From an uncultured Gammaproteobacteria bacterium (lineage in GTDB: Bacteria; Patescibacteriota; Microgenomatia; UBA8517): a stretch of 64,000 bases of DNA. Below are positions 1-64,000 of the stretch, in pieces (the first letter of the stretch is position 1; each line of letters starts with the position of its first letter). The position numbers were made by a program, and so were the translations under genes. Location of the stretch: positions 213,862 to 277,861 of the forward strand of contig CAZOVJ010000002.1 in NCBI GenBank assembly GCA_964583685.1, read 5' to 3'. The notes below the pieces were generated by a model, which saw nothing but the letters and a program-made list of their open reading frames with translations, had not been told where the DNA came from and made no database searches.

Positions 1-463
1 CCTGGTCAACCTCGGAAAGCTTGGTCACATCCACAATAAACTTTTCCGGTAGGTTCTTGGCCAATGCTTCTACTTCCACCTCGTTAAGTTGGACAACCAT
101 AATTCCCTTGCCAGACTTCTCGGCCGGAGGCTCTCCTACTATTTCGATCGGCACAGCGGTGGAAACCTTTTCCCTGAGATTAACTTGTAAAAAATCCAAG
201 TGTAATGGCTCTTCGTTAATCGGGTCTGTCTGAACGTTGTGGATCAAGGCCGGTTTTTTAAGCGAACCAAGCAGAAGCTCAATAAGACCAGTTTCCCCCA
301 CCTTTTTATAAAGAGCTTGGAACTCGCTCTTTTTGACTTGGATTGCCAAGGATTTTATCTTTTTGCCATAAATATTCGCCGGTAAAATGCCCTGTTTCCG
401 GAGTTTTTTTACCTTTCTTCCTAAAATTTTTCTTTTTTCTACTTTAAGCGTGTGTTTCTTCAT
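1..463 (-). CDS. rplY: 50S ribosomal protein L25/Ctc (bL25), 3' partial (runs off window start)
   Basis: Minus-strand translation from ATG (rc of 461-463) reads MKKHTLKVEKRKILGRKVKKLRKQGILPANIYGK...LHLDFLQVN..., the L25/Ctc N-terminal pattern; no stop before position 1. Not in ORF track because truncated. Confidence 0.65.
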   Translation of the reverse strand, partial: MKKHTLKVEKRKILGRKVKKLRKQGILPANIYGKKIKSLAIQVKKSEFQALYKKVGETGLIELLLGSLKKPALIHNVQTDPINEEPLHLDFLQVNLREKVSTAVPIEIVGEPPAEKSGKGIMVVQLNEVEVEALAKNLPEKFIVDVTKLSEVDQ

Positions 464-465
464 CT

Positions 466-3132
466 TTACCAATCAATCTGGGCGCTGAAATCTTTCAACA
501 GGTTTGTATTATATCCAAAAGTCTCCCCGTCGGTCAAGGAAAAACCAGGAACTACTCTGACCGGTTTTCTAGGTATTGCCAGTTTAATTATAATAGGATC
601 TTTGTCTGTCCCTGATTGCTTTTGCCACCCCAGAAGATATTTGCCGGGCCGGGAAAAATCTAAATGGGCCGGCGTATGCCAAGAAAAGATGATGCTTTTC
701 TTTTGACCTGGAGCTAAAGTTAGCAAGACTCCTGCCTCCAATCTACCAGGAAGCTTCTTTATCTCCGGAGTTAAATATCTTTTAGCCTGGGCACTAATTA
801 TCTTAACTGAATCAAAAAAGCTGTCCTCAGTAGTTATTGTTCTGATGTAAACCTTGTAACGGCCGGTAATATCTAGCGCGGCTGGAGCATTGTTTTGTAA
901 ATCAATGGTCAGACGATTATCAATCTTGTTTTGGCTGAGAACGGAAAATAACTCTGCTCTTCGTTCTATAAAATAATTGACCTTGTTTACTCCCACATTG
1001 GCCTCGATTATAACCAACCAAGAAACAGCACAATTTCCTTTACAGCCAAGAGGCTTCACTGCTCCGTCCCAATTCAGTAAAGAAACCGCCTGGTTCACCT
1101 TAGTATTATCAACAAATATCTGGATGTGTTGTGTCTCGAGGTTTTCAAAAAGAATACGTCCTACCCGAAGATAATCAGTTGAGTCCAAGTTGGTTAGTTT
1201 GGTCAAAATTACTTGAACCAAGGCAGTGAGAAAGTTAGCTTTCTTGTGCGAACCCGGGAAAAACTCAGATTCAACTTCGTACTGAATCTTTTCATAAACA
1301 TTTTTATAATCAATCTCTTGGCCAAAGTCAGGCAGTCTAACCGGGCCCAACTCTTTAAGAAAAGACTTAACAAGTTCTAAATCGATGGCCACAACCCCAT
1401 CCACCTTTCTGTCTATCTCTTTTTCCAAAAACCACTCCGCTCTCCTGGCAGAGGTGGGAAAATCCGGGTCCCAATTAGAATCTCTTAGAAACCAATTTGC
1501 CTCTCCTAAATAATCTCGGATGGCAACAGGAGGCTCAACATGGCCCTTCAGCTGTCCATCCGCCGAGTAGACATCAAGAACACTCATGTCAATTAATCTT
1601 CCCTTGTCAAAAGTTACCAAAGCAAAAGAACCGATAAAGCCCCCGGTGGGTCTCAATTCCATGTTATTTTGAAAAAGTACCAAATAAGTTTTCGGTCTGT
1701 CCGACCCCAAAAGAAGAGGTAAACAACCGGCTATTTCTCTAAGGGGGCCCATATATTTCCTAAATTCTCTTAAAACCTGCCCTTGAGAAAGAAGGTTTTT
1801 GCCAAAAAGCGATGATTGGTCAATCTCGCTCTCTAGAAATGAAATCTCTTGATATAAAAACTCAAGTTCTAGAACCATCTCTTTTGAAAGCTGCCCAATA
1901 TCGTATTCTTGGTCGCTGAAAATTCCATTAACCAAAGTAAAAAGGTTATCCAGAAAGACAATTCCTCTTTTACCTGTTAAACTGGCTCTTTGCAAAACAG
2001 AGGCTGTTTCAGCCATAAAATTAAGCCTTTCAATTAACATCCCCTGCTTGGCCAGGACCGCCAGTTTTTCTGAAATATTGAGAAGAACTTGAGCAGAATC
2101 CCAGCGTCCCTTTAAAGCAGTTCTGTAAGCTAAAGTTAGGGCCGCCCCTGAAGCGAACATTGAAACAAAAGGTAAAATTAAAAGCCAGAGAAAAAGCAAA
2201 AATAGAAATGCTACCTGCCGCCACCTAAAAGAAAATCGCCATCTCAATCTTGGGGTTATTCTTTTTTGTTCTGGTTCTGGTTTCAGTTTTTCTGGTTCGA
2301 TCCCTTGCCGAGCAAACCATGCAAAAGTTTGTTTTAAAAAATCTTTGTCTGGCTTTTTAACAACAACAAAACCAGAAACATTAGCCAGGGGAAATTCTTT
2401 CATTGAGGCTACTTTAATAAATGAAAGTCCTGTTTTTATTTGTTGAAGTCTTTTCAGAAATTTATAGACCGTAGTTTTTCTCACTAAAGCGGTCTTCTTT
2501 TTTGCAAACCCATAAGAAAAAATTGCCCCAATCAATTCCTTTACCGCCTGACCGACAAAAAGAGGAAAAATCGGGAAATCTTCTTCTGGTATTCGAATCG
2601 CTCCTCCAGAAATAGCTTCTTTAATCATTTGGCCAACAATCTCCTGACTTGAAAGGTACATCTTCGGACCATATAGCTGGCCGAGAAAAACAATTCCCGG
2701 CTCGGGCGTAAGTTTTTGTAAATATTGGTCAACCAAGGCTTCTGTTAATTTCTGCGATGCGCTCGTCTGAACATAGGGAAGGAAAACATAAGTTTTTGTC
2801 TTAACTCTTTGGACAAAGGAAAAGACTCTAGACAATCTCTTGCTTATCTTTCTGGAATATTCTTTTTCGTTTTTGGCTGTTTCAATTCCTTCAATAATAA
2901 AAACATAATCCGCCCTTTCGGGTAATTTATTCTTCAGTTTAAAAATCTTCAAATTATTGTTGTCTTTTAAATAGGCTGTCTCCCTTACCCATTGTTTTGC
3001 CTTTTCTGTAAAGACATTAACAATACAGTGATTAGCCAAAAGTGAATCAACTAAATGGATAGATAAAATATTCACTTCTGAAAAAATCACCACCGAAGGC
3101 TTTGTTTCAAGACTGACAATCTGCGAGGCCAT
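466..3132 (-). CDS. Large membrane-associated protein, DUF4012-like (motif LVLFQNNMELRPTGGFIGSF) with Rossmann-like N-terminus and one TM
   Basis: 888-aa ORF; central hydrophobic segment FLFLLFLWLLILPFV; conserved-looking NxxExRxTGGFIG motif I associate with DUF4012 proteins of cell-envelope loci. Family assignment from memory only. Confidence 0.4.
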   Translation of the reverse strand: MASQIVSLETKPSVVIFSEVNILSIHLVDSLLANHCIVNVFTEKAKQWVRETAYLKDNNNLKIFKLKNKLPERADYVFIIEGIETAKNEKEYSRKISKRLSRVFSFVQRVKTKTYVFLPYVQTSASQKLTEALVDQYLQKLTPEPGIVFLGQLYGPKMYLSSQEIVGQMIKEAISGGAIRIPEEDFPIFPLFVGQAVKELIGAIFSYGFAKKKTALVRKTTVYKFLKRLQQIKTGLSFIKVASMKEFPLANVSGFVVVKKPDKDFLKQTFAWFARQGIEPEKLKPEPEQKRITPRLRWRFSFRWRQVAFLFLLFLWLLILPFVSMFASGAALTLAYRTALKGRWDSAQVLLNISEKLAVLAKQGMLIERLNFMAETASVLQRASLTGKRGIVFLDNLFTLVNGIFSDQEYDIGQLSKEMVLELEFLYQEISFLESEIDQSSLFGKNLLSQGQVLREFRKYMGPLREIAGCLPLLLGSDRPKTYLVLFQNNMELRPTGGFIGSFALVTFDKGRLIDMSVLDVYSADGQLKGHVEPPVAIRDYLGEANWFLRDSNWDPDFPTSARRAEWFLEKEIDRKVDGVVAIDLELVKSFLKELGPVRLPDFGQEIDYKNVYEKIQYEVESEFFPGSHKKANFLTALVQVILTKLTNLDSTDYLRVGRILFENLETQHIQIFVDNTKVNQAVSLLNWDGAVKPLGCKGNCAVSWLVIIEANVGVNKVNYFIERRAELFSVLSQNKIDNRLTIDLQNNAPAALDITGRYKVYIRTITTEDSFFDSVKIISAQAKRYLTPEIKKLPGRLEAGVLLTLAPGQKKSIIFSWHTPAHLDFSRPGKYLLGWQKQSGTDKDPIIIKLAIPRKPVRVVPGFSLTDGETFGYNTNLLKDFSAQIDW

Positions 3133-3214
3133 GGTAATTCATCCTACTTTTCCGCAAAAGACTAATTTCCCTTATCAAAGACTTGTCGGTCATCAACAAG
3201 AAAAGCTGGGCTTT

Positions 3215-3628
3215 TCAAGTGACGGAGAAATCTAAAGTCGTGTTAACCAAAAGGTCTGCTTTCTTGTTTTCCTCCCTGGGAATGTGTTTATAATTTACTA
3301 CTAAATCGAGGCCTCTCTCTAGTTCCTTAATCTTTAAAACCAAAAGTTGAAGCTTTCTGTTTTTAATTCTAAACTCGCCTTTTAATTGCTTTACAACCAA
3401 CTTTGAATCCAGATAGAAATATATTCTTTGAAAACTAATTTTATCTTTGTTTTTTAACAACCAGCCAAGGGCCATTATCACTGCTTGATATTCGGCAACA
3501 TTGTTGGTGGCCTGACCTAAAAACTTCGCTTCTTGGCAAACTACCTTTTTGTTCTCGTCAAAGACCACAAAGGCGGAAGCGGCCGGCCCAGGGTTACCTC
3601 TCGCCCCGCCATCACAGTAAATTTTCAT
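3215..3628 (-). CDS. rnhA: Ribonuclease HI
   Basis: MKIYCDGGARGNPGPAASAFV...ATNNVAEYQAVIMAL: canonical RNase H DGG/GNPGP and NN-AEY motifs. Confidence 0.8.
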   Translation of the reverse strand: MKIYCDGGARGNPGPAASAFVVFDENKKVVCQEAKFLGQATNNVAEYQAVIMALGWLLKNKDKISFQRIYFYLDSKLVVKQLKGEFRIKNRKLQLLVLKIKELERGLDLVVNYKHIPREENKKADLLVNTTLDFSVT

Positions 3629-4902
3629 TCTCTGATTGTATCACCTTTTAAGGAAAAGAGGGCACCCAAGACAAGAGCAAAAAGGAGCTGTGTTTGTTGA
3701 AGTGTAAACCAATAATGATCAACTACTCCGCTTAATAAAATTACCAGAAAAGCAAAAATTAAATGCTGATGATTCCTCGCTTCTGCTTTCTTTAAAGCCC
3801 TAAATATTATGTAAAAGAAAAGCAAAAAACCGATTATCCCCATCTCACTAAGAATTAAAAGGTAGATGTTGTGGACCGGCTGCAGCTGCCAAATAACTCG
3901 AGGTTGAAAAAAGGCCCAATTGGCCTTTTGAATCTGGGGAAGTAGAGCAATAAAGTTACCCGCACCGACTCCTATCAGTGGAGATTTTACAAAGGCTATG
4001 CCCGCGGCCACCACCAACTCTAGCCTATCTTGGACATTTTCTGGAAAAGAATAATTAGCAAGTATCACTCCTTTACTAACAATCGGCAAAATCAAGGAAC
4101 CGACGATTAACAAAACTACCAACGGTGAACAAGAAAACGAAATATTCAACCTGTTTTTGAACTTCACTAAAAGAAAAACCAACAAAGCGACCAGCCAGAC
4201 ATTTTGAGAAAAGGAAAGGACGATTATAACAAAAGCCATGAGCACCGAGAAAAAATATAAAAGGCTTTTCCCCTTCTCTTTAAAAAGAAGGGCTACAACA
4301 ACCAAAGAATAACCGGCTAAGGCATTTGGGTGAGGAAAGGTAGCATACGGTCTTAAATAACTTCTCTCAAACAGGTTAAAGAGGGCGATACCAGGAGTAG
4401 AAGAGCTAAAGGTTCTCTCGCCCAAAAAATAGAAAGGGCCGCCAATCGTTCTCTGTAAAAGAAATTGACCAAGGCTAATCAGTCCGGTATAGATAATCGA
4501 GACTGCCAAGGGAAGGACAACCAGCTTATTCTTCTGTTTGTAATTAACAGAAAAATAAAACACCAACAAACCAATCTCCAAAAATTTAAACCATTTAAGA
4601 AGTGCCACTTGCCAAACAAAGGCAAAATAAACATTCAGAAAAGCAAAAAATATTAGGCAAAAAATAGCAAGCATCCCCGCCCCTCCCGGGCTTGATAACC
4701 GATGACTACTCCCCTTCAAATCAATCAGCCAAAAAACTATTAATAAAAAAACAAGAATATCCGTTAAGTAAATGGCTGGAGAAAGATAATCAACCCTTAT
4801 TCCAAAAATTAAGGCCCATTTTGGCCAAAAATGATAGCCCAGCTGGATAGGTAGAAGGGCAAGTAAGATCTGAAATAGGCGATGATGAAGCTTCATCGCC
4901 AA
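3625..4902 (-). CDS. O-antigen ligase-like (Wzy_C domain) polytopic membrane protein
   Basis: About 10 TM segments; motif QPVHNIYLLILSEMGIIGF matches the H-N-x-(Y/F)-L-x4-E-x-G signature of the O-antigen ligase/Wzy_C family. Confidence 0.55.
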   Translation of the reverse strand: MAMKLHHRLFQILLALLPIQLGYHFWPKWALIFGIRVDYLSPAIYLTDILVFLLIVFWLIDLKGSSHRLSSPGGAGMLAIFCLIFFAFLNVYFAFVWQVALLKWFKFLEIGLLVFYFSVNYKQKNKLVVLPLAVSIIYTGLISLGQFLLQRTIGGPFYFLGERTFSSSTPGIALFNLFERSYLRPYATFPHPNALAGYSLVVVALLFKEKGKSLLYFFSVLMAFVIIVLSFSQNVWLVALLVFLLVKFKNRLNISFSCSPLVVLLIVGSLILPIVSKGVILANYSFPENVQDRLELVVAAGIAFVKSPLIGVGAGNFIALLPQIQKANWAFFQPRVIWQLQPVHNIYLLILSEMGIIGFLLFFYIIFRALKKAEARNHQHLIFAFLVILLSGVVDHYWFTLQQTQLLFALVLGALFSLKGDTIRE

Positions 4903-4915
4903 TATTATAGCCTTT

Positions 4916-5386
4916 CTAAGATTTTATTTTAATAACTAGAAATCTTTCTTCTCCTTCTCCCTCGGATTCAGTTTCAATATCTTTGTTGTCTGATAGAGCA
5001 AGGTGAATTATTCTCCTCTGCCCCGGAGAAAGATTGTAGAGATACTGTGGCTCTCCAGTTAATTTTGCCCGTTCTGCTGCTTGCTTGGCTAAAAATTCCA
5101 AGTGCTCTTCTTGCTTCACTCGCCAATCACCAATATTAACAACAGTCCTCGGCCAACTCCCTGTTTTTTGGGCAATGGCCACTCTTAAAAAAAACTGGAT
5201 GGCATTCAAAGTTTCTCCGTGCCTACCAATTAAAAGCCCAACCTCCTTGTCCGGCTCGATATCAATCTTTAATGTCTCGTTTAGCTGGACATCAATTTTT
5301 GCCCCTATTCCCAAAAGGGCAAAAAGCTCACCAGATAATATCTCTGCCTCTTTTTTTAAATCTTTACTTTTTTCTTTCTTTGCCAT
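4916..5386 (-). CDS. khpB: Jag/KhpB RNA-binding protein (KH + R3H)
   Basis: R3H-like LSPGQRRIIHLAL motif, KH-like GRHGETLNAIQF; located immediately downstream of yidC as in the conserved yidC-jag operon. Confidence 0.7.
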   Translation of the reverse strand: MAKKEKSKDLKKEAEILSGELFALLGIGAKIDVQLNETLKIDIEPDKEVGLLIGRHGETLNAIQFFLRVAIAQKTGSWPRTVVNIGDWRVKQEEHLEFLAKQAAERAKLTGEPQYLYNLSPGQRRIIHLALSDNKDIETESEGEGEERFLVIKIKS

Positions 5387-6245
5387 TTGAACCAGGTAAT
5401 TTTAACAGACCAAGTTTCTTAATCCAAGGAGTCATTCCTCCCCAACCAGCCATCCTATATTGTTGAACGGTTTGGTATAAAGAAAAAACCACCCAGTAGA
5501 TTGCCAGCCCAGAAGGAAAACGCATACCAATAATCAGAGTAAAAAAGGGCATGGTGTAAATCATCGATTTTTGCATCGCTACCTGAAAATCATCTGCTTC
5601 GCCTTTGGTTTTTTTGGCAATTTTCTTTTCTGTTTCAATATAGGGAGTCATTATTTTTGCTGAAATGAACTGACTAATGGCGGCCGTAATAAGTACTGGC
5701 CCAGGAATGGCAAAAGCCAGAAAAGGCAATTTAAGAAGGTCGGGTTTAGCAATGTCTAGATAAAGAAATTTTGTATTGATAACCGCGCCCTGAGAAAATC
5801 TCAACGGCTGATACAAAAGCTCATTAAATTTGGAAACAGTATCACCATCACTAGAAAGTGCTCTTAAAAAAACCTGAAACAGGGCAATAAGAACAACTAG
5901 TTGTAAAAGTTGAGGAAGACACCCTGCTCCTGGATTAATACCCTTTTGTTTATAAAATTCGGCTTGAGCTTGCATTAATTTTTTCCTATCACCCTTGTGT
6001 CTTTTTTTCAGTTTTGCCAATTGGGGCTCGAACTCCTTCATCTTCTTCATGGATTTCATTGAGGACTTTGTTAAAGGACTAAAAACAACCCTTAAAAAAA
6101 GGGAGAAACCAATAATGGCCAAGCCCAAATTCTGGCCAAGCAGCTTATAAAAAAGCACTAGTCCATTGGCTAAAGGTTGAATGAGAAAAACGGTAAAGAT
6201 GTTCATAAAACAGGATCGTAGCTTGGTTGGCCCAAGGGATGACAA
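5364..6245 (-). CDS. yidC: Membrane protein insertase YidC/Oxa1 (short form)
   Basis: Motifs KQKGINPGAGCLPQLLQLVVLIALFQVF and 5 TM; synteny with yidD-rnpA-rpmH. Confidence 0.85.
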   Translation of the reverse strand: MSSLGPTKLRSCFMNIFTVFLIQPLANGLVLFYKLLGQNLGLAIIGFSLFLRVVFSPLTKSSMKSMKKMKEFEPQLAKLKKRHKGDRKKLMQAQAEFYKQKGINPGAGCLPQLLQLVVLIALFQVFLRALSSDGDTVSKFNELLYQPLRFSQGAVINTKFLYLDIAKPDLLKLPFLAFAIPGPVLITAAISQFISAKIMTPYIETEKKIAKKTKGEADDFQVAMQKSMIYTMPFFTLIIGMRFPSGLAIYWVVFSLYQTVQQYRMAGWGGMTPWIKKLGLLKLPGSNGKERKK

Positions 6246-6424
6246 CGGATAATCCTTTTAAGGCCTAAAAATACTCCCCTCACAACTCCATATCTGGTAA
6301 TAGCCTCCTGACAATAACAAGAACAAGTTGGCCTAAATCGACAGCCACCACTAAAAAGCAAGCTAAAAAAGCCAGAAAAAAATCTCTGATAAAAAACAAT
6401 CAATAAAATCAGTACCTTTCTCAT
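6203..6424 (-). CDS. yidD: Membrane protein insertion efficiency factor YidD
   Basis: CRFRPTCSCYCQEAI...RGVFLGLKRIIRCHPLG: the YidD CRFxPTCSxY signature. Confidence 0.8.
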   Translation of the reverse strand: MRKVLILLIVFYQRFFSGFFSLLFSGGCRFRPTCSCYCQEAITRYGVVRGVFLGLKRIIRCHPLGQPSYDPVL

Positions 6425-6765
6425 TTTAATAACCCGGCGTCCCTCAGGCTCTCCTGGACTTCCCCCACAAGTTCATCTGCATATTTTCTAAGAACTATTT
6501 GTTTGGCCAAAAAGAGACAATCAAATCCATCCTTGATATAGGCAACTAAGTGTCTGGTTGCTTCACTCAGAACCCTTTTAACCCTATTCCTCTTGGAAGC
6601 ATCCTTAGATATTTTTGTTGAAATAACAAAGCCAAAACGAGAGGGTTCGTCATCTCCCCGGCGCAGAGTTACTAGGGCAAAGGACTCGCTTTGCCAAAGC
6701 TTACCCTCTTTTTTTATCCTCTCAAAGGCAAATTTATCTTTTAAGCGATTTTGGCGAGCCAACAT
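6421..6765 (-). CDS. rnpA: RNase P protein component
   Basis: 114 aa, ...KDASKRNRVKRVLSEATR... RnpA RNR-motif; start ATG overlaps rpmH stop (TAATG). Confidence 0.85.
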   Translation of the reverse strand: MLARQNRLKDKFAFERIKKEGKLWQSESFALVTLRRGDDEPSRFGFVISTKISKDASKRNRVKRVLSEATRHLVAYIKDGFDCLFLAKQIVLRKYADELVGEVQESLRDAGLLK

Positions 6766-6902
6766 TAGCTAGACAGTTTCTCCCTTCCTTTTAATCTTCT
6801 CCTACGAAGAATTTTCCGGCCAGAAGCGCTTCTCATTCTTACCCTAAAGCCATGGCTTCTTTTTCTTTTTCTTCCACTCGGTTGGTACGTTCTCTTGGGC
6901 AC
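6765..6902 (-). CDS. rpmH: 50S ribosomal protein L34
   Basis: GTG-initiated 45 codons: (M)[44 protein letters not shown]. Classic L34 sequence; not in ORF track (<60 aa). Confidence 0.85.
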
Positions 6903-6981
6903 AATAGGATGATTATATCACTGCAGTTACCAATTTCCAACCAACTAATTAATTATTTTCAGCCTTCGCCTTTTTTCGGGG

Positions 6982-7011
6982 TTGACGGCCTGTGGATATC
7001 TTAATTAATAT
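6982..7011 (+). promoter_or_regulatory. Candidate dnaA promoter (TTGACG-N17-TTAATA) with DnaA box TGTGGATAT in the spacer
   Basis: TTGACG at 6982-6987, 17-nt spacer containing rc of ATATCCACA (6991-6999), -10-like TTAATA at 7005-7010, dnaA ATG at 7078: autoregulatory layout. Confidence 0.4.
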
Positions 7012-7077
7012 GCAATTGCTTCTTTTGGCAAACTTTCTGCTCGTGCTTTTTGACTTAATTTATTAATCTGGAAAAAA

Positions 7078-8448
7078 ATGACAAAGTACAACAAGAACAA
7101 AATCTGGCACGAAGTACTAGAAAGCGTCAAGGTTTCTATTTCACCAGCTATTTTCTCAACCTGGCTTTCTCAGACCCATTTGTCAGAGCTAAAACAAATT
7201 AATAATAAAAGATGTCTGGTAGAAGTTGGTTGCTCTTCTTCGTTCGTTAAAACAACAGTTGAACAAAGATATTTTGGACTTCTTCAAAACTCTCTGGCTA
7301 AAGCCCTTAAACTTAATTGCGACTTGGTCTTTATAGTGAAACAAAACCCGCTAATGGAGACAGACCAAGAAGACTTCTCCAGTCCGCTTTTTGAACAGAG
7401 AAACGAGTATCAAGAATTTCTGGATAGGTTAATAAGCACAAGAATTAATTCCCACTATACTTTTGAGAATTTTGCTGTTTCTACCTCAAACCAGATGGCC
7501 TGGGCTGCAGCCGAGGCAGTGGCCAAAAAACCGGCTCATGCTTATAATCCCCTCTTTGTTTGGGGAGGAGTAGGAGTCGGCAAAACTCATTTAATGAACG
7601 CTGTTGCCTACCGCCTACTTAAAAAAAATATCGATGCCAAGGTATTCTTTTGCACTGGCGAGGAGTTCACCAATGACATTGTTGAGGGAATAAGAAATAA
7701 AACCACTCAATCTTTTCGAAGTAAATACAGAAAGCTTGAAGTACTTTTGATAGACGATATCCAATTCATTGCTGGAAAAGATGCTGTCCAGGATGAATTT
7801 TTCCACACCTTTAACGCTGTCACTGCCGCCGGAGGACAAATTATCTTAACTTCTGACAAGCATCCTTCTGAAATTGCCAGATTGGCTGGTCGTCTAAGAA
7901 GCCGTTTTCAGGCTGGTTTGATTGTTGACATTTCTCCTCCAGACTTCGAGCTTCGTTGTGCTATTGTTCAGATAAAATCAAGGCAAAGAAAAGTATCACT
8001 TCCTATGGATTTTGTTCAGTTAATAGCCGGAAATATCAACACTGCCCGGGAATTGGAGGGATTTATTATTCGCCTCATCTCTGAAACAAAAATTAAAAAG
8101 ACGGAAATCAATGAGGAACTCATCAAAAACCTACTTGGTCAGGGAATGGATACCAAAGAAAAGAGAAAAACTACAAGCCCGGAGGAGCTGGTAAGCGCTG
8201 TCTGTCAACATTTCTCAATCAGTAAAAGAGCAATGATGGGCCAGGCCCGTGCAAGAATTATTGCCCGGCCAAGACAAATTTTGATGTACCTCCTAAGAAC
8301 AGAGCTGGGTTTACCTTTTGAAGAAGCGGGAAGAATTGTTGGCCGGGACCATTCAACTGTTATTCATGCTGTGAATAGAATAACTCAAATGGCCTCCACC
8401 AATGTGCAAATCCGTGAGGATATCCTGGGGATTAAAGATTCCCTTTAG
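7078..8448 (+). CDS. dnaA: Chromosomal replication initiator DnaA
   Basis: Walker A GGVGVGKTHL, AAA+ box, C-terminal DNA-binding HTH (...VIHAVNRI...). Confidence 0.95.
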   Translation: MTKYNKNKIWHEVLESVKVSISPAIFSTWLSQTHLSELKQINNKRCLVEVGCSSSFVKTTVEQRYFGLLQNSLAKALKLNCDLVFIVKQNPLMETDQEDFSSPLFEQRNEYQEFLDRLISTRINSHYTFENFAVSTSNQMAWAAAEAVAKKPAHAYNPLFVWGGVGVGKTHLMNAVAYRLLKKNIDAKVFFCTGEEFTNDIVEGIRNKTTQSFRSKYRKLEVLLIDDIQFIAGKDAVQDEFFHTFNAVTAAGGQIILTSDKHPSEIARLAGRLRSRFQAGLIVDISPPDFELRCAIVQIKSRQRKVSLPMDFVQLIAGNINTARELEGFIIRLISETKIKKTEINEELIKNLLGQGMDTKEKRKTTSPEELVSAVCQHFSISKRAMMGQARARIIARPRQILMYLLRTELGLPFEEAGRIVGRDHSTVIHAVNRITQMASTNVQIREDILGIKDSL

Positions 8449-8643
8449 GGAAAACTTTTGAGATTTATTCACTTATCAACAAAATGTTTTACTTTATCCA
8501 CAATTTTATAAACATATGAATATGTTCAATATCAACAAAGCAGTTTCCAGTCAACTAGGCATGACTATCCACATATCCACACTCTCTACTACTACTACTA
8601 CTAATATTAATATAGAAAAATACTATCTGGTTCTTGTATACTA
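8449..8643. promoter_or_regulatory. Candidate oriC: DnaA-box cluster plus AT-rich unwinding element
   Basis: TTATCAACA 8473-8481, perfect TTATCCACA 8494-8502, ATATCAACA 8529-8537, CTATCCACA 8565-8573, ATATCCACA 8573-8581, then (TAC)5 8588-8602 followed by TAATATTAATATAGAAAAATA. Confidence 0.6.
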
Positions 8644-9756
8644 ATGGAGATGAAATTACAAGTTTTACAAGAAGAATTGGCAAAAGCCTTGCTCTTTTCC
8701 ATCCGCTTTGTCAATCCTCGGGCACAACTTCCGATTTTAGCAAATGTTCTTTTAGCAGCAAAAGGAAATAAACTTTCAGTTTTGGCCACAAACTTAGAAG
8801 TTTCACTAGCACTTTCAATAGGAGCGAAAATAGAAAAAGAGGGAAAAATAACTGTTCCGGCCAAGACAACGGCTGATTTAATCTCTAACCTTCCTCCCGA
8901 TTCAATTCGATTATTGGCTGAAAAAGAACAGCTGAAGGTCGCTTCAAGAGGATTTTCTGGTTTTATTTCTGGGACAAACGCTTCTGATTTTCCTTCAATT
9001 CCCCAAACTCTCGGGAAAAAGAGTTTTCAACTTCCCAAGGATGAATTTACAAAAGCCCTCAATCAGGTAATATTTGCTGCTTCGATTGAAGAGACACGAC
9101 CTGTACTAACAGGAGTCCTGTTTTTATTTGATAAGAAAAATCTGGTATTGGTTGCTTCAGACGGATTCAGATTATCGCAAAAGAAAATTTCGTTTAAGCA
9201 AACTTTAAAGCCTCAAAAGATGATTTTACCCAGAGGGGCCCTTTCTGAATTAGCAAAGATTTTGGCCACTTCTGAGGATTCTCTTTTCCTCCAAGTTAGA
9301 GAGACCGATAACCAGGCAATGTTTGGAATAGGAAGTGTAGTTCTTACAGCAAGAATGCTCGAAGGTGAATTTCCCAGTTTTGAAAAAATAATTCCTAAAT
9401 CATCTAAAGTAAAAATAAGAGTTGACAAGGAAGACTTAACCAGAGCAATAAGAACAGCCTCAGTTTTTGCAAGAGAATCAGCAAACATCGTTAATTTTGA
9501 TATTAAAAAAGGCCAGCTTTTGGTCTCTGCTGAAAGTTCAAAAAGTGGAAGTCAGAAGACGAAAATAGAGGCGAAAGTTGAAGGGGAAAGACTGAAAATT
9601 GCCTACAATTTCCGTTTTGTAGAGGATTTCCTAAGCACGGTTGAGAGTGATGAGGTGCAAGTTGAATTTACAGACACGCGCTCTCCTGGAGTTTTTAAAG
9701 ACCCAAAAGACCCGGATTTTCTCCATCTCATCATGCCCGTAAGAGTTCAGGGCTGA
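8644..9756 (+). CDS. dnaN: DNA polymerase III beta sliding clamp
   Basis: 370 aa; three-domain clamp pattern, N-term MKLQVLQEELAKALLFSIRFV...LANVLLAAKGNKLSVLATNLE. Confidence 0.9.
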   Translation: MEMKLQVLQEELAKALLFSIRFVNPRAQLPILANVLLAAKGNKLSVLATNLEVSLALSIGAKIEKEGKITVPAKTTADLISNLPPDSIRLLAEKEQLKVASRGFSGFISGTNASDFPSIPQTLGKKSFQLPKDEFTKALNQVIFAASIEETRPVLTGVLFLFDKKNLVLVASDGFRLSQKKISFKQTLKPQKMILPRGALSELAKILATSEDSLFLQVRETDNQAMFGIGSVVLTARMLEGEFPSFEKIIPKSSKVKIRVDKEDLTRAIRTASVFARESANIVNFDIKKGQLLVSAESSKSGSQKTKIEAKVEGERLKIAYNFRFVEDFLSTVESDEVQVEFTDTRSPGVFKDPKDPDFLHLIMPVRVQG

Positions 9757-9760
9757 GTTT

Positions 9761-10210
9761 TTAGATACTCATTTCTTCAAGGTCGGAACTGGTAACGCGG
9801 AGGGGCTCAAAAGAGTAATTGATAGGAGGTAATCCTCGACCGTCTTTGGATTTGACAGAAAGTTTAATATTGTAAACACTGTTGAACTTCCAAGAAGGGA
9901 CAGGTTTAAGATAGATAGTTTTATCTGTTTTGTCCGTTGATATTTCGTAGTCTGTTAAGGGATTAATGTTCACCACGATGCTTGATTTATCAACAGCCGA
10001 GCTGAAAAGAAAGGATATTGCCAAGTCGGGAATTACTATTTCTTGTTTTCCCTCAGTGGGGGAGATTTGTTCTAAGACAAAAGGGACGGGAGTTGGTGCT
10101 GGTTGAGGAGCAGGGCTTGGCTCGGGCCTGAAGATAAAAAAGAGAGTGATACCTAAAACTAAAAGAAGAACAATGGCAATTATCTTATGTCTTTTTAGAA
10201 AACTTCGCAT
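9761..10210 (-). CDS. Secreted/anchored small protein with Pro-rich linker and Ig-like beta domain
   Basis: N-terminal TM/signal (IIAIVLLLVLGITLFFIF), PAPQPAPTPVP linker. Confidence 0.4.
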   Translation of the reverse strand: MRSFLKRHKIIAIVLLLVLGITLFFIFRPEPSPAPQPAPTPVPFVLEQISPTEGKQEIVIPDLAISFLFSSAVDKSSIVVNINPLTDYEISTDKTDKTIYLKPVPSWKFNSVYNIKLSVKSKDGRGLPPINYSFEPLRVTSSDLEEMSI

Positions 10211-10224
10211 ATTTTCATTCTACA

Positions 10225-11991
10225 TTAAAAACAGAAATATTCCTCGGGTCTAACGTAGACACCGTTTATGGCAAACTCCAAGTGCAAATGAGTGTTTCCT
10301 CCTAGATTAAATAACTCTCCTATTTTTGCCCCACTGGGGATACTCGTCCCGTAATTCGCTTCCCTTTTAAGGTGGGTGAAAACGATTGTGTATCCCCTAT
10401 TGGAGTCAAGATAAACATGGCTCCAGCCGGCTCTACCATTAGAAAAGCTGTTGTCATATACCCAGATGGTTTCTTCACCCAAGACCCGGGGAGCGAGGAC
10501 ATCAGTCGAGCCTGAAGGGAAAACATCGATGGCATAACCATAATAGGAGCACCTATTTGCCTGGCCTGAGCAGATGTTTCCTGGGCTGTTCAAAGGGCCC
10601 CGGCAGCCAGTTCCCTGAGGGAGAGCATAGCGACAACTACCTCCAACCCTTATCCAATACTCATTACTGCCGTGGCCAATTTCCCGTCCAGAATCATAAG
10701 AACCGTCAAGAGCCCCACGCATTCTTCCTCCGGGAACAGGACAATCAATAGGCGGATTGCCGATGACCACAGAGGCATTTGTGCTGGCAGTTGCCCCTTT
10801 CTGTTCTGATGTGTTGGCCGTGACAGTCAGGGAGTCAATAATGATTGAGTTATCATATTCTGTCCCCAAATTTAGTGAGTAGGTAAAGGTAAAACCTTGA
10901 CCCGGAGAGATTGTTTGAGGAAGATCGTTAAGTGCTTCTATCTCTGGATTTGGTTCGGCTGCATTACTTTCTCCGATGACTTTATATTGGTTTCTGATTT
11001 GAATATTGCTTAAACTTCCTTTTTTAGCGTAAATTTTTACTGTATATTCTACTGGGCCAAAACTGGGACAGCCAGCCCTGTTCATACAATTAGGGTCTGC
11101 GGTTTTCTCAATACCGATATAAGGAGAAGTGATTGCTCCTGGGACAAATGAGGGTGCTGGGGGGACAATGTAGGCGCCGGAATTGATGATAAAGAGAATG
11201 ACGGCGACGATGAGGGGGATAGCTACTATTACAACAACTGCAGGAGCAATCATCGCTCCGAGTGCCGCGCCCAATAAACCGGGAAAGGCGACTAAAATTA
11301 CACCAAGGCCAATAGCCGCTCCTGGAACCCCGCCGACCACAGCCAGGCCAGCGGCAGTTAGGCCAGCCATTACCTTTTTCCAGTTACGCTTGAGCAAGGG
11401 AATAACCTTGGTGGCAACCTGACTAGCTAGGGCACCAACAATTGGCGAGGCGACAATTGAAGCGGCAATCCCGGCAATCTTTGAAGCCAGAAACTGAACT
11501 CCTTTTTTAAGAAGTTTAGCCAGTCCTGTTTTAGCTAGTTTTCCAATACCTTTTTTAACAAGACCGCCAACGACTTGTTCTCCGGCCATCCTTCCTACTT
11601 CACCAAACACTCCTTTTAGGGGTATTGGGTTCTGCTTGAGGTTGGTTTCTAGTCTAGTATTAAAGTTTTCTTTCCAGACATTGTGAACATCTGTATTAAG
11701 CTCAACCTTGCTGGCTTCAATATCGGCGCTATGTTGCTGGTATTCATCTAAAAGGTTCAAGACTTCTGGTTCTGGCCTGGCCGGCTGGCCCGGGACTGGT
11801 CGGGAGACCTCTTTTTGGAGCAAGCCTTGAATTTGTTGAAGTTTCTGATCAGCGGGGATGTTCTCAGGGATTGTTCCTCGGAAAAGGGAAAGGAATGTTT
11901 CTTTTGAAACTCCCCGGTATTCATCTGACTGGGGACGAAGACGGAAAAAGCTGGCGACATCGATTAAAAATTGGGCTAATGACCTTTTCAT
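10225..11991 (-). CDS. Membrane protein with C-terminal M23 (LytM-type) peptidase domain; putative T4SS-associated cell-wall hydrolase
   Basis: N-terminal coiled coil, Gly/Ala-rich multi-TM core, C-terminal YAIDVF...GNTHLHLEF (HxxxD and HxH M23 motifs); adjacent to VirB4. Confidence 0.6.
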   Translation of the reverse strand: MKRSLAQFLIDVASFFRLRPQSDEYRGVSKETFLSLFRGTIPENIPADQKLQQIQGLLQKEVSRPVPGQPARPEPEVLNLLDEYQQHSADIEASKVELNTDVHNVWKENFNTRLETNLKQNPIPLKGVFGEVGRMAGEQVVGGLVKKGIGKLAKTGLAKLLKKGVQFLASKIAGIAASIVASPIVGALASQVATKVIPLLKRNWKKVMAGLTAAGLAVVGGVPGAAIGLGVILVAFPGLLGAALGAMIAPAVVVIVAIPLIVAVILFIINSGAYIVPPAPSFVPGAITSPYIGIEKTADPNCMNRAGCPSFGPVEYTVKIYAKKGSLSNIQIRNQYKVIGESNAAEPNPEIEALNDLPQTISPGQGFTFTYSLNLGTEYDNSIIIDSLTVTANTSEQKGATASTNASVVIGNPPIDCPVPGGRMRGALDGSYDSGREIGHGSNEYWIRVGGSCRYALPQGTGCRGPLNSPGNICSGQANRCSYYGYAIDVFPSGSTDVLAPRVLGEETIWVYDNSFSNGRAGWSHVYLDSNRGYTIVFTHLKREANYGTSIPSGAKIGELFNLGGNTHLHLEFAINGVYVRPEEYFCF

Positions 11992-13766
11992 TTTGTGATA
12001 AGTCGATATTCCTCTTGGGAGGAGACAATTTTAATGGGTGCATGATGGGGTCCGGCAAAAAGAATCCCCTCGCCAATATTGGCGGCCATGAGTAATTGTT
12101 TTTCTCCTTGAGATAAATAGAAAACCTCACCCACTTTGTCAATGGCAGCAGGAGATTGCTTTAAGAGGAGTTGCATGGCTGAGTTGGTAAGAATTGCCTT
12201 GCCAATATCTTGAGCCAGGAAATCTTCAACATCTTGGGTAATGGTTGTTAATCCTAGAGAATATTTTCTGGCCCGTTTGACCACAGACCAAAGAAATTGG
12301 GCCGAGTCTGGAAACCTCATCATATGCCAGGCCTCATCAACAACCAGCAGTCTTCTTTTTCGCTCTTTTTTGATTTTTGTCCAGATAAAATCAAGAATGA
12401 TGAACATGGCGATTGGTCTTAAGACATCCTCGAGCTCTCTAACAGAAAAGACGGTAAAAGGATTTCGAATATCAATGTTCGTGTGCTGGTCAAAAATTCC
12501 CACAAAAGAACCTTTGACAAATTTTTCAATTCTAGCGGCCAGGTCAAGGGCTTCTTTTGTTTCCATGCCGATTAAAACTTTGTAAAGATCTTCCATCAGG
12601 GGTGGCTCTTTGCTTTGGCTGTTCGGGTCCTGGGTGATCCCCTTTGCCTTATAGGAGGCAACCAGAGCTCCATCAAGTAACGCTTCTTGAGAGGCGGTTA
12701 GCTGGCCCATGATTATCTTAAGAAGAGAATGGAGAGAAAGGATTTTCAATCCCAGTTGATTTTCCCCCGCTTCATAGATCTGGGAGAGACCAAAAGGATT
12801 AATTTTAGAAGGAGAGGAAAAAGAGAAGGAGATAAATTCGCCTCCAACAGCATCAGCAAGGTTTTTATATTCACTTTCCGGGTCGATGACGATTATCTCT
12901 GTTCCCAACATCAAAGACCTTAAAGACTCAAGTTTGACAAAAAAGCTCTTCCCCGCCCCGCTGGTGGCAAAGATGCTCATATTTGAATTCTCCAAAGAGA
13001 ATCTGTCAAAAATAATAAAGGACTCATTTTGAGAATTGATTCCGTACAAAACACCGCTGTCACTTGAAAGTTCAGCCGAAGTAAAGGGAAAGGTTGTTGC
13101 CAGAGAAGTGGTGTCCATGTTGCGGGTGATTACCAGTTTATCTAAGCCGAAGGGGGCGGTTGAAAGGAAACCCTGTTCCATGTCCAGCGTTGCCTGTCTG
13201 GCCACAACCATTAAAGACCCCAGGGTTGATTCAACTTGACGAGTAAGTTGATTGAGTTCCTCTAAAGATGAAGCAGGGATGGTTATATAAAAGGAAAACT
13301 CAAAAAATCTCTCTACCCCCTTAACCAACTGTTCTTGTAAAACTTTGGCATCTTCCAGTTTTGCCTGGGTTGATGGGTTGGCAATTTTACCTCTTTGTAT
13401 ATCAGTAGAGATTTCCGCCTCCATTTCAGCGATTTTACGTCTGAGATCATCGAGGACGCCTTTTCCCTCAACTGGATGAATATAAAAGGAGATATCCAGG
13501 GAGGCGTTAAAGTTGATTATCGGTTCCAACCAACCAGGGGAGACAAATCTAGGATAGCCGGCCATGAACAGGGTTCGCAGATAAACATCACCAATCTTTA
13601 TGTAGCCAAAATCAACCTCCATCTTTTCCGGGGCGATTAAATCTAAAGAATGGAGAAATTTTTGTTCAAAGGCAATCAAAGGGTCAGCGATTTTTGGCTT
13701 TTCCACTATGGGGGCAGGAACCGGAGTTGTTCTTTTCTCAACAGGCTTTTTTTTAGGCAGTTTCAT
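11988..13766 (-). CDS. virB4: VirB4/TrbE/CagE-family conjugative ATPase (C-terminal ATPase part)
   Basis: Walker A SGAGKSFF, Walker B LLVVDEAWHMM, 592 aa. Confidence 0.8.
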   Translation of the reverse strand: MKLPKKKPVEKRTTPVPAPIVEKPKIADPLIAFEQKFLHSLDLIAPEKMEVDFGYIKIGDVYLRTLFMAGYPRFVSPGWLEPIINFNASLDISFYIHPVEGKGVLDDLRRKIAEMEAEISTDIQRGKIANPSTQAKLEDAKVLQEQLVKGVERFFEFSFYITIPASSLEELNQLTRQVESTLGSLMVVARQATLDMEQGFLSTAPFGLDKLVITRNMDTTSLATTFPFTSAELSSDSGVLYGINSQNESFIIFDRFSLENSNMSIFATSGAGKSFFVKLESLRSLMLGTEIIVIDPESEYKNLADAVGGEFISFSFSSPSKINPFGLSQIYEAGENQLGLKILSLHSLLKIIMGQLTASQEALLDGALVASYKAKGITQDPNSQSKEPPLMEDLYKVLIGMETKEALDLAARIEKFVKGSFVGIFDQHTNIDIRNPFTVFSVRELEDVLRPIAMFIILDFIWTKIKKERKRRLLVVDEAWHMMRFPDSAQFLWSVVKRARKYSLGLTTITQDVEDFLAQDIGKAILTNSAMQLLLKQSPAAIDKVGEVFYLSQGEKQLLMAANIGEGILFAGPHHAPIKIVSSQEEYRLITK

Positions 13767-14445
13767 TCTGGGAATTTTCTCCTTTCTTTATGACTTTTAT
13801 GGGTTGGGGATTATATGTTTCGTAAAAAAGGTTTATTAATTGTTCTGTTGTTAGCTGTTTTAATTTAAGCCCCAAGCGACCGGCTTGTCTGATGATATGG
13901 TCACGTTTTGGGTAAAGGGCGATTTTTGCCTTTTTAATAACATAGTTTTTGGGAAAGGGAAGCGGACCAGATTTTTTGGTTGTTGCCAGGAATGATTTTG
14001 TTATTCCCAATTCAAGGTTGGAGAAGGGGATAATGATGAAAAACCTTTTGCCCAAAACATTTTTCTTTTTGATTGTTTCAGAAATGAAATTTTTATAACC
14101 AGCCATGATGACTTGAAGCTTGGGATTGCTGATTTTCTGGCCTGCTTGGTCAAGGAAGGATAAATAATTTGAGATATCCTTTCTTTGTGAGCGAATGAGA
14201 ATTTGAACAGAAAAGGAAAGGCTGTTTAGAAATGCAGCATAGGAAACAATTACCGCCTGCTGTTCCTTTTCCGACAAGAGACCGAAGTTAAGGGAAGTTG
14301 ATTCAAGAACCAGAGCAGCCCCACCGTTCTTAAAAAGAACAATGTTTTCCAGAACATCGGCTATGGGTAGCCCCTTTTGGCTGGTGGAAGAGATGGGTCT
14401 ATCAGGGATGTTCAGTAAAGGTATTTTTAGGTTTTTAATTGACAA
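13753..14445 (-). CDS. VirB4 N-terminal-domain-like protein (separate ORF overlapping virB4 by 14 nt)
   Basis: 230 aa, ...FKNGGAALVLESTSLNFGLLSEKEQQAVIVSYAAFLNSLSFSVQILIRSQRKDISNYL... resembles the N-terminal region of Gram-positive-type VirB4 proteins; 230+592 aa gives a full-length VirB4. Confidence 0.4.
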   Translation of the reverse strand: MSIKNLKIPLLNIPDRPISSTSQKGLPIADVLENIVLFKNGGAALVLESTSLNFGLLSEKEQQAVIVSYAAFLNSLSFSVQILIRSQRKDISNYLSFLDQAGQKISNPKLQVIMAGYKNFISETIKKKNVLGKRFFIIIPFSNLELGITKSFLATTKKSGPLPFPKNYVIKKAKIALYPKRDHIIRQAGRLGLKLKQLTTEQLINLFYETYNPQPIKVIKKGENSQNETA

Positions 14446-15430
14446 CTTCTACGCTCCTTTCTCTGGCCTTGGCCTTGACGGCAATGGGCGGGATTATTGA
14501 GCCCTTGGCCTCAAATTTTAGAGGGCTAAAGATTAATCCTTCTTTCTCCGTTATCAATTCATAGGTGCCGTTAATCAAGGGAGTTAGGGCTAAGAAATGA
14601 CCAGCCTTGTTGGTTTTAAATGCCCTAACCGGCCGGCCTTGGGCATCTTTTATTTCCAATATCGCGCCTTCAACTATCTTGGCCTCAGGGGTCATTACCT
14701 GACCAACTACAGTATTTGGTCTGGTTGGTGGATTGGGAGGGGCTGCTTCAAGGGAAAACTGGGGCAACTGAGCGCCGATTGCTCTTTGCCCCTTTAGAGT
14801 TTGTTCAACCATGGTTGTTTGCGGCTGGATGACGCCCACCTGGGCTGGGGCTGATGTTTCTTCAACAACAAAACCGGCCTTAGGTGGTTTAGGTGATTTA
14901 GGAATGGGTATTGTTTTTTGGGGAACCTGGACCGTTTTTTGTGGGGCAGAAGGGAGAATAGAGGTTAAGAGGGCGGTAATCTTAGAAAGAAAAGATTGTT
15001 CAGATGTTTCCAGCTTGGTTAGAAAAGGACTTTTCAATTGGGGCAGGGTTGCCAAATAAGTTTCGGCCGCTTTTTCTCCATGGGGGATGATTATTTCTTC
15101 TTTGGGAGCTGGTCTTTCTTCTCTAAAGAAAATTGGTGGCTTTTTACTTCCTCGCCAAAAATAGAGGGTTGGTGAATAAACAGACCTAAAAAAGGCGATA
15201 ATCCATTTTTCTAAAGACCTTTCTTGAAAGGGTAAAAAGGCCAGGGCTGCTCCCAGAAGGGCAAAAAACAAAATAGCCGGCCATTTAATTATCGGATGGA
15301 GAGGGGAGGCATAGAACAAAAGGGAGACCAAACAGCCCCCGGCAAGCTGAAGAAATTGCTTTAAGGTCATGTCTCCTACCAAGCGAAATTGGTAAGAAGA
15401 GATTTGTTGCGGGACAGGATGCTGCTCCAT
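14435..15430 (-). CDS. PrgI/VirB3-like two-TM protein fused to Pro-rich linker and carboxypeptidase-regulatory-like beta domain
   Basis: N-term LKQFLQLAGGCLVSLLFYA...WPAILFFALLGAALAFLPF (2 TM, PrgI-like); C-term GAILEIKDAQGRPVRAFKTNKAGHFLALTPLINGTYEL (CarbopepD_reg-like); directly upstream of VirB4. Confidence 0.4.
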   Translation of the reverse strand: MEQHPVPQQISSYQFRLVGDMTLKQFLQLAGGCLVSLLFYASPLHPIIKWPAILFFALLGAALAFLPFQERSLEKWIIAFFRSVYSPTLYFWRGSKKPPIFFREERPAPKEEIIIPHGEKAAETYLATLPQLKSPFLTKLETSEQSFLSKITALLTSILPSAPQKTVQVPQKTIPIPKSPKPPKAGFVVEETSAPAQVGVIQPQTTMVEQTLKGQRAIGAQLPQFSLEAAPPNPPTRPNTVVGQVMTPEAKIVEGAILEIKDAQGRPVRAFKTNKAGHFLALTPLINGTYELITEKEGLIFSPLKFEAKGSIIPPIAVKAKARERSVEVVN

Positions 15431-15497
15431 TGTTCTAATTTTTAGCTTATCCCATGAAGGATTGATTTCAAGTAGTGCCTGTTTTCACAGAAGGACG

Positions 15498-16148
15498 TTA
15501 GAGTTGTTTCCCTTTGTATTCTCTTGTGGTTTTTATAAAGTATTTGACAATTTCTTCTACTTTATATTCTTCTCGCAGATAATTTACGCCAAAGTCGACG
15601 ATATCCTTAGTATAAACGAGCTGTTCTAGGAAAAGCCTTGGGTTAAATTCACCCCTGAAACGCTTTATTGCTTCTTTTATGACAGAATCTATTGTTGTGT
15701 AACCTTCTTTCAGAAAAAAGAACATATCTACATAATCCCTCCAGGTACCTCGCCGTCCTATGGCATAGGCTTTATTACTTGCTAAATCGTGTAGACTGAA
15801 AAGGTTAATTGAGGTTGTCATAACGAGGGGATGTAGAGGGGGATATGGATATTTTACAAAACTGATTTTAACTTCACCTGGAGTAATGATGTCGATTTGG
15901 TTTGTAATATCTTTTATTATCTGAGAACTATGGCCAAATACTTTTCTAATTTTTTGACGTAAATAATCTGTTGTTTTGCTTTTTATAAAGATGTCGAAGT
16001 CAAAAGATTTTCGGTGTTTTATTTGAAGTGCTATAGCTGTTCCACCTCCAAGTACCCCGGTTTTCTTAAAAGACCCGAGTTTCTTAAAAACCCTAAGCCT
16101 TTCTCTGTCAAATATTTCTAGGTAAATTTTCGACATACTTACTCTCAT
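15498..16148 (-). CDS. Nucleotidyltransferase AbiEii/DUF1814-like toxin
   Basis: GGGTAIALQIKHRKSFDFDIF matches the GGTAL / R-S-D-D-F motifs of AbiEii-family NTases. Confidence 0.55.
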   Translation of the reverse strand: MRVSMSKIYLEIFDRERLRVFKKLGSFKKTGVLGGGTAIALQIKHRKSFDFDIFIKSKTTDYLRQKIRKVFGHSSQIIKDITNQIDIITPGEVKISFVKYPYPPLHPLVMTTSINLFSLHDLASNKAYAIGRRGTWRDYVDMFFFLKEGYTTIDSVIKEAIKRFRGEFNPRLFLEQLVYTKDIVDFGVNYLREEYKVEEIVKYFIKTTREYKGKQL

Positions 16149-16410
16149 CTAGGGTTTGTTTTAGGTTCTCTAAGAGAATTGTTTTAACCCAATTGAAAGA
16201 GAACGAAGAGTAAATCTTCATTGGTTTTTTTAGAAATACTTTTTTTATTTCTTCTTCTGAATAAGCCTTAAAAAGCCACTTTAAATGTTTAAAGGTGCCA
16301 TAAGCCAAGGTTTGGTTGATAATGTAGGCGCGGTCTTTTTCGAGGTCTAGACTTTTGATATCCCGTGACCAAAGAATTGGTTGTAGTCTTTGAGGAATTT
16401 TAGCTTTCAT
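16108..16410 (-). CDS. Putative cognate antitoxin (short AbiEi-like) for the AbiEii-like NTase
   Basis: 100-aa ORF overlapping the NTase gene by 41 nt, upstream position. Confidence 0.3.
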   Translation of the reverse strand: MKAKIPQRLQPILWSRDIKSLDLEKDRAYIINQTLAYGTFKHLKWLFKAYSEEEIKKVFLKKPMKIYSSFSFNWVKTILLENLKQTLDESKYVENLPRNI

Positions 16411-16640
16411 TGTAGTTTAATTATATCTTTTACTTCTTCTCCTTTCCACTTTCCCCTTGCACTCCTTGCTCCCCCGTTTTAATATAGTTCTACGAGGTTG
16501 TGTTTAAGGAAACCCGTGACCTCCTTCGCCGAAGCTTTGGCGGGGAGTTATTCGGGTGCTGTGCCGCAACTGTAATCCCGCAAAGCGGGAGAGCCAGAAA
16601 ACTAACAACCTTCGGCCAAAGGCCGACCCGCCTCTGACGG

Positions 16641-17690
16641 GTGTCCCGAGCAGGAGAAAAAATGTCAAAAGAACTTGCACTTAATACCCAACTTTGGCAG
16701 CCTAAGTTGGGTGAGTCTCCAGGACAGGCAAGAGAGAGAACGCAAAGAGATTTCGCCTCAGCCCTAATTGAGCAACATGGAGGAAAATTAGAGGAAGGGA
16801 TTAATCCCTATTTTTTGATTTTGGATTCAGATGGGGATTTAGTAGACCCGGACTCAGGCGAAAAGCTGGAGAATTTCTTGAGACGGGAAACCAGAATTGA
16901 TTTTTGGGAGAACAAGGCTTTTAAGCGGATTTCAGAGTGGGCAAGAAGGAACAGAGAGGGTTATTTGATTTGGGCGAGTCCTCCCTCCTCAGAAGTAGGC
17001 TACACAGAGTCCCGCTTTATAGTGATGGAGTTGATATCAGAACCAGAAAAGCAAAAGTCTTATCTTGAGGAACTTAAGAGTATTGGTATCGATATTGAAA
17101 TCATGGGCGGCTGGCAAAAGGTCCTTTTCTGTCGAGCCATTCGTGGCCGACAAACAGAGAAAGATTGTTTACAAATTGCTAGGCAAATTGCCCCTTTTTC
17201 TCCTGAGGAGATAGATACCTTCGAAAATACAGATGATTTGCGGGCCACTCCTATTCCTTTTGAGCCGGGTTTTGCTATGGACTGGATAGACTTTTTAGCC
17301 CAGTTTATTGAGCCCCCAGAAATTTGGCAAGCGATAAGAAGGGGCGATGATTGGCGAGCCAAAAGGAAAACGACCGAGATTGCCGATCAGATTGTTGAGA
17401 GGAACTATCCAGGTATTTTAAAAGCAACAACAGAGCTTGATTTTTTACTGGCCGGTGCCCAGATGGAGTTTGAAGCAGCTCGGATGGGAAGACCTCTTCA
17501 GGCAGTAGGTAGTTGTGGCGTGTCCAATATCGAGGCCTTGAAAAGACAAGGTATTTTTAATTTTCTTTATTCTTATTTTTCTTTAGAGAAAACCTTTCCT
17601 TGCCCAAATTGCGGCATGCCCATCCAGCGGGGTACTAGTCGGTGTCCTTATTGCGGGGCAAGAAACAAAGGCTGTCAGCTTCATAAATAG
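16641..17690 (+). CDS. Hypothetical protein with C-terminal zinc ribbon (CPNCG...CPYCG)
   Basis: 349-aa ORF with RBS GAGCAGGAG; no recognisable family. Confidence 0.5.
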   Translation: MSRAGEKMSKELALNTQLWQPKLGESPGQARERTQRDFASALIEQHGGKLEEGINPYFLILDSDGDLVDPDSGEKLENFLRRETRIDFWENKAFKRISEWARRNREGYLIWASPPSSEVGYTESRFIVMELISEPEKQKSYLEELKSIGIDIEIMGGWQKVLFCRAIRGRQTEKDCLQIARQIAPFSPEEIDTFENTDDLRATPIPFEPGFAMDWIDFLAQFIEPPEIWQAIRRGDDWRAKRKTTEIADQIVERNYPGILKATTELDFLLAGAQMEFEAARMGRPLQAVGSCGVSNIEALKRQGIFNFLYSYFSLEKTFPCPNCGMPIQRGTSRCPYCGARNKGCQLHK

Positions 17691-17722
17691 CTAAAAAATT
17701 TTCCAAATGCTAAAATATATTC

Positions 17723-19468
17723 ATGTCTGAACAAGGAGAAGGACCGGAGATAATACCTGCTGGTGGGTCGTGGAGCCCGGAGACAATAAAGAGGACAGCC
17801 GAGGCAACAAAGGTTAAAGGCTACGGCCCCATTCGCCCGGGAGGGGAGAAGGAGCAAATCCCGCGTATAGAAATTGATACAGGCCCCCTGGCAGACCAGG
17901 TAAAGGAGTTAATAAAAGGCCAGGAGGGTTTATTGGCTACTTTTGAAGCTCAACGTTTATCAACTGAGCAGCTTCTTGGGCTCTCACAAAAACAGAGTGA
18001 TGAATTAGTCAGAAGTTTGCAAAAGTTGCCGACCAGTCAAGAACGAGCACGGTGGGTGGACGTAGAATATAACCGTCTATTTTATACAAGATTTACTCCC
18101 AACATCGAGCCAAGATTTTACACAGAGATTTCCGATCCAGAAGAGAGAGCATTGTGGGACGCCAGATGGCAACTTGCCCGGGCCGCTTACTTTAAGCTGG
18201 CAACAACCGCCTTTCCCGATAAGTATGTAGAAAATGCAGACATTCAGCTTTTAAGCAATGAGCAGCTGGGGAGGCTTTATAAAATGCCCGGGGTTAAGCC
18301 AATGCTAAAGGCGTATGCAGAGGCAATAGTTGGAAAAAGAAAAGTGGTTGTTGAGAAGGATGGTGAAGACGAGACAATAACAATCTGGGATTGTAAAAGC
18401 ATGGCGGATTTTGAAAAATTCCGGACAAAATTGAGAGGGGAAAGTTTATCTATTGATGAACAGATGAAGGATGCAGTAGAAAGGGAAATAGAGAAACGAG
18501 AGCGTTCGGAATCAAGAAAGCTTAATGAAAGAGAAAGAAGAGAAACCAGAAAGCTTTTGGAAAAGGAGGCGGATGCGGTTGCCTTTAACCTATTTTGGGT
18601 TTCTAATCAAATAGAATCCTCTAATAGTCGTTATTCTGATGCCGGTAAGTTTCATAGATTACCTGGCGGAATGGCCTCACTGGAATTTTGGAGTGTGATG
18701 CATCCACAGGAGAGATTTGAGATTAAGGTCGAGCATTCTCAGAATTGGGGAGCGTTTAGTACTTGGGGAATTGAACAAATAGAAAGATTTAAAAATGAGG
18801 TGGGTTTTGACGATGATGATAAGGATAATAAGATAGAATTTCAAGCCGCTCCACGAGATAAATATTGGGAAAGGGGTCCAACAACAGAGCTTCCCGAAAA
18901 AAAGGGTAAGGTTTATACAATTTATGCCCCAGAATGTTATCCGATACTCACTTGTAGAAGTCTTTTTGAACATACCCGAGAGGAGGGGGGGAGTAAAAAA
19001 ACACTTTTGGAGCGCTTCTCAAAGGGCGGAGATGTAATCTGGGGAGATATTGGGGCAGACGCAGCAGTAAGGTGGCTTACCAGTAAATTTAACAAAGCGG
19101 TACCGCTTCTTGAGTATTATAATCCCGGAAAACCGTTCGAAAGGCGAGATTTCGGTTGGGGAAAGACATGGGCAGACCCTTTGAAAGAATTACTCGAAGC
19201 CCGTTTGAAATTGAACAAGGCCCTGGAAGGCCCCAAAGGGAAAGAAAGAAAGGAAGGATCCATACTGGGGATAACCCACCAGACCTATCACAACCTAAAA
19301 GTTTGGGCCATTTATGCTGCTCATGGGGGTGTGGCCTTTCCAGACAAAAGAGAACCGACACTAAATCTACCGGGTCTTCCGGGGAATGAGCAATTAATAT
19401 TAGGGAGGGCGCTGCGCCACGAAAAAGTTGAATATTTGGATATGCATGAAGGCTTCAGAATAGAATAA
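17723..19468 (+). CDS. Hypothetical protein (581 aa, charged coiled-coil middle, W/G-rich C-terminal region)
   Basis: Long ORF immediately downstream of the zinc-ribbon protein; no recognisable motifs. Confidence 0.5.
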   Translation: MSEQGEGPEIIPAGGSWSPETIKRTAEATKVKGYGPIRPGGEKEQIPRIEIDTGPLADQVKELIKGQEGLLATFEAQRLSTEQLLGLSQKQSDELVRSLQKLPTSQERARWVDVEYNRLFYTRFTPNIEPRFYTEISDPEERALWDARWQLARAAYFKLATTAFPDKYVENADIQLLSNEQLGRLYKMPGVKPMLKAYAEAIVGKRKVVVEKDGEDETITIWDCKSMADFEKFRTKLRGESLSIDEQMKDAVEREIEKRERSESRKLNERERRETRKLLEKEADAVAFNLFWVSNQIESSNSRYSDAGKFHRLPGGMASLEFWSVMHPQERFEIKVEHSQNWGAFSTWGIEQIERFKNEVGFDDDDKDNKIEFQAAPRDKYWERGPTTELPEKKGKVYTIYAPECYPILTCRSLFEHTREEGGSKKTLLERFSKGGDVIWGDIGADAAVRWLTSKFNKAVPLLEYYNPGKPFERRDFGWGKTWADPLKELLEARLKLNKALEGPKGKERKEGSILGITHQTYHNLKVWAIYAAHGGVAFPDKREPTLNLPGLPGNEQLILGRALRHEKVEYLDMHEGFRIE

Positions 19469-19469
19469 T

Positions 19470-19649
19470 TTATTTCTTAACAACCCTCTTTATTATTCTG
19501 GCTATTGTTAGGTCTGTTCCGCTTCGTCTGCCAGCAGCCCAGGCAGATTCTTCAATTATTCGAATAGCTTTCTCATAACCGTATTTTTTAAACATTTTTA
19601 CCAATTCCCTTTCCACGCCCTTGGCAGCGGTATTTCTTTGTATACTCAT
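19470..19649 (-). CDS. Small protein (59 aa) translationally coupled to VirB6-like gene (TAAATG)
   Basis: MSIQRNTAAKGVERELVKMFKKYGYEKAIRIIEESAWAAGRRSGTDLTIARIIKRVVKK; ATG directly abuts upstream stop; below ORF-track size cut-off. Confidence 0.25.
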   Translation of the reverse strand: MSIQRNTAAKGVERELVKMFKKYGYEKAIRIIEESAWAAGRRSGTDLTIARIIKRVVKK

Positions 19650-21311
19650 TTATTGTTTTTTAAGCCCCAGCAGCCTCCTGGCTGTGCGGGCGATAGCAAT
19701 CTTCCGGCCCACATCTTGTCCAGCGCCTCTCTCGCCTTCTTCTAAGGCCTGAATTCCCATTTCTGCACCGTATAAACCTCCCCATTTACCCACCTGGCGG
19801 GATGGGCCAAAAGTTTCTCCTATTGCCGCACCGAAGGGGAAGGGTTTGCCTTCAATAAGCGAGCGAATCAAATTTCCGGCAGAAGGAACAAGGAAAAGAA
19901 TGACCAGAGAGACAAGAAAACCCACAAGAGCGGGGCTTCCCCAAAATCCCGGAAGTGAAATAAGGTCCGAAGAAATTGTGTTGTTGCTAAGATCAAAGAG
20001 ATCAAGGCCGCTGCTGCTAAATGGCCCAAGCTTAAGAGGAACTGTTGCCCAAAAGAAGTAGTGAGATAGAAAGAGCATAATAATAATCGTTGGATAGACA
20101 GCAGCATTGGCAAGCAGGTTTTTTAGCCAAGAACCAATTCCTCCAAAGCCAGGAAAGGCACCAAGAAGTAGGATTAAAGGGCCGGCAATTATTAAGAGGA
20201 GAAGGTTGATAAAGGTTTTAACTTGGAGCCAGACGATACGAATTACAGCGACAAGCAGAGCAATGAAGATTAATAGGAGCATTACTAAACCCATGATAGC
20301 CCCGACGACCGCGCCAGCCCCCATCGCATACCCCGCTCCTATGATTGCAGCCCCCCCGACAAGAGGCACAGTAGCGGCAATCAACAATGAGAGGCAAATC
20401 GCAAGGAGAGAGGGGCCTCCTATCATTTCTTGAATTAGCCTTCCCAAATCGAGATAGCTGATATCTGTGCCAACAGATTTCACACATACTCCTACTGCCG
20501 CGACGACAACATAAGAGAGGTCTATTACAAGACCGGCAATAGCATAGGAGAAAGCAATTAAAATCAAGACAAGTATTAATCGGGGGAGGGCAGATTGAAT
20601 GGTGATTACTGTTTGGGGCGAGATTTTGACCCGGAACATAATCATAAAGGCAATAGCCACAAAAACAAGAACCATTAAGAAGTAGGCTATATTACTGGTT
20701 GCCTTCCAAAGGGACTGAATGGGTTGGAGGTTTCTAAAACCGTAGCCTTGGGCACGGGCCTCAGGGATGATGTGGAGACGCGAGGCTGCGTCAGCCAGAT
20801 ACTGGACACCCGAGGCAGGATGATTTGTTGAAAAGGAATCACCGACAGCGGCCAAGGTGAGTATTGGCCCTAATGAAGGGAGAGATGATTGATCAGGAGA
20901 CTCTGTGTTTTCTTGCTGATTTCCTATTAAACTTGGAACGATTACATTTAAACAGTCTCTTACCATCTCAAGATTACCGCTTTTACCTTCGGCCAAACAC
21001 CTGCTTACTTCCTCGTCGTTGGCAATTATTGTTAATGAATGTCCTATCCAGGCAACCTGGGCATAGGTATAGCGCTCGCCGAAGATTTCAGTTGGGTTAT
21101 CCGGATCAAAGACCCTGAGAACAAAATCGGCAAAATCTGGATTATACCAGGGCCTTGGCTCCTCCTGAGCCCTGGCAACGGACACGGTAAAAGAAATCAA
21201 GAGAAAGCAGGCAAGGAGAATCGAGACAAGCAGTTTTTTGGGCATAGCAAAATTATAATAACATATCTTATCGCCCAGGGGGGAGATGACCTTCGTCAAT
21301 CCACATTGCAA
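19650..21311 (-). CDS. VirB6/TrbL-like polytopic membrane protein
   Basis: Signal/anchor, periplasmic N-domain, at least 6 TM in Gly/Ala-rich core; location next to pilin array and SLT protein. Confidence 0.45.
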   Translation of the reverse strand: MQCGLTKVISPLGDKICYYNFAMPKKLLVSILLACFLLISFTVSVARAQEEPRPWYNPDFADFVLRVFDPDNPTEIFGERYTYAQVAWIGHSLTIIANDEEVSRCLAEGKSGNLEMVRDCLNVIVPSLIGNQQENTESPDQSSLPSLGPILTLAAVGDSFSTNHPASGVQYLADAASRLHIIPEARAQGYGFRNLQPIQSLWKATSNIAYFLMVLVFVAIAFMIMFRVKISPQTVITIQSALPRLILVLILIAFSYAIAGLVIDLSYVVVAAVGVCVKSVGTDISYLDLGRLIQEMIGGPSLLAICLSLLIAATVPLVGGAAIIGAGYAMGAGAVVGAIMGLVMLLLIFIALLVAVIRIVWLQVKTFINLLLLIIAGPLILLLGAFPGFGGIGSWLKNLLANAAVYPTIIIMLFLSHYFFWATVPLKLGPFSSSGLDLFDLSNNTISSDLISLPGFWGSPALVGFLVSLVILFLVPSAGNLIRSLIEGKPFPFGAAIGETFGPSRQVGKWGGLYGAEMGIQALEEGERGAGQDVGRKIAIARTARRLLGLKKQ

Positions 21312-23889
21312 CTCCGTGACAATAGGTTATCCCGGCCCCCCAGCGGATCACTCCGATATCGACGTAGCCCCCACGTTCCCTGGTTTCCTCATCGCTGCAG
21401 CCAATAGTTCCACCATAGTTGCCAACATAAACCATGTCTCCCCCAAGAGTCACCTTTCCATTACTGTCATACTCGAGCTGGATGCCCCGGCCGCCATATG
21501 TAGGGTCAGAGGGATTAAATCTACCGTATTTTTTCCAAAGTAAGATGCGCGCAGCCAGTTCCAGAGCATCAGAGGCTTCGCAAGGGTTTAAGAAATTGGG
21601 ACTGTTGGGGTTCTGTTCGTCTGTTGTCGTCACGCCATAGTAGGCACCGCGACCGATTTGTACAGGACCGCAGTAAGAAGAGCGTAGTTCGTAGGTATCC
21701 CATTCCCCACAGAGCTCACCCTTTTTCGAGGGTTTACATGGGCCTGATTGGCTACCATTGCTTTCGATTTGCCAGATAGCCTCAAGGACTTCTGCTGGCA
21801 CATCGTATCTGACGGCAATACCGGCCAGGTCCTGAGAAATCGGATGAGGAAAGCCAGAGATTGTTTCGCCAAAGTCTTGAGGCCGTAAAGCCTTTTGGAT
21901 TCCCTTTAAAAAATATTCATAGATTCCACCAAGATGGGGGATAAAAATATTAGCCCTTTCACCAGACCTGTTATTGGATGGATTTCCGGCCAGAACTTCG
22001 ACACCATCAGTAGTTGATGAATAACGGGCAGTAGTTACTCCAGGCAAATCCATAAGCTCAACTTGCTCCAGAAGACCTTTGGGATAAAGTCGTTTATAAA
22101 TAGATTGTTCCCCGGCCACCAGCTTGTCCCAGACCTCGTCAGCCTTGGGCGTTCTGGTATAAACAGAAAGAGCAACATAAACATCTTTTTCGCAAATGTC
22201 TACAGTGGACTGACGCCGGCATTGATCAATTTCCTCTTGGGAAGGAGGGGTACCCCCGGGAAGTCGTCCTTGAAGTTGGTGAATACAATTTCGATACCTA
22301 CTTTCATCAAGTTCTGCCTCATCAGCCCCACCGAAATCACAAGTAAATTTGGCGGTATAACGGATAGTTCCGGACATTTGTTCATCTGTGTCTTCGTTTG
22401 CAGAGATCGCTTGTTCATGGTATTCACCAAAAAGGTCGTCGCCTGAATTCCAGCGGGCATTTTCTAAATCGCAATAATCGGTGTCATAAAACTTGACCTT
22501 TTCCGTCAGTACTCCCAGGGTTTCTCCTCCAATAGCGGCACTATCTTGGTCACTTCTGACCTTGGGTATCTTGGGTTTTTTGCCTGGAACATAGGTTTTT
22601 TGCAGCAGATTGGCTAAATCGGAAACCTCTTCCATGTGGCTAAAGTAAAGATTGTGGAAATCGCTATCTGGATAATCCTCGTAGTCTGGGGAATCAGGTT
22701 CAAAAGTTACATCCGTAACCTCGACATCGTTCTCAAGATTAATTTCCGGCTGGCTGGTGGCTGAAAGGTCAGCAATAACCTGTCCCTTTCTATTCTCGGT
22801 GGAGGAATAGGGGATATAGGGAAAGAGGTAGGAGAAAAGGCGTCGGTCACTAAGAGGATCGTCGATGCAGAAGTAGATTGGTAACCCAAAGACTCCAAGA
22901 TGGGGAGTACAAACTTTTCCTCTCCATCTTAGATAATCCCGCCAGTAATCGATAAAATTTGAATAATCTTCTTCACGAGGAGGGAGATAGTTAATCCATT
23001 CGCTAAGGCGATATTTGTTTTCAGAGAAAAAGAGGTTTGCAAATAGAGTCTGTAATGCTGGAGCTAGATTTTCACCAACCAAATTTTTGGTTGCCGGTTC
23101 ATAGCAAGGAACCTGGACTTCAGGATTAAGCGGAAAAAGAGCGCCGGGCTCTGCGGTGCAGACGACTATTTGATTATGTCTAAAAGAAGTAACCTCGAAT
23201 TCCTGGGTTAGACGGGCATTGGCTATCTGCTGAAATCGTGCATCGGCTTGAACGCGCCAGGGAAGGAGTTTGTTTAAGGGGCCTGAATAATCGATGAGAA
23301 GATAGCTTATTTGCTCAGGGGTATAGGGACTATAAGAGCTGACAGGCCAATTGCCAAGGGACAATTCTTCTGGCCGGTAAAGGGACCCGTTCAAATACCA
23401 ACTGACATATTCGTTCATCCTGGTGGATGGACCAAGCATATTTCCACCTAGATCACCCATCCCTTCTTGACTGTTTGGCACGAGCTGGGTGTTGCCCATG
23501 ATGGGCAGTTCGGCGTCGGATAAGCCTATGGAGACATAGGCTGTTTCCTGGGATTCGTAATAGCAGGTTCGCGAGCCATCAGGACCTATTTTGCAGCTCC
23601 CGGTAGCTGGGGTAACGGTGAAGGTTTTTTTGATAATCAGGTCATTGCCGCAATAAAGCTTGGTTTCTTTAACTTCCCTATCACAGGGGCTGGCTTGGTA
23701 GGGCCGGAGAGAATGAAACTCGTCATCATCAGTTATTTCGTTTGTTTCATTACAGGGAACATAAGGCTCAGGAACCTGGGCAAAGGTAGAAGCAGGGAAT
23801 ACCAAATGCGAAGTACCAAATGCGAAGTACCAAATGAAGATAGTTATCGTATCTCGTATCTCGTATCTCGTGGTTTTGGGCAGACTCAT
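21268..23889 (-). CDS. Large secreted Cys-rich surface protein with C-terminal lytic-transglycosylase (SLT/VirB1-like) domain
   Basis: 873 aa; signal peptide; ...VPAEVLEAIWQIESNGSQSG... SLT-type catalytic ES motif; many Cys. Confidence 0.55.
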   Translation of the reverse strand: MSLPKTTRYEIRDTITIFIWYFAFGTSHLVFPASTFAQVPEPYVPCNETNEITDDDEFHSLRPYQASPCDREVKETKLYCGNDLIIKKTFTVTPATGSCKIGPDGSRTCYYESQETAYVSIGLSDAELPIMGNTQLVPNSQEGMGDLGGNMLGPSTRMNEYVSWYLNGSLYRPEELSLGNWPVSSYSPYTPEQISYLLIDYSGPLNKLLPWRVQADARFQQIANARLTQEFEVTSFRHNQIVVCTAEPGALFPLNPEVQVPCYEPATKNLVGENLAPALQTLFANLFFSENKYRLSEWINYLPPREEDYSNFIDYWRDYLRWRGKVCTPHLGVFGLPIYFCIDDPLSDRRLFSYLFPYIPYSSTENRKGQVIADLSATSQPEINLENDVEVTDVTFEPDSPDYEDYPDSDFHNLYFSHMEEVSDLANLLQKTYVPGKKPKIPKVRSDQDSAAIGGETLGVLTEKVKFYDTDYCDLENARWNSGDDLFGEYHEQAISANEDTDEQMSGTIRYTAKFTCDFGGADEAELDESRYRNCIHQLQGRLPGGTPPSQEEIDQCRRQSTVDICEKDVYVALSVYTRTPKADEVWDKLVAGEQSIYKRLYPKGLLEQVELMDLPGVTTARYSSTTDGVEVLAGNPSNNRSGERANIFIPHLGGIYEYFLKGIQKALRPQDFGETISGFPHPISQDLAGIAVRYDVPAEVLEAIWQIESNGSQSGPCKPSKKGELCGEWDTYELRSSYCGPVQIGRGAYYGVTTTDEQNPNSPNFLNPCEASDALELAARILLWKKYGRFNPSDPTYGGRGIQLEYDSNGKVTLGGDMVYVGNYGGTIGCSDEETRERGGYVDIGVIRWGAGITYCHGVAMWIDEGHLPPGR

Positions 23890-23896
23890 TTTGGCC

Positions 23897-24220
23897 CTAT
23901 TGGTAAATTTTGAATCTAAGAATTCCTGTCACTCCGGTGAAGTCAGCAATGAAGCGGAGGACGAGATAAGAAAGGGCAATAAAGACCAGGCCGGCGATGG
24001 CATAGGTCAGGGTCTTTTTTGCTCCTTCTAAGGCTTTTGGTTCTCCAGCGGCAGTGATGAACTTGAATCCTCCGAGAACAAGCATGATAAAAAAAACAAT
24101 CCCTACTATTCCCAAGATGGCTGAGATGACATTAGCAAACGAACCTTCAAGGCCCTCTAATGTAGCAATGCCACCTTGGGTTTTAATCACTGCTGCCTGA
24201 ATTGTCTTTGCCCTTAACAT
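23897..24220 (-). CDS. VirB2/TrbC-like pilin paralog 1
   Basis: Signal-like N-term, two hydrophobic helices, shared motif LVLGGFKFITAAGEPKALEGAKKTLTYAIAGLVFI. Confidence 0.5.
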   Translation of the reverse strand: MLRAKTIQAAVIKTQGGIATLEGLEGSFANVISAILGIVGIVFFIMLVLGGFKFITAAGEPKALEGAKKTLTYAIAGLVFIALSYLVLRFIADFTGVTGILRFKIYQ

Positions 24221-24318
24221 AATTGCACCCCAGCTATGTGTTGTGTTCTAAGTTTAGCCCAAGAAGAGAACTTCAAGCAAGTTGCTGGTTCTCAAAATTT
24301 TTATAATTCGAGTAGTTG

Positions 24319-24702
24319 TTATTGTATAGAAGGAATTGTAAGTCCCCCAAGAATATCAATGCCAAAGAAGGTTTCTATTAATTTAATAATTGCCCAGGCG
24401 GCAAAGACGATGACCAAGCCAACCAGGGCAGCGGTAATCTGGTTTCTGGCCGTTTCTGTTTGAGCCTTATCTCCACCAGAGACTATCCAGCGGATTCCTC
24501 CGACGACTAGGATGAAGAAGAAGACAACTGCGGCAACAACCATGGCAAACTTGATAGCACCTGATATGATTCCGGGGACGGTGATTTTTGACAAATCTAC
24601 AGCCAAACCCTCACCACTAGGCGAAAGGTCTATTGTTGTATTTGTATCGGATGTACCACTACCAGCTGCTGCGTGGATTATATTAGACAGAAAACTAAAC
24701 AT
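24319..24702 (-). CDS. VirB2/TrbC-like pilin paralog 2
   Basis: Motif LVVGGIRWIVSGGDKAQTETARNQITAALVGLVIVFAAWAIIKLIE. Confidence 0.5.
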   Translation of the reverse strand: MFSFLSNIIHAAAGSGTSDTNTTIDLSPSGEGLAVDLSKITVPGIISGAIKFAMVVAAVVFFFILVVGGIRWIVSGGDKAQTETARNQITAALVGLVIVFAAWAIIKLIETFFGIDILGGLTIPSIQ

Positions 24703-24716
24703 TTCCTTAGCTAATA

Positions 24717-25058
24717 TTATTGAATCTTCAATGGACCGATGTCAAGGGTTAAAATGTTGGTGCCAAAGAAGGATTCAACAAGCTTGATAATGGCAAAGCT
24801 GGAGAAGAGAATGACAATACCTACCAGGGCATTAACTACTTTCCCGCGGGCTTGTTCAACCGCTGCTTTATCACCGCCAGAGGTTATCCACTGAATGGCG
24901 CCGATAACCAGGATAAAAAAGAAAATGATAACGCCAATGACAAAGATTAAACCAACTAGATTAGGAAGTAACCTTTGAAGAAATCCGATTCCTCCCTCTG
25001 TCTGTAAAATTTCTTGGAGATTGTCAGAGAGAGCGGGGTTTGTAATCGGGTTTTCCAT
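24717..25058 (-). CDS. VirB2/TrbC-like pilin paralog 3
   Basis: Motif LVIGAIQWITSGGDKAAVEQARGKVVNALVGIVILFSSFAIIKLVE. Confidence 0.5.
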   Translation of the reverse strand: MENPITNPALSDNLQEILQTEGGIGFLQRLLPNLVGLIFVIGVIIFFFILVIGAIQWITSGGDKAAVEQARGKVVNALVGIVILFSSFAIIKLVESFFGTNILTLDIGPLKIQ

Positions 25059-25059
25059 T

Positions 25060-25455
25060 TTAGCCTCCCATCCTACCGATTGTGTTAATGATTTCTGCTG
25101 GGTTAAGAATCAAATCAAAGCCAAGGATTTTACCAATCAGCTCGATGAGGAAAATGGCGGCAATAACAATGACCAGCCCGACCAACCCGTTGGTAATACT
25201 TTTTTTGGCTGATTCCATGGCTGCCTTGTCTCCACCAGCAGCCATGATACCGATAGCACCGATGAAGAGGATAATGATAAACCAGATGGCGGCAATCATG
25301 GTCATGATGCCGATAGTGCCGGATAGGACTTTGTTTAAAAGCCCAGGAGCTGCACTTGCCTCCTTTCCTTCAAGGCCAAGGGGGCCTATTCCCCTAAGCA
25401 TGTCGTCTGGATAAAGCTTAATCTCTGCTAACAATTGTCCTGATAAACTATTCAT
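25060..25455 (-). CDS. VirB2/TrbC-like pilin paralog 4
   Basis: Motif LFIGAIGIMAAGGDKAAMESAKKSITNGLVGLVIVIAAIFLIELI. Confidence 0.5.
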   Translation of the reverse strand: MNSLSGQLLAEIKLYPDDMLRGIGPLGLEGKEASAAPGLLNKVLSGTIGIMTMIAAIWFIIILFIGAIGIMAAGGDKAAMESAKKSITNGLVGLVIVIAAIFLIELIGKILGFDLILNPAEIINTIGRMGG

Positions 25456-25805
25456 GGTGTAGGTATCGCTGGTTTAAGAAAAGCGGTTGGGTCTCCAAGT
25501 AAAAGCTGGCCAAAGATGGCGGCCAAACTAAAAGAACCGAGAACAACAGCCAGGCCCAAAAGAGTTTGCCAAATCTTGGCCCAGGCACCAGCTATTTTTT
25601 GGGTATCATCACCAGCATTTAAAAAAGCATAGCCGGCCAGAATTAGGTTGATAATCCCGTAAATTCCGGCAACGACAATCAGAAAGTTGAAGATTAGATT
25701 GATAAATTTACCAATCGCTCCACTCTCAACATCGCCGTATTTTGAGGTCATAGTGTCAGGCAGTTTTATTGTGCCAAAGGGACTCTGGCTTAATAGTTTT
25801 CTCAT
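25452..25805 (-). CDS. VirB2/TrbC-like pilin paralog 5 (more divergent)
   Basis: Two hydrophobic helices; LILAGYAFLNAGDDTQKIAGAWAKIWQTLLGLAVVLG. Confidence 0.45.
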   Translation of the reverse strand: MRKLLSQSPFGTIKLPDTMTSKYGDVESGAIGKFINLIFNFLIVVAGIYGIINLILAGYAFLNAGDDTQKIAGAWAKIWQTLLGLAVVLGSFSLAAIFGQLLLGDPTAFLKPAIPTP

Positions 25806-26116
25806 CCGAGTATAGTTGCTCCGGTGAGCAATTCAATTAATCTTACTATCCAATAGGCAGCAAAAACAACAATGAATCCGATAACCGCCCCGGTTATTGC
25901 CTGTTTGCCCTTAGCTGCTTGTTCAGGATTGTTTGTTCCCGCACTCATCATCAAGGAGAAGCCGCCAAAAATTAAAAGAAGAATGAGCAGGATTCCGGCA
26001 ATGGCAATGGCCGCTTTCAGCACCACTGAGACTAAACTGCCAACCCCGGTCAGTTGACTAAGAAAATGACCGCTCGTTCCAAAAAACTGTTGGCCAATGT
26101 CAAAACCCTGCTTCAT
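25802..26116 (-). CDS. VirB2/TrbC-like pilin paralog 6
   Basis: LLIFGGFSLMMSAGTNNPEQAAKGKQAITGAVIGFIVVFAAYWIVRLIE. Confidence 0.5.
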   Translation of the reverse strand: MKQGFDIGQQFFGTSGHFLSQLTGVGSLVSVVLKAAIAIAGILLILLLIFGGFSLMMSAGTNNPEQAAKGKQAITGAVIGFIVVFAAYWIVRLIELLTGATILG

Positions 26117-26120
26117 TTTT

Positions 26121-26435
26121 TTACTGAAAAATACTTTTTATTCCTTCTAATCCAAGAATCAAGCTAGCGGCCTGGGTTATCCAGTAAGCAAGAAAGATGA
26201 TAACAAAGCCAAGAATAGCATAGGTTATCTTGTTTTTTGCCTCCTGCATCCCCTTGGGATCGCCAAGTGAAGTTATCAGTTGAAATCCTCCAAATAAGAG
26301 ATAAAGGAGAACCAAAATTCCGGCTCCGGCAAAAATATATGTAAGCAGGCTACTGATGATGTCGCCGATAGTTCCTCCACCGAACTTAAAACCAGGGATA
26401 TATTGCTGTAGCTTGCCAAAATTGATTCCTTCCAT
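26121..26435 (-). CDS. VirB2/TrbC-like pilin paralog 7
   Basis: YLLFGGFQLITSLGDPKGMQEAKNKITYAILGFVIIFLAYWITQ. Confidence 0.5.
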   Translation of the reverse strand: MEGINFGKLQQYIPGFKFGGGTIGDIISSLLTYIFAGAGILVLLYLLFGGFQLITSLGDPKGMQEAKNKITYAILGFVIIFLAYWITQAASLILGLEGIKSIFQ

Positions 26436-26443
26436 AAGATGAT

Positions 26444-27388
26444 TTAACCTCCTCCGAATCCTGGTAGCCTTAATATATTAACCCCAATTAGTTTTAGAAT
26501 AAAGACTGAGAAAATTAAGAGAATTAGGCCGGCAATGGCCGAGGTCAGAAGCTCTTGGCCGGCCTTTAATCTTTCCGGATTGCCGCTGCAGGTCATGATT
26601 TGGAAGCCGGCAAAAAGTATTAGAAGAAAGGCAATACCGCCGCCAATGCCAATTGCCCAGCGGAGAAAAAAGCCAATAAATTCATTAGTGTCTCCAATGG
26701 GAATGCAACCAATGGCAGTGTTGATACCCGTATCACCATCACAAAATATGTCAGCCTCTTCAGCTACACAAGAGCACGAACCCTCACTGCTACACTCTGC
26801 TGTAGAACCAGAAAGACAATTGTCAGAGTCAACTCCCCAATACCCTCTTCCTGCTCCAGAAAGAGGTTGCAGGGGATCTGCTGGCAAGACATAATATTTA
26901 CAGGTGCAGCTATTATCTGGTTCTACGATGCTGGTCTCTGGCGGTGATCCGCTACAACTGCACATGGTGCAATTGGAATAGCAGGTTACTAGGCCTGGGA
27001 TATCACAGTTGTTCACAGTAATACTACATACCCCAGAAGATCCAATAGAACACTCACAAGTGTTGGGAGAAGCAGGGGTTTCGGCCAGGCAAATAAAAGA
27101 CCCGGCAGTATCGCATTCCTCTTGAGATAGCCCGTGACACTGGGAGCCAGTTCTAAAGCCTTCATTGCAATTGGAAATTAGTGGTACACACCTTCCTCCG
27201 TCCTCAAGAGGTAGCCAGTAACATTGGTAGGTACCGGGGCCTTCTTGAGCAAAGATTTCTTTTGGAGCAAAAACTTGTATCAATAAAAAAAGGGCAGAAG
27301 CTAAAAACAACCTTTTCATAATTTTCAGTTTAGCACAAGGGAAAGAAGTGAGTATAGAGAACTTGCTATAATAAAAGACTGTGGGCAT
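26444..27388 (-). CDS. Cys-rich extracellular domain fused to C-terminal pilin-like module (candidate tip adhesin/minor pilin)
   Basis: Signal peptide, about 30 Cys in N-terminal 220 aa, C-terminus LILFAGFQIMTCSGNPERLKAGQELLTSAIAGLILLIF matches the pilin-paralog motif. Confidence 0.5.
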   Translation of the reverse strand: MPTVFYYSKFSILTSFPCAKLKIMKRLFLASALFLLIQVFAPKEIFAQEGPGTYQCYWLPLEDGGRCVPLISNCNEGFRTGSQCHGLSQEECDTAGSFICLAETPASPNTCECSIGSSGVCSITVNNCDIPGLVTCYSNCTMCSCSGSPPETSIVEPDNSCTCKYYVLPADPLQPLSGAGRGYWGVDSDNCLSGSTAECSSEGSCSCVAEEADIFCDGDTGINTAIGCIPIGDTNEFIGFFLRWAIGIGGGIAFLLILFAGFQIMTCSGNPERLKAGQELLTSAIAGLILLIFSVFILKLIGVNILRLPGFGGG

Positions 27389-29180
27389 TCAAAATTCTCC
27401 CTCAGAGAGGGATCCCGCTTTGCGGGAAAAATTCAAAACTCTCCCGCGGAACGGGATAATATTTATTTTGGGGGTGGTTGTTTTGGCTTCCTTGCTATTC
27501 ACTATTCACTGTTCACCGTCCATCGTTCACTGTCCACTGTTTAGTCTTGCCCGAGCCACCAATTGTCCTGAAACAGACTATGATTGTCAAATCACCGAGA
27601 TTCAAAGGGAAAAAGATGCCTTGACTCCGGCCCATGAATACAACAAAAAAGAACTGGCCGATTTAAATAAACAGCTGGCAGGTTTGAAAAAAAGAATTCT
27701 TCTAATTTCCGATCAATTGGTAAAGGTAGGAGCAGATATTTTTCAGAGAGAAGAAGACCTGGCTTATGCCCAAGAGATTTTTGAAGAAAAAACCAACAAT
27801 CATTATAAATTTATCAGGACTTATGACCCGATTTTTCCCTTTCTTTCTTCAACCAATGCCTCGCAAGCCTTCCGGGAGATAATCTTCCGTCAAAAGGCGG
27901 CCGGTGAAGACCGCAAAACAATGGAGAAATATGCCCAGGACATTCTTCAATTAAGAGAGGACAAAAAAGGCTTAGAAAAAAATCAGGCCAGTTTAGCATC
28001 AGTCCAAGGTAAAGTAGATGAAAGGGCGACTTTTCTCTCGGGCGAAGTAGAAAAAGTTGAGGTATATTTAGCCAGCCTGACTGCAAAACAGCAACAATTC
28101 ATTGCCCGGAAATTGGGAAGCCTTAATTTGCCAACGACTTTGGGTGCCGGGCCCTTATATTGTGTTGACGACAGGAACTTAGAGCCGGGATTTAGGCCGG
28201 CCTTTGCCTTTTTCACCTATGGTATTCCCCACCGGGTGGGTATGAATCAATATGGAGCCTATGGCCGAGCAAAATCAGGCCAGTCTTATCAAGACATTCT
28301 TCGTACATACTTTGAAAGCATCTCTTTTGAAAAACGGCCCAACATAAATATAAAAGTTGCAGGACATGGGACAATGCCTTTAGAAACCTATCTTTTGGGA
28401 ATCTATGAAATGCCTGATAGCTGGCCCATCGAGGCCCTCAAGGCCCAAGCAGTGGCGGCTCGCTCTTATGCTTTGGCTTATACCAACAATGGAGCCAACG
28501 AGATTTGCACTACCCAGAAGTGCCAGGTTTACAAAGGAGGCAATAAAGGAGGTAATTGGGAGGCGGCCGTTCACCAAACAGAGGGAGAGGTGGCTCTTCA
28601 CGCTGGCCAGATAATTACCGCCTGGTATGCCTCGACCTCGGGTGGCTATACCTTTAGTTCCTCTGATGTGGGTTGGAGTTATCGACCCTGGACTAAAAGA
28701 TTGAGAGATACGAATGGCGATGTGGCTAGTTTTTCCGACCTTCAACAGAAAGCCTATGATAAGGAATCTCCCTGTTTTTATGCGGCCCAGGGTTGGCGCA
28801 AGGAGTACGGGAAATCGGCTTGGTTGAAGTCAGAGGAAGTCGCCGATATTGTCAATGTCCTATTGTTGACCCAAACAGACCCCTCGACCCGCGAGCATTT
28901 ATACCAAACAGATAAACCAAATCCAGCCGGGACCGATACCTGGAGCGCTGAACGGGTCAAACAGGAGTTGAACAATCGGGACATTGCTTCTTATAACAGT
29001 GTTTCAAATGTTTCCAGTTCCGGTGTTGATTGGGGGACTGGCAGAACAACAGGCATAACCGTTAGTGGCGATGCCGGTACAAAAACACTCGACGGTTCTC
29101 AATTCAAGGACTTTCTCAATCTCAGGGCTCCGGCCAATATCCAGATAGTTGGTCCGCTTTACGGAGTCGAAAAAAAGTAA
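27381..29180 (+). CDS. SpoIID/LytB-domain protein with N-terminal anchor and coiled coil
   Basis: ...ALKAQAVAARSYALAYTNNGANEICTTQKCQVYKGG...: SpoIID/LytB signature. Confidence 0.7.
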   Translation: MGIQNSPSERDPALREKFKTLPRNGIIFILGVVVLASLLFTIHCSPSIVHCPLFSLARATNCPETDYDCQITEIQREKDALTPAHEYNKKELADLNKQLAGLKKRILLISDQLVKVGADIFQREEDLAYAQEIFEEKTNNHYKFIRTYDPIFPFLSSTNASQAFREIIFRQKAAGEDRKTMEKYAQDILQLREDKKGLEKNQASLASVQGKVDERATFLSGEVEKVEVYLASLTAKQQQFIARKLGSLNLPTTLGAGPLYCVDDRNLEPGFRPAFAFFTYGIPHRVGMNQYGAYGRAKSGQSYQDILRTYFESISFEKRPNINIKVAGHGTMPLETYLLGIYEMPDSWPIEALKAQAVAARSYALAYTNNGANEICTTQKCQVYKGGNKGGNWEAAVHQTEGEVALHAGQIITAWYASTSGGYTFSSSDVGWSYRPWTKRLRDTNGDVASFSDLQQKAYDKESPCFYAAQGWRKEYGKSAWLKSEEVADIVNVLLLTQTDPSTREHLYQTDKPNPAGTDTWSAERVKQELNNRDIASYNSVSNVSSSGVDWGTGRTTGITVSGDAGTKTLDGSQFKDFLNLRAPANIQIVGPLYGVEKK

Positions 29181-29227
29181 GCGCTTATAAGTAGAGAACT
29201 GGTCTCTAGGTTAATTTCGTGCTTGGG

Positions 29228-29236
29228 TGTTATAAT
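29228..29236 (+). promoter_or_regulatory. Extended -10 element TGTTATAAT 9 nt upstream of ATG 29246 (leaderless-type promoter)
   Basis: TGnTATAAT consensus match; predicted TSS at or adjacent to the start codon. Confidence 0.4.
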
Positions 29237-29245
29237 AAGAGCACT

Positions 29246-29905
29246 ATGCCGGATATTTTTGTAGCCAAAAAAGAGAAAAAAATTAAGAAAAAATCCGCAC
29301 CCAAGAAAAAGAAAACAAAAGCGGCCAAAAAAATTCCCAAGGCAGGGCAGCATCCCCTGGCGGCCTATGTCGAATTTCCTACTAAGGTAAGTTTCGAAAC
29401 CCAGAAAAAAGAAGAAAAAGTAGTTCTGCTTTTACGCCGCCATCCGATTACTAATTTGCCCTGGATAATAATTGCTCTCTTTATGCTTTTTGCACCCGGA
29501 TTGTTAAGTCTCTTTCCGGTTTTCAGTTTTTTGCCGGCAAGATTTCAGCTCATTGCTGTAATCGGTTGGTATCTGGGATGCACGGCCTTCATATTAGAGA
29601 ATTTTTTAATCTGGTTTTTTAATGTCAATATTATTACCGACGAAAGGATTATTGATATAGATTTTTACAACCTTATTTATAAAGAAGTTTCTGATGCCAA
29701 GATAGATAAGATTCAAGATGTTACCTACAAGATGGGCGGGGTTGTCAGAACTATTTTTAATTACGGAGATGTTTTAGTCCAGACCGCGGCAGAAGTGCCA
29801 AATTTTGATTTTTTGGCAGTTCCAAGACCCAACCGTGTGGCCAAAAGATTACAAGAATTGATAATTGAAGAAGAAAAGGAAAAATTGGAGGGAAGAGTTA
29901 GATGA
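29246..29905 (+). CDS. Bacterial PH-domain (bPH_2/YdbT-like) membrane protein
   Basis: Lys-rich N-term, two TM, then PH-like C-domain; ORF-track start 29219 is GTG inside the promoter, so ATG 29246 preferred. Confidence 0.45.
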   Translation: MPDIFVAKKEKKIKKKSAPKKKKTKAAKKIPKAGQHPLAAYVEFPTKVSFETQKKEEKVVLLLRRHPITNLPWIIIALFMLFAPGLLSLFPVFSFLPARFQLIAVIGWYLGCTAFILENFLIWFFNVNIITDERIIDIDFYNLIYKEVSDAKIDKIQDVTYKMGGVVRTIFNYGDVLVQTAAEVPNFDFLAVPRPNRVAKRLQELIIEEEKEKLEGRVR

Positions 29906-30129
29906 TTGATACCTTGCCTATATTAAATATTTCAATTTGGCAGATTGCCAAGATTTTTGTTCTTTTTTGTCTCGGACTTTATTTGGTTTTTGCCTATGTT
30001 ATTATTCGGCAGGTTCAACTGATGATTAACACTTTGGAAATGGGCTCTGAAGATTTAATTAAAACACTTGCCCTTACTCATTTCTTTTTTGCCCTGGGAG
30101 TATTTATTCTTGCTCTGATAATACTGTGA
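29902..30129 (+). CDS. Small two-TM membrane protein
   Basis: 75 aa, overlapping stop/start with flanking genes (operon). Confidence 0.3.
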   Translation: MIDTLPILNISIWQIAKIFVLFCLGLYLVFAYVIIRQVQLMINTLEMGSEDLIKTLALTHFFFALGVFILALIIL

Positions 30130-32024
30130 AGTTTATTCTTGCTTCAGCAAAATTAACCGGTAGTCCTGACTCTTCCGGATGGGCCCAGGTCCACGAATAT
30201 GAGCCGGAGGATAAGGAGAAATTGGCCCTCCGAGGAAAACTTTTTGCTGTTATTAGCATGAAGACAGATGTTGAAAAAGACCCAACATCTCAAGAGGGAG
30301 GGATGGATACTGTCATAGCTGGTCGGGAAATTCTGGCCCGGCTCCACGAGGAATATTTCGGTAATACAGAAGCCGGTCCTTTTAATGCTCTTAAGGAGGC
30401 AGTGAACAAGGTAGTCAGTCAATTTTCCGCTCCCAAAAGCAAAATAGGAATTGGAGCAGTTGTTTATTTGGAAGATGCACTTTATGTGGTTGTTGTCGGA
30501 GGGGTTCAGGCATGGCTTTTAAGGGGTGGAATGTTGGCCAAGATACTTGAAAGTAAGGGGGAAAAGGCTGTTTGCGCCTCTGGCTATCCTCAAGCTAAAG
30601 ATGTTTTCCTTTTAGGAACAAAGGTCTTTTTTGAGATACTCACAGAGGGAATTATTAAGGCTGCCCTAGAAGCCCCGACTCCGGCAGCAAGCATGGAAAT
30701 TCTCAGTCCAATTGTTCATTCTGAGGATAATTTGGGAGCCTTGGGTGCTGGGGTGATTAAGTTTGAGAAGTCAGATACAGGCCAAGTTTTAAGGTTGGCC
30801 CAAGAGAAACGGATGTCTTTCAAAAAGAGATATCCTTATTTTGTTAAAAACCTGAAGCGATTTATCAGGGTTTTACCGGAAAGAAAAATTTTTATCAAGC
30901 CTGATGCTCGGACTCTTGAGATGGAGCAAAAAAGAAAAACAGCGGTTTCTGTCGGGCTGATTTTACTTTTCCTTTTGGCAATAAGCATATTTTTGGGAGT
31001 AAGACAGAGAAGGATTAAGCAGGAGAAAGCTAGATACGAATCAAAACTGAGCCAGGCACAACATGAATTTACCGAGGCTCAGTCCTTGGTTTCTTTAAAT
31101 CCAGGCCGGGCGCGAGAGTTGTTAATTAGTGCCAGAGAAATTACCTTGGCTTTAAAAGAGGAAGGTATAAAAGATGCCAACTTGGATCTTCTCTTGAGGG
31201 ATATTGGCGCCAACATGGCCCAAATCACCGGAATTTACCAGGTCGAGCCGGATCTTTTTCTTGACCTTTCTATTTTAAGTAAAGGTTTGAAGGGAGACGA
31301 TTTGGTTTTGTCAAAAGAGAAGATGTTAATTTTAGACCAGGAAGGAGAAAGGCTAGTTGGTGTTCAGATAAACAACAAACGGACAGAGGTTCTTGCCGGG
31401 CCCGATCTTTTATCAAAACCCTTGTTTGCCTTGGTCTATTCGGATCGTAATTTCGTGGTTTCCGAGAAAGGGGTTTGGGAAGTGAACGAAGAAGCAAGGC
31501 TTTTACTCGAAGCCGATTGGCAAGGAGAGATTCTCCCCTATATTTATGGCGGAAATGTTTATGTCTTGGACAAGCAAAAATCTCTTATCTGGCGCTATCC
31601 CGGTCTTACTCAAGCAGCTGGTGGAGGCTTTGCCGCTAAACAAAATTGGCTTGGCCCGGGTGTCAAGCCTGATTTGAGTGACGTTCTCTCTTGGACAATA
31701 GATGGCTCTATTTGGATTTTAAACAGAGGTGGTAGGATTATGAAGTTTTCCCACGGCAAACAGGACTCCTTTTCTGTTTCTGGTTTGGGAACCTCTTTAA
31801 TTAGTGTTCTCGATATCTATACCAACGAGGAATTATCTGCTATCTATCTATTAGATCCGGAAAATTCTCGAATAGTTGTTTTTAGTAAGGATGGTCAATT
31901 TAGAGCCGAATATGTTAACGACAAGATTCATGAGGCAAAACAGCTGGTGGTTTCTGAGAAAGATAAAAAAATAATCATCTTAGAAGATTCAAAACTTTAC
32001 TCTATTAAAGTGGAACATTTGTAA
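30126..32024 (+). CDS. Hypothetical protein: degenerate PP2C-like N-domain, one TM, C-terminal beta-rich domain
   Basis: ALYVVVVGGVQAWLLRGG resembles PP2C core strand; central TM AVSVGLILLFLLAISIFLGV. Confidence 0.35.
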   Translation: MKFILASAKLTGSPDSSGWAQVHEYEPEDKEKLALRGKLFAVISMKTDVEKDPTSQEGGMDTVIAGREILARLHEEYFGNTEAGPFNALKEAVNKVVSQFSAPKSKIGIGAVVYLEDALYVVVVGGVQAWLLRGGMLAKILESKGEKAVCASGYPQAKDVFLLGTKVFFEILTEGIIKAALEAPTPAASMEILSPIVHSEDNLGALGAGVIKFEKSDTGQVLRLAQEKRMSFKKRYPYFVKNLKRFIRVLPERKIFIKPDARTLEMEQKRKTAVSVGLILLFLLAISIFLGVRQRRIKQEKARYESKLSQAQHEFTEAQSLVSLNPGRARELLISAREITLALKEEGIKDANLDLLLRDIGANMAQITGIYQVEPDLFLDLSILSKGLKGDDLVLSKEKMLILDQEGERLVGVQINNKRTEVLAGPDLLSKPLFALVYSDRNFVVSEKGVWEVNEEARLLLEADWQGEILPYIYGGNVYVLDKQKSLIWRYPGLTQAAGGGFAAKQNWLGPGVKPDLSDVLSWTIDGSIWILNRGGRIMKFSHGKQDSFSVSGLGTSLISVLDIYTNEELSAIYLLDPENSRIVVFSKDGQFRAEYVNDKIHEAKQLVVSEKDKKIIILEDSKLYSIKVEHL

Positions 32025-32038
32025 TAGAATAGTCGATT

Positions 32039-32470
32039 ATGCGAGTGATTAACAAAAGAGCAAGATTTAATTACCGGCTAATAGATGAACTTGAAACAGG
32101 AATAAGTCTTACAGGTAAAGAAGTGAAGGCAGTGAGAGCTGGCCTTGTTGACTTAACCAGTGCTCATGGAAAAATTTTGCGAGGAGAAGTTTATCTAGTG
32201 GGAGCGGTTATCAATGCTTCTCGGGCCCAAAACTACGACCCTTCGCGTAGTAGAAAACTACTTTTGCATAAAAAGGAGATTGTTTCCCTTCAGAACAAAA
32301 TGAAACAAAAAAAGTTGACTCTTGTGCCTACTGCAATGTATACTAGGGGACGTTTAATTAAGTTGAAGCTAGCTTTAGCTAAAATTAAGCGCAAATTCGA
32401 GAAAAAAGAGACAATTAAGAAACGAGATATAGAGAGAGAAATCGAAAAAGAATTAAGGGGACGTCAATAG
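32039..32470 (+). CDS. smpB: SsrA-binding protein SmpB
   Basis: MRVINKRARFNYRLIDELETGISLTGKEVKAVRAG...: canonical SmpB N-terminus. Confidence 0.9.
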   Translation: MRVINKRARFNYRLIDELETGISLTGKEVKAVRAGLVDLTSAHGKILRGEVYLVGAVINASRAQNYDPSRSRKLLLHKKEIVSLQNKMKQKKLTLVPTAMYTRGRLIKLKLALAKIKRKFEKKETIKKRDIEREIEKELRGRQ

Positions 32471-32816
32471 GTTTCGACGAAAAGCACCTTTAAAAGATTG
32501 CAAGCAGACTTTGGTCTAGAGTCTTAAAAAAAGGCCGAACAAAACAAGCGTCAACGAAAAAAGTTACGCTCCCCAATACGCAGTAGCTTAATTGGGGTGT
32601 TCACCGACTTGTTTCTCGACCGAGCCGGATGGGCATAAACCAGTCGAGATGTAAGATATAGCATGACTTAAGGCCATATCTTAAGATTTTTAAGTCTTAC
32701 TCTGAATTATCCGGCCAACTGGTAAAATTTAGAGGAAATACTAAAGTTGGCAAAGCTTGTAGAGATTTTTTAAAGAACTTATTCGGACGAGGGTTCGATT
32801 CCCTCCGTCTCCACCA
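32457..32816 (+). ncRNA. ssrA: tmRNA (SsrA)
   Basis: 5' GGGGACGUCAAUAGGUUUCGACG pairs with 3' ...GGUUCGAUUCCCUCCGUCUCCACCA (tRNA-like T-arm + acceptor, CCA encoded); internal tag frame ...VNEKSYAPQYAVA-stop; follows smpB. Confidence 0.8.
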
Positions 32817-32831
32817 AGAAAAATTATGCCA

Positions 32832-32855
32832 TCCCGCACATTAGTGCGGGTTTTT
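32832..32855 (+). terminator. Rho-independent terminator after ssrA
   Basis: CCCGCAC-atta-GTGCGGG followed by TTTTT. Confidence 0.6.
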
Positions 32856-32857
32856 GT

Positions 32858-33547
32858 GTGCACAATGAGTTTATGGGGTTCTTGGATTTTATTTTTCCAC
32901 GAACTTGTTTAGGCTGTGGTGCTTCTGGCAAATATCTTTGTAGTCAGTGTATCCAAAAAATCAAGAAAGCTCCGGAAATCTGTTCCTACTGTGGTAGTTA
33001 TTCATTTCGGGGTGCGACCCATCAATCTTGTAAAAGACCTTTGGGTTTGGATGGAGCTTTTTCTGCTTGGAATTATGAAGGAGTGATGAGAAAGGCAATT
33101 TTGGCTCTCAAATATAAATTTGCTTCGGAAATTGCCAAGGAGCTGGCAGCAATACTTGCAAATGAGCTCAGGAAAAGGCCGCTTCAATTGACTAAAGCGG
33201 TGCTTGTTCCTATTCCTCTACATAGACAAAGAAAACTTTGGCGAGGCTTTAATCAAACAGAGGAAATCGGAAAACTGGTTGCCGAGAAAATGGGCTGGAA
33301 GTTTGAGAAAAATCTTATCTTAAGACAGGTTGATACCCTACCTCAGGTTCAATTAAAGAAAGAGAAGCGCAAATCGAATGTCCGCGGCGCCTTTTCTCTA
33401 AACCCCACTCACCAATCACCGGTTCTTTTTGATGATGTTTGGACAACTGGTCCAACCCTTAAAGAAGCGGCCAAAGTTTTAAAAACCTGTTTTCGCAGGC
33501 TGGAAAAAGGAACTGGAAAGGTTTGGAGCCTGACTCTGACTCGTTAA
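32858..33547 (+). CDS. comFC: ComF-family protein (double zinc ribbon + phosphoribosyltransferase domain)
   Basis: CLGCG...CSQC / CSYCG...C zinc ribbons, PRTase motif VLFDDVWTTGPTL. Confidence 0.65.
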   Translation: MHNEFMGFLDFIFPRTCLGCGASGKYLCSQCIQKIKKAPEICSYCGSYSFRGATHQSCKRPLGLDGAFSAWNYEGVMRKAILALKYKFASEIAKELAAILANELRKRPLQLTKAVLVPIPLHRQRKLWRGFNQTEEIGKLVAEKMGWKFEKNLILRQVDTLPQVQLKKEKRKSNVRGAFSLNPTHQSPVLFDDVWTTGPTLKEAAKVLKTCFRRLEKGTGKVWSLTLTR

Positions 33548-33548
33548 A

Positions 33549-33640
33549 GGCGGTGAGGGTGGGATTCGAACCCACGGTCCCGATATAATCGGAACACTCG
33601 CTTTCCAGGCGAGCCCGTTCGACCACTCCGGCACCTCACC
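33549..33640 (-). tRNA. tRNA-Ser (anticodon GGA)
   Basis: rc = GGTGAGGTGCCGGAGTGGTCGAACGGGCTCGCCTGGAAAGCGAG + long variable arm + GGTTCGAATCC T-loop; loop CUGGAAA. Confidence 0.8.
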
Positions 33641-33656
33641 ACATTTCGACAAATTC

Positions 33657-34094
33657 TTAAAACGGTCGAGGCTTTTGTCTTTCTAATTTTTTTAAAACCT
33701 CTTTAGCCTGCCTGAGCATTAATTTGTCTCGCTTATTGGCCAATTTTCTTACAGCTTTGCCATATTCTAGCCAGGCACAGTCAGTATATCCAATAACTTC
33801 ACTACCACTTATTTGGACTACTAGATAATAAAGACATCTTTGTGGTACGACTTTGTTGTTAATTTTTACAACCCCACCCGACCGTCCCGCTTCTTCTAAA
33901 ACTTTTACTTCCATTGCTCCCTGTTCGCCCATTGTCCGTATTGCGGTCCGCGCCGTTGACTCTGTTTTTCTTGCTGCTGCTTTGGGAATTTCCCATTTGC
34001 TGTCTTGGTTTTGTTTTACGATGAACCAAACAGTTTTACCCCTGAGTTTTTTGAAAACTATTGGGGCTGATAGTAAGAGTTGTTGGTTTCTCAT
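33657..34094 (-). CDS. Hypothetical protein (start trimmed to MRNQQ... to avoid tRNA overlap)
   Basis: ORF-track version (to 34145) overlaps tRNA-Ser(UGA); internal Met at 34094 abuts the tRNA. Confidence 0.35.
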   Translation of the reverse strand: MRNQQLLLSAPIVFKKLRGKTVWFIVKQNQDSKWEIPKAAARKTESTARTAIRTMGEQGAMEVKVLEEAGRSGGVVKINNKVVPQRCLYYLVVQISGSEVIGYTDCAWLEYGKAVRKLANKRDKLMLRQAKEVLKKLERQKPRPF

Positions 34095-34104
34095 AAGATT
34101 AAAG

Positions 34105-34188
34105 CGGAGGGTACAGGATTCGAACCTGTGCGGGTTTTCACCCACTGGTTTTCAAGACCAGCGCCTTAGACCACTCGGCCAACCCTCC
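34105..34188 (-). tRNA. tRNA-Ser (anticodon UGA)
   Basis: rc = GGAGGGTTGGCCGAGTGGTCTAAGGCGCTGGTCTTGAAAACCAG + long variable arm + GGTTCGAATCC. Confidence 0.8.
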
Positions 34189-34220
34189 AAGGTTCTGGTT
34201 TTTCCACAATAATTATTTTG

Positions 34221-34308
34221 CGGTGGGGACAGGATTCGAACCTGCGCGAGGGGATTAACCCTCAATGGTTTAGCAAACCATCGCCTTAGACCACTCGGCC
34301 ACCCCACC
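34221..34308 (-). tRNA. tRNA-Ser (anticodon GCU)
   Basis: rc = GGTGGGGTGGCCGAGTGGTCTAAGGCGATGGTTTGCTAAACCAT + long variable arm + GGTTCGAATCC. Confidence 0.8.
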
Positions 34309-34377
34309 AAACAGACTCAATTATAACAGATTTTAGGTTTGGAATGAAGCTTAAAATAAAGTATAATAAAATCCAAG

Positions 34378-34893
34378 ATGGCTGCCAAAGAAGAGACATT
34401 ACCTGTTGCCATCAGAAAAGAGACGGAAAGAGTCTTAATTAGTTGGATGGCACCAGCGAGGCCCTTTAAAAGAAGAAGCCGGGATTTCTATATCACCATA
34501 GTGGCTATTGCCATAGTTTTCGGACTAGTCCTTTTTTTTGTTGAAGGCTGGCTTCCTGTTATTCTTGTTATTTCTCTGGTTTTCCTGGTTTATGTTATGT
34601 CAAGCGTTGAGCCAGAGAGCATAGAGTATAAGATAAGCAATCAGGGAATAAAGGTTGCCGGTAAAAGGACTGATTGGCGAGCGATGACCAGGTTTTGGTT
34701 TAGTAAACGGTTGGGAGTAGACCTTTTGGTGATTGAAACTTGGAAACTGCCGGGAAGGTTAGAGGTTGTTATCAATCCGGAGTTAAAAAAGGAAATTACC
34801 AAGGAGATTTCCAGGTTTTTGCCCCATGAAGAGGTGCCGCCTTCTTTCCTAGATAAAGCCAGTAATTGGTTGAGCAAGAAATTGCCTTCTTAA
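34378..34893 (+). CDS. Small membrane protein (two TM), unknown function
   Basis: 171 aa; TM pair FYITIVAIAIVFGLVLFFVEGWLPVILVISLVFLVYV. Confidence 0.45.
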   Translation: MAAKEETLPVAIRKETERVLISWMAPARPFKRRSRDFYITIVAIAIVFGLVLFFVEGWLPVILVISLVFLVYVMSSVEPESIEYKISNQGIKVAGKRTDWRAMTRFWFSKRLGVDLLVIETWKLPGRLEVVINPELKKEITKEISRFLPHEEVPPSFLDKASNWLSKKLPS

Positions 34894-34965
34894 GCCCTTG
34901 TAGCTTAACGGATAGAGCATTGGTTTGCGGAACCGAAGATACCAGTTCGATTCTGGTCAAGGGCA
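34894..34965 (+). tRNA. tRNA with anticodon GCG (Arg by anticodon; unusual isoacceptor)
   Basis: GCCCTTGTAGCTTAACGGATAGAGCATTGGTTTGCGGAACCGAAGATACCAGTTCGATTCTGGTCAAGGGCA; cloverleaf folds, anticodon loop UUGCGGA. Confidence 0.55.
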
Positions 34966-34969
34966 CATT

Positions 34970-35057
34970 GGTGGGGTGCCGGAGTGGCCAAACGGGATGG
35001 TTTCGAAAACCATAGGGAGTAATCCCTTCGCGAGTTCGAATCTCGCCCCCACCGCCA
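34970..35057 (+). tRNA. tRNA-Ser (anticodon CGA), CCA encoded
   Basis: GGTGGGGTGCCGGAGTGGCCAAACGGGATGGTTTCGAAAACCAT + long variable arm + GAGTTCGAATCTC...ACCGCCA. Confidence 0.8.
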
Positions 35058-35121
35058 CAAACAAGTCAATTTCTTCAGTTTTTCTTCGGGTATATCTGAT
35101 ATAATGGATTAGGCAGAAAAG

Positions 35122-36924
35122 ATGGCTGACCAAATAGAAGAAATTAAAGGCAAAATAGATATCGTTTCTTTGATTGGCGAATATATTGACCTGAAAAAAG
35201 CAGGCAGAAATTATAAAGCTCTCTGTCCTTTTCATTCTGAAAAAACACCTTCCTTTATGGTTTCTCCCGAGCTTCAGATTTTCAAATGTTTCGGTTGTGA
35301 TGCTTCAGGAGACGCGATTGCCTTTTTGCAAAAGTATGAAGGGATGGATTTTCCAGAAGCCTTAAAATTTTTAGCCGATAGAGTGGGTGTTGAACTCAAG
35401 TCTACCTGGCAGAGGGGCAAGTCAGACAAAGAGAAACTTTATCGAATAAATGATCTGGCCTCGAAATTTTATCACTATCTTCTTCTCCAGCATTCAACAG
35501 GTAAGGCAGCCCTAAATTATCTTCTTTCTACCAGGGGATTGAAGATGAAAAGCATTAAAACTTTTGGGCTGGGTTTTGCTCCGGACAGTCCGCGAGCCTT
35601 GATTAAGTTTTTGAAAGAGAAAAAAGGATTTGATTTAAGAGATTTGGAGCAAGCAGGCGTGCTTAGTAGGGGACGAAGAGGTCTTTTAGATAGATTCAGG
35701 GACCGGGTAATTTTCCCTATTTCTGATCATCGAGGCAATGCTATTGCCCTGGCCGGCCGAGTCTTGCCCGAAAGAGAGAAATCCACCAGATGGCCGATAT
35801 CGAAATACATAAATTCACCAGATACCCCTGTTTATCATAAGGGGAAAATGCTCTATGGTCTAAACATTACCCGGAGAGAGATTAAGAAAAAAGAAACTGT
35901 TGTTCTTGTTGAGGGAGAGTTTGATTTAATTTCCTCTTGGCAAGTGGGAGTTAAAAATGTTGTTGCCACCAAAGGCTCAGCTCTAAGTGAAGATCAATCA
36001 AGGTTGTTGTCTCGATTTGCGAGCGAAGCTATATTCGCTTTTGATTCCGATATTGCCGGCAATCTTGCTGCCAGGCGAGCCATTTCCGCTGCTGAAGCGA
36101 TGGGTTTTGACATTAAGGTGGCCAAACTTGGTAAATACAAGGACCCGGATGATGCTGCCAGAGCAGACCCCAGTGGTTACAAAAAATCTCTCAAGTCTAG
36201 CGTTGGTGTTTGGGATTTTCTTATTGATTCGGTCATGGCAAAACATGATTCAAGAACAGGTACAGGCAAGGCAAAGATTAGTCGTGAACTGGTTCCGATC
36301 CTTGCTTCAATTTCAGACAAGATTGTCCAGGCCCACTACTTGAAAGTCTTTGCAGAAAAAATGCAAGTTTCCCCAGCGGTGGTTGCTGACCAGCTAGATA
36401 GAATTTCAAGAAAACAAAAGCAAGAGGAACCAGCATTATATGTTGGTCCAAAAAAGGAAGAAAAGGGTAGGCGTGAGCTTCTTGAAGAAAGGCTGCTAGC
36501 CTTAATTTTCCAGCTGGAGCCCGAATTTCTCTCTAAAAGAGTTTACTCTCAACTGATTTCAACCAATTTGGCTAAAAGGATATTAGAGGAATTTCGAGTC
36601 TATTCAAAAAAATATTCGAAATTTACTCTTTCTTCCTTTTCTCAGAAATTACCCAAAGAATTAGTTGAAGGATTTACAGAAATGATGCTCTTAAACACAG
36701 AGGAGCTAAAAAAGGAAAACAAAGAAGAGTTGCTCAAGGAAATCTCTTTGCTTAAACATGAACTGATGATATTGAATATTAAAGAACAATTGGCCTTAGA
36801 AGGAAAATTGATATCAAAATATGAAGTAGGAGGAGAAAAGAAAAAATTGAAACAGGCAGAGAAGAGGATTTCTAAGCTATCAGAGAAGCTCGCCAATTTG
36901 AAGAAAGGGAAAGCAAAGGTATAA
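35122..36924 (+). CDS. dnaG: DNA primase
   Basis: CHC2 zinc finger CPFHSEKTPSF...CFGC, TOPRIM VVLVEGEFDLIS. Confidence 0.9.
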   Translation: MADQIEEIKGKIDIVSLIGEYIDLKKAGRNYKALCPFHSEKTPSFMVSPELQIFKCFGCDASGDAIAFLQKYEGMDFPEALKFLADRVGVELKSTWQRGKSDKEKLYRINDLASKFYHYLLLQHSTGKAALNYLLSTRGLKMKSIKTFGLGFAPDSPRALIKFLKEKKGFDLRDLEQAGVLSRGRRGLLDRFRDRVIFPISDHRGNAIALAGRVLPEREKSTRWPISKYINSPDTPVYHKGKMLYGLNITRREIKKKETVVLVEGEFDLISSWQVGVKNVVATKGSALSEDQSRLLSRFASEAIFAFDSDIAGNLAARRAISAAEAMGFDIKVAKLGKYKDPDDAARADPSGYKKSLKSSVGVWDFLIDSVMAKHDSRTGTGKAKISRELVPILASISDKIVQAHYLKVFAEKMQVSPAVVADQLDRISRKQKQEEPALYVGPKKEEKGRRELLEERLLALIFQLEPEFLSKRVYSQLISTNLAKRILEEFRVYSKKYSKFTLSSFSQKLPKELVEGFTEMMLLNTEELKKENKEELLKEISLLKHELMILNIKEQLALEGKLISKYEVGGEKKKLKQAEKRISKLSEKLANLKKGKAKV

Positions 36925-36948
36925 TGCAAATAGCAACGAGGAGTTATT

Positions 36949-38028
36949 ATGTTTAGGAAAGCTACCCGAGAACTGATTAAAAAAGGACAGGGACAGGGTT
37001 TTCTGACCCAGGAGGAAATATTGGAGATCTTTTTTGATGCCGAGAAAAGAATTGATGAACTTGACCTTTTATACGAAAAGCTTTTAGGTGAGGGAATAGA
37101 TGTTTTCGAATCGGTTACCCCGGAAGAGGTGGAGGAGAGCGAACAAGTACAAAAGACTTTTGAGAAGGAAATTGTCATACTTTCTCGGTTTGAGAAATCG
37201 GAATCTATTGACCCAGTGCGCCAATATTTGAAAGAAATAGGTCAATATCCTCTTTTGACTGCTGAAGAGGAAATAGAGCTTGCCAAGCGAGTTGAAAAAA
37301 GAGACAAACGGGCTAAGAGTAAATTAACAGAATCGAATTTAAGACTGGTTGTTTCAATTGCCAAAAAATACATTGGTAGGGGTCTTTCTTTTCTTGATCT
37401 TATTCAAGAGGGAAACCAGGGATTAATTCGAGCTGTAGAAAAATATGACTGGAGAAGAGGCTATAAATTTTCAACCTACGCTACCTGGTGGATACGCCAG
37501 GCGATTACTCGAGCAATAGCTGACCAGGCAAGGACAATAAGAATTCCGGTCCATATGGTAGAGACAATCAACAAGCTTTATAAGACCAGTCAGCGACTTA
37601 TGCAGGACTTAGGCCGCGAGCCCACACCAGAGGAAATAGGTAAAGTATTGGAGATAACCGGTGACCGGGTGCGGGAGATTTTCAGGTTTTCTCAAGAGAT
37701 AACCTCTCTTGAGGCCCCGGTGGGTGAGGATAGAGAAAGTCTTTTGGGAGATTTTATTCCAGATGACAGTCGGCCCACTCCGGTTGAGAGAGCATCAGAG
37801 CAGCTTTTAGAAGATAATCTCAAAGAGGTCTTGGAAACTCTTTCTGACCGTGAAGCAAGAGTTTTAAAACTGAGATTTGGTCTAGAAGGAGGCGATTCCA
37901 TGACCTTAGAGCAGGTGGGTAAGGTTTTTGGAGTTACTCGCGAACGCATTCGTCAGATTGAGGCCAAGGCTTTACGCAGATTAAAACACCCAAGTAGAAG
38001 GAAAAAACTCCAAGACTATCTAGATTGA
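36949..38028 (+). CDS. rpoD: RNA polymerase sigma-70 factor RpoD/SigA
   Basis: Region 2.4 [27 protein letters not shown], region 4 [31 protein letters not shown]; dnaG-rpoD operon. Confidence 0.9.
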
Positions 38029-38114
38029 CTAGGGTTTGAGGCAAGAGTTTGATATAATATGGAGGCTAGAGAACATTTTACATTTTGCACTTTGAATTTT
38101 GAATTGGTTATCAT

Positions 38115-38186
38115 TCCCCGGTAGCTCAATGGTAGAGCGCTCGCCTGTTAAGCGAAGGGTTGCTGGTTCGAGTCCAGCCCGGGGAG
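38115..38186 (+). tRNA. tRNA-Asn (anticodon GUU)
   Basis: TCCCCGGTAGCTCAATGGTAGAGCGCTCGCCTGTTAAGCGAAGGGTTGCTGGTTCGAGTCCAGCCCGGGGAG; anticodon loop CUGUUAA. Confidence 0.8.
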
Positions 38187-39785
38187 CATAAGTGTACGAT
38201 TCTGACATTTAACGAGGATATCAAAGGGTTTTTTGTAGGTAAAATCAATCTTTTTGTCCTTCAAGGTTAGGTTCTGAAATACAAAATTTAATAGCTCACT
38301 CTTTCGTTTATCACTTGCCTTGTTAAATAATTCTTTTGCTTTTTGAGACAGTTCTAAGTAGAGAATGGCTCTCTTAAACCATTTTTTGTCTAGGTTTTTG
38401 TATTTCTCGATTTCCTGTTCAAGTTCTTGCTTTTCCTGCTCATATTGGTCGTTTTTCTTGTCAAATTGGGCTTTTTTTATCTTTTGGTCTATATAGAGTT
38501 CTAGTAATCTATCTTGTTTAGGTTGTAGTTTTCCAAGGTGTCTGTTTAGGTTCTGTAATGATACATCCCTAATTTTTTGCTCCTCTTTAAGACCCTCTTT
38601 TAGCTCCTCTCGAAAAATTGGGCTAAGTTCTTCAGGCAAGCTGACCTTTTCTATTGCTTCTTCAAACACTCTCTGGAGATATTCGTGCTTAACCGAGCCC
38701 TGAGAACAACCGAAGCGATTTCTGGTGCAGTGATAGTAGATGTAGTGTAGATACAAAGGCTTTTTCATCTTTTTGATGGGTGTTTTACACTTAGGGCAAC
38801 ACCTTTTGTTCTTGTAGTGGAATTTGTTTTTACACTTGGGACAAATTAACTGAAACTTTTGCTCGGCAGTAATTCCTGCTCCACACTCACCGCATCGCAT
38901 TTCCTCAAGCTTGAAAGGGAAATCATAGATTCGTTGAAAACGGTGACCTTTGGCTTTTAGCCTTTCTTGGACTCTTTGCCAAAGCTCGTAATCAATAATT
39001 GGTTTGTGGCTGCCTTTATGTAATTTTCCTTTCCACCTAAACCAACAGTAATAGAAGGGATTTGTTAGTATATTATGCCAAGCTCCTTTACCGACCTTGC
39101 CCCCTGGCTTTCTTTTAGTAGCCCTACTCCTAAAACCATTTTTGTAAGCCCATTCCACAATCCCGTCAATAGAAAGTCTACCCACGTCATAGAGCTCAAA
39201 TGCCTTTTGGATTATCGGGGCCTTCGAGAAATCAACCTCTCTTTTATCTGATTCTTTGCCTGTTAGGGCAAAATACTCTTTCCTGGTTAAGTAACCAAGT
39301 GGGGGGACACTTGGAAAAAAACCTTGCTTAACCCTTTCCGCTTGCCCTTTTTTAGTTTCCTCACTGAGGTTGTCTATTTGCCATTTGGCCATAAGAGCTT
39401 GTAGGCCAAACATAGCGTGGCCTTGAGAATTGTTTTCAAACCTACCGGTGACACAGACTAAATCCAATTCTTTAACTCTCCATACATCGCATATTTGTCC
39501 TAAATCGTGCCAGTTTCTTGTTAGCCTGTCTGGCTTATGAGACAAAAGGCCGTACTGGCCAGTTGGGACTTGTCCTAGTATGCCCATCACTTCATTAAAC
39601 AATGGCCTACCTGAGTCTTTAGCTGATTTCTTTTCAGAAAACCACTTGATAATTTTCAATCCTTCTTTTTTAGCAAAATCTTCAATTTGATGTTTTTGGG
39701 CAGCAAGACTTAATTCTTGCTTGTCCTCGGTATCGGTTGACTTTCTGATATAAGCAAGATATTTTTTGTTGTTCATATTTGTCAT
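38148..39785 (-). CDS. Large serine recombinase (integrase)
   Basis: N-term YIRKSTDTEDKQELSLAAQ (resolvase catalytic Ser), recombinase domain, Cys-rich zinc-ribbon region CGECG...CPKC...CPKC; last 13 codons and stop lie inside tRNA-Asn. Confidence 0.8.
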   Translation of the reverse strand: MTNMNNKKYLAYIRKSTDTEDKQELSLAAQKHQIEDFAKKEGLKIIKWFSEKKSAKDSGRPLFNEVMGILGQVPTGQYGLLSHKPDRLTRNWHDLGQICDVWRVKELDLVCVTGRFENNSQGHAMFGLQALMAKWQIDNLSEETKKGQAERVKQGFFPSVPPLGYLTRKEYFALTGKESDKREVDFSKAPIIQKAFELYDVGRLSIDGIVEWAYKNGFRSRATKRKPGGKVGKGAWHNILTNPFYYCWFRWKGKLHKGSHKPIIDYELWQRVQERLKAKGHRFQRIYDFPFKLEEMRCGECGAGITAEQKFQLICPKCKNKFHYKNKRCCPKCKTPIKKMKKPLYLHYIYYHCTRNRFGCSQGSVKHEYLQRVFEEAIEKVSLPEELSPIFREELKEGLKEEQKIRDVSLQNLNRHLGKLQPKQDRLLELYIDQKIKKAQFDKKNDQYEQEKQELEQEIEKYKNLDKKWFKRAILYLELSQKAKELFNKASDKRKSELLNFVFQNLTLKDKKIDFTYKKPFDILVKCQNRTLMLPGLDSNQQPFA

Positions 39786-39917
39786 TATTTTTCTTTACTG
39801 AGTTGGTGTAAGTTGGTGTATATTTTGTGCCTGTTTCTGACTAATTCTTTCGCCTGCTTAGGCACAAAAATCTTATGTAACAGTTTTTTGGCCTCTCCCA
39901 CCATCCCTGACATCCGC

Positions 39918-40568
39918 CTAACATTTCTTACTTAACCTTCTCTTATTCAGCTTTCTTAGTTTCCAAACTTTCTTTTTATATTTGTCGTTTTTTATAGAAA
40001 TAGGTTTGTTCAGAAGTATCCCCTCATAATAGAATTTCTCATCCGCATTTTTCTGATAATCGCCTGAAAGCTGTTTTAGTAACCCTCGCCCTCTTTCCGT
40101 ATGCTCGTCAAGAGCTTCTGATTGAATTTTTAGTTTCCAGCCCGCCTTTCTTTTCAAATCAATATAATCGCAGGCGTAGTCAATTTCTCTGGATTTTTTA
40201 GCCCTACAAAGATAGAGGACAGCCATAGCAGGATGAAATGTTTCTATGTAATACTTTTTATTCACCCTTTCATTTAATTGGGCTAAGGCGTTAATTAGGA
40301 TTGGAGCTTGCGAGTCGGCAAGGCCAGCATCTTCAACAACAATGACGCTTAGCCTTCTCCAAAGGTAAGCAATATAGCGACCTTTAATTAGCTCCATCAT
40401 CCAAAACAAAGCCTTTTCCTCTTGGCCTCTACGAATAGCTTTTTGGAGTGAACTGACTACCTCATCCAATTTATACCCACCCGGAGTTTTGAGTTCAAAA
40501 GCAGGCTTTCTATCCTTCTTTTTTCCGTTTTTCTTTGTTTGGCTTTCTGCCTTAGTTTGGTTTTTCAT
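39918..40568 (-). CDS. Stand-alone MgsA/RarA C-terminal-domain-like protein
   Basis: LDEVVSSLQKAIRRGQEEKALFWMMEL...WRRLSVIVVEDAGLADSQAPIL... matches the MgsA_C pattern; no AAA+ domain. Confidence 0.4.
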   Translation of the reverse strand: MKNQTKAESQTKKNGKKKDRKPAFELKTPGGYKLDEVVSSLQKAIRRGQEEKALFWMMELIKGRYIAYLWRRLSVIVVEDAGLADSQAPILINALAQLNERVNKKYYIETFHPAMAVLYLCRAKKSREIDYACDYIDLKRKAGWKLKIQSEALDEHTERGRGLLKQLSGDYQKNADEKFYYEGILLNKPISIKNDKYKKKVWKLRKLNKRRLSKKC

Positions 40569-40780
40569 TTTAATCTCCTTTTTGGCCTTCTGAGATGCTC
40601 CTGAACGCTCTTTAGCAGCTTCAAGGTAGATGTTTATTGTTTTATCTCAAATGGCTCTTTTATCAGCTTATAATTTTTCTATCAGACTTTATTAGATTTT
40701 GGGACTGACAGTCTCAGCTAGGTTTATGAATGTGCAAAATAGCCTGATTTATGATATATTTTGAGCGTAACAGCCTGGCC

Positions 40781-41185
40781 TCATACGTCAAGTAAGGGTT
40801 CATTTGCCCCCGAAAGTTCCTTCTTAACTTTTTTAATCACTGTGTGCAGTTTTTCAATTATTTTGCTTGTTGGTAAATTCCCTATTTCATCCCAAATCCG
40901 GATGACTAATTCTTGGCTTTCGTTATTAAGTAATCTCAAGAGGTTGTCTGTATTTTTCATAAGTTGAATCTTCCGCCTCCATTTTCTGGCTTCTGATTTG
41001 GGAATATACATTTTCTTCAACTTTCTCTCTAATCTTTCGTCATAATCTCGGTAATACAGATAATAGGCTTTATGCCCTTTACCTCTGGTACAACGGCAAT
41101 TTGATTTTCCGCATTTAACTTTTTCAAGCCTGATTATTCCTAGCTCTTTCGGTTTATACTCTCTAAATGCTAAATCGTAGGCCAT
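40781..41185 (-). CDS. Small Cys-containing basic protein (CGKSNCRC), unknown
   Basis: 134-aa ORF in island. Confidence 0.35.
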   Translation of the reverse strand: MAYDLAFREYKPKELGIIRLEKVKCGKSNCRCTRGKGHKAYYLYYRDYDERLERKLKKMYIPKSEARKWRRKIQLMKNTDNLLRLLNNESQELVIRIWDEIGNLPTSKIIEKLHTVIKKVKKELSGANEPLLDV

Positions 41186-41189
41186 ACTA

Positions 41190-41444
41190 CTAACTTTCAG
41201 AAAATACCCTCGCTTTTAAGTTTTTGATGCTATTGACAAAAGATTTGACCTCAACCTTTGCTTCTCCCAACCAGTAGCAATTAACCTTTTCCTCGCATCG
41301 CCCTTTGTTGTTAAACACAAACCAGAAAAAGTCTTTTTCGGGCTCAAGTCTCACCAGTTTTTCCGACAGAGACAAGAAACTGGCAAGATATAAATCTTTA
41401 GTTCTGTATTCGTTCTGTTTTGGCATTTTTGGTTTCCTTTTCAA
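41190..41444 (-). CDS. Hypothetical small protein
   Basis: 84-aa ORF, tight spacing with neighbours. Confidence 0.3.
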   Translation of the reverse strand: MKRKPKMPKQNEYRTKDLYLASFLSLSEKLVRLEPEKDFFWFVFNNKGRCEEKVNCYWLGEAKVEVKSFVNSIKNLKARVFSES

Positions 41445-41668
41445 TCTTGTATAAAGTCACTAAAAAACCTCTGATATTCGCCGAAATCCCCCTGACTTCG
41501 TTGTCAGTAAGATTTCTCTGATACAGAGGTTCAAAGTATTGCTTGATTCGCTGCTGGTTTTTGGTAAGTTTGATGTCCATTTTCTCTGGGTTTTAATCTT
41601 TAATCCCAGATTAAGGCATTAAACTTCTTAATGTAATGGAGGTTTAATAGAAAGCTAAGTTTCCGCTT

Positions 41669-42349
41669 TTAAGAGGCTTGGAGTCTTTTTTCGTACTGCT
41701 TTACTGCCTTCCTGACCGTTTCTTTATACTTTTCAGGGTCAATGCCGCCTCTTTCTTTGTCTTCTGTGGCGATTTGCAGGTGAGTTTTCTCTTGTTTCTT
41801 TTTCCAATACCATTTCCTGTCCCTTTTTATATTGCTGATTGTATCGGGCGGTGCGTCTCCGTATGAGAGATAAACCCTATCAAAAGGTCTGATTTTCCTG
41901 ATAGTCTTAACCTGGGTTTTGAACTCCCTAAAAGCAGCTTCTAACTCTTTCTTGGTGGTGTCTGCTGTTATATAAATAGCAAATCTTGTAGGTGTACCCA
42001 CATCCATATCATTATCAACAGGACGCCAGTAGGCGGTTTCGTAGATTTTGTCATCAATATATCCGCTAATGATAGCCATATAGATAGCCCTGTCAAAGTT
42101 GGCTGTGAGCCTAAAGTGATTTCTTATTGGAGCAACATCTTTCCAGAAGCTATCGTATTGACCTTTTTTAACCATCCTGCTTGCCCATTCAAACTCCTGC
42201 TTTGGCTTAATAAGTCTAGTAATCTGCCACTTTTGCCTTAATCTGGTTACCTCTTTCAGAAAATCTTTTCTATCCACCAAGAAAGCAATATCGCAGTATT
42301 TCTTTTTATTCTTAATCTTTATCCTTACAGGTTCATATTTCATCTTCAT
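41669..42349 (-). CDS. Hypothetical protein (226 aa)
   Basis: ORF with upstream AG-rich RBS; no motifs recognised. Confidence 0.4.
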   Translation of the reverse strand: MKMKYEPVRIKIKNKKKYCDIAFLVDRKDFLKEVTRLRQKWQITRLIKPKQEFEWASRMVKKGQYDSFWKDVAPIRNHFRLTANFDRAIYMAIISGYIDDKIYETAYWRPVDNDMDVGTPTRFAIYITADTTKKELEAAFREFKTQVKTIRKIRPFDRVYLSYGDAPPDTISNIKRDRKWYWKKKQEKTHLQIATEDKERGGIDPEKYKETVRKAVKQYEKRLQAS

Positions 42350-42471
42350 CTAACTGGTATTTTATTGGATTAGAAGGATTTATTCAAAAATGGAGGTGTT
42401 CAAGGGAAAGTATCCGACAAAACAAAGCTAAGGAGCAGTCTTACTTTTTGAGCCAAAAATAGACAAGTTGC

Positions 42472-42903
42472 CTATTTGTAGTCTTCCACAATCATCTCGT
42501 AATTACCCAAAGAGTTAGAGTCGATATAGTATTCTCCCGAGCCATAAAAAATCGATTCATCCTTTACTGAGCCAGTTGTGTTCATAATCAGGTCTGACAT
42601 AATCTCACTATCTGGTTTTTGCAAAAAAGCTTGGCATAAATCGCCAGTACAGTTGTATTTGATTTTGAATCTATCCCCAGTAATTGTGAATGGTTCAGAT
42701 TTTTTAGCCCCATTGCCCTTGAAGGTAAAAACTGGTTGGTATTCTTTGGTGGCTTCTTTACTTTTTTGTGAGACTTCGGTTTCAGTCGTTGGACTGGTAT
42801 TTGATTGTTTTTCTCCACCACTGCCTGCCAATAAGCCAATGACTATAAAAACAGCCAATATGATACCTGCTATTTTTAGAACTTTTTTCACTTTTCTTCT
42901 CAC
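42472..42903 (-). CDS. Membrane-anchored secreted small protein
   Basis: N-terminal TM IAGIILAVFIVIGLLAG then Thr/Ser-rich linker. Confidence 0.4.
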   Translation of the reverse strand: MRRKVKKVLKIAGIILAVFIVIGLLAGSGGEKQSNTSPTTETEVSQKSKEATKEYQPVFTFKGNGAKKSEPFTITGDRFKIKYNCTGDLCQAFLQKPDSEIMSDLIMNTTGSVKDESIFYGSGEYYIDSNSLGNYEMIVEDYK

Positions 42904-42988
42904 CTCCTTTCGTTTTGGTTTGTTTGGTGAAAATATAACAGATTTACCGTCAAAAGTCTATGTTTACTGCGTTGTCGTTTTCTGAGGA

Positions 42989-43225
42989 TTGGTAAACAAT
43001 AGATTCACAATGCTATCCAAAAAAGCCTTCGCGGAGAAAGTTGGAAAAAATATAAAACGATTGAGAGAAAAAAGGGGGCTATCACAGGAGGAATTAGCTC
43101 ACAAAGCTGGACTTTACCGAACTTACATGGGTCACTTAGAAAACGCCAGATATTCCCCCAGTGCTTATATTTTGTATAAACTAGCTAAGATTTTGAAAAT
43201 AAAGATTTCGGAGTTTTTTTCTTAA
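42989..43225 (+). CDS. XRE-family HTH transcriptional regulator
   Basis: NIKRLREKRGLSQEELAHKAGLYRTYMGHLENARYSPSAYILYKLAKIL: classic HTH_XRE. Confidence 0.6.
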   Translation: MVNNRFTMLSKKAFAEKVGKNIKRLREKRGLSQEELAHKAGLYRTYMGHLENARYSPSAYILYKLAKILKIKISEFFS

Positions 43226-43236
43226 CGAAGTCAATT

Positions 43237-43701
43237 TTAGGATGCTTGAGTTGTTTTTTGAATCATTTCTAAATTCTTTAGTAATTGTTTGAGGATGGAT
43301 TTTTCAAAGAACTCAAAAGCTGGTTTATCTTTTGTCGTAAGCAAGTATCTTGCGGCTTTACTAGAAACTCTTAGGTGATGATATTTTGCCCTTATAGATG
43401 GAAATCTTTTAGCAATCAGGGTTTCCCTAAAGGCGTGCATGCTTTTATCTATGTCTAATGAGGCCATAGTTGACCGGTGGCGATTATAACAGTCATCAGT
43501 ATGCAATATTTCTGGGATACGGGTGAATGCAGCTTCAACGAAATGAAGAGCAGCATAAAAAGCACAAGTAATAGACCAATCTATAAAATCTGTCTTGGAA
43601 AGTTGTTTTGAGAGTTTCTTATTGTGCTCCGCTTGAGCATTATGCGTAGATAAACTTGACATTTTGGTAATCAAATGATTTTGCTGGGTGCAGATAGTCA
43701 T
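43237..43701 (-). CDS. Hypothetical protein (possible HEPN-like helical domain)
   Basis: 154 aa; ...WSITCAFYAALHFVEA...RAKYHH...; assignment weak. Confidence 0.35.
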   Translation of the reverse strand: MTICTQQNHLITKMSSLSTHNAQAEHNKKLSKQLSKTDFIDWSITCAFYAALHFVEAAFTRIPEILHTDDCYNRHRSTMASLDIDKSMHAFRETLIAKRFPSIRAKYHHLRVSSKAARYLLTTKDKPAFEFFEKSILKQLLKNLEMIQKTTQAS

Positions 43702-44323
43702 TAAATTCAGTTGACTCCTCTCTTTTTTTAACTGATAAATTTTCTTGTATTGCTCTGGTGAATATCAGTCTGTCTTCCTGGGGATTTATTAGGTTATTAC
43801 TTTCAGGATAATATGGAATATATTCAAAACTGATTAGTTTTTCTGAGAATGAGTCTTTAACAGGAAATTCTGCTTCATTAAAAATTTTGTCCATCAAATT
43901 GTAGTTATAGTGCTCAACATCTAATATGACCTTGACGGTTGTTAATTCTTCATTATGACTAATATAAATTTCTCTTATTTGTTCAAAATTTTTCAACCTG
44001 CGTGCTATTTTTAATTCTAATTGCTCTTCCGGTGTTGTTGGGTAATCTGACATAAGAGTAAAATCTTGTAAAGGCTGGTTAAAAGCTAAATAGCTTTGTG
44101 GTGGTGAGGCTGTGAAGTAAATAACTTGATTCATTTGTTGTTCACTTTGTGTCCCTAAGGAGATAAGGGCGGATTCTTCACAGGAGGCATTTATTGACTT
44201 TACTTCTATCGATGCCCCAGGAGATGCGTTTTCTTCATCAATAAACTTCCTTTGTAGTGAGGCAAGTAAGTAAGTATCATTTAATTTAGAGGTAGCTTCA
44301 AAACTGCTATTTATTGTGTTCAT
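43640..44323 (-). CDS. Hypothetical protein (227 aa)
   Basis: Overlaps downstream gene by 62 nt; AT-rich. Confidence 0.4.
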   Translation of the reverse strand: MNTINSSFEATSKLNDTYLLASLQRKFIDEENASPGASIEVKSINASCEESALISLGTQSEQQMNQVIYFTASPPQSYLAFNQPLQDFTLMSDYPTTPEEQLELKIARRLKNFEQIREIYISHNEELTTVKVILDVEHYNYNLMDKIFNEAEFPVKDSFSEKLISFEYIPYYPESNNLINPQEDRLIFTRAIQENLSVKKREESTEFNDYLHPAKSFDYQNVKFIYA

Positions 44324-44328
44324 TTTAA

Positions 44329-45030
44329 CTATAGTCCGAGACTGGCGAGAGTACTTTTTACCGATAATTCAAAGGCGTTACTAAAAAATGCCATCGCTTT
44401 TGGAAAATCAATTTTGTATTTAATTGTTTTTAATGTATTGATGTCTGATATTACTAAAAACAATCCTTTTTCTTTATTTCCTTCTTTTGAAATTAGCCTT
44501 ATCCAGTTATTTGTTTTGAAATCTCCAATTTTTTCAATAAATAATCTATGTATCTGTAGTTCGGTTGAGGCGTCTTTCGGATTACTAAGATAATTTTTCT
44601 TTAGGAGTTCTATTCCGTTGATAGATTGGCTGACTTTGTATTTTGTAACTAATCCTAGTCTATTGCTGGTCATTGAAAATCTAGTAAAGGTAATTTTGGC
44701 TAGTCTTTGGACAACCTTAAAGAAATCTTCTTTTGTTTTCTCAAGCGGCTTTTTCTCATCTGTTTCTTTATAGCTTAAATCAAGCCTATTGGCAGCGATA
44801 TTACAAGTTAGGTTTTTGTCTTTGCTAATTAAAATTATTCTTGGTATTTCTAAAGGTGCATCATCTGGTATTGGAAGGGTAGTTGGTGTTCCATTGAGTT
44901 TTGGAGATAGTCCTTTTTGTATTAAACTAGCTACACTTAACCTGTTTGATAAATCTATATTCCCGAGGAAAAAAGCAGCCTGAATGGATTGTGTAGAGAA
45001 TGGTATTTTCATAAAATCTAAATTAGACAA
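44329..45030 (-). CDS. Hypothetical protein (233 aa)
   Basis: First gene of three-gene minus-strand operon. Confidence 0.4.
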   Translation of the reverse strand: MSNLDFMKIPFSTQSIQAAFFLGNIDLSNRLSVASLIQKGLSPKLNGTPTTLPIPDDAPLEIPRIILISKDKNLTCNIAANRLDLSYKETDEKKPLEKTKEDFFKVVQRLAKITFTRFSMTSNRLGLVTKYKVSQSINGIELLKKNYLSNPKDASTELQIHRLFIEKIGDFKTNNWIRLISKEGNKEKGLFLVISDINTLKTIKYKIDFPKAMAFFSNAFELSVKSTLASLGL

Positions 45031-45189
45031 ATATATTATAACAGAAGGTAAAATTAATTTCTTTTTACACCATTAAACTAGTCCGAACTTCGTCTACGAT
45101 GGGGAGCCGAACTTTTTTGGCCTCAGATTTTACTACCCTCAGCAGGACGTTAAAACCCATGCTAGACTTGTTCAGACCTTTATAATGTT

Positions 45190-45762
45190 GTGAACAAACC
45201 AAGACCCAACAAGGCAGAGAAAAAGTTTTTGAATTTAGCATACAACAAGTTTTACGACATTTTTGATGAGATTGCCAATGACTCCTTTTGGAAGAAAAGT
45301 GATTATTACAGATTATGTAAAATTAAAGAAGCCTTTTCTTTGTATTCCGAACTTCTTAATTATCCACCAATAGGTTGGTTTATAGAGCAATTAAAGGAGA
45401 ACCGTCCCCCAATGGAGGCAGAGATAGGTGGTGAACTATTTCGTTTTGTCAGAAATGTTATGGTTCACTTTCCCTTATTTGAAGGCTGGAATGAAATTTG
45501 GATAGATAAAGATATTGTAAATTGGCACAAAAAAGGATTGTCCATTGATAGGTTTCTTAAAAAATACGATGGACATAAAGTGGTTAAATATAGAATTTGG
45601 GAAGCAGCAAAAAAGAAAATGACTTATATAAGTATAAAATTTCCTAAAAGCTACAAAAAGGGCAAGAAGGTTTACCTAAGGGATGTTATTGAAGAAAAAG
45701 ATGGAATTTGGTTTTCGGTAGTTTTTATGAAAAAAATCCTGGACCCTCAAATTGAACAATGA
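45190..45762 (+). CDS. Hypothetical protein (190 aa)
   Basis: GTG start 3 nt after a TATAAT hexamer; start uncertain. Confidence 0.4.
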   Translation: MNKPRPNKAEKKFLNLAYNKFYDIFDEIANDSFWKKSDYYRLCKIKEAFSLYSELLNYPPIGWFIEQLKENRPPMEAEIGGELFRFVRNVMVHFPLFEGWNEIWIDKDIVNWHKKGLSIDRFLKKYDGHKVVKYRIWEAAKKKMTYISIKFPKSYKKGKKVYLRDVIEEKDGIWFSVVFMKKILDPQIEQ

Positions 45763-45776
45763 TGGAAACTGGCTTC

Positions 45777-46436
45777 TTATAACAATTCAGAAGGGCGATA
45801 TTTATTCATTCCTGGGTTTGGCCATATTTCCCCAATGAATACCCGTTCACTTGAAACACTATAAAACATTACTGCCGAAAATGGATAGTTTTTAGAATTG
45901 AAACGCTTGGAAATTATTTCCCAATCCACAAAACTGACATCCTCAGGAATTATTAGCAACTTTGTGTTTGTTTTTGTGTACCGCCGAGGTATTTCCTTGT
46001 TAAGGTATTCTAAAAGAGTTTCTGTTATGTCTCCCTTTTTATGTTTTCTAAAGCGTTTTAATTGAAACGCAATACCTTTGGAAGTTTTCCTGTCCATATA
46101 TTTTATTTTTCCTGGGCTTATTACAACATCTATTGGAGTATTAGAGTCGGTATATCTTCTCAAAATCTCTCTAATTAACAACAGATTCGCCTTTCCTTTA
46201 TCTGGTATGTCTCTCGCATATTTATCTTTTAGCTTAAATCCTATTAGGGTATCGGTTTTCCACAATTTACGGTAGAAACCACTTAATAGTAAACTTATTA
46301 TTAATTCGTAGTTTTGGGAATCAGACTTTATGTTAACTTTTTTTAATAATGCCTTTAAAGTTCGTCTCTTAATAAAAAATGTCTCCACAAGACCTATTAT
46401 ATTAGATGTTGTGAAGATAAAAGGTTCTGACTTCAT
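45777..46436 (-). CDS. Hypothetical protein (219 aa)
   Basis: Convergent with previous gene; start abuts conserved 132-nt intergenic block. Confidence 0.4.
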   Translation of the reverse strand: MKSEPFIFTTSNIIGLVETFFIKRRTLKALLKKVNIKSDSQNYELIISLLLSGFYRKLWKTDTLIGFKLKDKYARDIPDKGKANLLLIREILRRYTDSNTPIDVVISPGKIKYMDRKTSKGIAFQLKRFRKHKKGDITETLLEYLNKEIPRRYTKTNTKLLIIPEDVSFVDWEIISKRFNSKNYPFSAVMFYSVSSERVFIGEIWPNPGMNKYRPSELL

Positions 46437-46616
46437 CCACGATAAGATTTCGTGCTTTATGTAGAAAGAAAATTACGCTGATAATCTGGATGAAGAATTA
46501 GAAACGGGCTTGGTACTTCTGTGTAATGCCTGATGAAATAGTTTCTGTATTTATATATATTAGGGAGCTAGCTTCAGAAAACCTATTTAGCGGGCTTTAT
46601 TTGGTAGAATAGAAGT

Positions 46617-47330
46617 ATGAGAGTTGGGTTGGTGATTGCTAAAGATGAGAAAGATTTATCTGAACTGAGAAAGTTCGTTCTTGAAACAAAAGAGGTAGAT
46701 TTGTTTCTTTTCCCCGAGGGATATTTAGATGCAGCCCAGCTTGATGAAGCATCGGAAATCGTGGCAAGGTCAAGTAAGTGGCTTGTAACTAGCTATTCTG
46801 ATGAAAGAAAAAAGAGAAAAATTGAGGTGGGAGTTGTATTTAATAGGAGAGGTAAAATAGTTGGCAAGCACGCTAAGACGACTTTAACCCGAGATGAGAT
46901 AAAAAAGGGTTACGTCTCGGGCAAAAGTATTGAAATTATCAAAACAGAATTTGGGAAAATAGGAATCTGTGTTTGTTACGAGATGCATTTTCCTGAAATA
47001 GCTCGGGAATACAAACTCCAAGGTGCAAGAGCGATTTTCAACCCCGTCGGGACAGGAATGTATAACGAGGAACAATATAGGCTTTGGGCTTCGTTGGGTA
47101 AAACCAGAGCTTATGAAAATGGAGTTTACACCTTTGGCTGCAGCCACCTTAGCGATGCGATTCCAATAGCCTACGCTTATGATAAAGATGGAATTGAGCT
47201 ACTAAAAGCAAGGGCTGTAAATAAGCTCTTTATACTTAATGTTCCTGTTGAGGAGATGACGAGGAAAGATGATAGGTGTAGTTTGATAACCAAAAGAACT
47301 CCCAAGCTTTATAAAAACCTTTCTAGGTAA
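46617..47330 (+). CDS. Carbon-nitrogen hydrolase (nitrilase superfamily) protein
   Basis: Catalytic triad context LFLFPEGYL (Glu), K, GICVCYEMHFPE (Cys). Confidence 0.6.
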   Translation: MRVGLVIAKDEKDLSELRKFVLETKEVDLFLFPEGYLDAAQLDEASEIVARSSKWLVTSYSDERKKRKIEVGVVFNRRGKIVGKHAKTTLTRDEIKKGYVSGKSIEIIKTEFGKIGICVCYEMHFPEIAREYKLQGARAIFNPVGTGMYNEEQYRLWASLGKTRAYENGVYTFGCSHLSDAIPIAYAYDKDGIELLKARAVNKLFILNVPVEEMTRKDDRCSLITKRTPKLYKNLSR

Positions 47331-47437
47331 CTAAACTAGTTCGAACTTCGTCCACGATAGAGTAACTTCAAGCTCAATTTGATGGGCTTTCTGATTTTTA
47401 ATTTTCGCTAGCGATGATGTTTTGGTAGAATTAACAT

Positions 47438-48109
47438 ATGAGTACTACAATAGATTGTCTTAGAACCAGGAGGAGTATCAGGGTTTATAAACCAGACCCA
47501 ATCCCCAAAGAGATTTTAAAGAAAATCTTCGAGGCGGCAGAACATGCACCTTCTTCTAAAAATACCAGACCTTGGGAATACTATGTTTTAACCGGGAAAG
47601 AAAAAGACCATATTTGCGATATAGTTGTTGAAGAATATCCCAAGAGAAAAGGCCCTTTCAGGAAGCGAGAAGAGTATGCACCCGCTAAATCCGTTAGCGA
47701 TGATAGAAATATTGATGATTTTCGGACTGCCAGAATAATGACGAATATCGGCAGTACAGTCTTTATTCGTCAGGCTCCAGCTCTGGTTTTAGTATTCAAT
47801 AAGGCTCCATACACTGCCGGAGAGCAAGATGTCATCGATGAAGCAGGAAAAGAGGCGCTTTTGGCCTATTGCGTTGAAATTCAAGGCGTGGCGGCTTTTA
47901 TTTATAGCCTTTTATTGGCCGCTCACGAACTTGGCTTGGGTGGTTGCTGGATTGCCGATATCAATTTCTGTCGGGACAAAATCAAAAAATACATTGGCAC
48001 AGACAACGATTTGGTTGCAGGCGTGGTTTTGGGCTATCCTGAAACTAAGGTTCCCCCTAAGAAAATTTCTTTGGATGAGCGAAAATTAGCTTCCTGGAAG
48101 AAGAAATAG
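47438..48109 (+). CDS. Nitroreductase-family protein
   Basis: RRSIRVYKPDPIPKEILKKIFEAAEHAPSSKNTRPWEY: nitroreductase signature. Confidence 0.7.
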   Translation: MSTTIDCLRTRRSIRVYKPDPIPKEILKKIFEAAEHAPSSKNTRPWEYYVLTGKEKDHICDIVVEEYPKRKGPFRKREEYAPAKSVSDDRNIDDFRTARIMTNIGSTVFIRQAPALVLVFNKAPYTAGEQDVIDEAGKEALLAYCVEIQGVAAFIYSLLLAAHELGLGGCWIADINFCRDKIKKYIGTDNDLVAGVVLGYPETKVPPKKISLDERKLASWKKK

Positions 48110-48193
48110 TTTCTGACCTTGCCCATCAGGTGGAGCTAGCTTCAGAAGCCCAGTTTCCTGGGCTTTTTTGGTTTGTGGTAGAATATTGCCAGC

Positions 48194-49291
48194 ATGCTTT
48201 CAGATATTTCTCCTCTTATTAGCAAGGTAAGCGAGGGGCAGAACCTAACAGCAGCGGAGACAGAAAGGGCTCTTGATACTGTTATTGAAGAAGACAAAGA
48301 GGGATGGTTTGCTTGGTCACTTCTTCTTGCACTCCATACCAAAGGGGAAACAGGAGATGAGTTCCTAGGATTTTGCAAGAGCTATGTAAAACGCCTTCCT
48401 AAACTTAACCCAAAAATTGACATTGATAACACCACTGACACTTCTGGGACCGGAGGAGATAAGTTAAAGACCTTCAATATTAGCACGACGGCCTCTGTGG
48501 TGCTTGCTGGAGCAGGTGTCACAGTAGCCAAACAAGCGTTTTTTGCTGTCACGGGATTCTCTGGGAGTGCTGAGATATTCGGGGCATTTGGAGTGGATGT
48601 CTTAAAAATAAGACTTCAACAAGTGGAAAAGACTCTGGAGACGATTGGGATTTGTCCATATCTTAAAGAAGTTTTAGTTGAGAAAACTGGTCTTGAGAAT
48701 CTGATGGTCACAAAAAAAGTCTCGGATATGGGGCTAAAGCTAGTTTCTCCTCTCCATATTGTTGCCAATGTAGTCGCACCAATTAAAATGAAAAGGAGAG
48801 TTTACGGTTGCACTTGGAGAAAATATTTGCCTGTTTTAGCTGAGCTTTTTCAAAAGCTGGGATACACAAAGGGAATGGTCGTTCATGGCGTGGACGGAAT
48901 CGATGAGATGTCAAATATTGGCAAGACAGAGATTGTAGAGTATACAGCAAAAAGGACAAAGGCCTACAAACTTAGCCCAGCTGACTTAGGAATTAGAAAA
49001 GCAAAATTTGAGGATATTAAAGCCATTAGCAAAGAGCGAAATGTGATTGACTTCTTACGAATCCTTTACGGGAAAGAGAAAAGTCCCAGAAGAGATATTG
49101 TTCTTGCCAACACCGCTGCTTCTTTATATGTTATGGGTAAGGTTAAAAACTTGAGTGAGGGGGTGGCGATGGCAGGAGAAGTTATAGACGAGGGGTTAGC
49201 CTTTAAGAAATTAGAACAACTAGTAAAAGCTTTAGGAGATGAAAAGCAGCTTGAGAATTGGAAGAAGAAAGCTGGTTTAGCTTCAAACTAG
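48194..49291 (+). CDS. Glycosyl transferase family 3 / anthranilate phosphoribosyltransferase-like (TrpD homolog)
   Basis: DTSGTGGDKLKTFNISTTASVVLAGAG: TrpD GTGGD...FNIST motif. Confidence 0.65.
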   Translation: MLSDISPLISKVSEGQNLTAAETERALDTVIEEDKEGWFAWSLLLALHTKGETGDEFLGFCKSYVKRLPKLNPKIDIDNTTDTSGTGGDKLKTFNISTTASVVLAGAGVTVAKQAFFAVTGFSGSAEIFGAFGVDVLKIRLQQVEKTLETIGICPYLKEVLVEKTGLENLMVTKKVSDMGLKLVSPLHIVANVVAPIKMKRRVYGCTWRKYLPVLAELFQKLGYTKGMVVHGVDGIDEMSNIGKTEIVEYTAKRTKAYKLSPADLGIRKAKFEDIKAISKERNVIDFLRILYGKEKSPRRDIVLANTAASLYVMGKVKNLSEGVAMAGEVIDEGLAFKKLEQLVKALGDEKQLENWKKKAGLASN

Positions 49292-49610
49292 TCCGAACTT
49301 CCTCAGCACCATTCACTTCGTTCAGGTACGGGGCAGGCGTCCACGATAAGACCTCGTGCTTTATGCAGGAAGAAAACTGTGTTGATATTCTGGGTGAAGA
49401 ATTAAATATGGGCATGGTACTTCTGTATAGTGCTTAATGAAATAGTTTCTGTATTTATATATATTAGGGAGCCCTGAATAAAAAGAGCCTATGTATGACT
49501 CTTTTTTATTTACTTTGCCTGTTTCCCTCCCTGTATCCAAAAATCTCAACCGATCCAAAGTCATCCGGGTTTCAAGAGGAAGATATTCTTACAAGAAATA
49601 ATCTCCAGGC

Positions 49611-49638
49611 TTGACGTCTTTAATATTTTTGTTATAAT
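49611..49638 (+). promoter_or_regulatory. Consensus sigma-70 promoter TTGACG-N16-TATAAT
   Basis: TTGACG 49611-49616, TATAAT 49633-49638; about 350 nt upstream of the next ATG (49991). Confidence 0.5.
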
Positions 49639-49990
49639 ACCTCTAATTTAATAATCAGGGAGGGATGGACAATTGCTGCCCATCCTTTTTGATTATTAAA
49701 GACCAATTTTTTCAAGTAAAGTGGAAGGCTTTTAACGGCAAAGCGCCAAATAAGGCCTGACACAATGCTTTTAAAATATTCAGTTTTAGTCCCGAATCGT
49801 CGGGAGCACCTTAACAAGTAAATAATGGATAAGAAATAGCGCCGTTGTCCCTCTGTGATAAAAACCCTGAGTTCTATTAGTGAAGGAGTTATCAGCCAGT
49901 CACCTGTGTCCTGAGAGAAATCAAAGGACTCCTGAGGTGACCCAGTTGTGTGTCAATTTGACACCGACAAAAAAGATAAGGAGAGAGAAA

Positions 49991-50335
49991 ATGAACTGGG
50001 TTATTAACATCATCTTTTGCCTGATCACAGCGGTAAACTTCACTTTATATGCCTTGGCATTCCGTAAGGTTGGTCCAGCCGAAATATCATTTAACTATGT
50101 TTTTTCGGTTTTGACTAATCCTTTCTTTGTCTTGGCCCTGGTGATGGCACTGCTCGGCTCAATCCTCCGGATGGCAGTATTTACTGCCTTTGGGGTAATG
50201 CGCTCAGCTGTCGTTTCTGAGATGACAGTGGTCTTTACGCTGGTGTTAGCTTTCTTGGTTTTTCAGGAAAAGCTTGACCTACGCTTCTTCGTAGGAACAG
50301 GCTTCATCCTGATCGGTGTCTACCTCCTCAGCTAA
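49991..50335 (+). CDS. Small 4-TM DMT/EamA-like (ArnE/F-like) membrane protein
   Basis: ATG 49991 with RBS AAGGAGAGAG; ORF-track start 49880 is a likely over-extension; four hydrophobic helices. Confidence 0.5.
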   Translation: MNWVINIIFCLITAVNFTLYALAFRKVGPAEISFNYVFSVLTNPFFVLALVMALLGSILRMAVFTAFGVMRSAVVSEMTVVFTLVLAFLVFQEKLDLRFFVGTGFILIGVYLLS

Positions 50336-50385
50336 ACCAGGTTTTCTCCGCAGAGTCAAACGCAAATCTACTGAAAGGAGAGAGT

Positions 50386-51549
50386 GTGATGAAAATCCTG
50401 TTGGTATCCAACTTCATTCCTGGTGGGAGGCCTGTCAGCGAATATTGTTACTACTTGGTTGAGGCACTCAGAAAAATTGACGAGATAGCAGAAATCACGG
50501 TGTTAGCGGATATTGTTCAAGGAAAGCCTCCAATTACGAGAGATGGAAAAGTTACTATCCGGAGGTGCTGGGAGTTTAATTCGCACCTCACGCCGTGGAG
50601 GGTGGCAAAAACCATCAGGTCGCTTAACCCTGAAATCTGCTGGTTCAACATCACTCTTGGTAGCTTTGGTATGACGACAGCCAACTTTGCAGGTCTCTTG
50701 TCGCCACTAATTGTAGAACGGCTGCTCGGCATACCGTGTTTGATCACCCTCCATAACATTGTTGATCTAACTGATACTCGGGAAACGAAGTTTCGTGGAG
50801 GAAAACTAACAATTCTTGGAGCAAGGATTGCAACTAGGATCTTGTGTAAGGCAAGCCTGGTTTCCGTTCTTCTTCCAGAATACGAACCAATCTTAAGGAG
50901 AAGATATGGTGCCATGGATGTCAAGATCGTTCCTCTCGGGACCCTGGGTCAACCCATAAACTGGCCGTATAATTCTGAGACAAAGCGCATCCTCAGTCTC
51001 GGTATATTTGGGACCCACAAGAGGCTCGAAACCACACTTGAAGCGATGGAAAGTCTGTACGCAGGAGATCCTACTATAAAACTGACCATAGTGGGAGGAT
51101 CCAATGTCCATAACCCAGACTATCTCGCAAAACTCCAGCAAAAATTCAGGTCACTTCCGAATGTCGATTTTGTAGGATACGTTCCAGAGGATTGTGTCGC
51201 TGATGTTTTTAGGGAATGCAGGGCTGTGATTTTACCCTACCAAACAATTGGAGGCGAATCGGCTACCCTCATCCAGGCAGGGATGTACGCAAGACCAATC
51301 CTTGTATCCGACCTACCTTTGTTTCGTCGCAAGGCAGAGGATGGGTATATTCTCAACTTCTTCGACGTCAATGATCCTGAAAGTATCAAGGAGGCAATCC
51401 TGGCCCTACTTCGGCAAGACCAAGAAACACTAGCCAGGCAAGGTAAACAAAACTTTCGGGCTGCGACATCCTATCCGATGAGTGAAGTTGCTCAAATCTA
51501 CGTAGACTTGATTGAGGAAATCCTTAACAAGAAAGAAGGAGGTGTGTGA
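50386..51549 (+). CDS. Glycosyltransferase family 4 (GT-B) protein
   Basis: C-terminal GT4 pattern ...AVILPYQTIGGESATLIQAGMYARPILVSDLPLF... Confidence 0.65.
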   Translation: MMKILLVSNFIPGGRPVSEYCYYLVEALRKIDEIAEITVLADIVQGKPPITRDGKVTIRRCWEFNSHLTPWRVAKTIRSLNPEICWFNITLGSFGMTTANFAGLLSPLIVERLLGIPCLITLHNIVDLTDTRETKFRGGKLTILGARIATRILCKASLVSVLLPEYEPILRRRYGAMDVKIVPLGTLGQPINWPYNSETKRILSLGIFGTHKRLETTLEAMESLYAGDPTIKLTIVGGSNVHNPDYLAKLQQKFRSLPNVDFVGYVPEDCVADVFRECRAVILPYQTIGGESATLIQAGMYARPILVSDLPLFRRKAEDGYILNFFDVNDPESIKEAILALLRQDQETLARQGKQNFRAATSYPMSEVAQIYVDLIEEILNKKEGGV

Positions 51550-53318
51550 TGGACAGGCGGCTTATAATAGCCATTTCCGTAATTACCCTCTTGAACCTCC
51601 CCCTAATGGCTAGCCTCTTTTTCGACAACAACTGGGACAGTGAAACCCACCTCTTCTTTGCGGATCATTACCGTAGAGATTGGTTTGATCCCTGGGAGGA
51701 AAAGTGGTATGGCGGCTTTTGGGTTTATAGCTATCCGCCGTTAACCCATCAGCTAATCGCTATCTTTTCCCTTCCCTTCGGGTTAGAGGTGGGATACAAA
51801 TTGGTTCAAGGCCTTTCTCTCTCAGCTTTCCCTTTAGCTGTGTGGTTACTTGCCAAGGAGGTGGTAGGTAAGAAGTATGCAGGATGGGCTGCCTTACTCA
51901 GTACGGGGGTGGCGGGCGTCTATGTCATTCTTTACACGTTCGGACAGCTTCCCGCCTTCTTGGCCCTGGTGTTTGTCTTGATAGCAGGAACTTTTCTCGC
52001 CCGTTATCTAAAATCGGGTGGGTTAATTCCGCTATTCGGGTGGTTCTTCTTTACAGGAACGACTGCTGCAACACACCATCACACTGCTTTTGTAATGCTG
52101 CCAATGCTGGCAAGTGTTTTAGCTCTTCAAAACTGGATTACCAAGCCATTCAGCTTTTCAAGATTCCTGTTTCGGCCAGCAATAGCTGCACTGCTGTTCG
52201 TCTTCGTGGTAGCAGTAGCCATCGCCCCATTCTGGTGGTGGTTCTCCACCCAAAGCCTACCCCAAGCCGAGATACCCCATCCCACTCGGGAAAATATCTT
52301 CAGAGTCTGCCGTGAGTCACGGATGTTCTTCTGGGATATGTATGGAGGCATCCTGGTTTTACTGCCTGTTGGATTCTGGGTTACAGTTCGTCGGCGAGAC
52401 CTATGGCCACTAGGAATCTTCATTGTTTTCTTGGGAATACTAGGGCTAGGGGGACTCACCATCGTACCAGAGGTGGTTTTCCAGAGATGGTGGAGGGTGT
52501 TCACCTATGAACGGTTTCCCTTGTGGGCTGCTGTTCTCAGCCTGATACCAATCAGTGTTTGGGTAGGAAACTTGGAAAGGCGCGGCATTTGGCGATACAC
52601 CACAATCTCTCTCTCATTACTTCTAGCAATAGGGACAATGAGGGCAATCTCATTCCCATTAGATAATGATGACCTCTTACCAAAACCGCTAAAGAGGTGG
52701 GAGGAGACAGAGATAGTCAAATTCCTAGAGGTTGATGGTCATTCCCAATGGAACTACGTCACTTTTGGACTAGGAGAATCGCAACTTGCTCGACTTTCCA
52801 GACTTACTTCTGCTCGAACCATAGATGGTTTCTTCCACCAGGCCCGCTGGAGAGTAGAACAGAGAGAATCTGGTGTTGGAACGATCGACAGCTCTCCTTG
52901 GGCGGGGGAGGAAAGCTATAGCCTTCTTTTCCCAATTCTCCAACGTCCCTGGGAGTGGAGTCTCAGGTGGGCTATAGTCGCTAATTCATGGGCAGAGGAG
53001 CACTTACGAAATTCCGGCTGGTCACTCCTTCGCCCTGCTGATTGGTCACTCCTTCACCCTATTGGCTCCGACGATTCATATAAACTAGGAGACCCGGCTT
53101 ACAGTCTAGTCACGGTCTGGGAAGCACCAAATGAAGTACCTATCCCGGAGGTTGAACCAGGCCAACAAGTAGGTCCGCCCTACTACCCACAAAGTAGTCC
53201 TGTCAAGCAATTCGTCAAACAATTCCTGCCTTACTTGTGGGGTTTGGTACCTCTGTTTCTTCTAGTCGGAGGACTTTGGGTAATGTACTGGGAAGTGTGG
53301 AATCAAAAAACTGAATAG
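51546..53318 (+). CDS. Polytopic membrane protein, putative GT-C-type glycosyltransferase
   Basis: 590 aa, more than 10 TM, aromatic-rich loops; start overlaps GT4 stop. Confidence 0.45.
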   Translation: MMDRRLIIAISVITLLNLPLMASLFFDNNWDSETHLFFADHYRRDWFDPWEEKWYGGFWVYSYPPLTHQLIAIFSLPFGLEVGYKLVQGLSLSAFPLAVWLLAKEVVGKKYAGWAALLSTGVAGVYVILYTFGQLPAFLALVFVLIAGTFLARYLKSGGLIPLFGWFFFTGTTAATHHHTAFVMLPMLASVLALQNWITKPFSFSRFLFRPAIAALLFVFVVAVAIAPFWWWFSTQSLPQAEIPHPTRENIFRVCRESRMFFWDMYGGILVLLPVGFWVTVRRRDLWPLGIFIVFLGILGLGGLTIVPEVVFQRWWRVFTYERFPLWAAVLSLIPISVWVGNLERRGIWRYTTISLSLLLAIGTMRAISFPLDNDDLLPKPLKRWEETEIVKFLEVDGHSQWNYVTFGLGESQLARLSRLTSARTIDGFFHQARWRVEQRESGVGTIDSSPWAGEESYSLLFPILQRPWEWSLRWAIVANSWAEEHLRNSGWSLLRPADWSLLHPIGSDDSYKLGDPAYSLVTVWEAPNEVPIPEVEPGQQVGPPYYPQSSPVKQFVKQFLPYLWGLVPLFLLVGGLWVMYWEVWNQKTE

Positions 53319-53404
53319 TGAGAAATAAAGATCACGATTCGCCGTAGGCGAAATTTGCTGTTCTCACCAGCAAGTACCGAAAGGTTAAAGTGATCTTGTT
53401 CCGT

Positions 53405-53436
53405 CAAAAAACCCACCCTAAAGGTGGGTTTTTTGT
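53405..53436. terminator. Bidirectional rho-independent terminator
   Basis: AAAAA-CCCACC-ctaaa-GGTGGG-TTTTTTG. Confidence 0.6.
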
Positions 53437-53786
53437 TTCAGACTATTGATATTTTTTAGTGTCCTCAACAACCAGGATGTGGTAGGAGATAGTACGTTTA
53501 TTTTACAAGCCCGCCGCAAATGCAAGTCCTTGCACGCTTCAGAAAGCCCAACTGCTCCAATCCCACATCGGAATTGGTTGACATTTTGTATAAGCGAGAA
53601 ATCAGAGGTGACAAACCAAAACCAGGACACGAGCAGGATATTGCCAATCTAAGATTGATTACTCATGCTAGAGAAGTTGAAGCTAGGCTTGCAGAATAAG
53701 TCCTTTAGGGGGAGCCATCTTTCGCCAGGGCTTCAGAGTGGCAAGCCACGCATTTTTTGGCCTCAAATTTTATTACTCCAAATAAG

Positions 53787-54227
53787 ATGATAGAACCTGA
53801 TATAATTTTCTCAATGAAAATAGGTGTTGTTGGTAGCATGCAGTACACAGAAGAAATGATGGGATTCCGTGATGAGTTGGCTAAATTGGGCCATGATGCC
53901 TTTTTAACAAACTTGGCCACGCCTTTTGTTGGGAAAGGCAATGAGGAAAAAGAAAAAATAAAAATACACCAAAAGCAAAACATGGATGCCATACGAGAAT
54001 TTTGGAATTTAATGCAAGGTGCGGATGCGATTTTAGTTGTGAACCTGGATAAGCATGGAATCAAGAATTACATTGGTGGAAACACTCTCATGGAAATAGG
54101 ATTTGCTCATGTTCTTGATCAGAAGATATTCTTACTCAATCCCATACCAGACATTCCTTATTACAAAACTGAAATCGAAGCCGTAAAGCCTATTATTATC
54201 GACGGAGATTTAAGCAAAATTAAATAG
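53787..54227 (+). CDS. Nucleoside 2-deoxyribosyltransferase-like protein
   Basis: KIGVVGS...DAILVVN...GGNTLMEIGFAHV pattern; ORF-track start 53757 is TTG, so first ATG used. Confidence 0.45.
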   Translation: MIEPDIIFSMKIGVVGSMQYTEEMMGFRDELAKLGHDAFLTNLATPFVGKGNEEKEKIKIHQKQNMDAIREFWNLMQGADAILVVNLDKHGIKNYIGGNTLMEIGFAHVLDQKIFLLNPIPDIPYYKTEIEAVKPIIIDGDLSKIK

Positions 54228-54284
54228 AAAACTAGTCCGAACTTCCCACCAAATTAGGTTTTTTTGGTTTGGTAGAATAAAGAT

Positions 54285-54803
54285 GTGAAACTAGCAGAGT
54301 ATAGAAAGACCTTAACTGGGCCCTTGAAGCAAGCAACTTTATGCTTTTTGATTAGAGAAGGTGGAGTGTTGTTGGCAATGAAAAAGCGGGGCTTTGGGAA
54401 AGGAAGATGGAATGGGCTTGGTGGAAAACCTGAGCAAAATGAAACAATAAAGAAAGCTGCAATCAGGGAAACACAGGAAGAGATTGGTGTTACTCCCGTT
54501 TCCCTCCGTAAAGTGGCAAAATTAGATTTTTATACCCCCAACAATCCTGAGTGGAATCAACAAGTCATCGTGTTTTTGGTCGATAAATGGAAAGGAGAGC
54601 CAAAAGAATCCGAAGAAATGGCCCCTCAATGGTTTAAAATGGAAGATATCCCCTTTGATTCTATGTGGGCTTGCGATTCCCACTGGCTACCTAAAGTCTT
54701 AGAGGGGAAGACTCTTACGGCCGAGTTTATGTTTGACGAAAACGACGAGATTTTGGAAATGGCAATCCACGAGGGAGAGCAAAATCTTATTAACCAGACG
54801 TAG
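54285..54803 (+). CDS. NUDIX hydrolase
   Basis: Nudix box GGKPEQNETIKKAAIRETQEEIGV. Confidence 0.75.
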   Translation: MKLAEYRKTLTGPLKQATLCFLIREGGVLLAMKKRGFGKGRWNGLGGKPEQNETIKKAAIRETQEEIGVTPVSLRKVAKLDFYTPNNPEWNQQVIVFLVDKWKGEPKESEEMAPQWFKMEDIPFDSMWACDSHWLPKVLEGKTLTAEFMFDENDEILEMAIHEGEQNLINQT

Positions 54804-55186
54804 GGGAGCCAAGCTTGGCGAGGGCGTAAAAAGCAATTTTGTCAAGAAAATGCCCTGGGTGCTATAGTTAAAAGCATGAGAAAAGCAAGGAAACTTCATC
54901 CTAAATAACTCCGTCTGAATTGTATTCTCAAACGCCTTAGTAATCTTGGAAATACTAGTTCTAACAATCCCGCTGAGCGGGGCAGGTCTCAGGGCTGGGG
55001 AGCCAGTTTGTTTTAATAAAAACCCAAATTATAGGGTTCATATGAAAAAATGAAAAAGAAAAATTTATGTTGCTGGTATAATAAAAACTCGGCTATGAAA
55101 AGAGCCTGATGGAACTGTCGATGAGAATTTAAAATGAAAGAAAGACAGGAAGAGTCATCGGAAGGAATAGCGCAGCCTGGTGAAAA

Positions 55187-56095
55187 ATGCCACAAACTGA
55201 ATTGATAAAAGAAATAGAGGAAAGGAAGAGAGAGAGGAATGCGGTTATTCTAGCACACGTCTATCAAATAGATGACATTCAACGGATAGCTGATTTTACT
55301 GGAGATTCTCTAGACTTAAGTAGAAAAGCTATCGATACAGATGCTGAGGTGATTGTTTTTTGTGGAGCACGTTTTATGGCTGAAACAGCTGCGATACTCA
55401 ATCCTTACAAAACAGTTCTTTTACCAGATGAAGATGCGGGTTGTCCTTTAGCAGATATGATTACAGTAGAAGAACTACGAGCTAAAAGAAAAGAATATCC
55501 CAATGCGGCAGTTGTCAGTTATGTGAATTCTTCGGCTGCTGTTAAAGCAGAGAGCGATATTTGCTGCACATCATCTAACGCTGTCAAAGTCGTTGATTCA
55601 TTAGAAGAGGAGCAAGTTATATTTGTTCCGGATAGGAACTTGGGAAGGTATGTTGCTAGTCAAACAGATAAGGATATTGTTTTATGGGATGGATTTTGTT
55701 ATGTGCACAATAACAATATTAGGGTTGAAGATATCGAACGAATGAAACTACATCATCCTGAAGCAAAAGTTATGGTTCATCCTGAATGCCAACCTGAAGT
55801 CATTGACCTGGCAGATTATGTTGGTAGTACTGCACAGATGTTAAAATATGCTTCTGAAACTCCTGCTGAAGAATATATCGTTGGAACAGAAAGGGGTTTG
55901 CTTTATAGATTGCGACAAGAGAACCCCGATAAAAAATCCTATTCACCCTCAGGGGGTATCATTTGTGAAGATATGAAAAAGATAACTTTAGAAAAAGTAG
56001 CAAAATCTTTAGAAAACATGTTATACAAGGTTGAAGTTCCGATGGAGATAAGCAAGAAAGCAAAAAGAGCTCTAGATAGAATGTTGGAGATTTAA
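55187..56095 (+). CDS. nadA: Quinolinate synthase A
   Basis: 302 aa, NadA three-repeat architecture, ...VILAHVYQ...FCGARFMAETA... Confidence 0.8.
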   Translation: MPQTELIKEIEERKRERNAVILAHVYQIDDIQRIADFTGDSLDLSRKAIDTDAEVIVFCGARFMAETAAILNPYKTVLLPDEDAGCPLADMITVEELRAKRKEYPNAAVVSYVNSSAAVKAESDICCTSSNAVKVVDSLEEEQVIFVPDRNLGRYVASQTDKDIVLWDGFCYVHNNNIRVEDIERMKLHHPEAKVMVHPECQPEVIDLADYVGSTAQMLKYASETPAEEYIVGTERGLLYRLRQENPDKKSYSPSGGIICEDMKKITLEKVAKSLENMLYKVEVPMEISKKAKRALDRMLEI

Positions 56096-56096
56096 A

Positions 56097-56807
56097 ATGG
56101 AAGAAAGACGAAGCCAGTCACCAAAGAAAGTAGTCAATTCTGGGATAAAAGAAAATGTGGTGAGTTTATTGAAAGAATTGCCAGAGGGAGTTGAGTTAGT
56201 CGCAGCAGCAAAAGAAAGAAAACCGGAAGAAATTTTGGAAGCAGTTAAAGCGGGAGTGAGAATTATCGGCGAAAATTATATTGGGGAGGCAAAAAGAGTA
56301 TATGCAGTAGTAGGCAAGGAAGCAAAATGGCATTTTATTGGGCTTCCTGAAAGACAGAAACATGGTTTTCTAAGGCCAAGTGTTCTGAAAATGTTTGACA
56401 TGATAGAGACCATTGGCTCTTTTGAGATAGCAAAGGCAGTTAATGAAAAATGTGCCTCAATTGGTAAAGTGATGCCAATATTGGTCGAAATAAATAGCGG
56501 CAAAGAACCTCAGAAATATGGTGTATTACCAGAGAGTACAGTAGAGCTGGTAGAAAAGATATCTCAACTCCGTAACATAAAGGTGGTGGGGTTGATGACA
56601 ATGGGGCCTCGTGTTGGTAATCCAGAGGAGGCAAGGCCTTATTTTGTGGCAACAAGGGAGATATTTGATGGGCTGGAGAAGCTTGATTGGCCCAATGTAA
56701 GGATGAAATATCTTTCAATGGGAATGTCGAACTCGTGGAGAATTGCCGTTCAGGAGGGAGCCAATATGGTGAGAATAGGGACGGGGATATTTGGTAAAAG
56801 AGATTAG
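56097..56807 (+). CDS. yggS: YggS-family pyridoxal-phosphate homeostasis protein
   Basis: 236 aa, alanine-racemase-N fold pattern, ...VGLMTMGP... Confidence 0.75.
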   Translation: MEERRSQSPKKVVNSGIKENVVSLLKELPEGVELVAAAKERKPEEILEAVKAGVRIIGENYIGEAKRVYAVVGKEAKWHFIGLPERQKHGFLRPSVLKMFDMIETIGSFEIAKAVNEKCASIGKVMPILVEINSGKEPQKYGVLPESTVELVEKISQLRNIKVVGLMTMGPRVGNPEEARPYFVATREIFDGLEKLDWPNVRMKYLSMGMSNSWRIAVQEGANMVRIGTGIFGKRD

Positions 56808-56869
56808 AGAAAATAGTTCTCCTTCTTATTGGAACTTCTTTATCTTTGTAAATAGAGTTAAAGGGATAG

Positions 56870-57169
56870 TTAAATCTTGAAGTTTGTGTCCACAATTAGC
56901 TCTCTCTCCTCTCCAGTTAAGGAAGGTTGAGGCTTTCCGCCTGTTGTTAAGCATGTATCTGCTGTGGCTTGGTGATGGAAAGCCTCTTTTTGTTCTTGGG
57001 TCAGCCTTGGTTGGTCTATATCAAGAAGTACTTTTAGCTCTAGTAATCTTTCTCTATCTTCTTCTGTCCAACTGCGAGAGTTTGTTTGTTTTCTGGTAAG
57101 CTCAAGGTATTCTTGGTATTCTTCACTGAGAGCCTCTTCTATTGTTAGTGCTTGTAATGATTCAGACAT
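56870..57169 (-). CDS. Hypothetical acidic protein
   Basis: 99-aa ORF. Confidence 0.3.
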   Translation of the reverse strand: MSESLQALTIEEALSEEYQEYLELTRKQTNSRSWTEEDRERLLELKVLLDIDQPRLTQEQKEAFHHQATADTCLTTGGKPQPSLTGEERELIVDTNFKI

Positions 57170-57375
57170 ATCTTTTGGAATTATAGCATAGCAGAATATT
57201 TTCTGGTATCGTCCACGACAGGATAGTTAAATTGAAAATTTTCGCCAAAAGTATTCTTTTCTTGTCACGAGCTCAAAATTCAGCTATAATATGAGCCAGA
57301 AGAGCTTGCCTTCTTTGTGTATCCTATATTGTCCACTTGCGATGGATTTTAGAAAGGGGTAGCTTGGTGGCCTCA

Positions 57376-57906
57376 ATGAAAAACAATACACCATTAAAGG
57401 TTGGTGATAAGATAGTTGACTTTGGTCAAGTTTATAGAATTTTTAAAATTGAAAAGAGAAAGAACACCGAGGGTAAAAGAGAAAAGGTTATCTCTTTCAA
57501 GCCATTTTTTAGAAATCGACAGAATAAAGGTTTAGTTTGTTCCATTCCTATAAAAAATATCAGCCTGACCAATATTAGAAGGCCAATTTCTAAGAGGAAA
57601 TTGAAAGAATTATTAAAGAGGCTCTCAAAAAAACCAGAGACTAAAAAACCAATTAACACCAAAAAGGCAAGAAATACGCTGAACCTAAATGGGGTTCAAA
57701 AAGCAGCCCAAGTTTTAAAAAGAATCTGGTTGGATAAAAATGATGGATCAACAAACCTTACTAAAGCCAAAAGAGACATTCTTGATTTATCAATGAAAAG
57801 GTTAGTGGAAGAAGTTGCTTTTGTTTTTGGCATTTCTGTTGCCCAGGCGAGGAAAAAAATTAAAAGAAGATTAAAAAGGTTAGGAAATGAACAAAACAAA
57901 GCTTAA
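57376..57906 (+). CDS. CarD/CdnL-like (CarD_TRCF RNAP-interacting domain) protein with Lys-rich C-terminus
   Basis: LKVGDKIVDFGQVYRIFKIE...FKPFF...IPIKN resembles the CarD N-terminal domain; start taken at Met-14 of track ORF. Confidence 0.35.
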   Translation: MKNNTPLKVGDKIVDFGQVYRIFKIEKRKNTEGKREKVISFKPFFRNRQNKGLVCSIPIKNISLTNIRRPISKRKLKELLKRLSKKPETKKPINTKKARNTLNLNGVQKAAQVLKRIWLDKNDGSTNLTKAKRDILDLSMKRLVEEVAFVFGISVAQARKKIKRRLKRLGNEQNKA

Positions 57907-58016
57907 CACTAACAGTGCCCAGCTTTTCTGCCTAAAGGATTTAATAAAACTTACTGTGAAATGACTCCTAAGGAGAAATATTCAATGTTGGATGCTAGAA
58001 CCTGATATAATTCAGA

Positions 58017-58277
58017 TTGATGAGCGAAATTACTTTGTCTCAAAAAGCTAAAAACATAAAACCAGGGATATATGAGCATTACAAAAAGCACAGATACCAA
58101 GTTCTTGGTGTTGTGATTCACAGCGAAACTTTAGAGGAACTGGTCTTGTATAAAGCTCTGTATGGCAAAAAACTAACTTGGATAAGACCTTTGAACATGT
58201 TTTTTGAAGAGGTTGAAGTAGGGGGCGTAAAACAGCCAAGGTTTAAATTGATTAAAGAGACAAAAAAGCCTTTATAG
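58017..58277 (+). CDS. DUF1653-like protein
   Basis: YEHYKKHRYQVLGVVIHSETLEELVLYKALYG...WIRPLNMFFEEVEV. Confidence 0.45.
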   Translation: MMSEITLSQKAKNIKPGIYEHYKKHRYQVLGVVIHSETLEELVLYKALYGKKLTWIRPLNMFFEEVEVGGVKQPRFKLIKETKKPL

Positions 58278-58295
58278 GAATTCTCGCTATTTTAG

Positions 58296-58586
58296 ATGAG
58301 ATTGTGTAGACTGATTCTAATGGAAGGCCTTGATCAGCAGCTAACCCAGTTTTTCTCTAATCCTCAACTTTTCTTACCATTATTAATCTGGAATATCTTT
58401 TGGAAGGGTTTTGCTTTGTGGAAAGCGAGCCAGAAAAGGCAACTTGTCTGGTTTGTTATTTTATTGTTGGTCAATAGCTTGGGGTTACTGGAGATTGCCT
58501 ATATATTCTTCCTCAATCGCTGGGACATTGATGGAGGAAAGTTATTAAGCTTTTTAGAGAAAAAGTTTAGTAAATCGAAAAGTTAA
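58296..58586 (+). CDS. Small membrane protein
   Basis: 96 aa, 2-3 TM. Confidence 0.3.
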   Translation: MRLCRLILMEGLDQQLTQFFSNPQLFLPLLIWNIFWKGFALWKASQKRQLVWFVILLLVNSLGLLEIAYIFFLNRWDIDGGKLLSFLEKKFSKSKS

Positions 58587-58587
58587 G

Positions 58588-59124
58588 ATGAAGAAAATAG
58601 TACCCATTTCAATAATTGTTCTGTCTTTGTTTGTTCTACCGTCTATTGTTTTAGCCCAAGGTCAAGCCAAAGGACAACCTAAATCAGTCAGTTCTAGAAG
58701 CGAAATTGCTAGACAGCATATGAGTGTGGTGGCTGAAACAGTTGAAGAGCTACTGACTACTCAAGGAGCCAAAGGTGGCATTGGCCAGCAAATAAGCGAA
58801 GTGGCCAGACAACAACAGCAAGCCCAGGAAGATATTGAGGAGCAGGTAGATAAACTGGAGGCAAGGCGGGGCTTGATGAAAAAGCTGTTCGGTCCTGATT
58901 ACAAAGCAATTAAGAATCTTAACCGGCAAATGGGGCGGAATCAGCTAAGAATTCAGCAATTGGAACAGCTACAAACTCAAGTTACTAATCAAGCCGACCA
59001 AACTCAGATTCAAGGAACAGTTCAAGCCATGGTTGAGCAAAATACTGTCTTACAAGAGCAAGTTCGAGCTGAAGAACAAGTAGGCAGTCTTTTTGGCTGG
59101 CTATTTAAACTGCTTGCAGGGTAA
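58588..59124 (+). CDS. Secreted Gln-rich coiled-coil protein
   Basis: Signal peptide + QQQ-rich heptad segments; terminator hairpin follows. Confidence 0.4.
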   Translation: MKKIVPISIIVLSLFVLPSIVLAQGQAKGQPKSVSSRSEIARQHMSVVAETVEELLTTQGAKGGIGQQISEVARQQQQAQEDIEEQVDKLEARRGLMKKLFGPDYKAIKNLNRQMGRNQLRIQQLEQLQTQVTNQADQTQIQGTVQAMVEQNTVLQEQVRAEEQVGSLFGWLFKLLAG

Positions 59125-59259
59125 AGCAAATCAGTTAGCCCGGGGAGCTAATTTGTTTTTTTTGAGATTTAGTGTTACAATCTTTTTGTAAAAGATTTAC
59201 TTTTGGCAGTTATGCTTCAAAGAAATCTTCAAAATAAAGATAAAGGTGGTGAGAATTAA

Positions 59260-59514
59260 TTGAATAAAAAACTTTACGTAGGCAACTTAGATTATTCTGT
59301 TACCCAAGATCAGTTAAAAGAACATTTTGCTCAAGCAGGTAGTGTGGTTGATGTAGCAGTGATTACGGATAGATATTCAGGAAGAGGTAAGGGTTTTGGT
59401 TTTGTTGAAATGGCTACTGAGGAAGAGGCAAAAAAGGCAATAGAAATGTTTAATGAAAAAGATTTTGGTGGAAGAAATATTGTTGTCAACGAAGCTCGTC
59501 CAAAAAGAGAGTAA
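59260..59514 (+). CDS. RRM-type RNA-binding protein
   Basis: RNP2 LYVGNL, RNP1 KGFGFVEM; TTG start with RBS AAGGTGGTGA. Confidence 0.75.
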   Translation: MNKKLYVGNLDYSVTQDQLKEHFAQAGSVVDVAVITDRYSGRGKGFGFVEMATEEEAKKAIEMFNEKDFGGRNIVVNEARPKRE

Positions 59515-59567
59515 AAAGCAGCGGGGTGAATAGAAACTTAAAAATTCGATTTAGACTCGTGAGAGGT

Positions 59568-60332
59568 TTATTTTCCCTTTGCGCCTTTCGCTCCTGAACG
59601 GTAAAGGCGGTGCAGGTTATGTTTTGACGCTGCCTTACGGACTAGGGCTCTATAATCTTTATAAGAATAATAAAAAGGAACCAATAAACCACCTCTTTTA
59701 ATAAACTCTCGCTGTTTTTTTAACTGGGGGTTGATGATTCCAGGAGGGAGGACAAGGATATATGCTAACAGACCTTGGTAGAGGCATCTTTCCCAGAAAA
59801 ATTCTTCGATAGGAGCAAGAGATTTTCCAATTTGGCCAGGATTGAGCACGGATTGTATACCACTGCTGCGCTTAACGACCCCTTTTCTTGATCGGTCACT
59901 GGGGTACCTATGGATCATTTTAACTTCCCAAACCGTCGGTATGCCTCCAATAATGGTTATCAAATCGTATTCTGTCTGAGGACGACTTGTTTCTTTAGAA
60001 TAGGCTATTAGATACCCGTTTTGTTCTTTAAATATAAATCCTTGGGTTCTAGCTTCGTCGAGAATAGGGTCAACAACTACTTTTATGTCTCCAGTATATT
60101 CTTTCAATATTCTTTCAAGATGAACTTCTGCCAGGATTCCTGGCAGATCTTTAGATTGCCAGAGTCTCTGCCTTCTATAATCTTCTTGGAGAAGAGCTAT
60201 TGTCGCGTCCATTTTAAAAGGAGCCGTTCGGACAAACTCGGCTATTTGTCGCAACTGAGGAGTTTGGGCCAATTGAAGTGCATCTTTTTTAGGTTGTAAG
60301 ACTGGTTCTTGAGATAGTATTTCTATGTTCAC
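59568..60332 (-). CDS. Hypothetical protein
   Basis: 254-aa ORF; possible PD-(D/E)xK-like D...EVK but unverified. Confidence 0.35.
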   Translation of the reverse strand: MNIEILSQEPVLQPKKDALQLAQTPQLRQIAEFVRTAPFKMDATIALLQEDYRRQRLWQSKDLPGILAEVHLERILKEYTGDIKVVVDPILDEARTQGFIFKEQNGYLIAYSKETSRPQTEYDLITIIGGIPTVWEVKMIHRYPSDRSRKGVVKRSSGIQSVLNPGQIGKSLAPIEEFFWERCLYQGLLAYILVLPPGIINPQLKKQREFIKRGGLLVPFYYSYKDYRALVRKAASKHNLHRLYRSGAKGAKGK

Positions 60333-60461
60333 TCTTTAATTATAGGCTATTTTTCTAGCTTTCTCAATGTAAAATCGTTTCACAGGTCGAACGAATATCC
60401 TATAAGATTGAATTTGGGATATTTTGTGGTATTATTTAGCCGCGAGAAACTGTTTTGATTT

Positions 60462-61706
60462 GTGATGGTTGAAATATTGAGAGCAGCACCAATTGAGGGT
60501 AAGTATAAAAGAGGTGAACGTAGGGCTAAGCAGGAGCAAACACTGGGTTTGTTACTCCAGGTAAATCCTCTTACCATGGATGAGATCTTGACAAAGGTTC
60601 ATACTCAACTTGTGAGGCTGTTAGTCGTTACACCAGGGAGGACAGATAAAAGCCCAAGGGAAAAGATAGAGATGGTACTGAGGGCCTTTGGCAATACTGA
60701 TTCTGCGGTGGCTAAGGAATATGAGGCAACTCGTAATTCGCTACGAAGGTATAGGAGAGATGTGGTGGTTGCTTTGGCTTTTGTTTTGTCTCAAGGTTCC
60801 TACTCTATTGACGGCTTGATTCACTTGAGTCCAGAGGAAGAGCATAGATTTGATCGATTAGTTGAGATTCAACGAAGATCTGAATTAATTGAGCGTAAAC
60901 TGAACAATGAGCAAGTTTCAGAGACCCTGGCTGATTTTCCCCATGTTAGGGAGCTGTTGAGGGCTTACCAAGAATATGGAGATGTAAACCCCCTTCTTAG
61001 AGAGGCAGGAATAGATATGAAGAAAAGGGAGAAACGTTATGCTAATGACGCGGTGAAAGCTTATTTATTTGGACAGACAAGACGGGGAAGCAAAAGAGAA
61101 AATGAGGGGGTTGAAGGGGTTCGTTTATGGGCAAGGAGGCTTGTCTTAGGCAGATGGTACAAGAATGGAACAGATTATCGGGGACGCGAAATTGGCTCAA
61201 AAAAAATTTCTTTGGCGGCGGCCGCTATCATCTCTCGTCCTTTAGAAAACCCAGACCGTAAACTATGGATGGCTTACCATGGTGCTAGCAGGTTCTTTGA
61301 AAAGATTTTGGAAAAAGAGTTTCTTAGCCTGAGAGATGACCCAGGTCCGATATTTAAGGAATTTTTCCCATTGAAAGATAGCACTGGGGAATTAAAGAGC
61401 TTTGAGGATGTTGATGTAGCCAGCTCGTATCGTGTTTATGCTGATTATCACTTAGTACCCGGGAGTCTAAGGGACTTAATAAAATCAGTTGTCGATGGAG
61501 GTAGTCGTACAAACTTAGGAAGATCACTTCCAAATGGGGAGTTTTATTCTGAAAGTGAAATTAATAGATGGATGAGGTCAGGGCTCATGTTAGTTGAACG
61601 CTGTTTATTGTTGTGGGAAGTGCCAAGTAATCGAGTAAAGTTTTTTCCTAAGGGCCAGGGGGAGAACCTAAGGGAGGCCAAAAGGGAAATTTTACAGGTT
61701 AATTAA
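60462..61706 (+). CDS. Hypothetical protein (414 aa)
   Basis: Long ORF; no motifs recognised. Confidence 0.4.
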   Translation: MMVEILRAAPIEGKYKRGERRAKQEQTLGLLLQVNPLTMDEILTKVHTQLVRLLVVTPGRTDKSPREKIEMVLRAFGNTDSAVAKEYEATRNSLRRYRRDVVVALAFVLSQGSYSIDGLIHLSPEEEHRFDRLVEIQRRSELIERKLNNEQVSETLADFPHVRELLRAYQEYGDVNPLLREAGIDMKKREKRYANDAVKAYLFGQTRRGSKRENEGVEGVRLWARRLVLGRWYKNGTDYRGREIGSKKISLAAAAIISRPLENPDRKLWMAYHGASRFFEKILEKEFLSLRDDPGPIFKEFFPLKDSTGELKSFEDVDVASSYRVYADYHLVPGSLRDLIKSVVDGGSRTNLGRSLPNGEFYSESEINRWMRSGLMLVERCLLLWEVPSNRVKFFPKGQGENLREAKREILQVN

Positions 61707-61739
61707 GACATGAGGCGGAAATCTGCTAAGATATAGAAA

Positions 61740-62072
61740 GTGAAAATCTTTTCTAAAAACATAAACCCTTCTTTGGCCTTCATTGCTTTTTTGCAGGCAC
61801 TGAGTTTGGCTGTTTATTGCTGCCTGGTGGGGATGCTGATTTGGCGGGGCAATAGATGGTTTGGCCCGATAACAACTTTTTGGGGACCAGTTCTTTTTTT
61901 GGTTCTTTTTGTTGCCTCGGCCTTGGTTTGTAGCCTCTTAGTGCTGGGCTATCCGATTATTCTGTTCTGGGAAAAGAAGCAAACGATCCGTGCTTTGAGG
62001 TTGGTTGTCTGCACCACTTGTTGGCTAATATTTTTCACCTTTCTTATTATTCTGACCCTTATTTCTTGCTAA
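61740..62072 (+). CDS. Small membrane protein
   Basis: 3 TM. Confidence 0.35.
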   Translation: MKIFSKNINPSLAFIAFLQALSLAVYCCLVGMLIWRGNRWFGPITTFWGPVLFLVLFVASALVCSLLVLGYPIILFWEKKQTIRALRLVVCTTCWLIFFTFLIILTLISC

Positions 62073-62076
62073 AGGG

Positions 62077-62505
62077 ATGAAAAAAATAACAACAACATTT
62101 TGCTTATTAATGGTTATTTTCGTAGCAATCACAAGTGCCATTTTCATTCCAGCTCCTGTTTCTATAAAGCAGAACCTTTTTCCTTTAATGGCCTTTCTCT
62201 CGATTGCTTATTTTTTATTGGGTATCAGCTTGGTTTTTTTAACCTTAAAGGAAAAGGTGAAGGGGAGGCTCAAAAAATTTTTGCTATTGACCGGAGCTTG
62301 CGCAACAGGATTTTTACCCAGTGTCTTGTTCCACAATTTCCTTTATGGCCTAAGTGTGCTGAGTGCTGAAGTTATTTTACTCCACAATTTACTGGAAGTT
62401 CTTCATGCCGCATTTTTTATCATAGCCATCCTTGCCTGCCCCCTGGGTTTTTTGATTGGCGCCGTGGCGAGCGTGGTCTTGTTTTTCAGGAAAAGAAAAA
62501 AATAA
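62077..62505 (+). CDS. Small membrane protein
   Basis: 4 TM. Confidence 0.35.
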   Translation: MKKITTTFCLLMVIFVAITSAIFIPAPVSIKQNLFPLMAFLSIAYFLLGISLVFLTLKEKVKGRLKKFLLLTGACATGFLPSVLFHNFLYGLSVLSAEVILLHNLLEVLHAAFFIIAILACPLGFLIGAVASVVLFFRKRKK

Positions 62506-62558
62506 TTCTTTAGCTAACCAGATGTGGTATAAATTAAAGAGAGAAAAGAGGTGAGAGA

Positions 62559-63098
62559 ATGAAAAAGATTTTTCCAATTGTGGCTATTGTCGTTGTTGGC
62601 CTATTGGCTGTTGGAGCTTGGTTGATTTTTGGTCAAGGGAAGTCTGTTTCTGGACCGGCCGAGCTGTTGGTAGGAAAAAAAGAGGAAACCCTTACAGGCA
62701 GCCTTAAAGATTTAATTACTCGTGGTATATCAATGAAGTGTAGTTTCAAGAATGAGAGTCTTTCTGGCACCGCTTATCTTAAGGGCCAGAAATATTACGC
62801 TGAGATTAGCCAAGAGGGAAAGCAGGGTTTTATTATCATGAAGGATAATTGCATGTGGACATGGGATAAGGACAGTGCCCAGGGAGTGAAAATGTGCTTT
62901 CAGCCAAGCGAAGTAGAAGGAGAGGATGTTTGGGAACAAGCAGACCAGACAGGGCAGGGTTCGCCAGAGGGCGAATATACTTGTCAGGCCGCTGTCGTTT
63001 CTGATTTGAAATTCAATCCTCCGACCAATGTAGAGTTCATGGATATGAGCCAAGGTTTGCCTAGCTTGCCGAGTCAGGGCCTCCCTGCCGGCTTCTAG
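62559..63098 (+). CDS. Secreted/anchored protein
   Basis: N-terminal TM/signal, Cys pairs. Confidence 0.4.
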   Translation: MKKIFPIVAIVVVGLLAVGAWLIFGQGKSVSGPAELLVGKKEETLTGSLKDLITRGISMKCSFKNESLSGTAYLKGQKYYAEISQEGKQGFIIMKDNCMWTWDKDSAQGVKMCFQPSEVEGEDVWEQADQTGQGSPEGEYTCQAAVVSDLKFNPPTNVEFMDMSQGLPSLPSQGLPAGF

Positions 63099-63967
63099 CC
63101 GAACATCAAAATTTCAGGCTTGAAGATAAGTAAAATGCCGATAATGGCCATGAGGACGCCACCAATTAGGTGAGAAGCGCGGCTGTACTTGGTGCTGATT
63201 CCTGTTATTTCTAGGGTGATCATGGCAACAAAAAAGACAAATAAGTCATCAAGCATGAAGACGAAAATATAAAGCAACATATAGAGATAATAGTGCCATT
63301 TAGAAAGATGGCTTAAACTTAAAATCTGGGTAAAGACAACCGGCAAGCCGGCAGAACATATCAGCTCTATCAGATTGACAGCAAAAGCCAAAACAATTAT
63401 TCCCCCAAGGGCGAGTAAAAACTGCCTGCGGAGGGTATTTTTTTTCAGTTCTTCAAAGACCCTCTGCCTTTTTCCTTGACCTGTTATCTTGCAACTGCTT
63501 GCCTTGTTGACAAAGTATTCCCTTAAATTGTAAACGCCTCCACCTAGAGCTACCAGGCCAACAACAATTCTCACCCAGATAATAAAACCTAGAAATAAAA
63601 GCAGATTGAGCCAAGAGGCCATAAAGAGGAAGTAGACAAAGGCAGAAGTAACAATAAAAGCAGTTCCTAGAACCCACCTTCTCTTTTTATCTTTCATGGC
63701 CAAAAGAAGAGTGATTAAAAACAAAAGGGTCCACATGGCACAGGGATTAAACCCATCCAGTCCTCCCAGAATTACTGTCAATATTGGCAAAGATAGATTT
63801 TTAGTTTCTATTTCGCCAAAAATCGGCAGTCGAATTTTTTCTAAAGGGATGGGGTTTTCGGCCATCTGGGCCTTCACTGCCGGGTTAAGATTCTTTGGTC
63901 CAAGCAAGCCTTTGACAACATCATTACAGCCATTTTGGGCAGCGCACTGAATTGCCCGCTCTATCAA
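63095..63967 (-). CDS. CcdA/DsbD-family transmembrane thiol-disulfide transporter (N-terminus may extend beyond window end)
   Basis: ILTVILGGLDGFNPCAMWTLLFLITLL: DsbD/CcdA Cys motif; 6+ TM. Confidence 0.5.
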   Translation of the reverse strand: MIERAIQCAAQNGCNDVVKGLLGPKNLNPAVKAQMAENPIPLEKIRLPIFGEIETKNLSLPILTVILGGLDGFNPCAMWTLLFLITLLLAMKDKKRRWVLGTAFIVTSAFVYFLFMASWLNLLLFLGFIIWVRIVVGLVALGGGVYNLREYFVNKASSCKITGQGKRQRVFEELKKNTLRRQFLLALGGIIVLAFAVNLIELICSAGLPVVFTQILSLSHLSKWHYYLYMLLYIFVFMLDDLFVFFVAMITLEITGISTKYSRASHLIGGVLMAIIGILLIFKPEILMFG

Positions 63968-64000
63968 GCTACCAGTAATTTCTTCGTCATACCAGCCAAC

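Follow-up and report, generated by a model that had tools for sequence, protein, structure and literature searches.

A survey of T4SS in Patescibacteria describes TrsD, PrgI, VirB4 and VirB2 arrays without a relaxase and, in Microgenomatia, in an origin-proximal position (Quinonero-Coronel et al., 2025, PMC12102498). The T4SS of Southlakia epibionticum corresponds to SEML1_0006-0019 (Wang et al., 2023, PMC10633639) and is essential (PMC10633639, PMC12857230). The locus analyzed here lies in a stretch of 64,000 nucleotides (the window) from a Microgenomates/Woesebacteria-type Patescibacterium, and the closest relatives are all Patescibacteria/Woesebacteria. It shares with the published systems (PMC12102498, PMC10633639) a VirB4 akin to the monoderm MPF_FATA class, an adjacent TrsD-like gene and PrgI/VirB3, an array of divergent VirB2-like pilins, a chromosomal site beside dnaA/dnaN, peptidase and lysozyme-type genes by virB4, and surroundings free of relaxase and T4CP genes. 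Since this system has been published, the T4SS locus itself is not new. We consider, with a probability of about 0.7, that these genes make up the membrane-motor half of a Patescibacteria chromosomal, origin-proximal, non-conjugative T4SS, in which a 588-aa M23 protein would act as the wall-cutting enzyme. Features are listed in Table 1.

Table 1. Features of the T4SS locus and its surroundings, in window positions.
Feature	Position	Strand	Basis or remark
Big_5 Ig-like protein, N-terminally anchored, 149 aa	9761..10210	-	Pfam
588-aa protein	10225-11991	-	Pfam, AF2, Foldseek, conservation
588-aa protein, M23 head of 'divergent' type, residues 419-588	10228..10737	-	Pfam, fold, conservation
588-aa protein, junction motif GNPPIDCP, residues 411-418	10738..10761	-	tblastn
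588-aa protein, Ig/arrestin-like beta-sandwich stalk, residues 289-410	10762..11127	-	AF2, Foldseek
588-aa protein, Gly/Ala/Lys-rich region then hydrophobic helix block, residues 130-280	11152..11604	-	hydropathy, composition, invariant columns
588-aa protein, helical region, residues 1-129	11605..11991	-	alignment; AF2 helices, low confidence
VirB4 ATPase, 592 aa	11988..13766	-	NCBIfam, Pfam, solved structure 4AG5
VirB4, Walker B LLVVDEAW	12327-12344	-	
VirB4, Walker A ATSGAGKS	12945-12959	-	
TrsD-like protein, 230 aa, TTG start	13753..14445	-	NCBIfam
PrgI/VirB3-like membrane protein, 331 aa	14435..15430	-	Pfam PrgI and 2032 homologues
331-aa protein, C-terminal beta-sandwich	14537-14713	-	
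331-aa protein, PrgI domain	15179-15418	-	
AbiEii toxin/DUF6922 antitoxin pair	15498..16410	-	inserted between T4SS halves
581-aa soluble protein	17723..19468	+	opposite strand; conserved slot, content not conserved
553-aa polytopic membrane protein	19650..21311	-	at least six hydrophobic segments
873-aa secreted Cys-rich protein	21268..23889	-	conserved core to about residue 680, variable C-terminal head
873-aa protein, head, residues 680-873	21271-21852	-	motifs WQIES, GPVQIGRGAY
Eight VirB2-like pilin paralogues	23897..27388	-	T4SS_pilin PF18895
SpoIID homologue	27381-29180		
Large serine recombinase	38148-39785		beside tRNA-Asn

Positions 9761-15430 of the minus strand hold a single compact operon of five genes, encoding in order the PrgI/VirB3-like protein, the TrsD-like protein, VirB4, the 588-aa membrane protein and the Big_5 protein. 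The four genes of the earlier note are all in place; the TrsD-like ORF, between the PrgI-like gene and virB4, had been overlooked. Successive junctions are an 11-nt overlap, a 14-nt overlap, a 4-nt overlap (ATGA) and a 14-nt gap. The PrgI assignment of that note holds for the aligned domain and for the homologues, many of which carry PF12666 and/or PF13620 in precomputed annotation, but not for the score, residues 5-84 matching PF12666 with 26.4 bits, slightly below the gathering score of 27. The hydropathy scan passed its threshold at residues 46-70 only, and two adjacent hydrophobic helices, at around residues 24-67, are suggested by inspection; after them come a Pro-rich linker and a CarboxypepD_reg-like beta-sandwich (E=0.001).

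The 230-aa protein matches the TrsD/TraD model (NCBIfam, E=1.3e-6, far under the curated cut-off) and the N-terminal positions 110-288 of the full-length Mbov_0397 VirB4 model (E=5.9e-6), and its orthologues give a weak match to TraC-like PF26593; by sequence it appears to be related to the N-terminal domain of VirB4, here encoded as a protein of its own. The ATPase itself is without that domain, since the full-length model, which has 752 positions, aligns to it from position 180 to 735. Its recognition as a VirB4 with Walker A and B motifs was correct: it matches the CD1110-family VirB4 of NCBIfam (382 bits, cut-off 325), P-loop_TraG (E=1.2e-29) and the solved VirB4 C-terminal domain 4AG5 (E=1.7e-45), and both motifs are found. 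The Pfam scores of PrgI and M23, just under gathering, and the NCBIfam score of TrsD, far under its cut-off, weigh against our main reading.

The operon ends convergent with dnaN, near dnaA, where the GC skew of the window has its minimum, and near the origin; its order, adjoining dnaN-dnaA, is kept in more than 50 related genomes. The PrgI-like gene lies upstream of trsD-virB4, in that order, in 53/53 loci, compared with a direct PrgI-virB4 linkage of 22.6% given for Microgenomatia in the survey (PMC12102498), a figure probably due to domain scores slightly under threshold. The virB4 gene is immediately upstream of the hydrolase-scaffold gene in 61 of 62 loci, and dnaN is convergent downstream of the scaffold/partner genes in 57 of the 62. 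Median identity is 76% for VirB4 (58-85% in 61 related loci), 62% for TrsD (43-75% over 57 loci), 47% for PrgI, and 35% for both the scaffold and Big_5, so that strong conservation appears to fall on cytoplasmic and membrane parts and quicker evolution on exposed ones.

It is extremely improbable that the operon belongs, or once belonged, to an integrative conjugative element with its relaxase and coupling protein encoded beyond the window. VirB4 does match best the model of a conjugative family (CD1110, 382 bits), the serine recombinase lies beside a tRNA gene, and the 64 kb belong to a contig of 349,840 bp; a T4CP or relaxase could be encoded elsewhere on it or in the genome, T4CP homologues distant from virB4 being common in Patescibacteria (PMC12102498). 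However, the operon has the same housekeeping neighbours, dnaN-dnaA-rnpA-yidC, in over 50 genomes of species level, which together with the VirB4 identities argues for vertical inheritance, and its GC content is similar to that of the flanking DNA. The recombinase island lies past the T4SS locus at a distance of 11 kb, and genes for primase, sigma factor, tmRNA and tRNA separate the two; relaxases were recorded in just 103 Patescibacteria genomes (PMC12102498). As had been stated before, the window shows no relaxase, VirD4 or VirB11: none gave a Pfam match in any ORF of at least 120 aa, and among ORFs of at least 100 aa a Walker A motif is present in DnaA and VirB4 only. Together with the Patescibacteria relatives, the conserved order and the component set of PMC12102498, this agrees with the proposal of a reduced CPR-type T4SS that is not self-transmissible.

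What had been taken as two separate sub-loci is a single locus in relatives, split here by the AbiEii/DUF6922 pair and one further gene. The pair is outside the T4SS system; it is absent from the same position in three related loci (L003-L005), and AbiEii occurs in 1 of 62 loci. The 581-aa protein gave no Pfam or NCBIfam match, and no tblastn match to the same-slot genes of L003-L005. In these loci the 553-aa protein has counterparts with 30-33% identity; profile searches returned no family match for it, and topology and position make it a candidate VirB6-like channel subunit. VirB6 is scarce in Microgenomatia according to the survey (PMC12102498), and profiles are blind to this candidate; neither VirB6, VirB8 nor VirB1 profiles gave a match backing the roles of the 553-aa and 588-aa proteins. 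The pilins measure 107, 127, 113, 131, 117, 104, 104 and 314 aa, the last with a Cys-rich N-terminal extension; PF18895 is over threshold for three, and the other five show the same two-helix pattern.

A set of genes without coupling protein or relaxase recalls ComB of Helicobacter. Like ComB, or Ced of Crenarchaeota, the machine might serve DNA uptake (competence), bringing in DNA or nucleotides that the organism is unable to synthesise. This role, put forward earlier, is in our opinion improbable. VirB4 has weak NCBIfam matches to CedB (E=8e-16) and CedD (E=1e-7), but the 57.7 bits for CedB against a cut-off of 700 indicate generic VirB4 similarity. T4SS genes lie near comF, recG and radA in class ABY1 (PMC12102498), whereas the Pfam scan of window ORFs found no competence genes adjoining this locus. 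In Southlakia, competence needs comEC, whose deletion ends transformation and leaves viability unchanged, while the T4SS is essential (PMC12857230). Under our main reading the function would most likely be, as in Saccharibacteria, host contact and exchange, as required for epibiotic growth, rather than conjugation.

The 588-aa protein has a shorter N-terminal region than its relatives (650-990 aa long; alignment), and residues 1-129 are presumably cytoplasmic. The Gly/Ala-rich multi-TM core described in the earlier note was recovered: Ala, Gly and Val abound in residues 130-285, hydrophobic helices cover about 165-280, and the block ends in the invariant motif ILFIINSGAYIVPP (residues 265-278), with which a motif search retrieved 56 loci. 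Structure prediction, which that note had called for, gave an M23-fold head, with pLDDT of 85-96 over residues 290-588; the number of helices and the outside position of the head are inferred, as the anchor region of the model is of low confidence. The stalk resembles ApaG, Spo0M and arrestin-type sandwiches in Foldseek and has no Pfam match (residues 289-410). The C-terminal M23 peptidase claimed previously fell short in Pfam (26.0 bits, gathering score 28.7, with the C-terminal half of the domain alone aligned), but the predicted fold and conservation support the assignment. The head matches LytM, lysostaphin, LytU and EnvC (Foldseek probability 1.0, rmsd 3.3-5 A, 109-116 columns) and keeps the H...D, H and HxH pattern, the last within HLHLEF (residues 568-573); H440, D489, H540, H568 and H570 are 100% conserved in 55 divergent-type M23 heads. 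It differs from the family in a Cys-rich insertion of 48 residues between H440 and D489.

M23 proteins often act in septation. The 588-aa protein might thus serve division or wall remodelling as a housekeeping hydrolase of the NlpD, EnvC or ShyA kind and be no more than a neighbour of the T4SS genes; a SpoIID homologue is encoded nearby, and the NCBIfam matches of the 588-aa protein, all very weak, are only to ShyC-type endopeptidases. Nevertheless, its start codon overlaps the virB4 stop, it directly follows virB4 in nearly all loci, and swaps between M23, HExxH, amidase, CHAP and NAGPA among close relatives are not expected of a division enzyme, and we regard this option as very unlikely. 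Encoded in a T4SS operon like PrgK of pCF10, TraG of pIP501, Orf14 of Tn916 and CwlT of ICEBs1, the protein shares, when compared by architecture, the monoderm VirB1-like build of intracellular N-terminus, membrane anchor and extracellular hydrolase domain(s). It differs from PrgK-type proteins in its single head, which stands on a beta-sandwich stalk, in its Gly/Ala-rich anchor of several helices, and in the lack of an SLT or CHAP domain in the chain. PrgK also contains an M23/LytM domain, but this is degenerate and metal-free, its active domain being the muramidase (PMC11323569), while the head studied here keeps all five catalytic/ligand residues. With that domain, and with Peptidase_M23 listed among VirB1 homologues in the survey (PMC12102498), M23, which had been held to be an unusual T4SS hydrolase, does have precedents; the contrast with SLT and CHAP enzymes needs correcting too, as CHAP heads occur on the same scaffold and the 873-aa protein of this locus carries a probable lysozyme/SLT-like head.

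Family members that differ in their heads are similar up to the junction motif and no further; in about 20 loci the tblastn match breaks off at residues 417-420 of the query. One conserved membrane and beta-sandwich scaffold carries at least seven interchangeable heads, including two M23 types, HExxH, Amidase_2, NAGPA and CHAP. All the alternative heads identified are cell-wall enzymes (M23 60.9 bits, Amidase_2 42.7, NAGPA 30, CHAP 27.2 and 20.8, the latter under the 26-bit threshold), which points to wall cleavage as the function of the head. The downstream partner, in every case an extracytoplasmic protein with an N-terminal anchor, differs when the head differs, even where VirB4 proteins are 95% identical. 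Partner clusters follow head type (purity 0.93, compared with 0.41 in permutations), and in 28 of 29 VirB4-nearest-neighbour pairs with unlike heads the partner was unlike too. The partner in the window has an N-terminal anchor, a Pro-rich linker and Big_5 (25.4 bits, threshold 23.6). In the accessible part of the survey (PMC12102498) we found no description of this scaffold family, head swapping or a co-varying partner.

These results could also mean that the scaffold-head protein and its downstream neighbour are an effector/immunity pair of the polymorphic kind. The head would then hit a host or competitor wall at the contact site, possibly once released at the conserved junction (GxPPxxC), and the anchored partner would guard the producer's own wall. 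Unrelated enzymatic heads on a conserved N-terminal scaffold, each followed by a partner of matching family, would fit, as would cassettes that are unlike between genomes with VirB4 identity of 91-95%, where DNA similarity is lost at the scaffold gene and regained in dnaN; such turnover characterises conflict systems more than it does housekeeping assembly factors, and it counts against our main reading. Patescibacteria are, in addition, epibionts obliged to breach the host envelope, with a T4SS essential for epibiotic growth. A precedent is X-Tfe/X-Tfi of the bactericidal Xanthomonas/Stenotrophomonas T4SS, in which an immunity protein prevents cis-intoxication by a peptidoglycan hydrolase (PMC10933484); there, as in polymorphic toxins, enzymatic C-terminal domains vary, several being peptidoglycan hydrolases, a small envelope-located protein is encoded after each head, and cassettes turn over among close relatives. 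X-Tfes are, however, soluble, with a C-terminal XVIPCD signal read by VirD4, while the 588-aa protein is predicted to be held in the membrane by several hydrophobic helices with some 300 residues outside, its conserved part is N-terminal and VirD4 is not nearby. There are few partner families, and some are common to several head types, with Big_5 serving M23-divergent, NAGPA and CHAP heads, so that a structural adaptor fits better than a specific inhibitor, and hydrolase domains vary in ordinary Gram-positive T4SS VirB1 analogues as well. An effector/immunity role is possible, but we find it doubtful.

Under the preferred reading, a T4SS motor half with its own wall-cutting enzyme, the PrgI/VirB3-like protein would anchor a split VirB4 (TrsD-like N-domain protein and ATPase) at the cytoplasmic membrane, and VirB4 would power assembly of an envelope-spanning apparatus. 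In this the polytopic 553-aa protein would be joined by a pilus, built from the VirB2-like pilins whose genes lie a few kb from the operon. The 588-aa protein, with a short cytoplasmic part, hydrophobic anchor, beta-sandwich stalk and M23 endopeptidase head, would be a membrane-tethered functional analogue of VirB1/PrgK; as the catalytic set of the head is intact, the prediction is that it cleaves the peptide cross-links of peptidoglycan at points where the machine passes through a wall. The Big_5 protein may act as a partner specific to the head, by binding, positioning or restraining it. Glycan strands would be cut by the head of the 873-aa protein, which is probably lysozyme/SLT-like: its AF2 model has a pTM of 0.82, its top Foldseek matches, weak as they are, are nearly all lytic transglycosylases or lysozymes, and SLT_2 is matched at E=0.013, with SLT_3 over threshold in five orthologues. 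The heads of the 873-aa orthologues also form clusters.

The operon next to dnaN consists of five ORFs with successive overlaps of 11, 14 and 4 nt, followed by a 14-nt gap (see table). The four genes named in the earlier note were all recovered as ORFs in place, with domain matches, but its list was incomplete, the gene for the 230-aa TrsD-like protein having been missed. The protein it had called PrgI/VirB3-like does match the Pfam PrgI profile (PF12666, residues 5-84), although at 26.4 bits it stays under the gathering score of 27; the same profile is precomputed on many of its homologues with >50% identity, and Pfam also gives a weak CarboxypepD_reg-like beta-sandwich at residues 240-298. 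The VirB4 assignment was confirmed by the NCBIfam CD1110-family model (382 bits, cut-off 325, model positions 180-735 of 752), by P-loop_TraG (E=1.2e-29) and by the solved VirB4 C-terminal domain (PDB 4AG5, E=1.7e-45). It carries the Walker A (ATSGAGKS) and Walker B (LLVVDEAW) motifs and shows affinity to monoderm (FATA) VirB4 proteins. The TrsD-like protein matched the NCBIfam TrsD/TraD model (E=1.3e-6) and positions 110-288 of a full-length mycoplasma VirB4 model (E=5.9e-6), both being remote matches well under the curated cut-offs, and gave no match in Pfam and nothing useful by phmmer against the PDB. Its gene adjoins virB4 in 57 loci and, since the protein corresponds to the N-terminal domain missing from VirB4, the latter appears to be split into two proteins. 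Counts in a promoter and terminator scan of positions 9000-17000 were not above those of shuffled controls.

Position and main characters of the features of the T4SS locus and its surroundings (nucleotide positions in the window, unless residues are indicated)
Feature	Position	Strand	Remarks
T4SS operon	9761-15430	minus	five ORFs
331-aa PrgI/VirB3-like protein		minus	first in transcription order
230-aa TrsD-like protein		minus	second
592-aa VirB4		minus	third
588-aa membrane (scaffold) protein	10225-11991	minus	fourth
588-aa protein, helical N-terminal part			shorter than in relatives (650-990 aa long)
588-aa protein, Gly/Ala/Lys-rich segment, then hydrophobic helices			end in invariant motif ILFIINSGAYIVPP, residues 265-278
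588-aa protein, beta-sandwich	residues 289-410
588-aa protein, junction GNPPIDCP	residues 411-418		conserved
588-aa protein, C-terminal head	residues 419-588
149-aa partner protein	9761-10210	minus	fifth; N-terminal anchor, Pro-rich linker, Big_5 Ig-like domain (Pfam)
AbiEii/DUF6922 toxin-antitoxin pair and 349-aa protein with C-terminal zinc ribbon	15498-17690		inserted between the halves of the T4SS locus
581-aa protein	17723-19468	opposite to operon
553-aa protein			in the other half; six or more hydrophobic segments
873-aa protein	21268-23889		secreted, Cys-rich
Eight tandem VirB2-like pilin genes	23897-27388		three above PF18895 threshold, five more with the same pattern
Last pilin paralogue (314 aa)	26444-27388		signal-like segment, then a Cys-rich N-terminal extension of ~230 residues
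smpB, then directly tmRNA gene	32457-35057		tag VNEKSYAPQYAVA
tRNA-Asn	38115-38187
Large serine recombinase (545 aa)	38148-39785	minus	gene overlaps tRNA-Asn
Low-GC DNA beyond the recombinase	to 46000		GC 0.34-0.39

Homologues of these proteins were all from Patescibacteria, mostly labelled Woesebacteria or Microgenomates. In the relatives, the gene order begins with the pilins; then come a protein of ~735-870 aa, a polytopic one of ~510-580 aa and one opposite-strand gene, followed by PrgI, the TrsD-like protein, VirB4 and the scaffold protein, and it ends with a small anchored protein and the convergent dnaN-dnaA. Given this continuous gene order, the two T4SS sub-loci that had been regarded as separate form a single locus. 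The order PrgI-TrsD-VirB4 was kept in 53/53 related loci. In the window the operon converges on dnaN, with 4 nt between the stop codons, and this orientation is found in 57 of the 62 related loci. The cumulative GC skew has its minimum at 6-8 kb, with dnaA-dnaN adjoining the operon, which makes this an origin-proximal site. The window is chromosomal and carries yidC, jag, dnaA and dnaN, as well as smpB, tmRNA, dnaG and rpoD. In the stretch 7078-15430, with the origin placed near dnaA by the skew minimum, the operon lies to its right on the minus strand and is thus transcribed head-on to replication.

These characters are those of the T4SS described by Quinonero-Coronel et al. (2025; PMC12102498), who reported that VirB4 of Patescibacteria forms a clade related to the monoderm MPF_FATA class, that its commonest neighbour is TrsD, along with PrgI/VirB3, that divergent VirB2-like pilins occur in arrays of 2-11, above all in Microgenomatia, that relaxases are rare, and that the locus is near dnaA/dnaN in Microgenomatia and Paceibacteria. 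VirB4, the TrsD-like protein, PrgI/VirB3, a pilin array and an origin-proximal position are all present here, with no relaxase or coupling protein in the 64-kb window, so that the locus is a further member of the published system and, taken alone, one more example of it rather than a novelty. Two differences can be pointed out. According to the survey, no more than 22.6% of Microgenomatia VirB3 homologues lie close to virB4, while linkage is strict in our set, likely because the PrgI domain scores just under threshold; PrgI/VirB3 thus seems to be under-detected in Microgenomatia. In addition, VirB6 is scarce in this class in the survey, whereas a conserved polytopic protein is present here, the 553-aa protein being a VirB6 candidate by its topology. 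In Microgenomatia, current T4SS profiles probably miss the proteins that take on the VirB1-like and VirB6-like roles.

The candidate for the first of these roles is the 588-aa protein, which combines an anchor and a head and whose gene shows a 4-nt ATGA overlap with virB4 and lies directly downstream of it in 61/62 loci, a VirB1-like architecture. Against this constant association, the alternative that it is a housekeeping hydrolase is unlikely. Its AlphaFold model, which the earlier note had proposed to obtain, was confident for residues 290-588 only (pLDDT 85-96) and revealed an M23 fold in the head: Foldseek retrieved LytU (5kqb), lysostaphin (5nmy), LytM (2b13) and the LytM domain of EnvC (4bh5), with probability 1.0 and E ~1e-3, and Ig/arrestin/ApaG-like sandwiches for the middle domain. 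The M23 assignment made from the sequence thus holds for the fold and for the H...D/H/HxH residues, but not for the Pfam threshold, as the head reached 26.0 bits with PF01551 (gathering score 28.7) and aligned over profile positions 35-96 alone, whereas family members with a canonical M23 head pass it (60.9 bits). A 48-residue Cys-rich insertion between the first His and the Asp explains the low score. H440, D489, H540, H568 and H570 are invariant (100%) in 55 heads of this divergent type. With the head alone, phmmer against the PDB gave one weak match only (E=0.063), and no SLT or muramidase domain was found in the protein with Pfam, NCBIfam or Foldseek. The presence of M23 in a T4SS, which had been presented as unusual, is not unprecedented, since PrgK of pCF10 has a LytM domain, yet degenerate and metal-free (PMC11323569), and Peptidase_M23 is mentioned among VirB1 homologues in the survey (PMC12102498). 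It is unusual for the anchored protein of the operon to have M23 as its sole hydrolase domain, with an active site that looks intact.

An exhaustive search with residues 130-415 of the scaffold yielded 429 clusters at 50% identity with E<=1e-3 (324 at E<=1e-10), and scanning species-representative genomes for the motif FIINSGAY gave 56 loci, Patescibacteria without exception. The heads, i.e. the last 150-190 residues after the junction, fall into unrelated classes, which were assigned by BLAST clustering. Besides the canonical and the divergent M23 heads, we found HExxH zincin-like heads, with faint Pfam matches only, Amidase_2 (42.7 bits), NAGPA phosphodiester glycosidase (30 bits) and two types of CHAP (27.2 and 20.8 bits, threshold 26). 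In ~20 loci tblastn similarity to the window protein ends at residues 417-420, and members of the HExxH type occupy the same slot, directly after a VirB4 with 79-85% identity. A conserved N-terminal region and junction followed by unrelated C-terminal enzymatic domains is the organization expected of a polymorphic effector/immunity cassette.

The gene after the scaffold, which we call the partner, always encodes an N-terminally anchored protein whose family tracks the head type. Big_5 partners of ~150 aa accompany the divergent M23 (12/12 with a detected partner) and NAGPA heads (3/3), and longer Big_5 proteins each of the two CHAP types (2/2 each). HExxH heads are followed by a ~188-aa family (11/11), Amidase_2 by a ~380-aa propeller-like family (4/4), and canonical M23 by a ~334-aa family in 20 loci and propeller-like families in four. 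Profile comparison reduces the partners to four superfamilies (Big_5, propeller-like and two unknown), partly common to different heads. Head types are interspersed on the VirB4 tree (26 parsimony changes, 55 tips), a neighbour-joining tree with poor resolution owing to the strong conservation of VirB4; for this reason, nearest-neighbour and DNA comparisons are the main basis for cassette exchange. Heads differed in 29 of 38 VirB4-nearest-neighbour pairs, and in 28 of those 29 the partner differed too, while pairs with the same head shared the partner in 8/9 cases. Head-partner purity was 0.93, compared to a permutation mean of 0.41 and a maximum of 0.55. The evidence says that the association is not mere phylogeny. 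At the DNA level, pairs with VirB4 91-95% identical retained 77-83% nucleotide similarity along prgI-trsD-virB4; similarity was lost at the scaffold gene, except for a patch at the anchor motif, and resumed in dnaN after the partner. In the literature searched we found no description of such a scaffold, on which heads can be swapped and a partner varies with them, and we regard the family as a new variation on the VirB1/PrgK-type T4SS hydrolase. In one homologue, the cluster representative P0221, a truncated HExxH head reads in frame into the C-terminal two-thirds of its downstream partner when compared with positions 591-3437 of the related locus L007; this may reflect a deletion or an artefact of assembly.

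Our preferred reading, at a probability of roughly 0.7, is that of an operon for the membrane motor of a Patescibacteria T4SS and for a dedicated tethered wall hydrolase with a head-specific partner. The motor would be formed by a PrgI anchor and the split VirB4, the 588-aa protein being the predicted membrane-tethered wall hydrolase dedicated to the T4SS and its partner presumably head-specific, while the other half of the locus would supply the pilins, a channel candidate and a lysozyme-like protein. The distribution of conservation, high in cytoplasmic and membrane parts and low in exposed ones, fits this picture. The main rival, which cassette turnover favours, is that head and partner, much like X-Tfe/X-Tfi (PMC10933484), are a polymorphic effector/immunity-like cassette directed against the wall of the host. 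Against it stand the multi-helix anchor, as membrane anchoring argues against delivery, and the Big_5 partners common to unrelated heads, and we consider it rather improbable. Somewhat more doubtful is the broader proposal that the two-gene island between virB4 and dnaN could be a fast-exchanged, T4SS-coupled wall-attacking cassette, its head type matched to the peptidoglycan chemistry of the host on which a given Woesebacterium lives as a parasite and its partner shielding the producer, that would decide host range in the episymbiosis; it would be the first such effector/immunity-like module with a monoderm T4SS.

The scaffold hydrolase family is of wider interest, as it provides a testable handle on wall passage by ultra-small epibiotic bacteria. 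It has a defined swap point, where a conserved anchor and stalk would present one of at least seven wall-cutting enzymes, and head and matched partner gene are exchanged together among machines that are nearly identical. Should the wall of the producer be the target of the heads, a T4SS assembly factor would be showing unusual plasticity; should it be that of the host, the host range of uncultivated Microgenomates could be predicted from the head type in the genome, and the partners would be a new set of hydrolase inhibitors.

The 873-aa protein appears as a second modular wall-degrading protein in the locus. Its first ~660-700 residues are common to 92 of 119 homologues (P0295-P0413), which have a conserved Cys-rich core and C-terminal heads that form six or more clusters, lysozyme/SLT-type motifs being present in most of these. 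Pfam SLT_3 (lysozyme-like) was above threshold at the C-terminus of 5/9 orthologues tested, and some carry GH5 cellulase or NAGPA in addition. The window head contains the motifs LEAIWQIES, CGPVQIGRGAY and ALELAARILLWKKYG, a faint SLT_2 match (E=0.013) and a model (pTM 0.82) whose top Foldseek matches, although weak (E 0.05-0.6), are with few exceptions to lytic transglycosylases, g-type lysozymes and phage lysins. An HMM seeded from the SLT_3-positive orthologues did not match the window protein, and phmmer of the head against the PDB gave nothing useful, so that the assignment depends on the motifs, the faint SLT_2 match and the weak but consistent fold matches, which make a lysozyme-like head probable. 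If this is correct, the locus would pair a glycan cutter with a peptide cutter, an echo of the situation in Southlakia, which has peptidase and lysozyme genes next to its virB4.

As the earlier note had claimed, no relaxase, VirD4 or VirB11 was found by Pfam in ORFs >=120 aa of the 64-kb window, and in ORFs >=100 aa a Walker A motif was present only in DnaA and VirB4. That the T4SS genes are the remnant of an ICE is unlikely: around them the window holds no relaxase, T4CP or element boundaries, and the same housekeeping genes flank the locus in >50 genomes. The serine recombinase and the DNA beyond it, with an MgsA_C fragment, DUF6788 and several family-less ORFs, are probably an integrated element separate from the T4SS locus (38-46 kb). 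This island was considered as an ICE including the T4SS and discarded, as core housekeeping genes (primase, sigma factor, tmRNA and tRNA genes) intervene. A T4SS for DNA uptake is unlikely as well. VirB4 does not belong with CedB/CedD (57.7 bits against a cut-off of 700; 31.1 against 600), and epibiotic growth requires the Saccharibacterial T4SS, which has no recognisable coupling protein or relaxase (Wang et al., 2023; PMC10633639), while comEC deletion abolishes competence with viability unaffected (a 2025 review, PMC12857230), which indicates that DNA uptake is not the essential role of the T4SS. The original reading of a reduced CPR-type T4SS that is not self-transmissible is therefore supported, its side claims corrected.

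Between the two halves of the locus, the insert with the toxin-antitoxin pair and the gene of the 349-aa protein is missing at that position in the related loci L003-L005, and AbiEii is present in only 1/62. An opposite-strand gene encoding 581-915 aa is always located upstream of the PrgI-like gene (in the window and in L003-L005, L009 and L010), with no detectable similarity between the window protein and those of L003-L005, the slot being conserved and its content variable. The 581-aa protein was considered as the missing coupling protein and rejected, as it has no P-loop, hydrophobic segment or family match and is not conserved in relatives.

Many MAG records with a Woesebacteria-type locus are titled 'uncultured Gammaproteobacteria bacterium' (L017-L019, L021, L031, L034, L037, L040, L041, L053, and also L055, L058, L059, L061, L063, L065 and L066) or, in the case of L054, 'Alphaproteobacteria'. 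They share the synteny of the window and a VirB4 with 72-80% identity to its own, and these titles look like generic or wrong taxonomic labels. Finally, near smpB and the tmRNA gene, four tRNA-Ser genes that differ in anticodon are clustered, together with a tRNA-Arg gene.

Follow-up and report, generated by a model that had tools for sequence, protein, structure and literature searches.

A probable cobalamin riboswitch in the leader of an uncharacterised Patescibacteria gene family

In the window, by which we mean the whole 64,000-nucleotide stretch of DNA that was analysed, a plus-strand gene at 16662..17690 encodes a 342-aa protein of an uncharacterised Patescibacteria family with a C-terminal four-cysteine zinc ribbon, and a second plus-strand gene of 581 aa (17723..19468) starts 32 nt downstream of it. 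A divergent gene lies on the minus strand upstream, in a neighbourhood that includes toxin-antitoxin genes. The sequence between was originally predicted to begin with a pure pyrimidine tract of 80 nt; it is rich in pyrimidines without being pure (78% over 16415-16494 and 87% over 16425-16479), and a promoter match on the minus strand, TGGAAA-17-TATAAT (16448-16420), lies within it. The tract belongs in part to the promoter and leader of the divergent gene. On the plus strand, a putative sigma-70-type promoter, TTGCAC-17 nt-TAATAT (16457..16485), was picked out by eye; its -10 box ends 9 nt 5′ of helix P1 of the element described below, and it was not called in the consensus scan because its -35 hexamer fits at only three of six positions. 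At the equivalent distance 5′ of P1 in homologous leaders, the consensus scan calls TTGAAA-17-AATAAT (contigs L043 and L044) and TTGTAA-16-CATAAT (L002).

The multi-stem domain of the original prediction is present in the sequence where it had been placed. Its outer pairing is real, GGTTGT lying at 16496-16501, one position beyond the 16495-16500 first given, and pairing with ACAACC at 16605-16610; an internal CTCC..GGAG hairpin is also present, its correct sequence being CCTCCTTCGCCGAAGCTTTGGCGGGGAG, from which a TT had been dropped. The helix of ACCCG (16512-16516) with CGGGT (16553-16557) stands as described, a TCCCGC-AAA-GCGGGA hairpin occupies 16576-16590, and the two further hairpins reported after the domain, GGCCAAAGGCC and ACCCGCCTCTGACGGGT, lie at 16611-16643; 3′ of these linker hairpins come GAGCAGGAG and then the ATG at 16662. 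The GC content is above the background (0.52 in the domain vs 0.28-0.41 across the 700 bases upstream). By folding energy alone the domain is only mildly unusual, with a minimum free energy z-score of -2.2 on the plus strand and -2.0 on the minus strand. It is the comparative data, rather than thermodynamics, that are decisive in setting the domain above chance; homologous leaders, with strong covariation, were found in 10 other contigs.

A local Rfam scan matched 16481-16624 to the full length of the Cobalamin model (RF00174, model positions 1-189) at 24.4 bits and E = 2.3e-4, as compared with a gathering threshold of 31.5 bits; such sub-threshold matches were seen in short local scans only, and when the window was scanned entire with standard Rfam settings the leader region gave no match. 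The matches fall on the plus strand only. Core joints GGAA and GCUGUGCCGCAACUGUAA and the B12 box GAGCCAGAAAAC match RF00174 at high posterior probability, and the aptamer is the canonical four-way junction of P3, P4, P5 and P6, which P1 closes; all of these helices are found in the window. An Rfam scan and conservation or covariation in orthologous leaders were the checks that the original prediction had proposed for itself, and both came out in its favour: the scan gave the full-length Cobalamin match, and the orthologous leaders are conserved and covary, four of them passing Rfam gathering scores. The window copy belongs to clan CL00101 because it is homologous to these passing leaders, not by its own score.

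The leader is common to 11 of the 12 sampled homologues of the 342-aa gene, reaching profile E = 4e-26; the homologue in L001 has no leader. Gathering scores are exceeded by L044 (43.8) and L061 (38.5) for Cobalamin and by L055 (40.1) and L058 (38.7) for AdoCbl-II (RF01689), the L002 leader scores 20.7 bits, that of L032/L043, matched against RF01689, scores 32.9 bits, and the window, L002 and L043 copies lie below the gathering thresholds. In a held-out test, a model built solely from L043 picked up the window copy (28.5 bits; E = 4e-5 over 282 kb), and this was its sole match within the 64-kb window. The core joints GGAA after P3 and GCCGCAACUGUAA at P5/P6, together with the B12 box AGCCAG..AC, are near-invariant over the 11 leaders. 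The identity of the fold and its conservation are shown by the data, and so is its covariation: in the 11 independent leaders, paired cells amounted to 93.4% vs 80.0% in shuffles, both sides had changed in 14 of 22 pairs against a shuffled mean of 6.4, and none of the five measures was reached in any of 500 shuffles, in an alignment that leans toward the structure because it was parsed by hand to it with insertions removed, a bias to which the slid-partner control (covariation score 0.445 vs at most 0.168 with partners slid by 1-3 columns) is a partial answer. MAFFT leader alignments, in which large insertions misplace helices, were left out of the pair counts, as was the alignment from a single-sequence model, in which the window and L002 copies are out of register over their 5′ halves. 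Compensatory changes occur in every helix, including P5, basal P6 and P13 (C-G to U-A); L052 has two U-U mismatches within P1. Neighbours on the opposite side vary among contigs, and the orientation of the element is constant, always abutting the start codon. An exact-pattern scan for CTGTGCCGCAACTGTA in viral contigs gave seven matches, none with flanking riboswitch motifs, and these were set aside as chance. All seven appear to sit in coding sequence.

P1 pairs its 5′ strand GAGGUUGU (16494..16501) with its 3′ strand ACAACCUU (16605..16612) over 8 bp, counting the flanking GA/UU, and its six core columns covary across the 11 leaders (position 1, e.g., is G-C, A-U or C-G). J1/3, GUUU (16502..16505), is a short bulge without a P2 stem-loop, and the same site is a double hairpin of 49-51 nt in L002, L052 and L053. 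The P3 5′ strand AAG and the conserved J3/4 GAA (16506..16511) align with the GGGAA core in the RF00174 model. The partner of AG is CU (16602-16603), and of these two pairs the second is A-U in six leaders, G-C in four and U-G in one. P4 (ACCCG/CGGGU, 16512..16557), in which both sides change in four of five pairs, carries the loop L4, UGA...UUAUU. L4 normally forms a T-loop of ~7 nt that docks with the P6 internal loop, and it measures 6-7 nt in eight leaders (e.g., UGAAAAU, UUAAAAU); in the window, L052 and L053 it is split by a hairpin of ~28-39 nt, which leaves UGA before the hairpin and UUAUU or AAUU after it. The window insert, a lineage-specific hairpin (28 nt, CCUCC..GGGAG, 16520-16547), folds alone at -15.3 kcal/mol and is an insertion in the Rfam Cobalamin alignment; its counterparts in L052 and L053 occupy the matching site (UGA[hairpin]AAUU), and the eight other leaders have none.

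Next to P4, J4/5, P5 (UG/CA), L5 (UGCCG) and J5/6 make up an invariant block, GCUGUGCCGCAA (16558..16569), that aligns with the P5/L5 region of RF00174 and RF01689; L5 is identical in 11 of 11 leaders, and a P5 pair changes from U-A to A-U in L053. P6 (16570..16597) consists of a basal CUG/CAG, UAA, the extension UCCCGC-AAA-GCGGGA and GAGC, with which the B12 box starts, and the middle basal pair, U-A, is replaced by C-G in L053 and by G-C in L058. The extension is dispensable: counting the conserved joints that flank it, the basal strands are spaced by 6-7 nt, without an extension hairpin, in L053, L055 and L058, by 76 nt in L002 and by 46 nt in L060. The B12-box region GAGCCAGAAAACUA (16591..16604), comprising J6/3 and the P3 3′ strand, aligns with the RF00174 consensus GAGCCAGGAGACCu at posterior probability '*', and the box is kept as AG(C/U)C(A/C/G)G(A/G)A..C(C/U/G) in all leaders. 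The J1/13 linker (16611..16643), whose hairpins CGGCC-AAA-GGCCG and ACCCG-CCUCUGA-CGGGU fold at -15.5 kcal/mol, is 0-9 nt long in eight leaders and missing altogether from L058. The three long linkers (window, L052 and L061) all fold to hairpins; these are not conserved in sequence and are therefore taken as lineage-specific spacers. The CCUCUGA loop was considered as an anti-Shine-Dalgarno and dropped, since the second linker hairpin is absent from other leaders. Hairpin insertions recur at fixed sites, namely J1/3, L4, J4/5, P6 and the linker.

The element ends in the P13/L13 expression platform, UCC[CGAGCA]GGA (16644..16655), the 3′ strand of which starts the Shine-Dalgarno GGAG (16653-16656). 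The P13 hairpin is observed in every leader, at a spacing of 3-11 nt from P13b to the ATG, and its stem covaries (UCC/GGA in nine leaders, UUC/GAA in L002 and UUU/AAA in L058); P13 alone is marginal in energy (-1.6 kcal/mol; +0.8 in L002). Cobalamin riboswitches are known to form an L5-L13 kissing loop, the helix of which leaves one or more nucleotides unpaired, with the RBS in L13, a short J1/13 linker and L13 borne on a stem-loop (PMC5028336, PMC7367189). Here UGCCG and CG(A)GCA would form five pairs with one bulged A. L13 reads CGAGCA in 9 of the 11 leaders; L053 (CGUCGCA) differs at the predicted bulge alone and keeps all five pairs, and in L052 (CGUCCA) the bulge position is changed and one predicted pair is lost. 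Both L5 and L13 are nearly invariant, and hence outside the reach of covariation, and the energy of their duplex is not distinctive (shuffled platforms equal it in ~18-83% of trials); in the window and L061, a site within a linker hairpin outscores L13 for L5 pairing energy. No intrinsic terminator was found on the plus strand in the window, L043, L044 or L002. The env8 platform, which we take to contain CGAGCAAGGAGA, forms no part of the argument.

Our reading of 16496-16655 (+), to which we give a probability of roughly 0.88, is that it is the 5′ leader of the 342-aa gene and a cobalamin (B12) riboswitch that acts as a translational OFF switch through L5-L13 kissing. That B12 is its ligand we infer from the kind of fold. 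Binding of cobalamin would stabilise the kissing of L5 (UGCCG) with L13 (CG(A)GCA), and the docked structure would hold the ribosome-binding site and repress translation of the 342-aa gene and, in this genome, probably of the following 581-aa gene too; at low B12 the contact would be unstable and the genes translated. The original choice between a riboswitch-like leader and an sRNA, which had not named the B12 class, is narrowed to the former, since the element abuts the downstream RBS in 11 of 11 leaders. It is an already known kind of RNA switch, and the window RNA itself is an ordinary, divergent copy.

One could instead envision a cobalamin-type fold re-tuned to another ligand (a precursor or breakdown product of B12, some other corrinoid, or an unrelated metabolite), in which case the gene family would be unrelated to B12. 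The sub-threshold scores of the window, L002 and L043, a B12 box of GCCAGAAAAC where the consensus is GCCAGGAGACC, a leader in which the pocket-shaping J1/3 element of env8-type class-II switches is not recognisable (PMC6158498), and a regulated gene that is not among the known B12 genes would all fit such a history. However, four orthologous leaders pass curated Rfam cut-offs, the low scores are explained by large insertions and not by changes in the core, whose joints are conserved, known class-II members, among them the E. faecalis switch, are likewise without the J1/3 element (PMC6158498), and the L058 element stands directly beside genes for a B12-dependent ribonucleotide reductase and a cobalamin adenosyltransferase; we consider a change of ligand very improbable. 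A cobalamin riboswitch that works mainly through transcription or mRNA stability (Rho, RNase access), or as an ON switch, we consider very improbable. Rho-dependent termination and RNA decay are known beside RBS occlusion (PMC6158498, PMC5028336), an activating corrinoid riboswitch is on record (PMC10327014), and the L5-L13 pairing is neither statistically distinctive by energy nor at full strength in L052; but a near-invariant L13 on a covarying stem overlaps the Shine-Dalgarno in all 11 leaders, just ahead of the ATG, the short leaders have only linker and P13 between aptamer and start codon, and the four leaders scanned for plus-strand terminators gave none.

The hairpins might also be a free-standing sRNA or functionless GC-rich structures, produced by chance or left by mobile DNA near the toxin-antitoxin genes, and the z-score of only about -2, alike on both strands, and a terminator-like site on the minus strand (16625-16606) could be cited for this. 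Set against it is a structure conserved and covarying in 11 unrelated contigs, in one orientation and abutting the start codon of one gene family, with Rfam matches confined to one strand and other-side neighbours that differ by contig; we regard both the sRNA and the chance origin as already refuted by these comparative data.

The link between leader and gene family is tight, and the family is large, with at least 452 clusters at 50% identity. An AlphaFold2 model of the 342-aa protein (pLDDT 91.4) gave no Foldseek match with E ≤ 0.001 in PDB or BFVD, searches of Pfam, NCBIfam and PHROGs returned only zinc-ribbon matches, 77 family members match only zinc-ribbon models (Pfam, NCBIfam), and a PDB sequence profile search found ribbon proteins only; no signal peptide or membrane segment is evident in the sequence or the model. 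The name NrdD, which NCBI attaches to a 59-aa family fragment, was rejected as a ribbon artefact, the fragment being the C-terminal CxxC...CxxC ribbon only; the family matches ribbon models only, with no PDB fold match, and neither the NRDD catalytic barrel nor the glycyl-radical motif after the ribbon was found. In L058 a gene for a class II (B12-dependent) ribonucleotide reductase comes first, followed by one for a PduO-type cob(I)alamin adenosyltransferase, then by the riboswitch and the homologue of the 342-aa gene. The 581-aa gene is probably co-transcribed with the 342-aa gene here and is not a constant partner: the two adjoin nowhere but in the window and L032/L043, being divergent in the latter, and none of 34 other loci of the 581-aa family has a homologue of the 342-aa gene or a riboswitch. 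Of the two-gene unit originally proposed, the riboswitch tracks the first gene, and a general association with the second is rejected. For the 581-aa protein, Pfam, NCBIfam and PHROGs gave weak sub-threshold matches only, which were disregarded, and Foldseek against PDB and BFVD gave no match with E ≤ 0.001. Because the 342-aa gene would be under B12 repression, its product would be tied to the B12 economy, and it might further be supposed to supply or handle the cofactor or to stand in for a B12-dependent function. We see an even chance that the family is an unrecognised component of the Patescibacteria cobalamin economy, either a cytoplasmic factor for B12 capture, processing or delivery or a B12-independent substitute; a delivery factor would pass scavenged B12 to the adenosyltransferase and the class II ribonucleotide reductase. 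Nothing but the near-obligatory B12 riboswitch would mark the family out for such a role.

B12 riboswitches rank among the commonest riboswitches, and Patescibacteria have a minimal metabolism and take cofactors from hosts or neighbours; in the literature searched, we found no description of natural B12 riboswitches in Patescibacteria. The window copy and several of its relatives were missed by standard annotation because inserted hairpins push their scores below Rfam cut-offs. Within one orthologous set the peripheries range from class-I-like to class-II-like on one core, a compact natural example of modularity. What a gene responds to can be read directly from its riboswitch, and this one would tie a large unannotated family to vitamin B12; it is the association with the gene that makes the useful lead. 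If the family does belong to the cobalamin economy, the leader would offer a handle on how ultra-small, host-dependent bacteria manage a cofactor that they cannot make. Being native, short and active at the level of translation, such a switch could also be adopted as a tool for expression, for which a need has been raised (PMC11665869).

Class I cobalamin riboswitches are defined by a P2 loop-stem-loop and a large P7-P11 extension of P6, whereas class II members have no P2 module and bear on P6 just a loop or a simple stem-loop (PMC7367189). Of the class II subclasses, IIa senses MeCbl/HyCbl and IIb AdoCbl. With a J1/3 of 4 nt, a 15-nt hairpin as P6 extension, no P2 and no P7-P11, the window element falls outside class I, and its lack of a P2 module and simple short P6 hairpin place it in class II; no subclass (IIa or IIb), nor any one form of cobalamin, is assigned to it, as J1/3, a one-sided bulge, is too short and variable for the env8-type module (PMC6158498). 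It shares with class II (RF01689; env8HyCbl, PDB 4FRN) the junction core, the direct passage from P1 to P3, the short P6, a proposed control of translation by way of an RBS within the P13 hairpin and, in most leaders, a short linker to P1 (PMC5028336, PMC7367189), as well as a predicted L5-L13 helix with an unpaired purine, and L055 and L058 pass RF01689. Unlike class II, the window copy has its best match, below threshold, in the class-I model, and it carries the L4 insert, two J1/13 linker hairpins, a J1/3 that does not resemble the env8 module and a class-I-like B12 box, GCCAGAAAAC. Likeness to class I (RF00174; T. tengcongensis, PDB 4GMA) lies in the core joints, the B12 box, the full-length model match, the P1-P3 hairpins of L002, L052 and L053, the long P6 extensions of L002 and L060 and the passing scores of L044 and L061 against RF00174, whereas the P2 loop-stem-loop and P7-P11 extension of that class (PMC7367189) are absent from the window. 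Terminators are often used in class I, and the plus strand of the window has none. The B12 regulons of Vitreschak and Rodionov (2003) reportedly comprise uptake genes such as btuB/btuFCD, cob/cbi, adenosyltransferases and B12-independent isozymes such as metE and nrdAB/nrdDG; the 342-aa protein is in none of those families, but like their members its gene would be repressed when B12 is plentiful, and in one contig the neighbours of its homologue are nrdJ and a gene for a PduO-type adenosyltransferase. The 'atypical' yvrC switch of B. subtilis (PMC7367189) sets a precedent for mixing class-I and class-II peripheries on one conserved core, as is seen here between the genomes of the orthologous set; it has P2 and acts by terminating transcription of a B12 transport operon, unlike the window element with its uncharacterised target gene and neither P2 nor terminator.

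The leader ahead of the gene for p342, a 342-aa protein (16662..17690, plus strand), adds a divergent new member to a well-known riboswitch class, the cobalamin riboswitches. At Rfam gathering thresholds the whole window yields only the tmRNA and six tRNAs and the leader is not reported; a permissive scan restricted to 16350-16750 matches RF00174, the cobalamin riboswitch aptamer, along its full length (16481-16624, plus strand; model positions 1-189), though at 24.4 bits (E = 2.3e-4) this match falls under the gathering score of 31.5. The GGAA, GCUG-GCCGCAACUGUAA and GAGCCAGAAAAC blocks align to this model with high posterior probability, and the CCUCC...GGGAG hairpin is placed as an insertion in loop L4. 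Leaders of p342 homologues elsewhere also match in local Rfam scans (20.7 bits for L002 with Cobalamin, 32.9 bits for L032 with AdoCbl-II, RF01689), and some pass the curated cut-off in a gathering-threshold scan, either of Cobalamin, the class-I model (L044, 43.8; L061, 38.5), or of AdoCbl-II, the class-II model (L055, 40.1; L058, 38.7); both the sub-threshold scores and the division of orthologues between the two models are due to inserted hairpins. A covariance model built from the L043 leader alone recovers the window element (28.5 bits, E = 4e-5 in 282 kb) and finds no second match anywhere in the window. We found no report of natural cobalamin riboswitches in Patescibacteria in the literature searched, and the value of the find lies in its gene association and its modular insertions.

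The leader occupies the intergenic region (16411-16661) between two divergent units, a DUF6922/AbiEii pair on the minus strand (16108-16410 and 15498-16148) and the plus-strand ORF, which probably starts with the ATG at 16662. The pair, in which the 100-aa DUF6922 protein overlaps a 216-aa AbiEii nucleotidyltransferase toxin, is an AbiE-type toxin-antitoxin module, and a TGGAAA-17-TATAAT promoter match lies on the minus strand (16448-16420) within what had been described as a pyrimidine tract. The original prediction, a hairpin-dense candidate riboswitch-like leader or sRNA to be checked against Rfam and for covariation in related leaders, agrees in its interval with the element we parsed by hand (16496-16655); all of its listed stems are present, with coordinates off by one base and one TT dropped. 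The leader has a GC content of 0.52, against 0.28-0.41 across the 700 bases upstream, and its folding energy, taken by itself, sets the region apart only slightly (z-score -2.2 on the plus strand, -2.0 on the minus strand).

Close relatives of p342 are few; searching 1.84 billion representatives with a profile gives a family of at least 452 clusters at 50% identity (E <= 0.001). We sampled the DNA around 12 family members (profile E-values 1e-142 to 4e-26), and the same leader was found in 11 (the window, L002, L032/L043, L044, L052, L053, L055, L056, L058, L060 and L061). The other locus, L001 (GCA_900174565.1, 5908-6001; p342 homologue P0003), lacks the riboswitch and has nothing more than an AT-rich spacer of 92 nt. 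This spacer follows a divergent VIT1 gene; L053 shares the VIT1 neighbor yet retains the riboswitch. Because the insertions are large, MAFFT failed to align the leaders, and they were therefore split by hand into named segments, which a script confirmed to concatenate to one unique contiguous stretch per locus. From these we took an ungapped 50-column digest of the 11 leaders, restricted to paired columns and L5, and scored helices P1, P3, P4, P5, basal P6 and P13. Standard pairs fill 93.4% of 242 cells (80.0 +/- 1.3% in shuffles), both sides change in 14 of 22 pairs (6.4 +/- 1.6), covariation scores 0.445 (0.167), and none of 500 shuffles reached any of these measures. A hand-parsed alignment is biased towards the structure used for parsing. 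Sliding the partners by 1-3 columns lowers pairing to at most 48.5% and the score to at most 0.168. In L053 the U-A pair of P5 is replaced by A-U; basal P6, CUG/CAG, becomes CCG/CGG in L053 and CGG/CCG in L058; and P1 of L061 (CUUAGU/ACUGAG) is wholly different in sequence and still complementary. The first P3 position is mostly a non-standard A-A, likewise flagged by Rfam.

In the window copy, P1 (16494-16501 with 16605-16612) is followed by J1/3 (GUUU), P3 (AAG with CUA) and P4 (16512-16516 with 16553-16557), whose loop L4 is split by a 28-nt hairpin. An invariant block, GCUGUGCCGCAA, contains P5 (UG/CA) and L5 (UGCCG); P6 consists of CUG/CAG with the extension UCCCGC-AAA-GCGGGA, and the B12 box reads GAGCCAGAAAACUA. 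A 33-nt linker folding into two hairpins leads to P13/L13, UCC[CGAGCA]GGA (16644-16655), and the Shine-Dalgarno GGAG (16653-16656). Across the 11 leaders the core measures 79-107 nt, and additional hairpins occur at five fixed sites. J1/3 may carry a double hairpin (L002, L052, L053), L4 a single one (window, L052, L053) and J4/5 a double one (L002, L060); the P6 extension varies, with 6-76 nt separating the basal P6 strands, and hairpins are also found in the linker (window, L052, L061).

No intrinsic terminator was found on the plus strand of the window or of three other leaders. All 11 leaders end in a 3-bp stem with a 6-7 nt loop, 3-11 nt before the ATG; this P13 stem covaries (UCC/GGA, with UUC/GAA in L002 and UUU/AAA in L058), and the purine run that forms its 3' strand acts as the ribosome-binding site. 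L13 (CGAGCA) can form five pairs with L5 (UGCCG) around one bulged A (-5.2 kcal/mol); two natural L13 variants have changes that include the predicted bulge position, CGUCGCA retaining all five pairs and CGUCCA losing one. The linker measures 0-9 nt in eight leaders; in the three where it is long, it is folded compactly into hairpins. From the missing terminator, the covarying ribosome-binding-site stem, the L5-L13 match and the short or compacted linkers, we infer a B12-dependent translational OFF switch for the p342 gene, in which bound cobalamin would stabilize the L5-L13 kissing loop at the ribosome-binding site. Both loops are nearly invariant, and the energy of their pairing is not distinctive against shuffles. 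A CGGC within the stem of the window's first linker hairpin (16611-16625) is complementary to L5 as well, with an energy that beats that of L13; this site is not conserved in other leaders and may be a competing contact specific to the window. A promoter-like sequence, TTGCAC-17-TAATAT (16457-16485), lies upstream, its end 9 nt from P1; it is not called by a promoter scan, which does call matching sites at the same distance from P1 in L043, L044 and L002.

The riboswitch goes with p342 rather than with the two-gene unit originally proposed. The second gene (17723..19468), encoding the 581-aa p581, does adjoin p342 in the window and in L032/L043 but is missing at all other p342 loci, and p342 and the riboswitch are absent from 34 other p581 loci; we thus assign the riboswitch to p342. 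The p581 family has at least 43 clusters of homologues, in Patescibacteria, and its model is confident and mostly helical (pLDDT 83.2), with no Pfam domain and no PDB fold match at E <= 0.001. Among the source names seen for its relatives, two are Patescibacteria lineages; three genome contigs are labeled uncultured Gammaproteobacteria and one (L013) Woesearchaeota, labels we suspect to be binning or labeling errors. For p342, searched singly and with 77 members against Pfam, NCBIfam and PHROGs, a C-terminal 4-Cys zinc ribbon is the only domain match. A 59-aa C-terminal fragment of the family, P0197 (MBU1089104.1), is named "anaerobic ribonucleoside-triphosphate reductase, partial" at NCBI; because it contains the CxxC...CxxC ribbon alone, which is all that the name covers, this identity looks like an annotation artifact.

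Gene neighbors of p342 vary among loci, and the most informative neighborhood is that of L058 (GCA_018895885.1, JAHINU010000052.1, 1-2457), where a class II (B12-dependent) ribonucleotide reductase with a TSCPD domain and a PduO-type cob(I)alamin adenosyltransferase precede a minimal, 79-nt riboswitch in the 88-nt gap ahead of the p342 homologue. Together with the predicted repression by B12, this suggests that p342 may act in B12 supply or handling, or may replace a B12-dependent function.

The window is a Patescibacteria chromosome region close to the origin, with dnaA (7078-8448) and dnaN (8644-9756), and the riboswitch unit is embedded there in a type IV secretion-like cluster: an M23 peptidase-like protein (10225-11991), a VirB4/TraG-like ATPase (11988-13766), PrgI (14435-15430), large unannotated proteins (19650-21311 and 21268-23889) and a T4SS pilin (26444-27388). 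Such an origin-proximal layout has already been described in Patescibacteria (PMC12102498). The unit adjoins PrgI in L043 and L055 and not in the remaining loci. Farther along, SmpB (32039-32470) is directly followed by the tmRNA (32457-32816) and a five-tRNA cluster on both strands (33551-35054). A large serine recombinase (545 aa, minus strand, resolvase and recombinase domains, within 38115-39785) immediately adjoins a tRNA gene (38115-38186), a junction where a mobile element may have integrated. The run of genes at 46617-49291 comprises CN-hydrolase, nitroreductase-family and Glycos_transf_3 (phosphoribosyltransferase/nucleoside phosphorylase type) members; the nitroreductase family has BluB among its members, and no tie to B12 was seen for the gene there.

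Set beside known systems, the periphery of the window copy fits the published criteria for class II cobalamin riboswitches, in which the P2 stem-loop is absent and the P6 hairpin is small (PMC7367189). The predicted L5/L13 arrangement of these leaders likewise agrees with the described switch, in which bound cobalamin contacts and stabilizes the L5-L13 kissing loop, unpaired nucleotides are a constant feature of the loop-loop helix, the ribosome-binding site is held in L13, which needs presentation on a stem-loop, and a short J1/13 linker works best, that of env8 being 7 nt (PMC5028336).

Follow-up and report, generated by a model that had tools for sequence, protein, structure and literature searches.

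The closest described counterparts of the locus analysed here include repeat-bearing genes of other bacteria. In E. coli K1, the NeuO O-acetyltransferase gene of the CUS-3 prophage carries a 5'-AAGACTC-3' heptanucleotide VNTR and is ON only when the copy number is a multiple of three; alleles with 2-93 copies are known and high-frequency switching has been shown (PMC3046976). The Opa genes of Neisseria contain CTCTT pentamers in the region encoding the leader peptide, where slippage shifts the frame (PMC3960869). A heptamer slippage bias in bacteria is already known from the repeats of Xanthomonas, Nostoc and Calothrix (2007 work cited in PMC4692102), and a polymerase-footprint slippage bias has been proposed. 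Patescibacterial type IV secretion systems (T4SS) with arrays of VirB2-like pilins have been described for Microgenomatia, where VirB1 and VirB6 homologues are reported as scarce and VirB6 as hard to detect (PMC12102498). No description of phase variation in Candidate Phyla Radiation (CPR) bacteria was found in the literature searched.

Here we analyse a gene from an ultra-small (CPR) bacterium of the Microgenomatia (Woesebacteria-like), in which two non-triplet arrays lie within the first 30 codons. On balance, we favour the reading that these arrays reflect slippage-driven remodelling of a weakly constrained segment in the signal-peptide code of a Sec-exported T4SS accessory protein with a putative lysozyme-like domain.

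Two perfect arrays in a signal-peptide-coding segment

The window (the whole 64-kb stretch of DNA analysed) contains a coding sequence for a predicted secreted protein of 873 aa (21268..23889, minus strand), an ORF of the first-pass annotation that the ORF map confirmed. Within its codons 7-30, TRF detected two arrays at 100% match: a 7-nt array (ACGAGAT/GAGATAC x3.6; 23847..23871, minus strand) encoding an insert in the n-region, and a 14-nt array (CATTTGGTACTTCG x2.6; 23800..23836, minus strand) encoding the hydrophobic core IWYFAFGTSHLV. On the coding strand the order is ATGAGTCTGCCCAAAACC-ACGAGAT x3-ACGAT...CATTTGGTACTTCG x2-CATTTGGTA. Both had been noticed at first pass with coordinates that were off by 1-3 nt, and both are real, perfect and far beyond chance. 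Only three perfect arrays whose self-match run reaches 14 nt or more occur in the window, two of them being these, and 100 block shuffles of the window gave a mean of 0.01. Neither unit was found elsewhere in the window or in 104 loci.

The three full heptamer copies amount to 21 nt, are in frame and encode RYEIRDT in the n-region. Deleting exactly three heptamers in silico gives MSLPKTTITIFIWYF..., an N-terminus of the homologue type. The 14-mer (2 x 7 nt; two full units) is read in all three frames and supplies most of the hydrophobic core (IWYFA/FGTS/HLV). As a whole, the segment (codons 1-38, MSLPKTTRYEIRDTITIFIWYFAFGTSHLVFPASTFAQ then VPEPYVPC; 23776..23889, minus strand), which is delimited by homologue N-termini and an AF2 helix at residues 8-30, has the organization of a Sec-type signal peptide: a positively charged n-region (MSLPKTTRYEIRDT), a hydrophobic h-region (ITIFIWYFAFGTSHLVF) and then PASTFA-Q, with a small-x-small cleavage motif that the family conserves. 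Homologues begin with M[NS]LPK and carry AQ[VI]PxPYVPC at the predicted cleavage site, and cleavage of the 873-aa protein would take place at PASTFA-Q. The original suggestion of a signal peptide built from the repeats is supported: the gene is real, and its start codon agrees with the N-termini of homologues and with the NCBI and Logan gene call.

Replication slippage probably generated both arrays recently. Heptamer slippage would have added the in-frame heptapeptide to the n-region, and slippage of the 14-mer would have produced the copies whose three frames now form the hydrophobic core. The arrays probably persist at this position because the signal-peptide code at the 5' end is under weak constraint and indels turn it over in this lineage.

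Heptamer arrays and divergence islands across the lineage

Among non-random tandem periods, 7 prevails both in the window and across 687 kb of dereplicated related loci. In the latter, 21 perfect period-7 arrays were found against about 4 expected, and periods 4, 5 and 8 stayed at chance level. Heptamer arrays fell in 12 of 374 N-terminal hydrophobic segments and in none of 806 internal ones (p=9e-7). They are the commonest array class outside ORFs, at 0.24/kb; within ORFs their density falls from 0.12/kb over the first 150 nt to 0.016/kb beyond, a gradient which agrees with survival under weak constraint. The arrays at 5' coding ends comprise 15 of period 7, two of period 6 and one of period 9, compared with a ratio of 11 : 6 : 5 outside ORFs, a marginal difference (Fisher p=0.046).

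Other signal-peptide regions hold decayed arrays of 5-7 copies (27495-27543 in the window, and loci L079, L060 and L045). Among homologues, the arrays are conserved neither in sequence nor in position and are often decayed, and homologous positions carry unrelated heptamers. The signal-peptide segment itself is an island of divergence between close relatives: in L101 versus L102, flanks identical at 72/73 and 111/114 positions enclose an island with 39/81 identities and 12 gap columns. L045 and L103 differ in a similar island, with a 35-nt heptamer array in one allele that is absent from the other, and other clusters at 90% identity have indels of 3 and 9 nt within the signal peptide. Both the enrichment of heptamers towards 5' ends, which is lineage-wide, and the divergence islands in signal-peptide segments are direct observations.

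Frame consequences and the question of a switch

The 873-aa gene is currently ON. One unit more or fewer in either array leads in silico to a stop after 12-56 codons, and frame-keeping combinations, e.g. (-3,0), (+3,0) and (+1,+1), stay open. Phase variation had been raised as possible in the first-pass annotation, and the in silico truncation agrees with it. The non-triplet 5' repeats are present and a one-unit change would switch the predicted product, and no polymorphism was found at the assembly level: JGI, NCBI and Logan assemblies agree in copy number, and none of about 60 homologues has an OFF allele. No strain closer than 46% identity was found for comparing array copy number.

These observations bear on a rather unlikely alternative, namely that this is a true contingency locus, its arrays being selected as a reversible ON/OFF switch of translation like those of NeuO or Opa, which would let an epibiont population vary an exposed T4SS-associated protein. 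Beyond the non-triplet units and the truncation, such a switch would agree with the leader-peptide-coding 5' position, which matches Opa (PMC3960869) and the NeuO heptamer VNTR (PMC3046976), and with the perfection and local confinement of both arrays. It would also agree with the excess of heptamers over the in-frame periods 6 and 9 at the 5' ends of signal-peptide code, and with the hypervariability of the signal-peptide segment between close strains. In addition, slippage under weak constraint meets difficulties of its own. Arriving at three in-frame copies one unit at a time means passing through two frameshifted intermediates, a path more readily understood if OFF states were tolerated or selected; pure tolerance should favour in-frame units, yet period 7 exceeds periods 6 and 9 at 5' ends; and two perfect, adjacent arrays in the gene of a surface protein, next to a variable array of pilin genes, are the classical setting for a contingency locus. 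Against a switch stand the low copy numbers, the uniform assemblies and the absence of OFF alleles among homologues described above, the lack of conservation and frequent decay of homologue arrays, which are identical across 17-19 contigs each where heptamers are present, and the heptamer excess that also exists outside ORFs. Known phase-variable switches usually have many more units, and the repeat number here lies below that expected for high-frequency slippage. We infer a slippage origin and a low switching rate. With two to three full units and no observed variants, we read the arrays as a low-rate mutational liability or a mode of evolution, not as a demonstrated, dedicated switch.

A broader version, in which heptamer slippage in the signal-peptide 5' ends of T4SS and surface genes is a selected contingency mechanism throughout the Microgenomatia, appears more doubtful still. 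Genes would pass through frameshifted OFF states and regain ON at new repeat combinations, which would yield both perfect arrays and 'cassette-like' divergence islands between near-identical strains. If true, the CPR would thereby gain its first described phasome. Switching repeats would give an obligate epibiont, whose genome is tiny, an inexpensive means of turning a secretion-system surface protein ON and OFF stochastically.

The arrays could instead act at the level of nucleic acid, as a protein-binding iteron or operator or through an mRNA structure controlling translation, which would make the frameshift irrelevant. The minimum-free-energy fold does pair the 7-mer with the 14-mer array, and the 14-mer includes an imperfect inverted copy of the heptamer. 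However, the folding energy is ordinary (z=-0.62), no Rfam family and no promoter- or terminator-like site was matched, and neither the confinement of the units to this site nor the unrelated heptamers at homologous positions fits such a role, which we consider very improbable.

Reading frame and start of the 873-aa gene

The gene starts at ATG 23889, as indicated by homologue N-termini (MNLPKK...AQ[VI]PxPYVPC) and by the 873-aa call of NCBI and Logan. A JGI call of 845 aa (P0001) begins at L29 and would make TTG 23805 (codon 29) the true start, with the repeats as an untranslated spacer acting, if at all, on the initiation of transcription or translation. There is very little to recommend this. 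The shorter product would be without a signal peptide, which all homologues with short N-termini possess; the MSLPK... of the window lines up with homologues that begin MNLPKK, MSLPK or MKSLPK; between ATG 23889 and AQVPEPYVPC the frame stays open; and no promoter-like site was found. JGI also shortened P0145, which does not differ in DNA from the full-length P0080. Some pipelines mis-call gene starts in this family.

It is hardly credible that chance or faulty assembly produced arrays of no biological meaning, as low copy numbers in metagenomic data might suggest, given the shuffled expectation, the same sequence in three assemblies from different pipelines and units far shorter than reads or k-mers.

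A conserved extracellular module and a putative lysozyme-like domain

The homologue search places the protein in a Microgenomatia/Woesebacteria family with 375 homologues, the nearest at 46% identity, for which neither Pfam nor NCBIfam has a family model; the NCBIfam scan of the protein yielded no hit. Residues 39-680 (21850..23775, minus strand) form a conserved extracellular module that is modelled by AF2 with a pLDDT of mostly 80-95 and found no match in the PDB. The module holds 12 near-invariant Cys (alignment A1, 83 sequences) of the 20 Cys (2.3%) in the whole protein. 'Cys-rich' was therefore a fair description, whereas 'giant' was overstated for 873 aa. We predict the protein to be an accessory component, exported by Sec and rich in disulfides, of a T4SS/pilin cluster of the Patescibacteria type (MPF-FATA-like).

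The C-terminal residues 684-866 (21292..21840, minus strand) form a putative lysozyme/lytic-transglycosylase-like domain, as judged from motifs, weak Pfam matches, a PDB profile and Foldseek. It contains IWQIESNGS (residues 705-713; 21751-21777, minus strand) with the candidate catalytic Glu709, and a GPVQI motif (21655-21669, minus strand). The Glu and G-x-x-Q-I are kept in eight relatives; in alignment A4, E709 is invariant and G741-x-x-Q-I conserved, and both align with EtgA and a lytic transglycosylase. Scores remained low throughout: Pfam SLT_2 (PF13406) reached E=0.013-0.07 (12.7-15.1 bits, the cut-off being 24.3), SLT (PF01464) matched three of eight relatives (best E=0.0044), and the gathering score was reached for neither. 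EtgA was the best PDB profile match (E=0.31), with a lytic transglycosylase also among the best, and the top 30-50 Foldseek matches all belong to the lysozyme superfamily at weak values (E=0.1-3). The earlier label of a VirB1-like lytic transglycosylase is partly supported, with values below threshold in all three kinds of search. Elsewhere in the family, different modules take the place of this C-terminal domain. The domain probably cuts peptidoglycan, serving the secretion or pilus machinery or acting on the surface of the host.

Gene neighbourhood

The gene sits between eight VirB2-like T4SS pilin genes arrayed upstream (23897..27388, minus strand; PF18895 matches, ORF map), the last of which stops 8 nt before its ATG, and a downstream gene for a 531-aa polytopic membrane protein (19650..21245, minus strand; JGI and Logan calls). 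The downstream gene begins at ATG 21245, 22 nt past the stop of the 873-aa gene, according to JGI, Logan and homologues, which share MxKxL...PWYNP[SD]F. The 44-nt overlap described previously appears only if the longest ORF with its start at TTG 21311 is taken, and is not real. For this protein, called VirB6-like in the first-pass annotation, no VirB6, TrbL or PrgH profile matched (Pfam at E<=0.1, NCBIfam at E<=0.01), and it fits a VirB6/PrgH-like channel only by polytopic topology and gene position. Genes for the T4SS core, comprising PrgI-like and TrsD-like proteins, a VirB4 ATPase of the CD1110 family and an M23-peptidase-like protein, lie at 10225..15430 (minus strand; NCBIfam, Pfam). VirB4 was assigned by NCBIfam NF045971 (E=5.6e-114) and TrsD also by NCBIfam, and Pfam matches on locus L001 support the core. 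The VirB4, TrsD-like and PrgI-like genes and the eight pilin genes are all within 13 kb, and the 873-aa gene accordingly lies inside a T4SS gene cluster, as do VirB1-type hydrolases.

Comparison with known systems

With a CD1110-type VirB4, PrgI-like and TrsD-like proteins and eight PF18895 pilins, the cluster resembles the Patescibacteria T4SS loci in the consulted part of PMC12102498, which differs in making no mention of the 873-aa protein family. In common with the specialised secretion-system peptidoglycan hydrolases (VirB1, EtgA, TrsG/CD419-type), the protein is encoded in a secretion cluster, here a T4SS, and has conserved E-S and G-x-x-Q-I motifs, and as in the lysozyme-like SLT superfamily its predicted fold matches only lysozyme-superfamily entries, at E>=0.1. 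Unlike VirB1/EtgA-type hydrolases, it scores below family thresholds, the domain is a minor part of the 873 aa, and a conserved N-terminal module of 640 aa without a known relative precedes it. This large, uncharacterised family, placed between the pilin genes and a candidate channel protein, might provide the VirB1-like function that is reported as scarce in Microgenomatia.

Regarding the repeats, the locus shares with NeuO a heptamer array a few codons after the start, full-length product only when the copy number keeps the frame, and the addition of one 7-residue peptide with every three copies (RLKTQDS in NeuO, RYEIRDT here) (PMC3046976). It differs from the 2-93 switching copies of NeuO by three full copies with no variation across three assemblies, by the export of its product with the insert in a signal peptide predicted to be cleaved, and by the 14-nt array that follows. 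As in Opa, non-triplet repeats read in three frames encode the hydrophobic part of the signal peptide of a surface protein (PMC3960869). Opa, in contrast, has many copies and switches at about 1e-3 per cell per generation, compared with a 14-nt unit at 2.6 copies here, and the 873-aa protein comes from a different phylum (CPR) and a different protein family. The prevalence of period 7 in the window and in related loci recalls the known bacterial heptamer repeats (PMC4692102). While the cases described there are mostly intergenic and G-rich, the arrays of this lineage occupy signal-peptide-coding 5' ends and consist of varied, mostly A/C/T-rich units, making these ends hot spots of heptamer arrays and indels in which a testable mutation bias shapes coding sequence.

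Two non-triplet arrays at the start of the 873-aa gene

The 873-aa ORF at 21268-23889 on the minus strand carries two perfect tandem arrays close to its ATG (23889). Tandem Repeats Finder confirmed the non-triplet 7-nt and 14-nt repeats that the first-pass annotation had described just after this ATG, with coordinates that had been off by 1-3 nt. The 7-mer array occupies 23847-23871 (period 7, 3.6 copies, 100% match) and the 14-mer array 23800-23836 (period 14, 2.6 copies, 100% match), and the order on the coding (minus) strand is ATGAGTCTGCCCAAAACC, ACGAGAT x3, ACGAT, AACTATCTT, CATTTGGTACTTCG x2 and CATTTGGTA. The array region reads the same in the JGI contig (22.5 kb, 100% identity), in Logan's assembly of SRR3095939 and in the NCBI record from which the 873-aa call derives; the arrays are therefore no assembly artefact. 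No dispersed copies of either unit turned up in the rest of the window or in 104 related loci. The spacer that separates ORFs 7078-8448 and 8644-9756 contains a perfect trinucleotide array, (CTA)x6, at 8586-8603.

The reading modestly favoured here is that both arrays arose recently through heptamer-biased slippage and would persist because, in this lineage, the signal-peptide-coding segment is under weak constraint, with indels driving its turnover. On this reading the gene is ON, and inactivation through slips of a single unit would occur at a modest rate.

Switching potential and observed variation

In silico, gain or loss of one unit in either array brings a stop after 12-56 codons, and the frame is kept open by combinations such as (-3,0), (+3,0) and (+1,+1), given as unit changes in the 7-mer and 14-mer array, respectively. 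The architecture could therefore work as an ON/OFF switch. A selected switch of the NeuO or Opa kind nevertheless appears doubtful. The 21 nt of the three full heptamers code for a 7-residue n-region insert, and in-silico removal of exactly three yields MSLPKTTITIFIWYF..., a homologue-like N-terminus. In favour of a switch, three in-frame heptamer copies imply that there were frameshifted intermediates. Period 7 also exceeds the in-frame periods at 5' coding ends in related loci (15 arrays, compared with two of period 6 and one of period 9). Outside ORFs the ratio of periods 7:6:9 is 11:6:5, a contrast of marginal significance (p=0.046); tolerance alone does not account for the excess at coding ends.

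Against such a switch stands the lack of copy-number variants in three assemblies, the Logan and JGI contigs being identical to the window, and of OFF alleles among ~60 short-N-terminus homologues, all of which have an in-frame signal peptide. P0145, a family protein that looks truncated, was rejected as an OFF allele because its DNA is the same as that of full-length P0080. Heptamer-bearing homologues are represented by one identical protein each across 17-19 contigs. The 90%-identity cluster of the window protein holds the same sequence under two gene calls and nothing else; no close strain above 46% identity was found in the collections searched, and a metagenome scan gave only 27-50% relatives. 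The earlier proposal that slippage would frameshift the protein on or off agrees with the in-silico truncations; the three assemblies show no copy-number variation.

A function of the repeats at the RNA or DNA level is unlikely, as they show no Rfam match, an unremarkable fold and no promoter or terminator.

Start codon and signal peptide

Start calls differ, with JGI using a TTG at codon 29 (P0001, 845 aa) and both NCBI and Logan using the ATG. Short-N-terminus homologues begin with MNLPKK, MSLPK or MKSLPK, followed by a hydrophobic stretch and AQ[VI]PxPYVPC, and the window protein reads MSLPKTT-RYEIRDT-ITIFIWYFAFGTSHLVF-PASTFAQ/VPEPYVPC. To judge from these N-termini, the start choice is settled as the upstream ATG. 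The downstream TTG is an unlikely start, opposed by the homologues and by P0145, which the JGI pipeline also shortened (Met18 start; L105, a related locus, 1001) from DNA identical to that of P0080. JGI calls in this family tend toward downstream starts that remove the signal peptide, with the DNA in frame from an upstream ATG.

With the homologue-supported ATG, both repeats fall inside the predicted signal-peptide-coding segment (23776-23889). Read in three frames, the copies of the 14-mer give IWYFA, FGTS and HLV, most of the h-region. An ancestor derived by collapse of both arrays was rejected, since (-1,-1) hits a TAA stop and (-2,-2) loses the hydrophobic core; a clean in-frame ancestor can be reconstructed for the 7-mer array only, not for the 14-mer array.

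Heptamers across the lineage

Chance is an unlikely origin of the arrays: perfect arrays whose self-match run reaches 14 nt or more number three in the 64-kb window, two of them the 7-mer and 14-mer arrays, and the shuffled expectation has a mean of 0.01 (100 block shuffles, local composition kept).

In related loci, too, homologous and neighbouring 5' ends carry heptamer arrays. They include CTCTATA x3.9 in L008 (3033-3059), TTCACTA (~6 copies, 3015-3048) in the signal peptide of the L079 family gene, ATTAGAA x5 in L045/L047, further arrays at a 5' end in L066 and at those of two genes in L077, and TCTACAT (~7 copies, 6170-6216) in an L060 gene that lies some hundreds of nt downstream of the family gene. 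The dereplicated loci, 687 kb in all, contained 21 perfect period-7 arrays vs ~4 expected, and periods 4, 5 and 8 were at chance level. Period-7 scoring, with the window's own arrays excluded, picked out 12/374 N-terminal vs 0/806 internal hydrophobic segments (p=9e-7). Outside ORFs the density of period-7 arrays was 0.24/kb; within ORFs it was 0.12/kb over the first 150 nt and 0.016/kb beyond them. Many bacteria have an excess of heptameric SSRs, and a polymerase-footprint slippage bias has been proposed (PMC4692102); most of the heptamer pattern is therefore explained by a mutational bias together with weak constraint.

Two further heptamer tracts lie in the window. In ORF 27381-29180, encoding a SpoIID/LytB-domain protein, seven decayed CTATTCA copies at 27495-27543(+) (CTATTCA CTATTCA CTGTTCA CCGTCCA TCGTTCA CTGTCCA CTGTTTA) build the N-terminal membrane-anchor/signal region; CTATTCA is a rotation of the TTCACTA repeated ~6x in the L079 family gene, from an unrelated genome. 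The intergenic array at 38073-38105 (ACATTTT ACATTTT GCACTTT GAATTTT GAATT), just upstream of a tRNA gene (38115-38186), is the window's third period-7 array (expected 0.1).

Divergence of the signal-peptide segment

Even proteins of one 90%-identity cluster can differ almost wholly in their signal peptides. Between the family proteins P0080 and P0147 the flanks are identical at 72/73 and 111/114 positions, and the signal-peptide island at 39/81 with 12 gap columns. In another cluster two discrete types coexist before the same mature N-terminus, one in L045/L047 with a 35-nt heptamer array and one in L103/L104 from which it is absent. The islands (L101 603-690 vs L102 1185-1260; L045/L047 2884-3000 vs L103/L104 1501-1580) cover the signal-peptide segment and a short upstream spacer, with ~50% identity, many indels and sharp edges between flanks that are 93-99% identical. 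The alleles retain weak DNA similarity, the observed score being reached by 4/500 shuffles. These many indels, with signal-peptide indels of 3 nt and 9 nt in other clusters, show that the segment evolves mainly through indels and much faster than its flanks. A DGR-type origin of the islands was rejected, as the alleles differ by many indels. A second hypervariable island separates P0080 and P0147 at residues ~515-590 (L101 ~1978-2134), a cysteine-rich loop completely different between proteins otherwise ~95-97% identical.

The protein and its neighbourhood

The 375 homologues all come from Patescibacteria, Woesebacteria or Microgenomates records, the nearest at 46% identity. The conserved module at residues ~39-680 includes 12 near-invariant cysteines and numerous invariant positions; neither Pfam nor NCBIfam has a model for it, and no PDB fold matches it. 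C-terminal domains vary between family members; in the window protein and a handful of relatives this domain combines an invariant Glu (E709, within IWQIESNGS) with a G-x-x-Q-I motif. PDB profile searches matched EtgA (E=0.31) and a lytic transglycosylase (E=1.2) best, in alignments that cover exactly these two motifs. Foldseek top hits all belong to the lysozyme superfamily at E>=0.1 (pLDDT 76 for the full-length model, 60.6 for the domain model), Pfam SLT_2 and SLT match only below threshold, and a single-sequence PDB search with the domain gave no match. The SLT-type domain of the first-pass annotation thus keeps the E709 motif and the lysozyme-only top hits, but every score is below threshold; a lysozyme-like domain is likely, though unproven.

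Eight VirB2-like pilin genes (PF18895) lie at 23897-27388(-), the last ending 8 nt upstream of the 873-aa gene and the first (26444-27388, 314 aa) carrying a long cysteine-rich N-terminal extension ahead of its pilin domain. CD1110-family VirB4 (E=5.6e-114), TrsD-like and PrgI-like genes lie 7.5-13.7 kb away (start to start). The downstream gene, which encodes a polytopic membrane protein and was labelled VirB6-like earlier, matches no Pfam or NCBIfam family; it starts at ATG 21245, 22 nt past the stop codon, so that the supposed 44-nt overlap does not exist. A toxin-antitoxin-like DUF6922/AbiEii pair at 15498-16410(-), seen as Pfam marks on the JGI contig (L001 17396-18308), separates the PrgI-like T4SS gene from the remaining cluster. 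The 581-aa ORF 17723-19468(+), which matches neither Pfam nor NCBIfam, directly follows the polytopic membrane protein gene and is convergent to the T4SS/pilin operon. Further along, at 32039-32816 and 33551-35054, smpB has a tmRNA gene (147.9 bits) directly after it and six tRNA genes nearby.

Relation to known systems

PMC12102498 describes Patescibacteria T4SS and Microgenomatia pilin arrays, a pattern that the neighbourhood of the 873-aa gene fits. In a literature search, no paper turned up that joins heptanucleotide repeats with both phase variation and signal peptides. Features of this kind are already known; the new leads are the Candidate Phyla Radiation setting and the signal-peptide pattern seen across the lineage. 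The closest known cases to the 5' repeats of this gene are NeuO, where a 5' heptanucleotide VNTR gives the ON state only if its copy number is a multiple of three, three copies making one heptad (PMC3046976), and Opa, with CTCTT repeats in the leader-peptide-coding region (PMC3960869).
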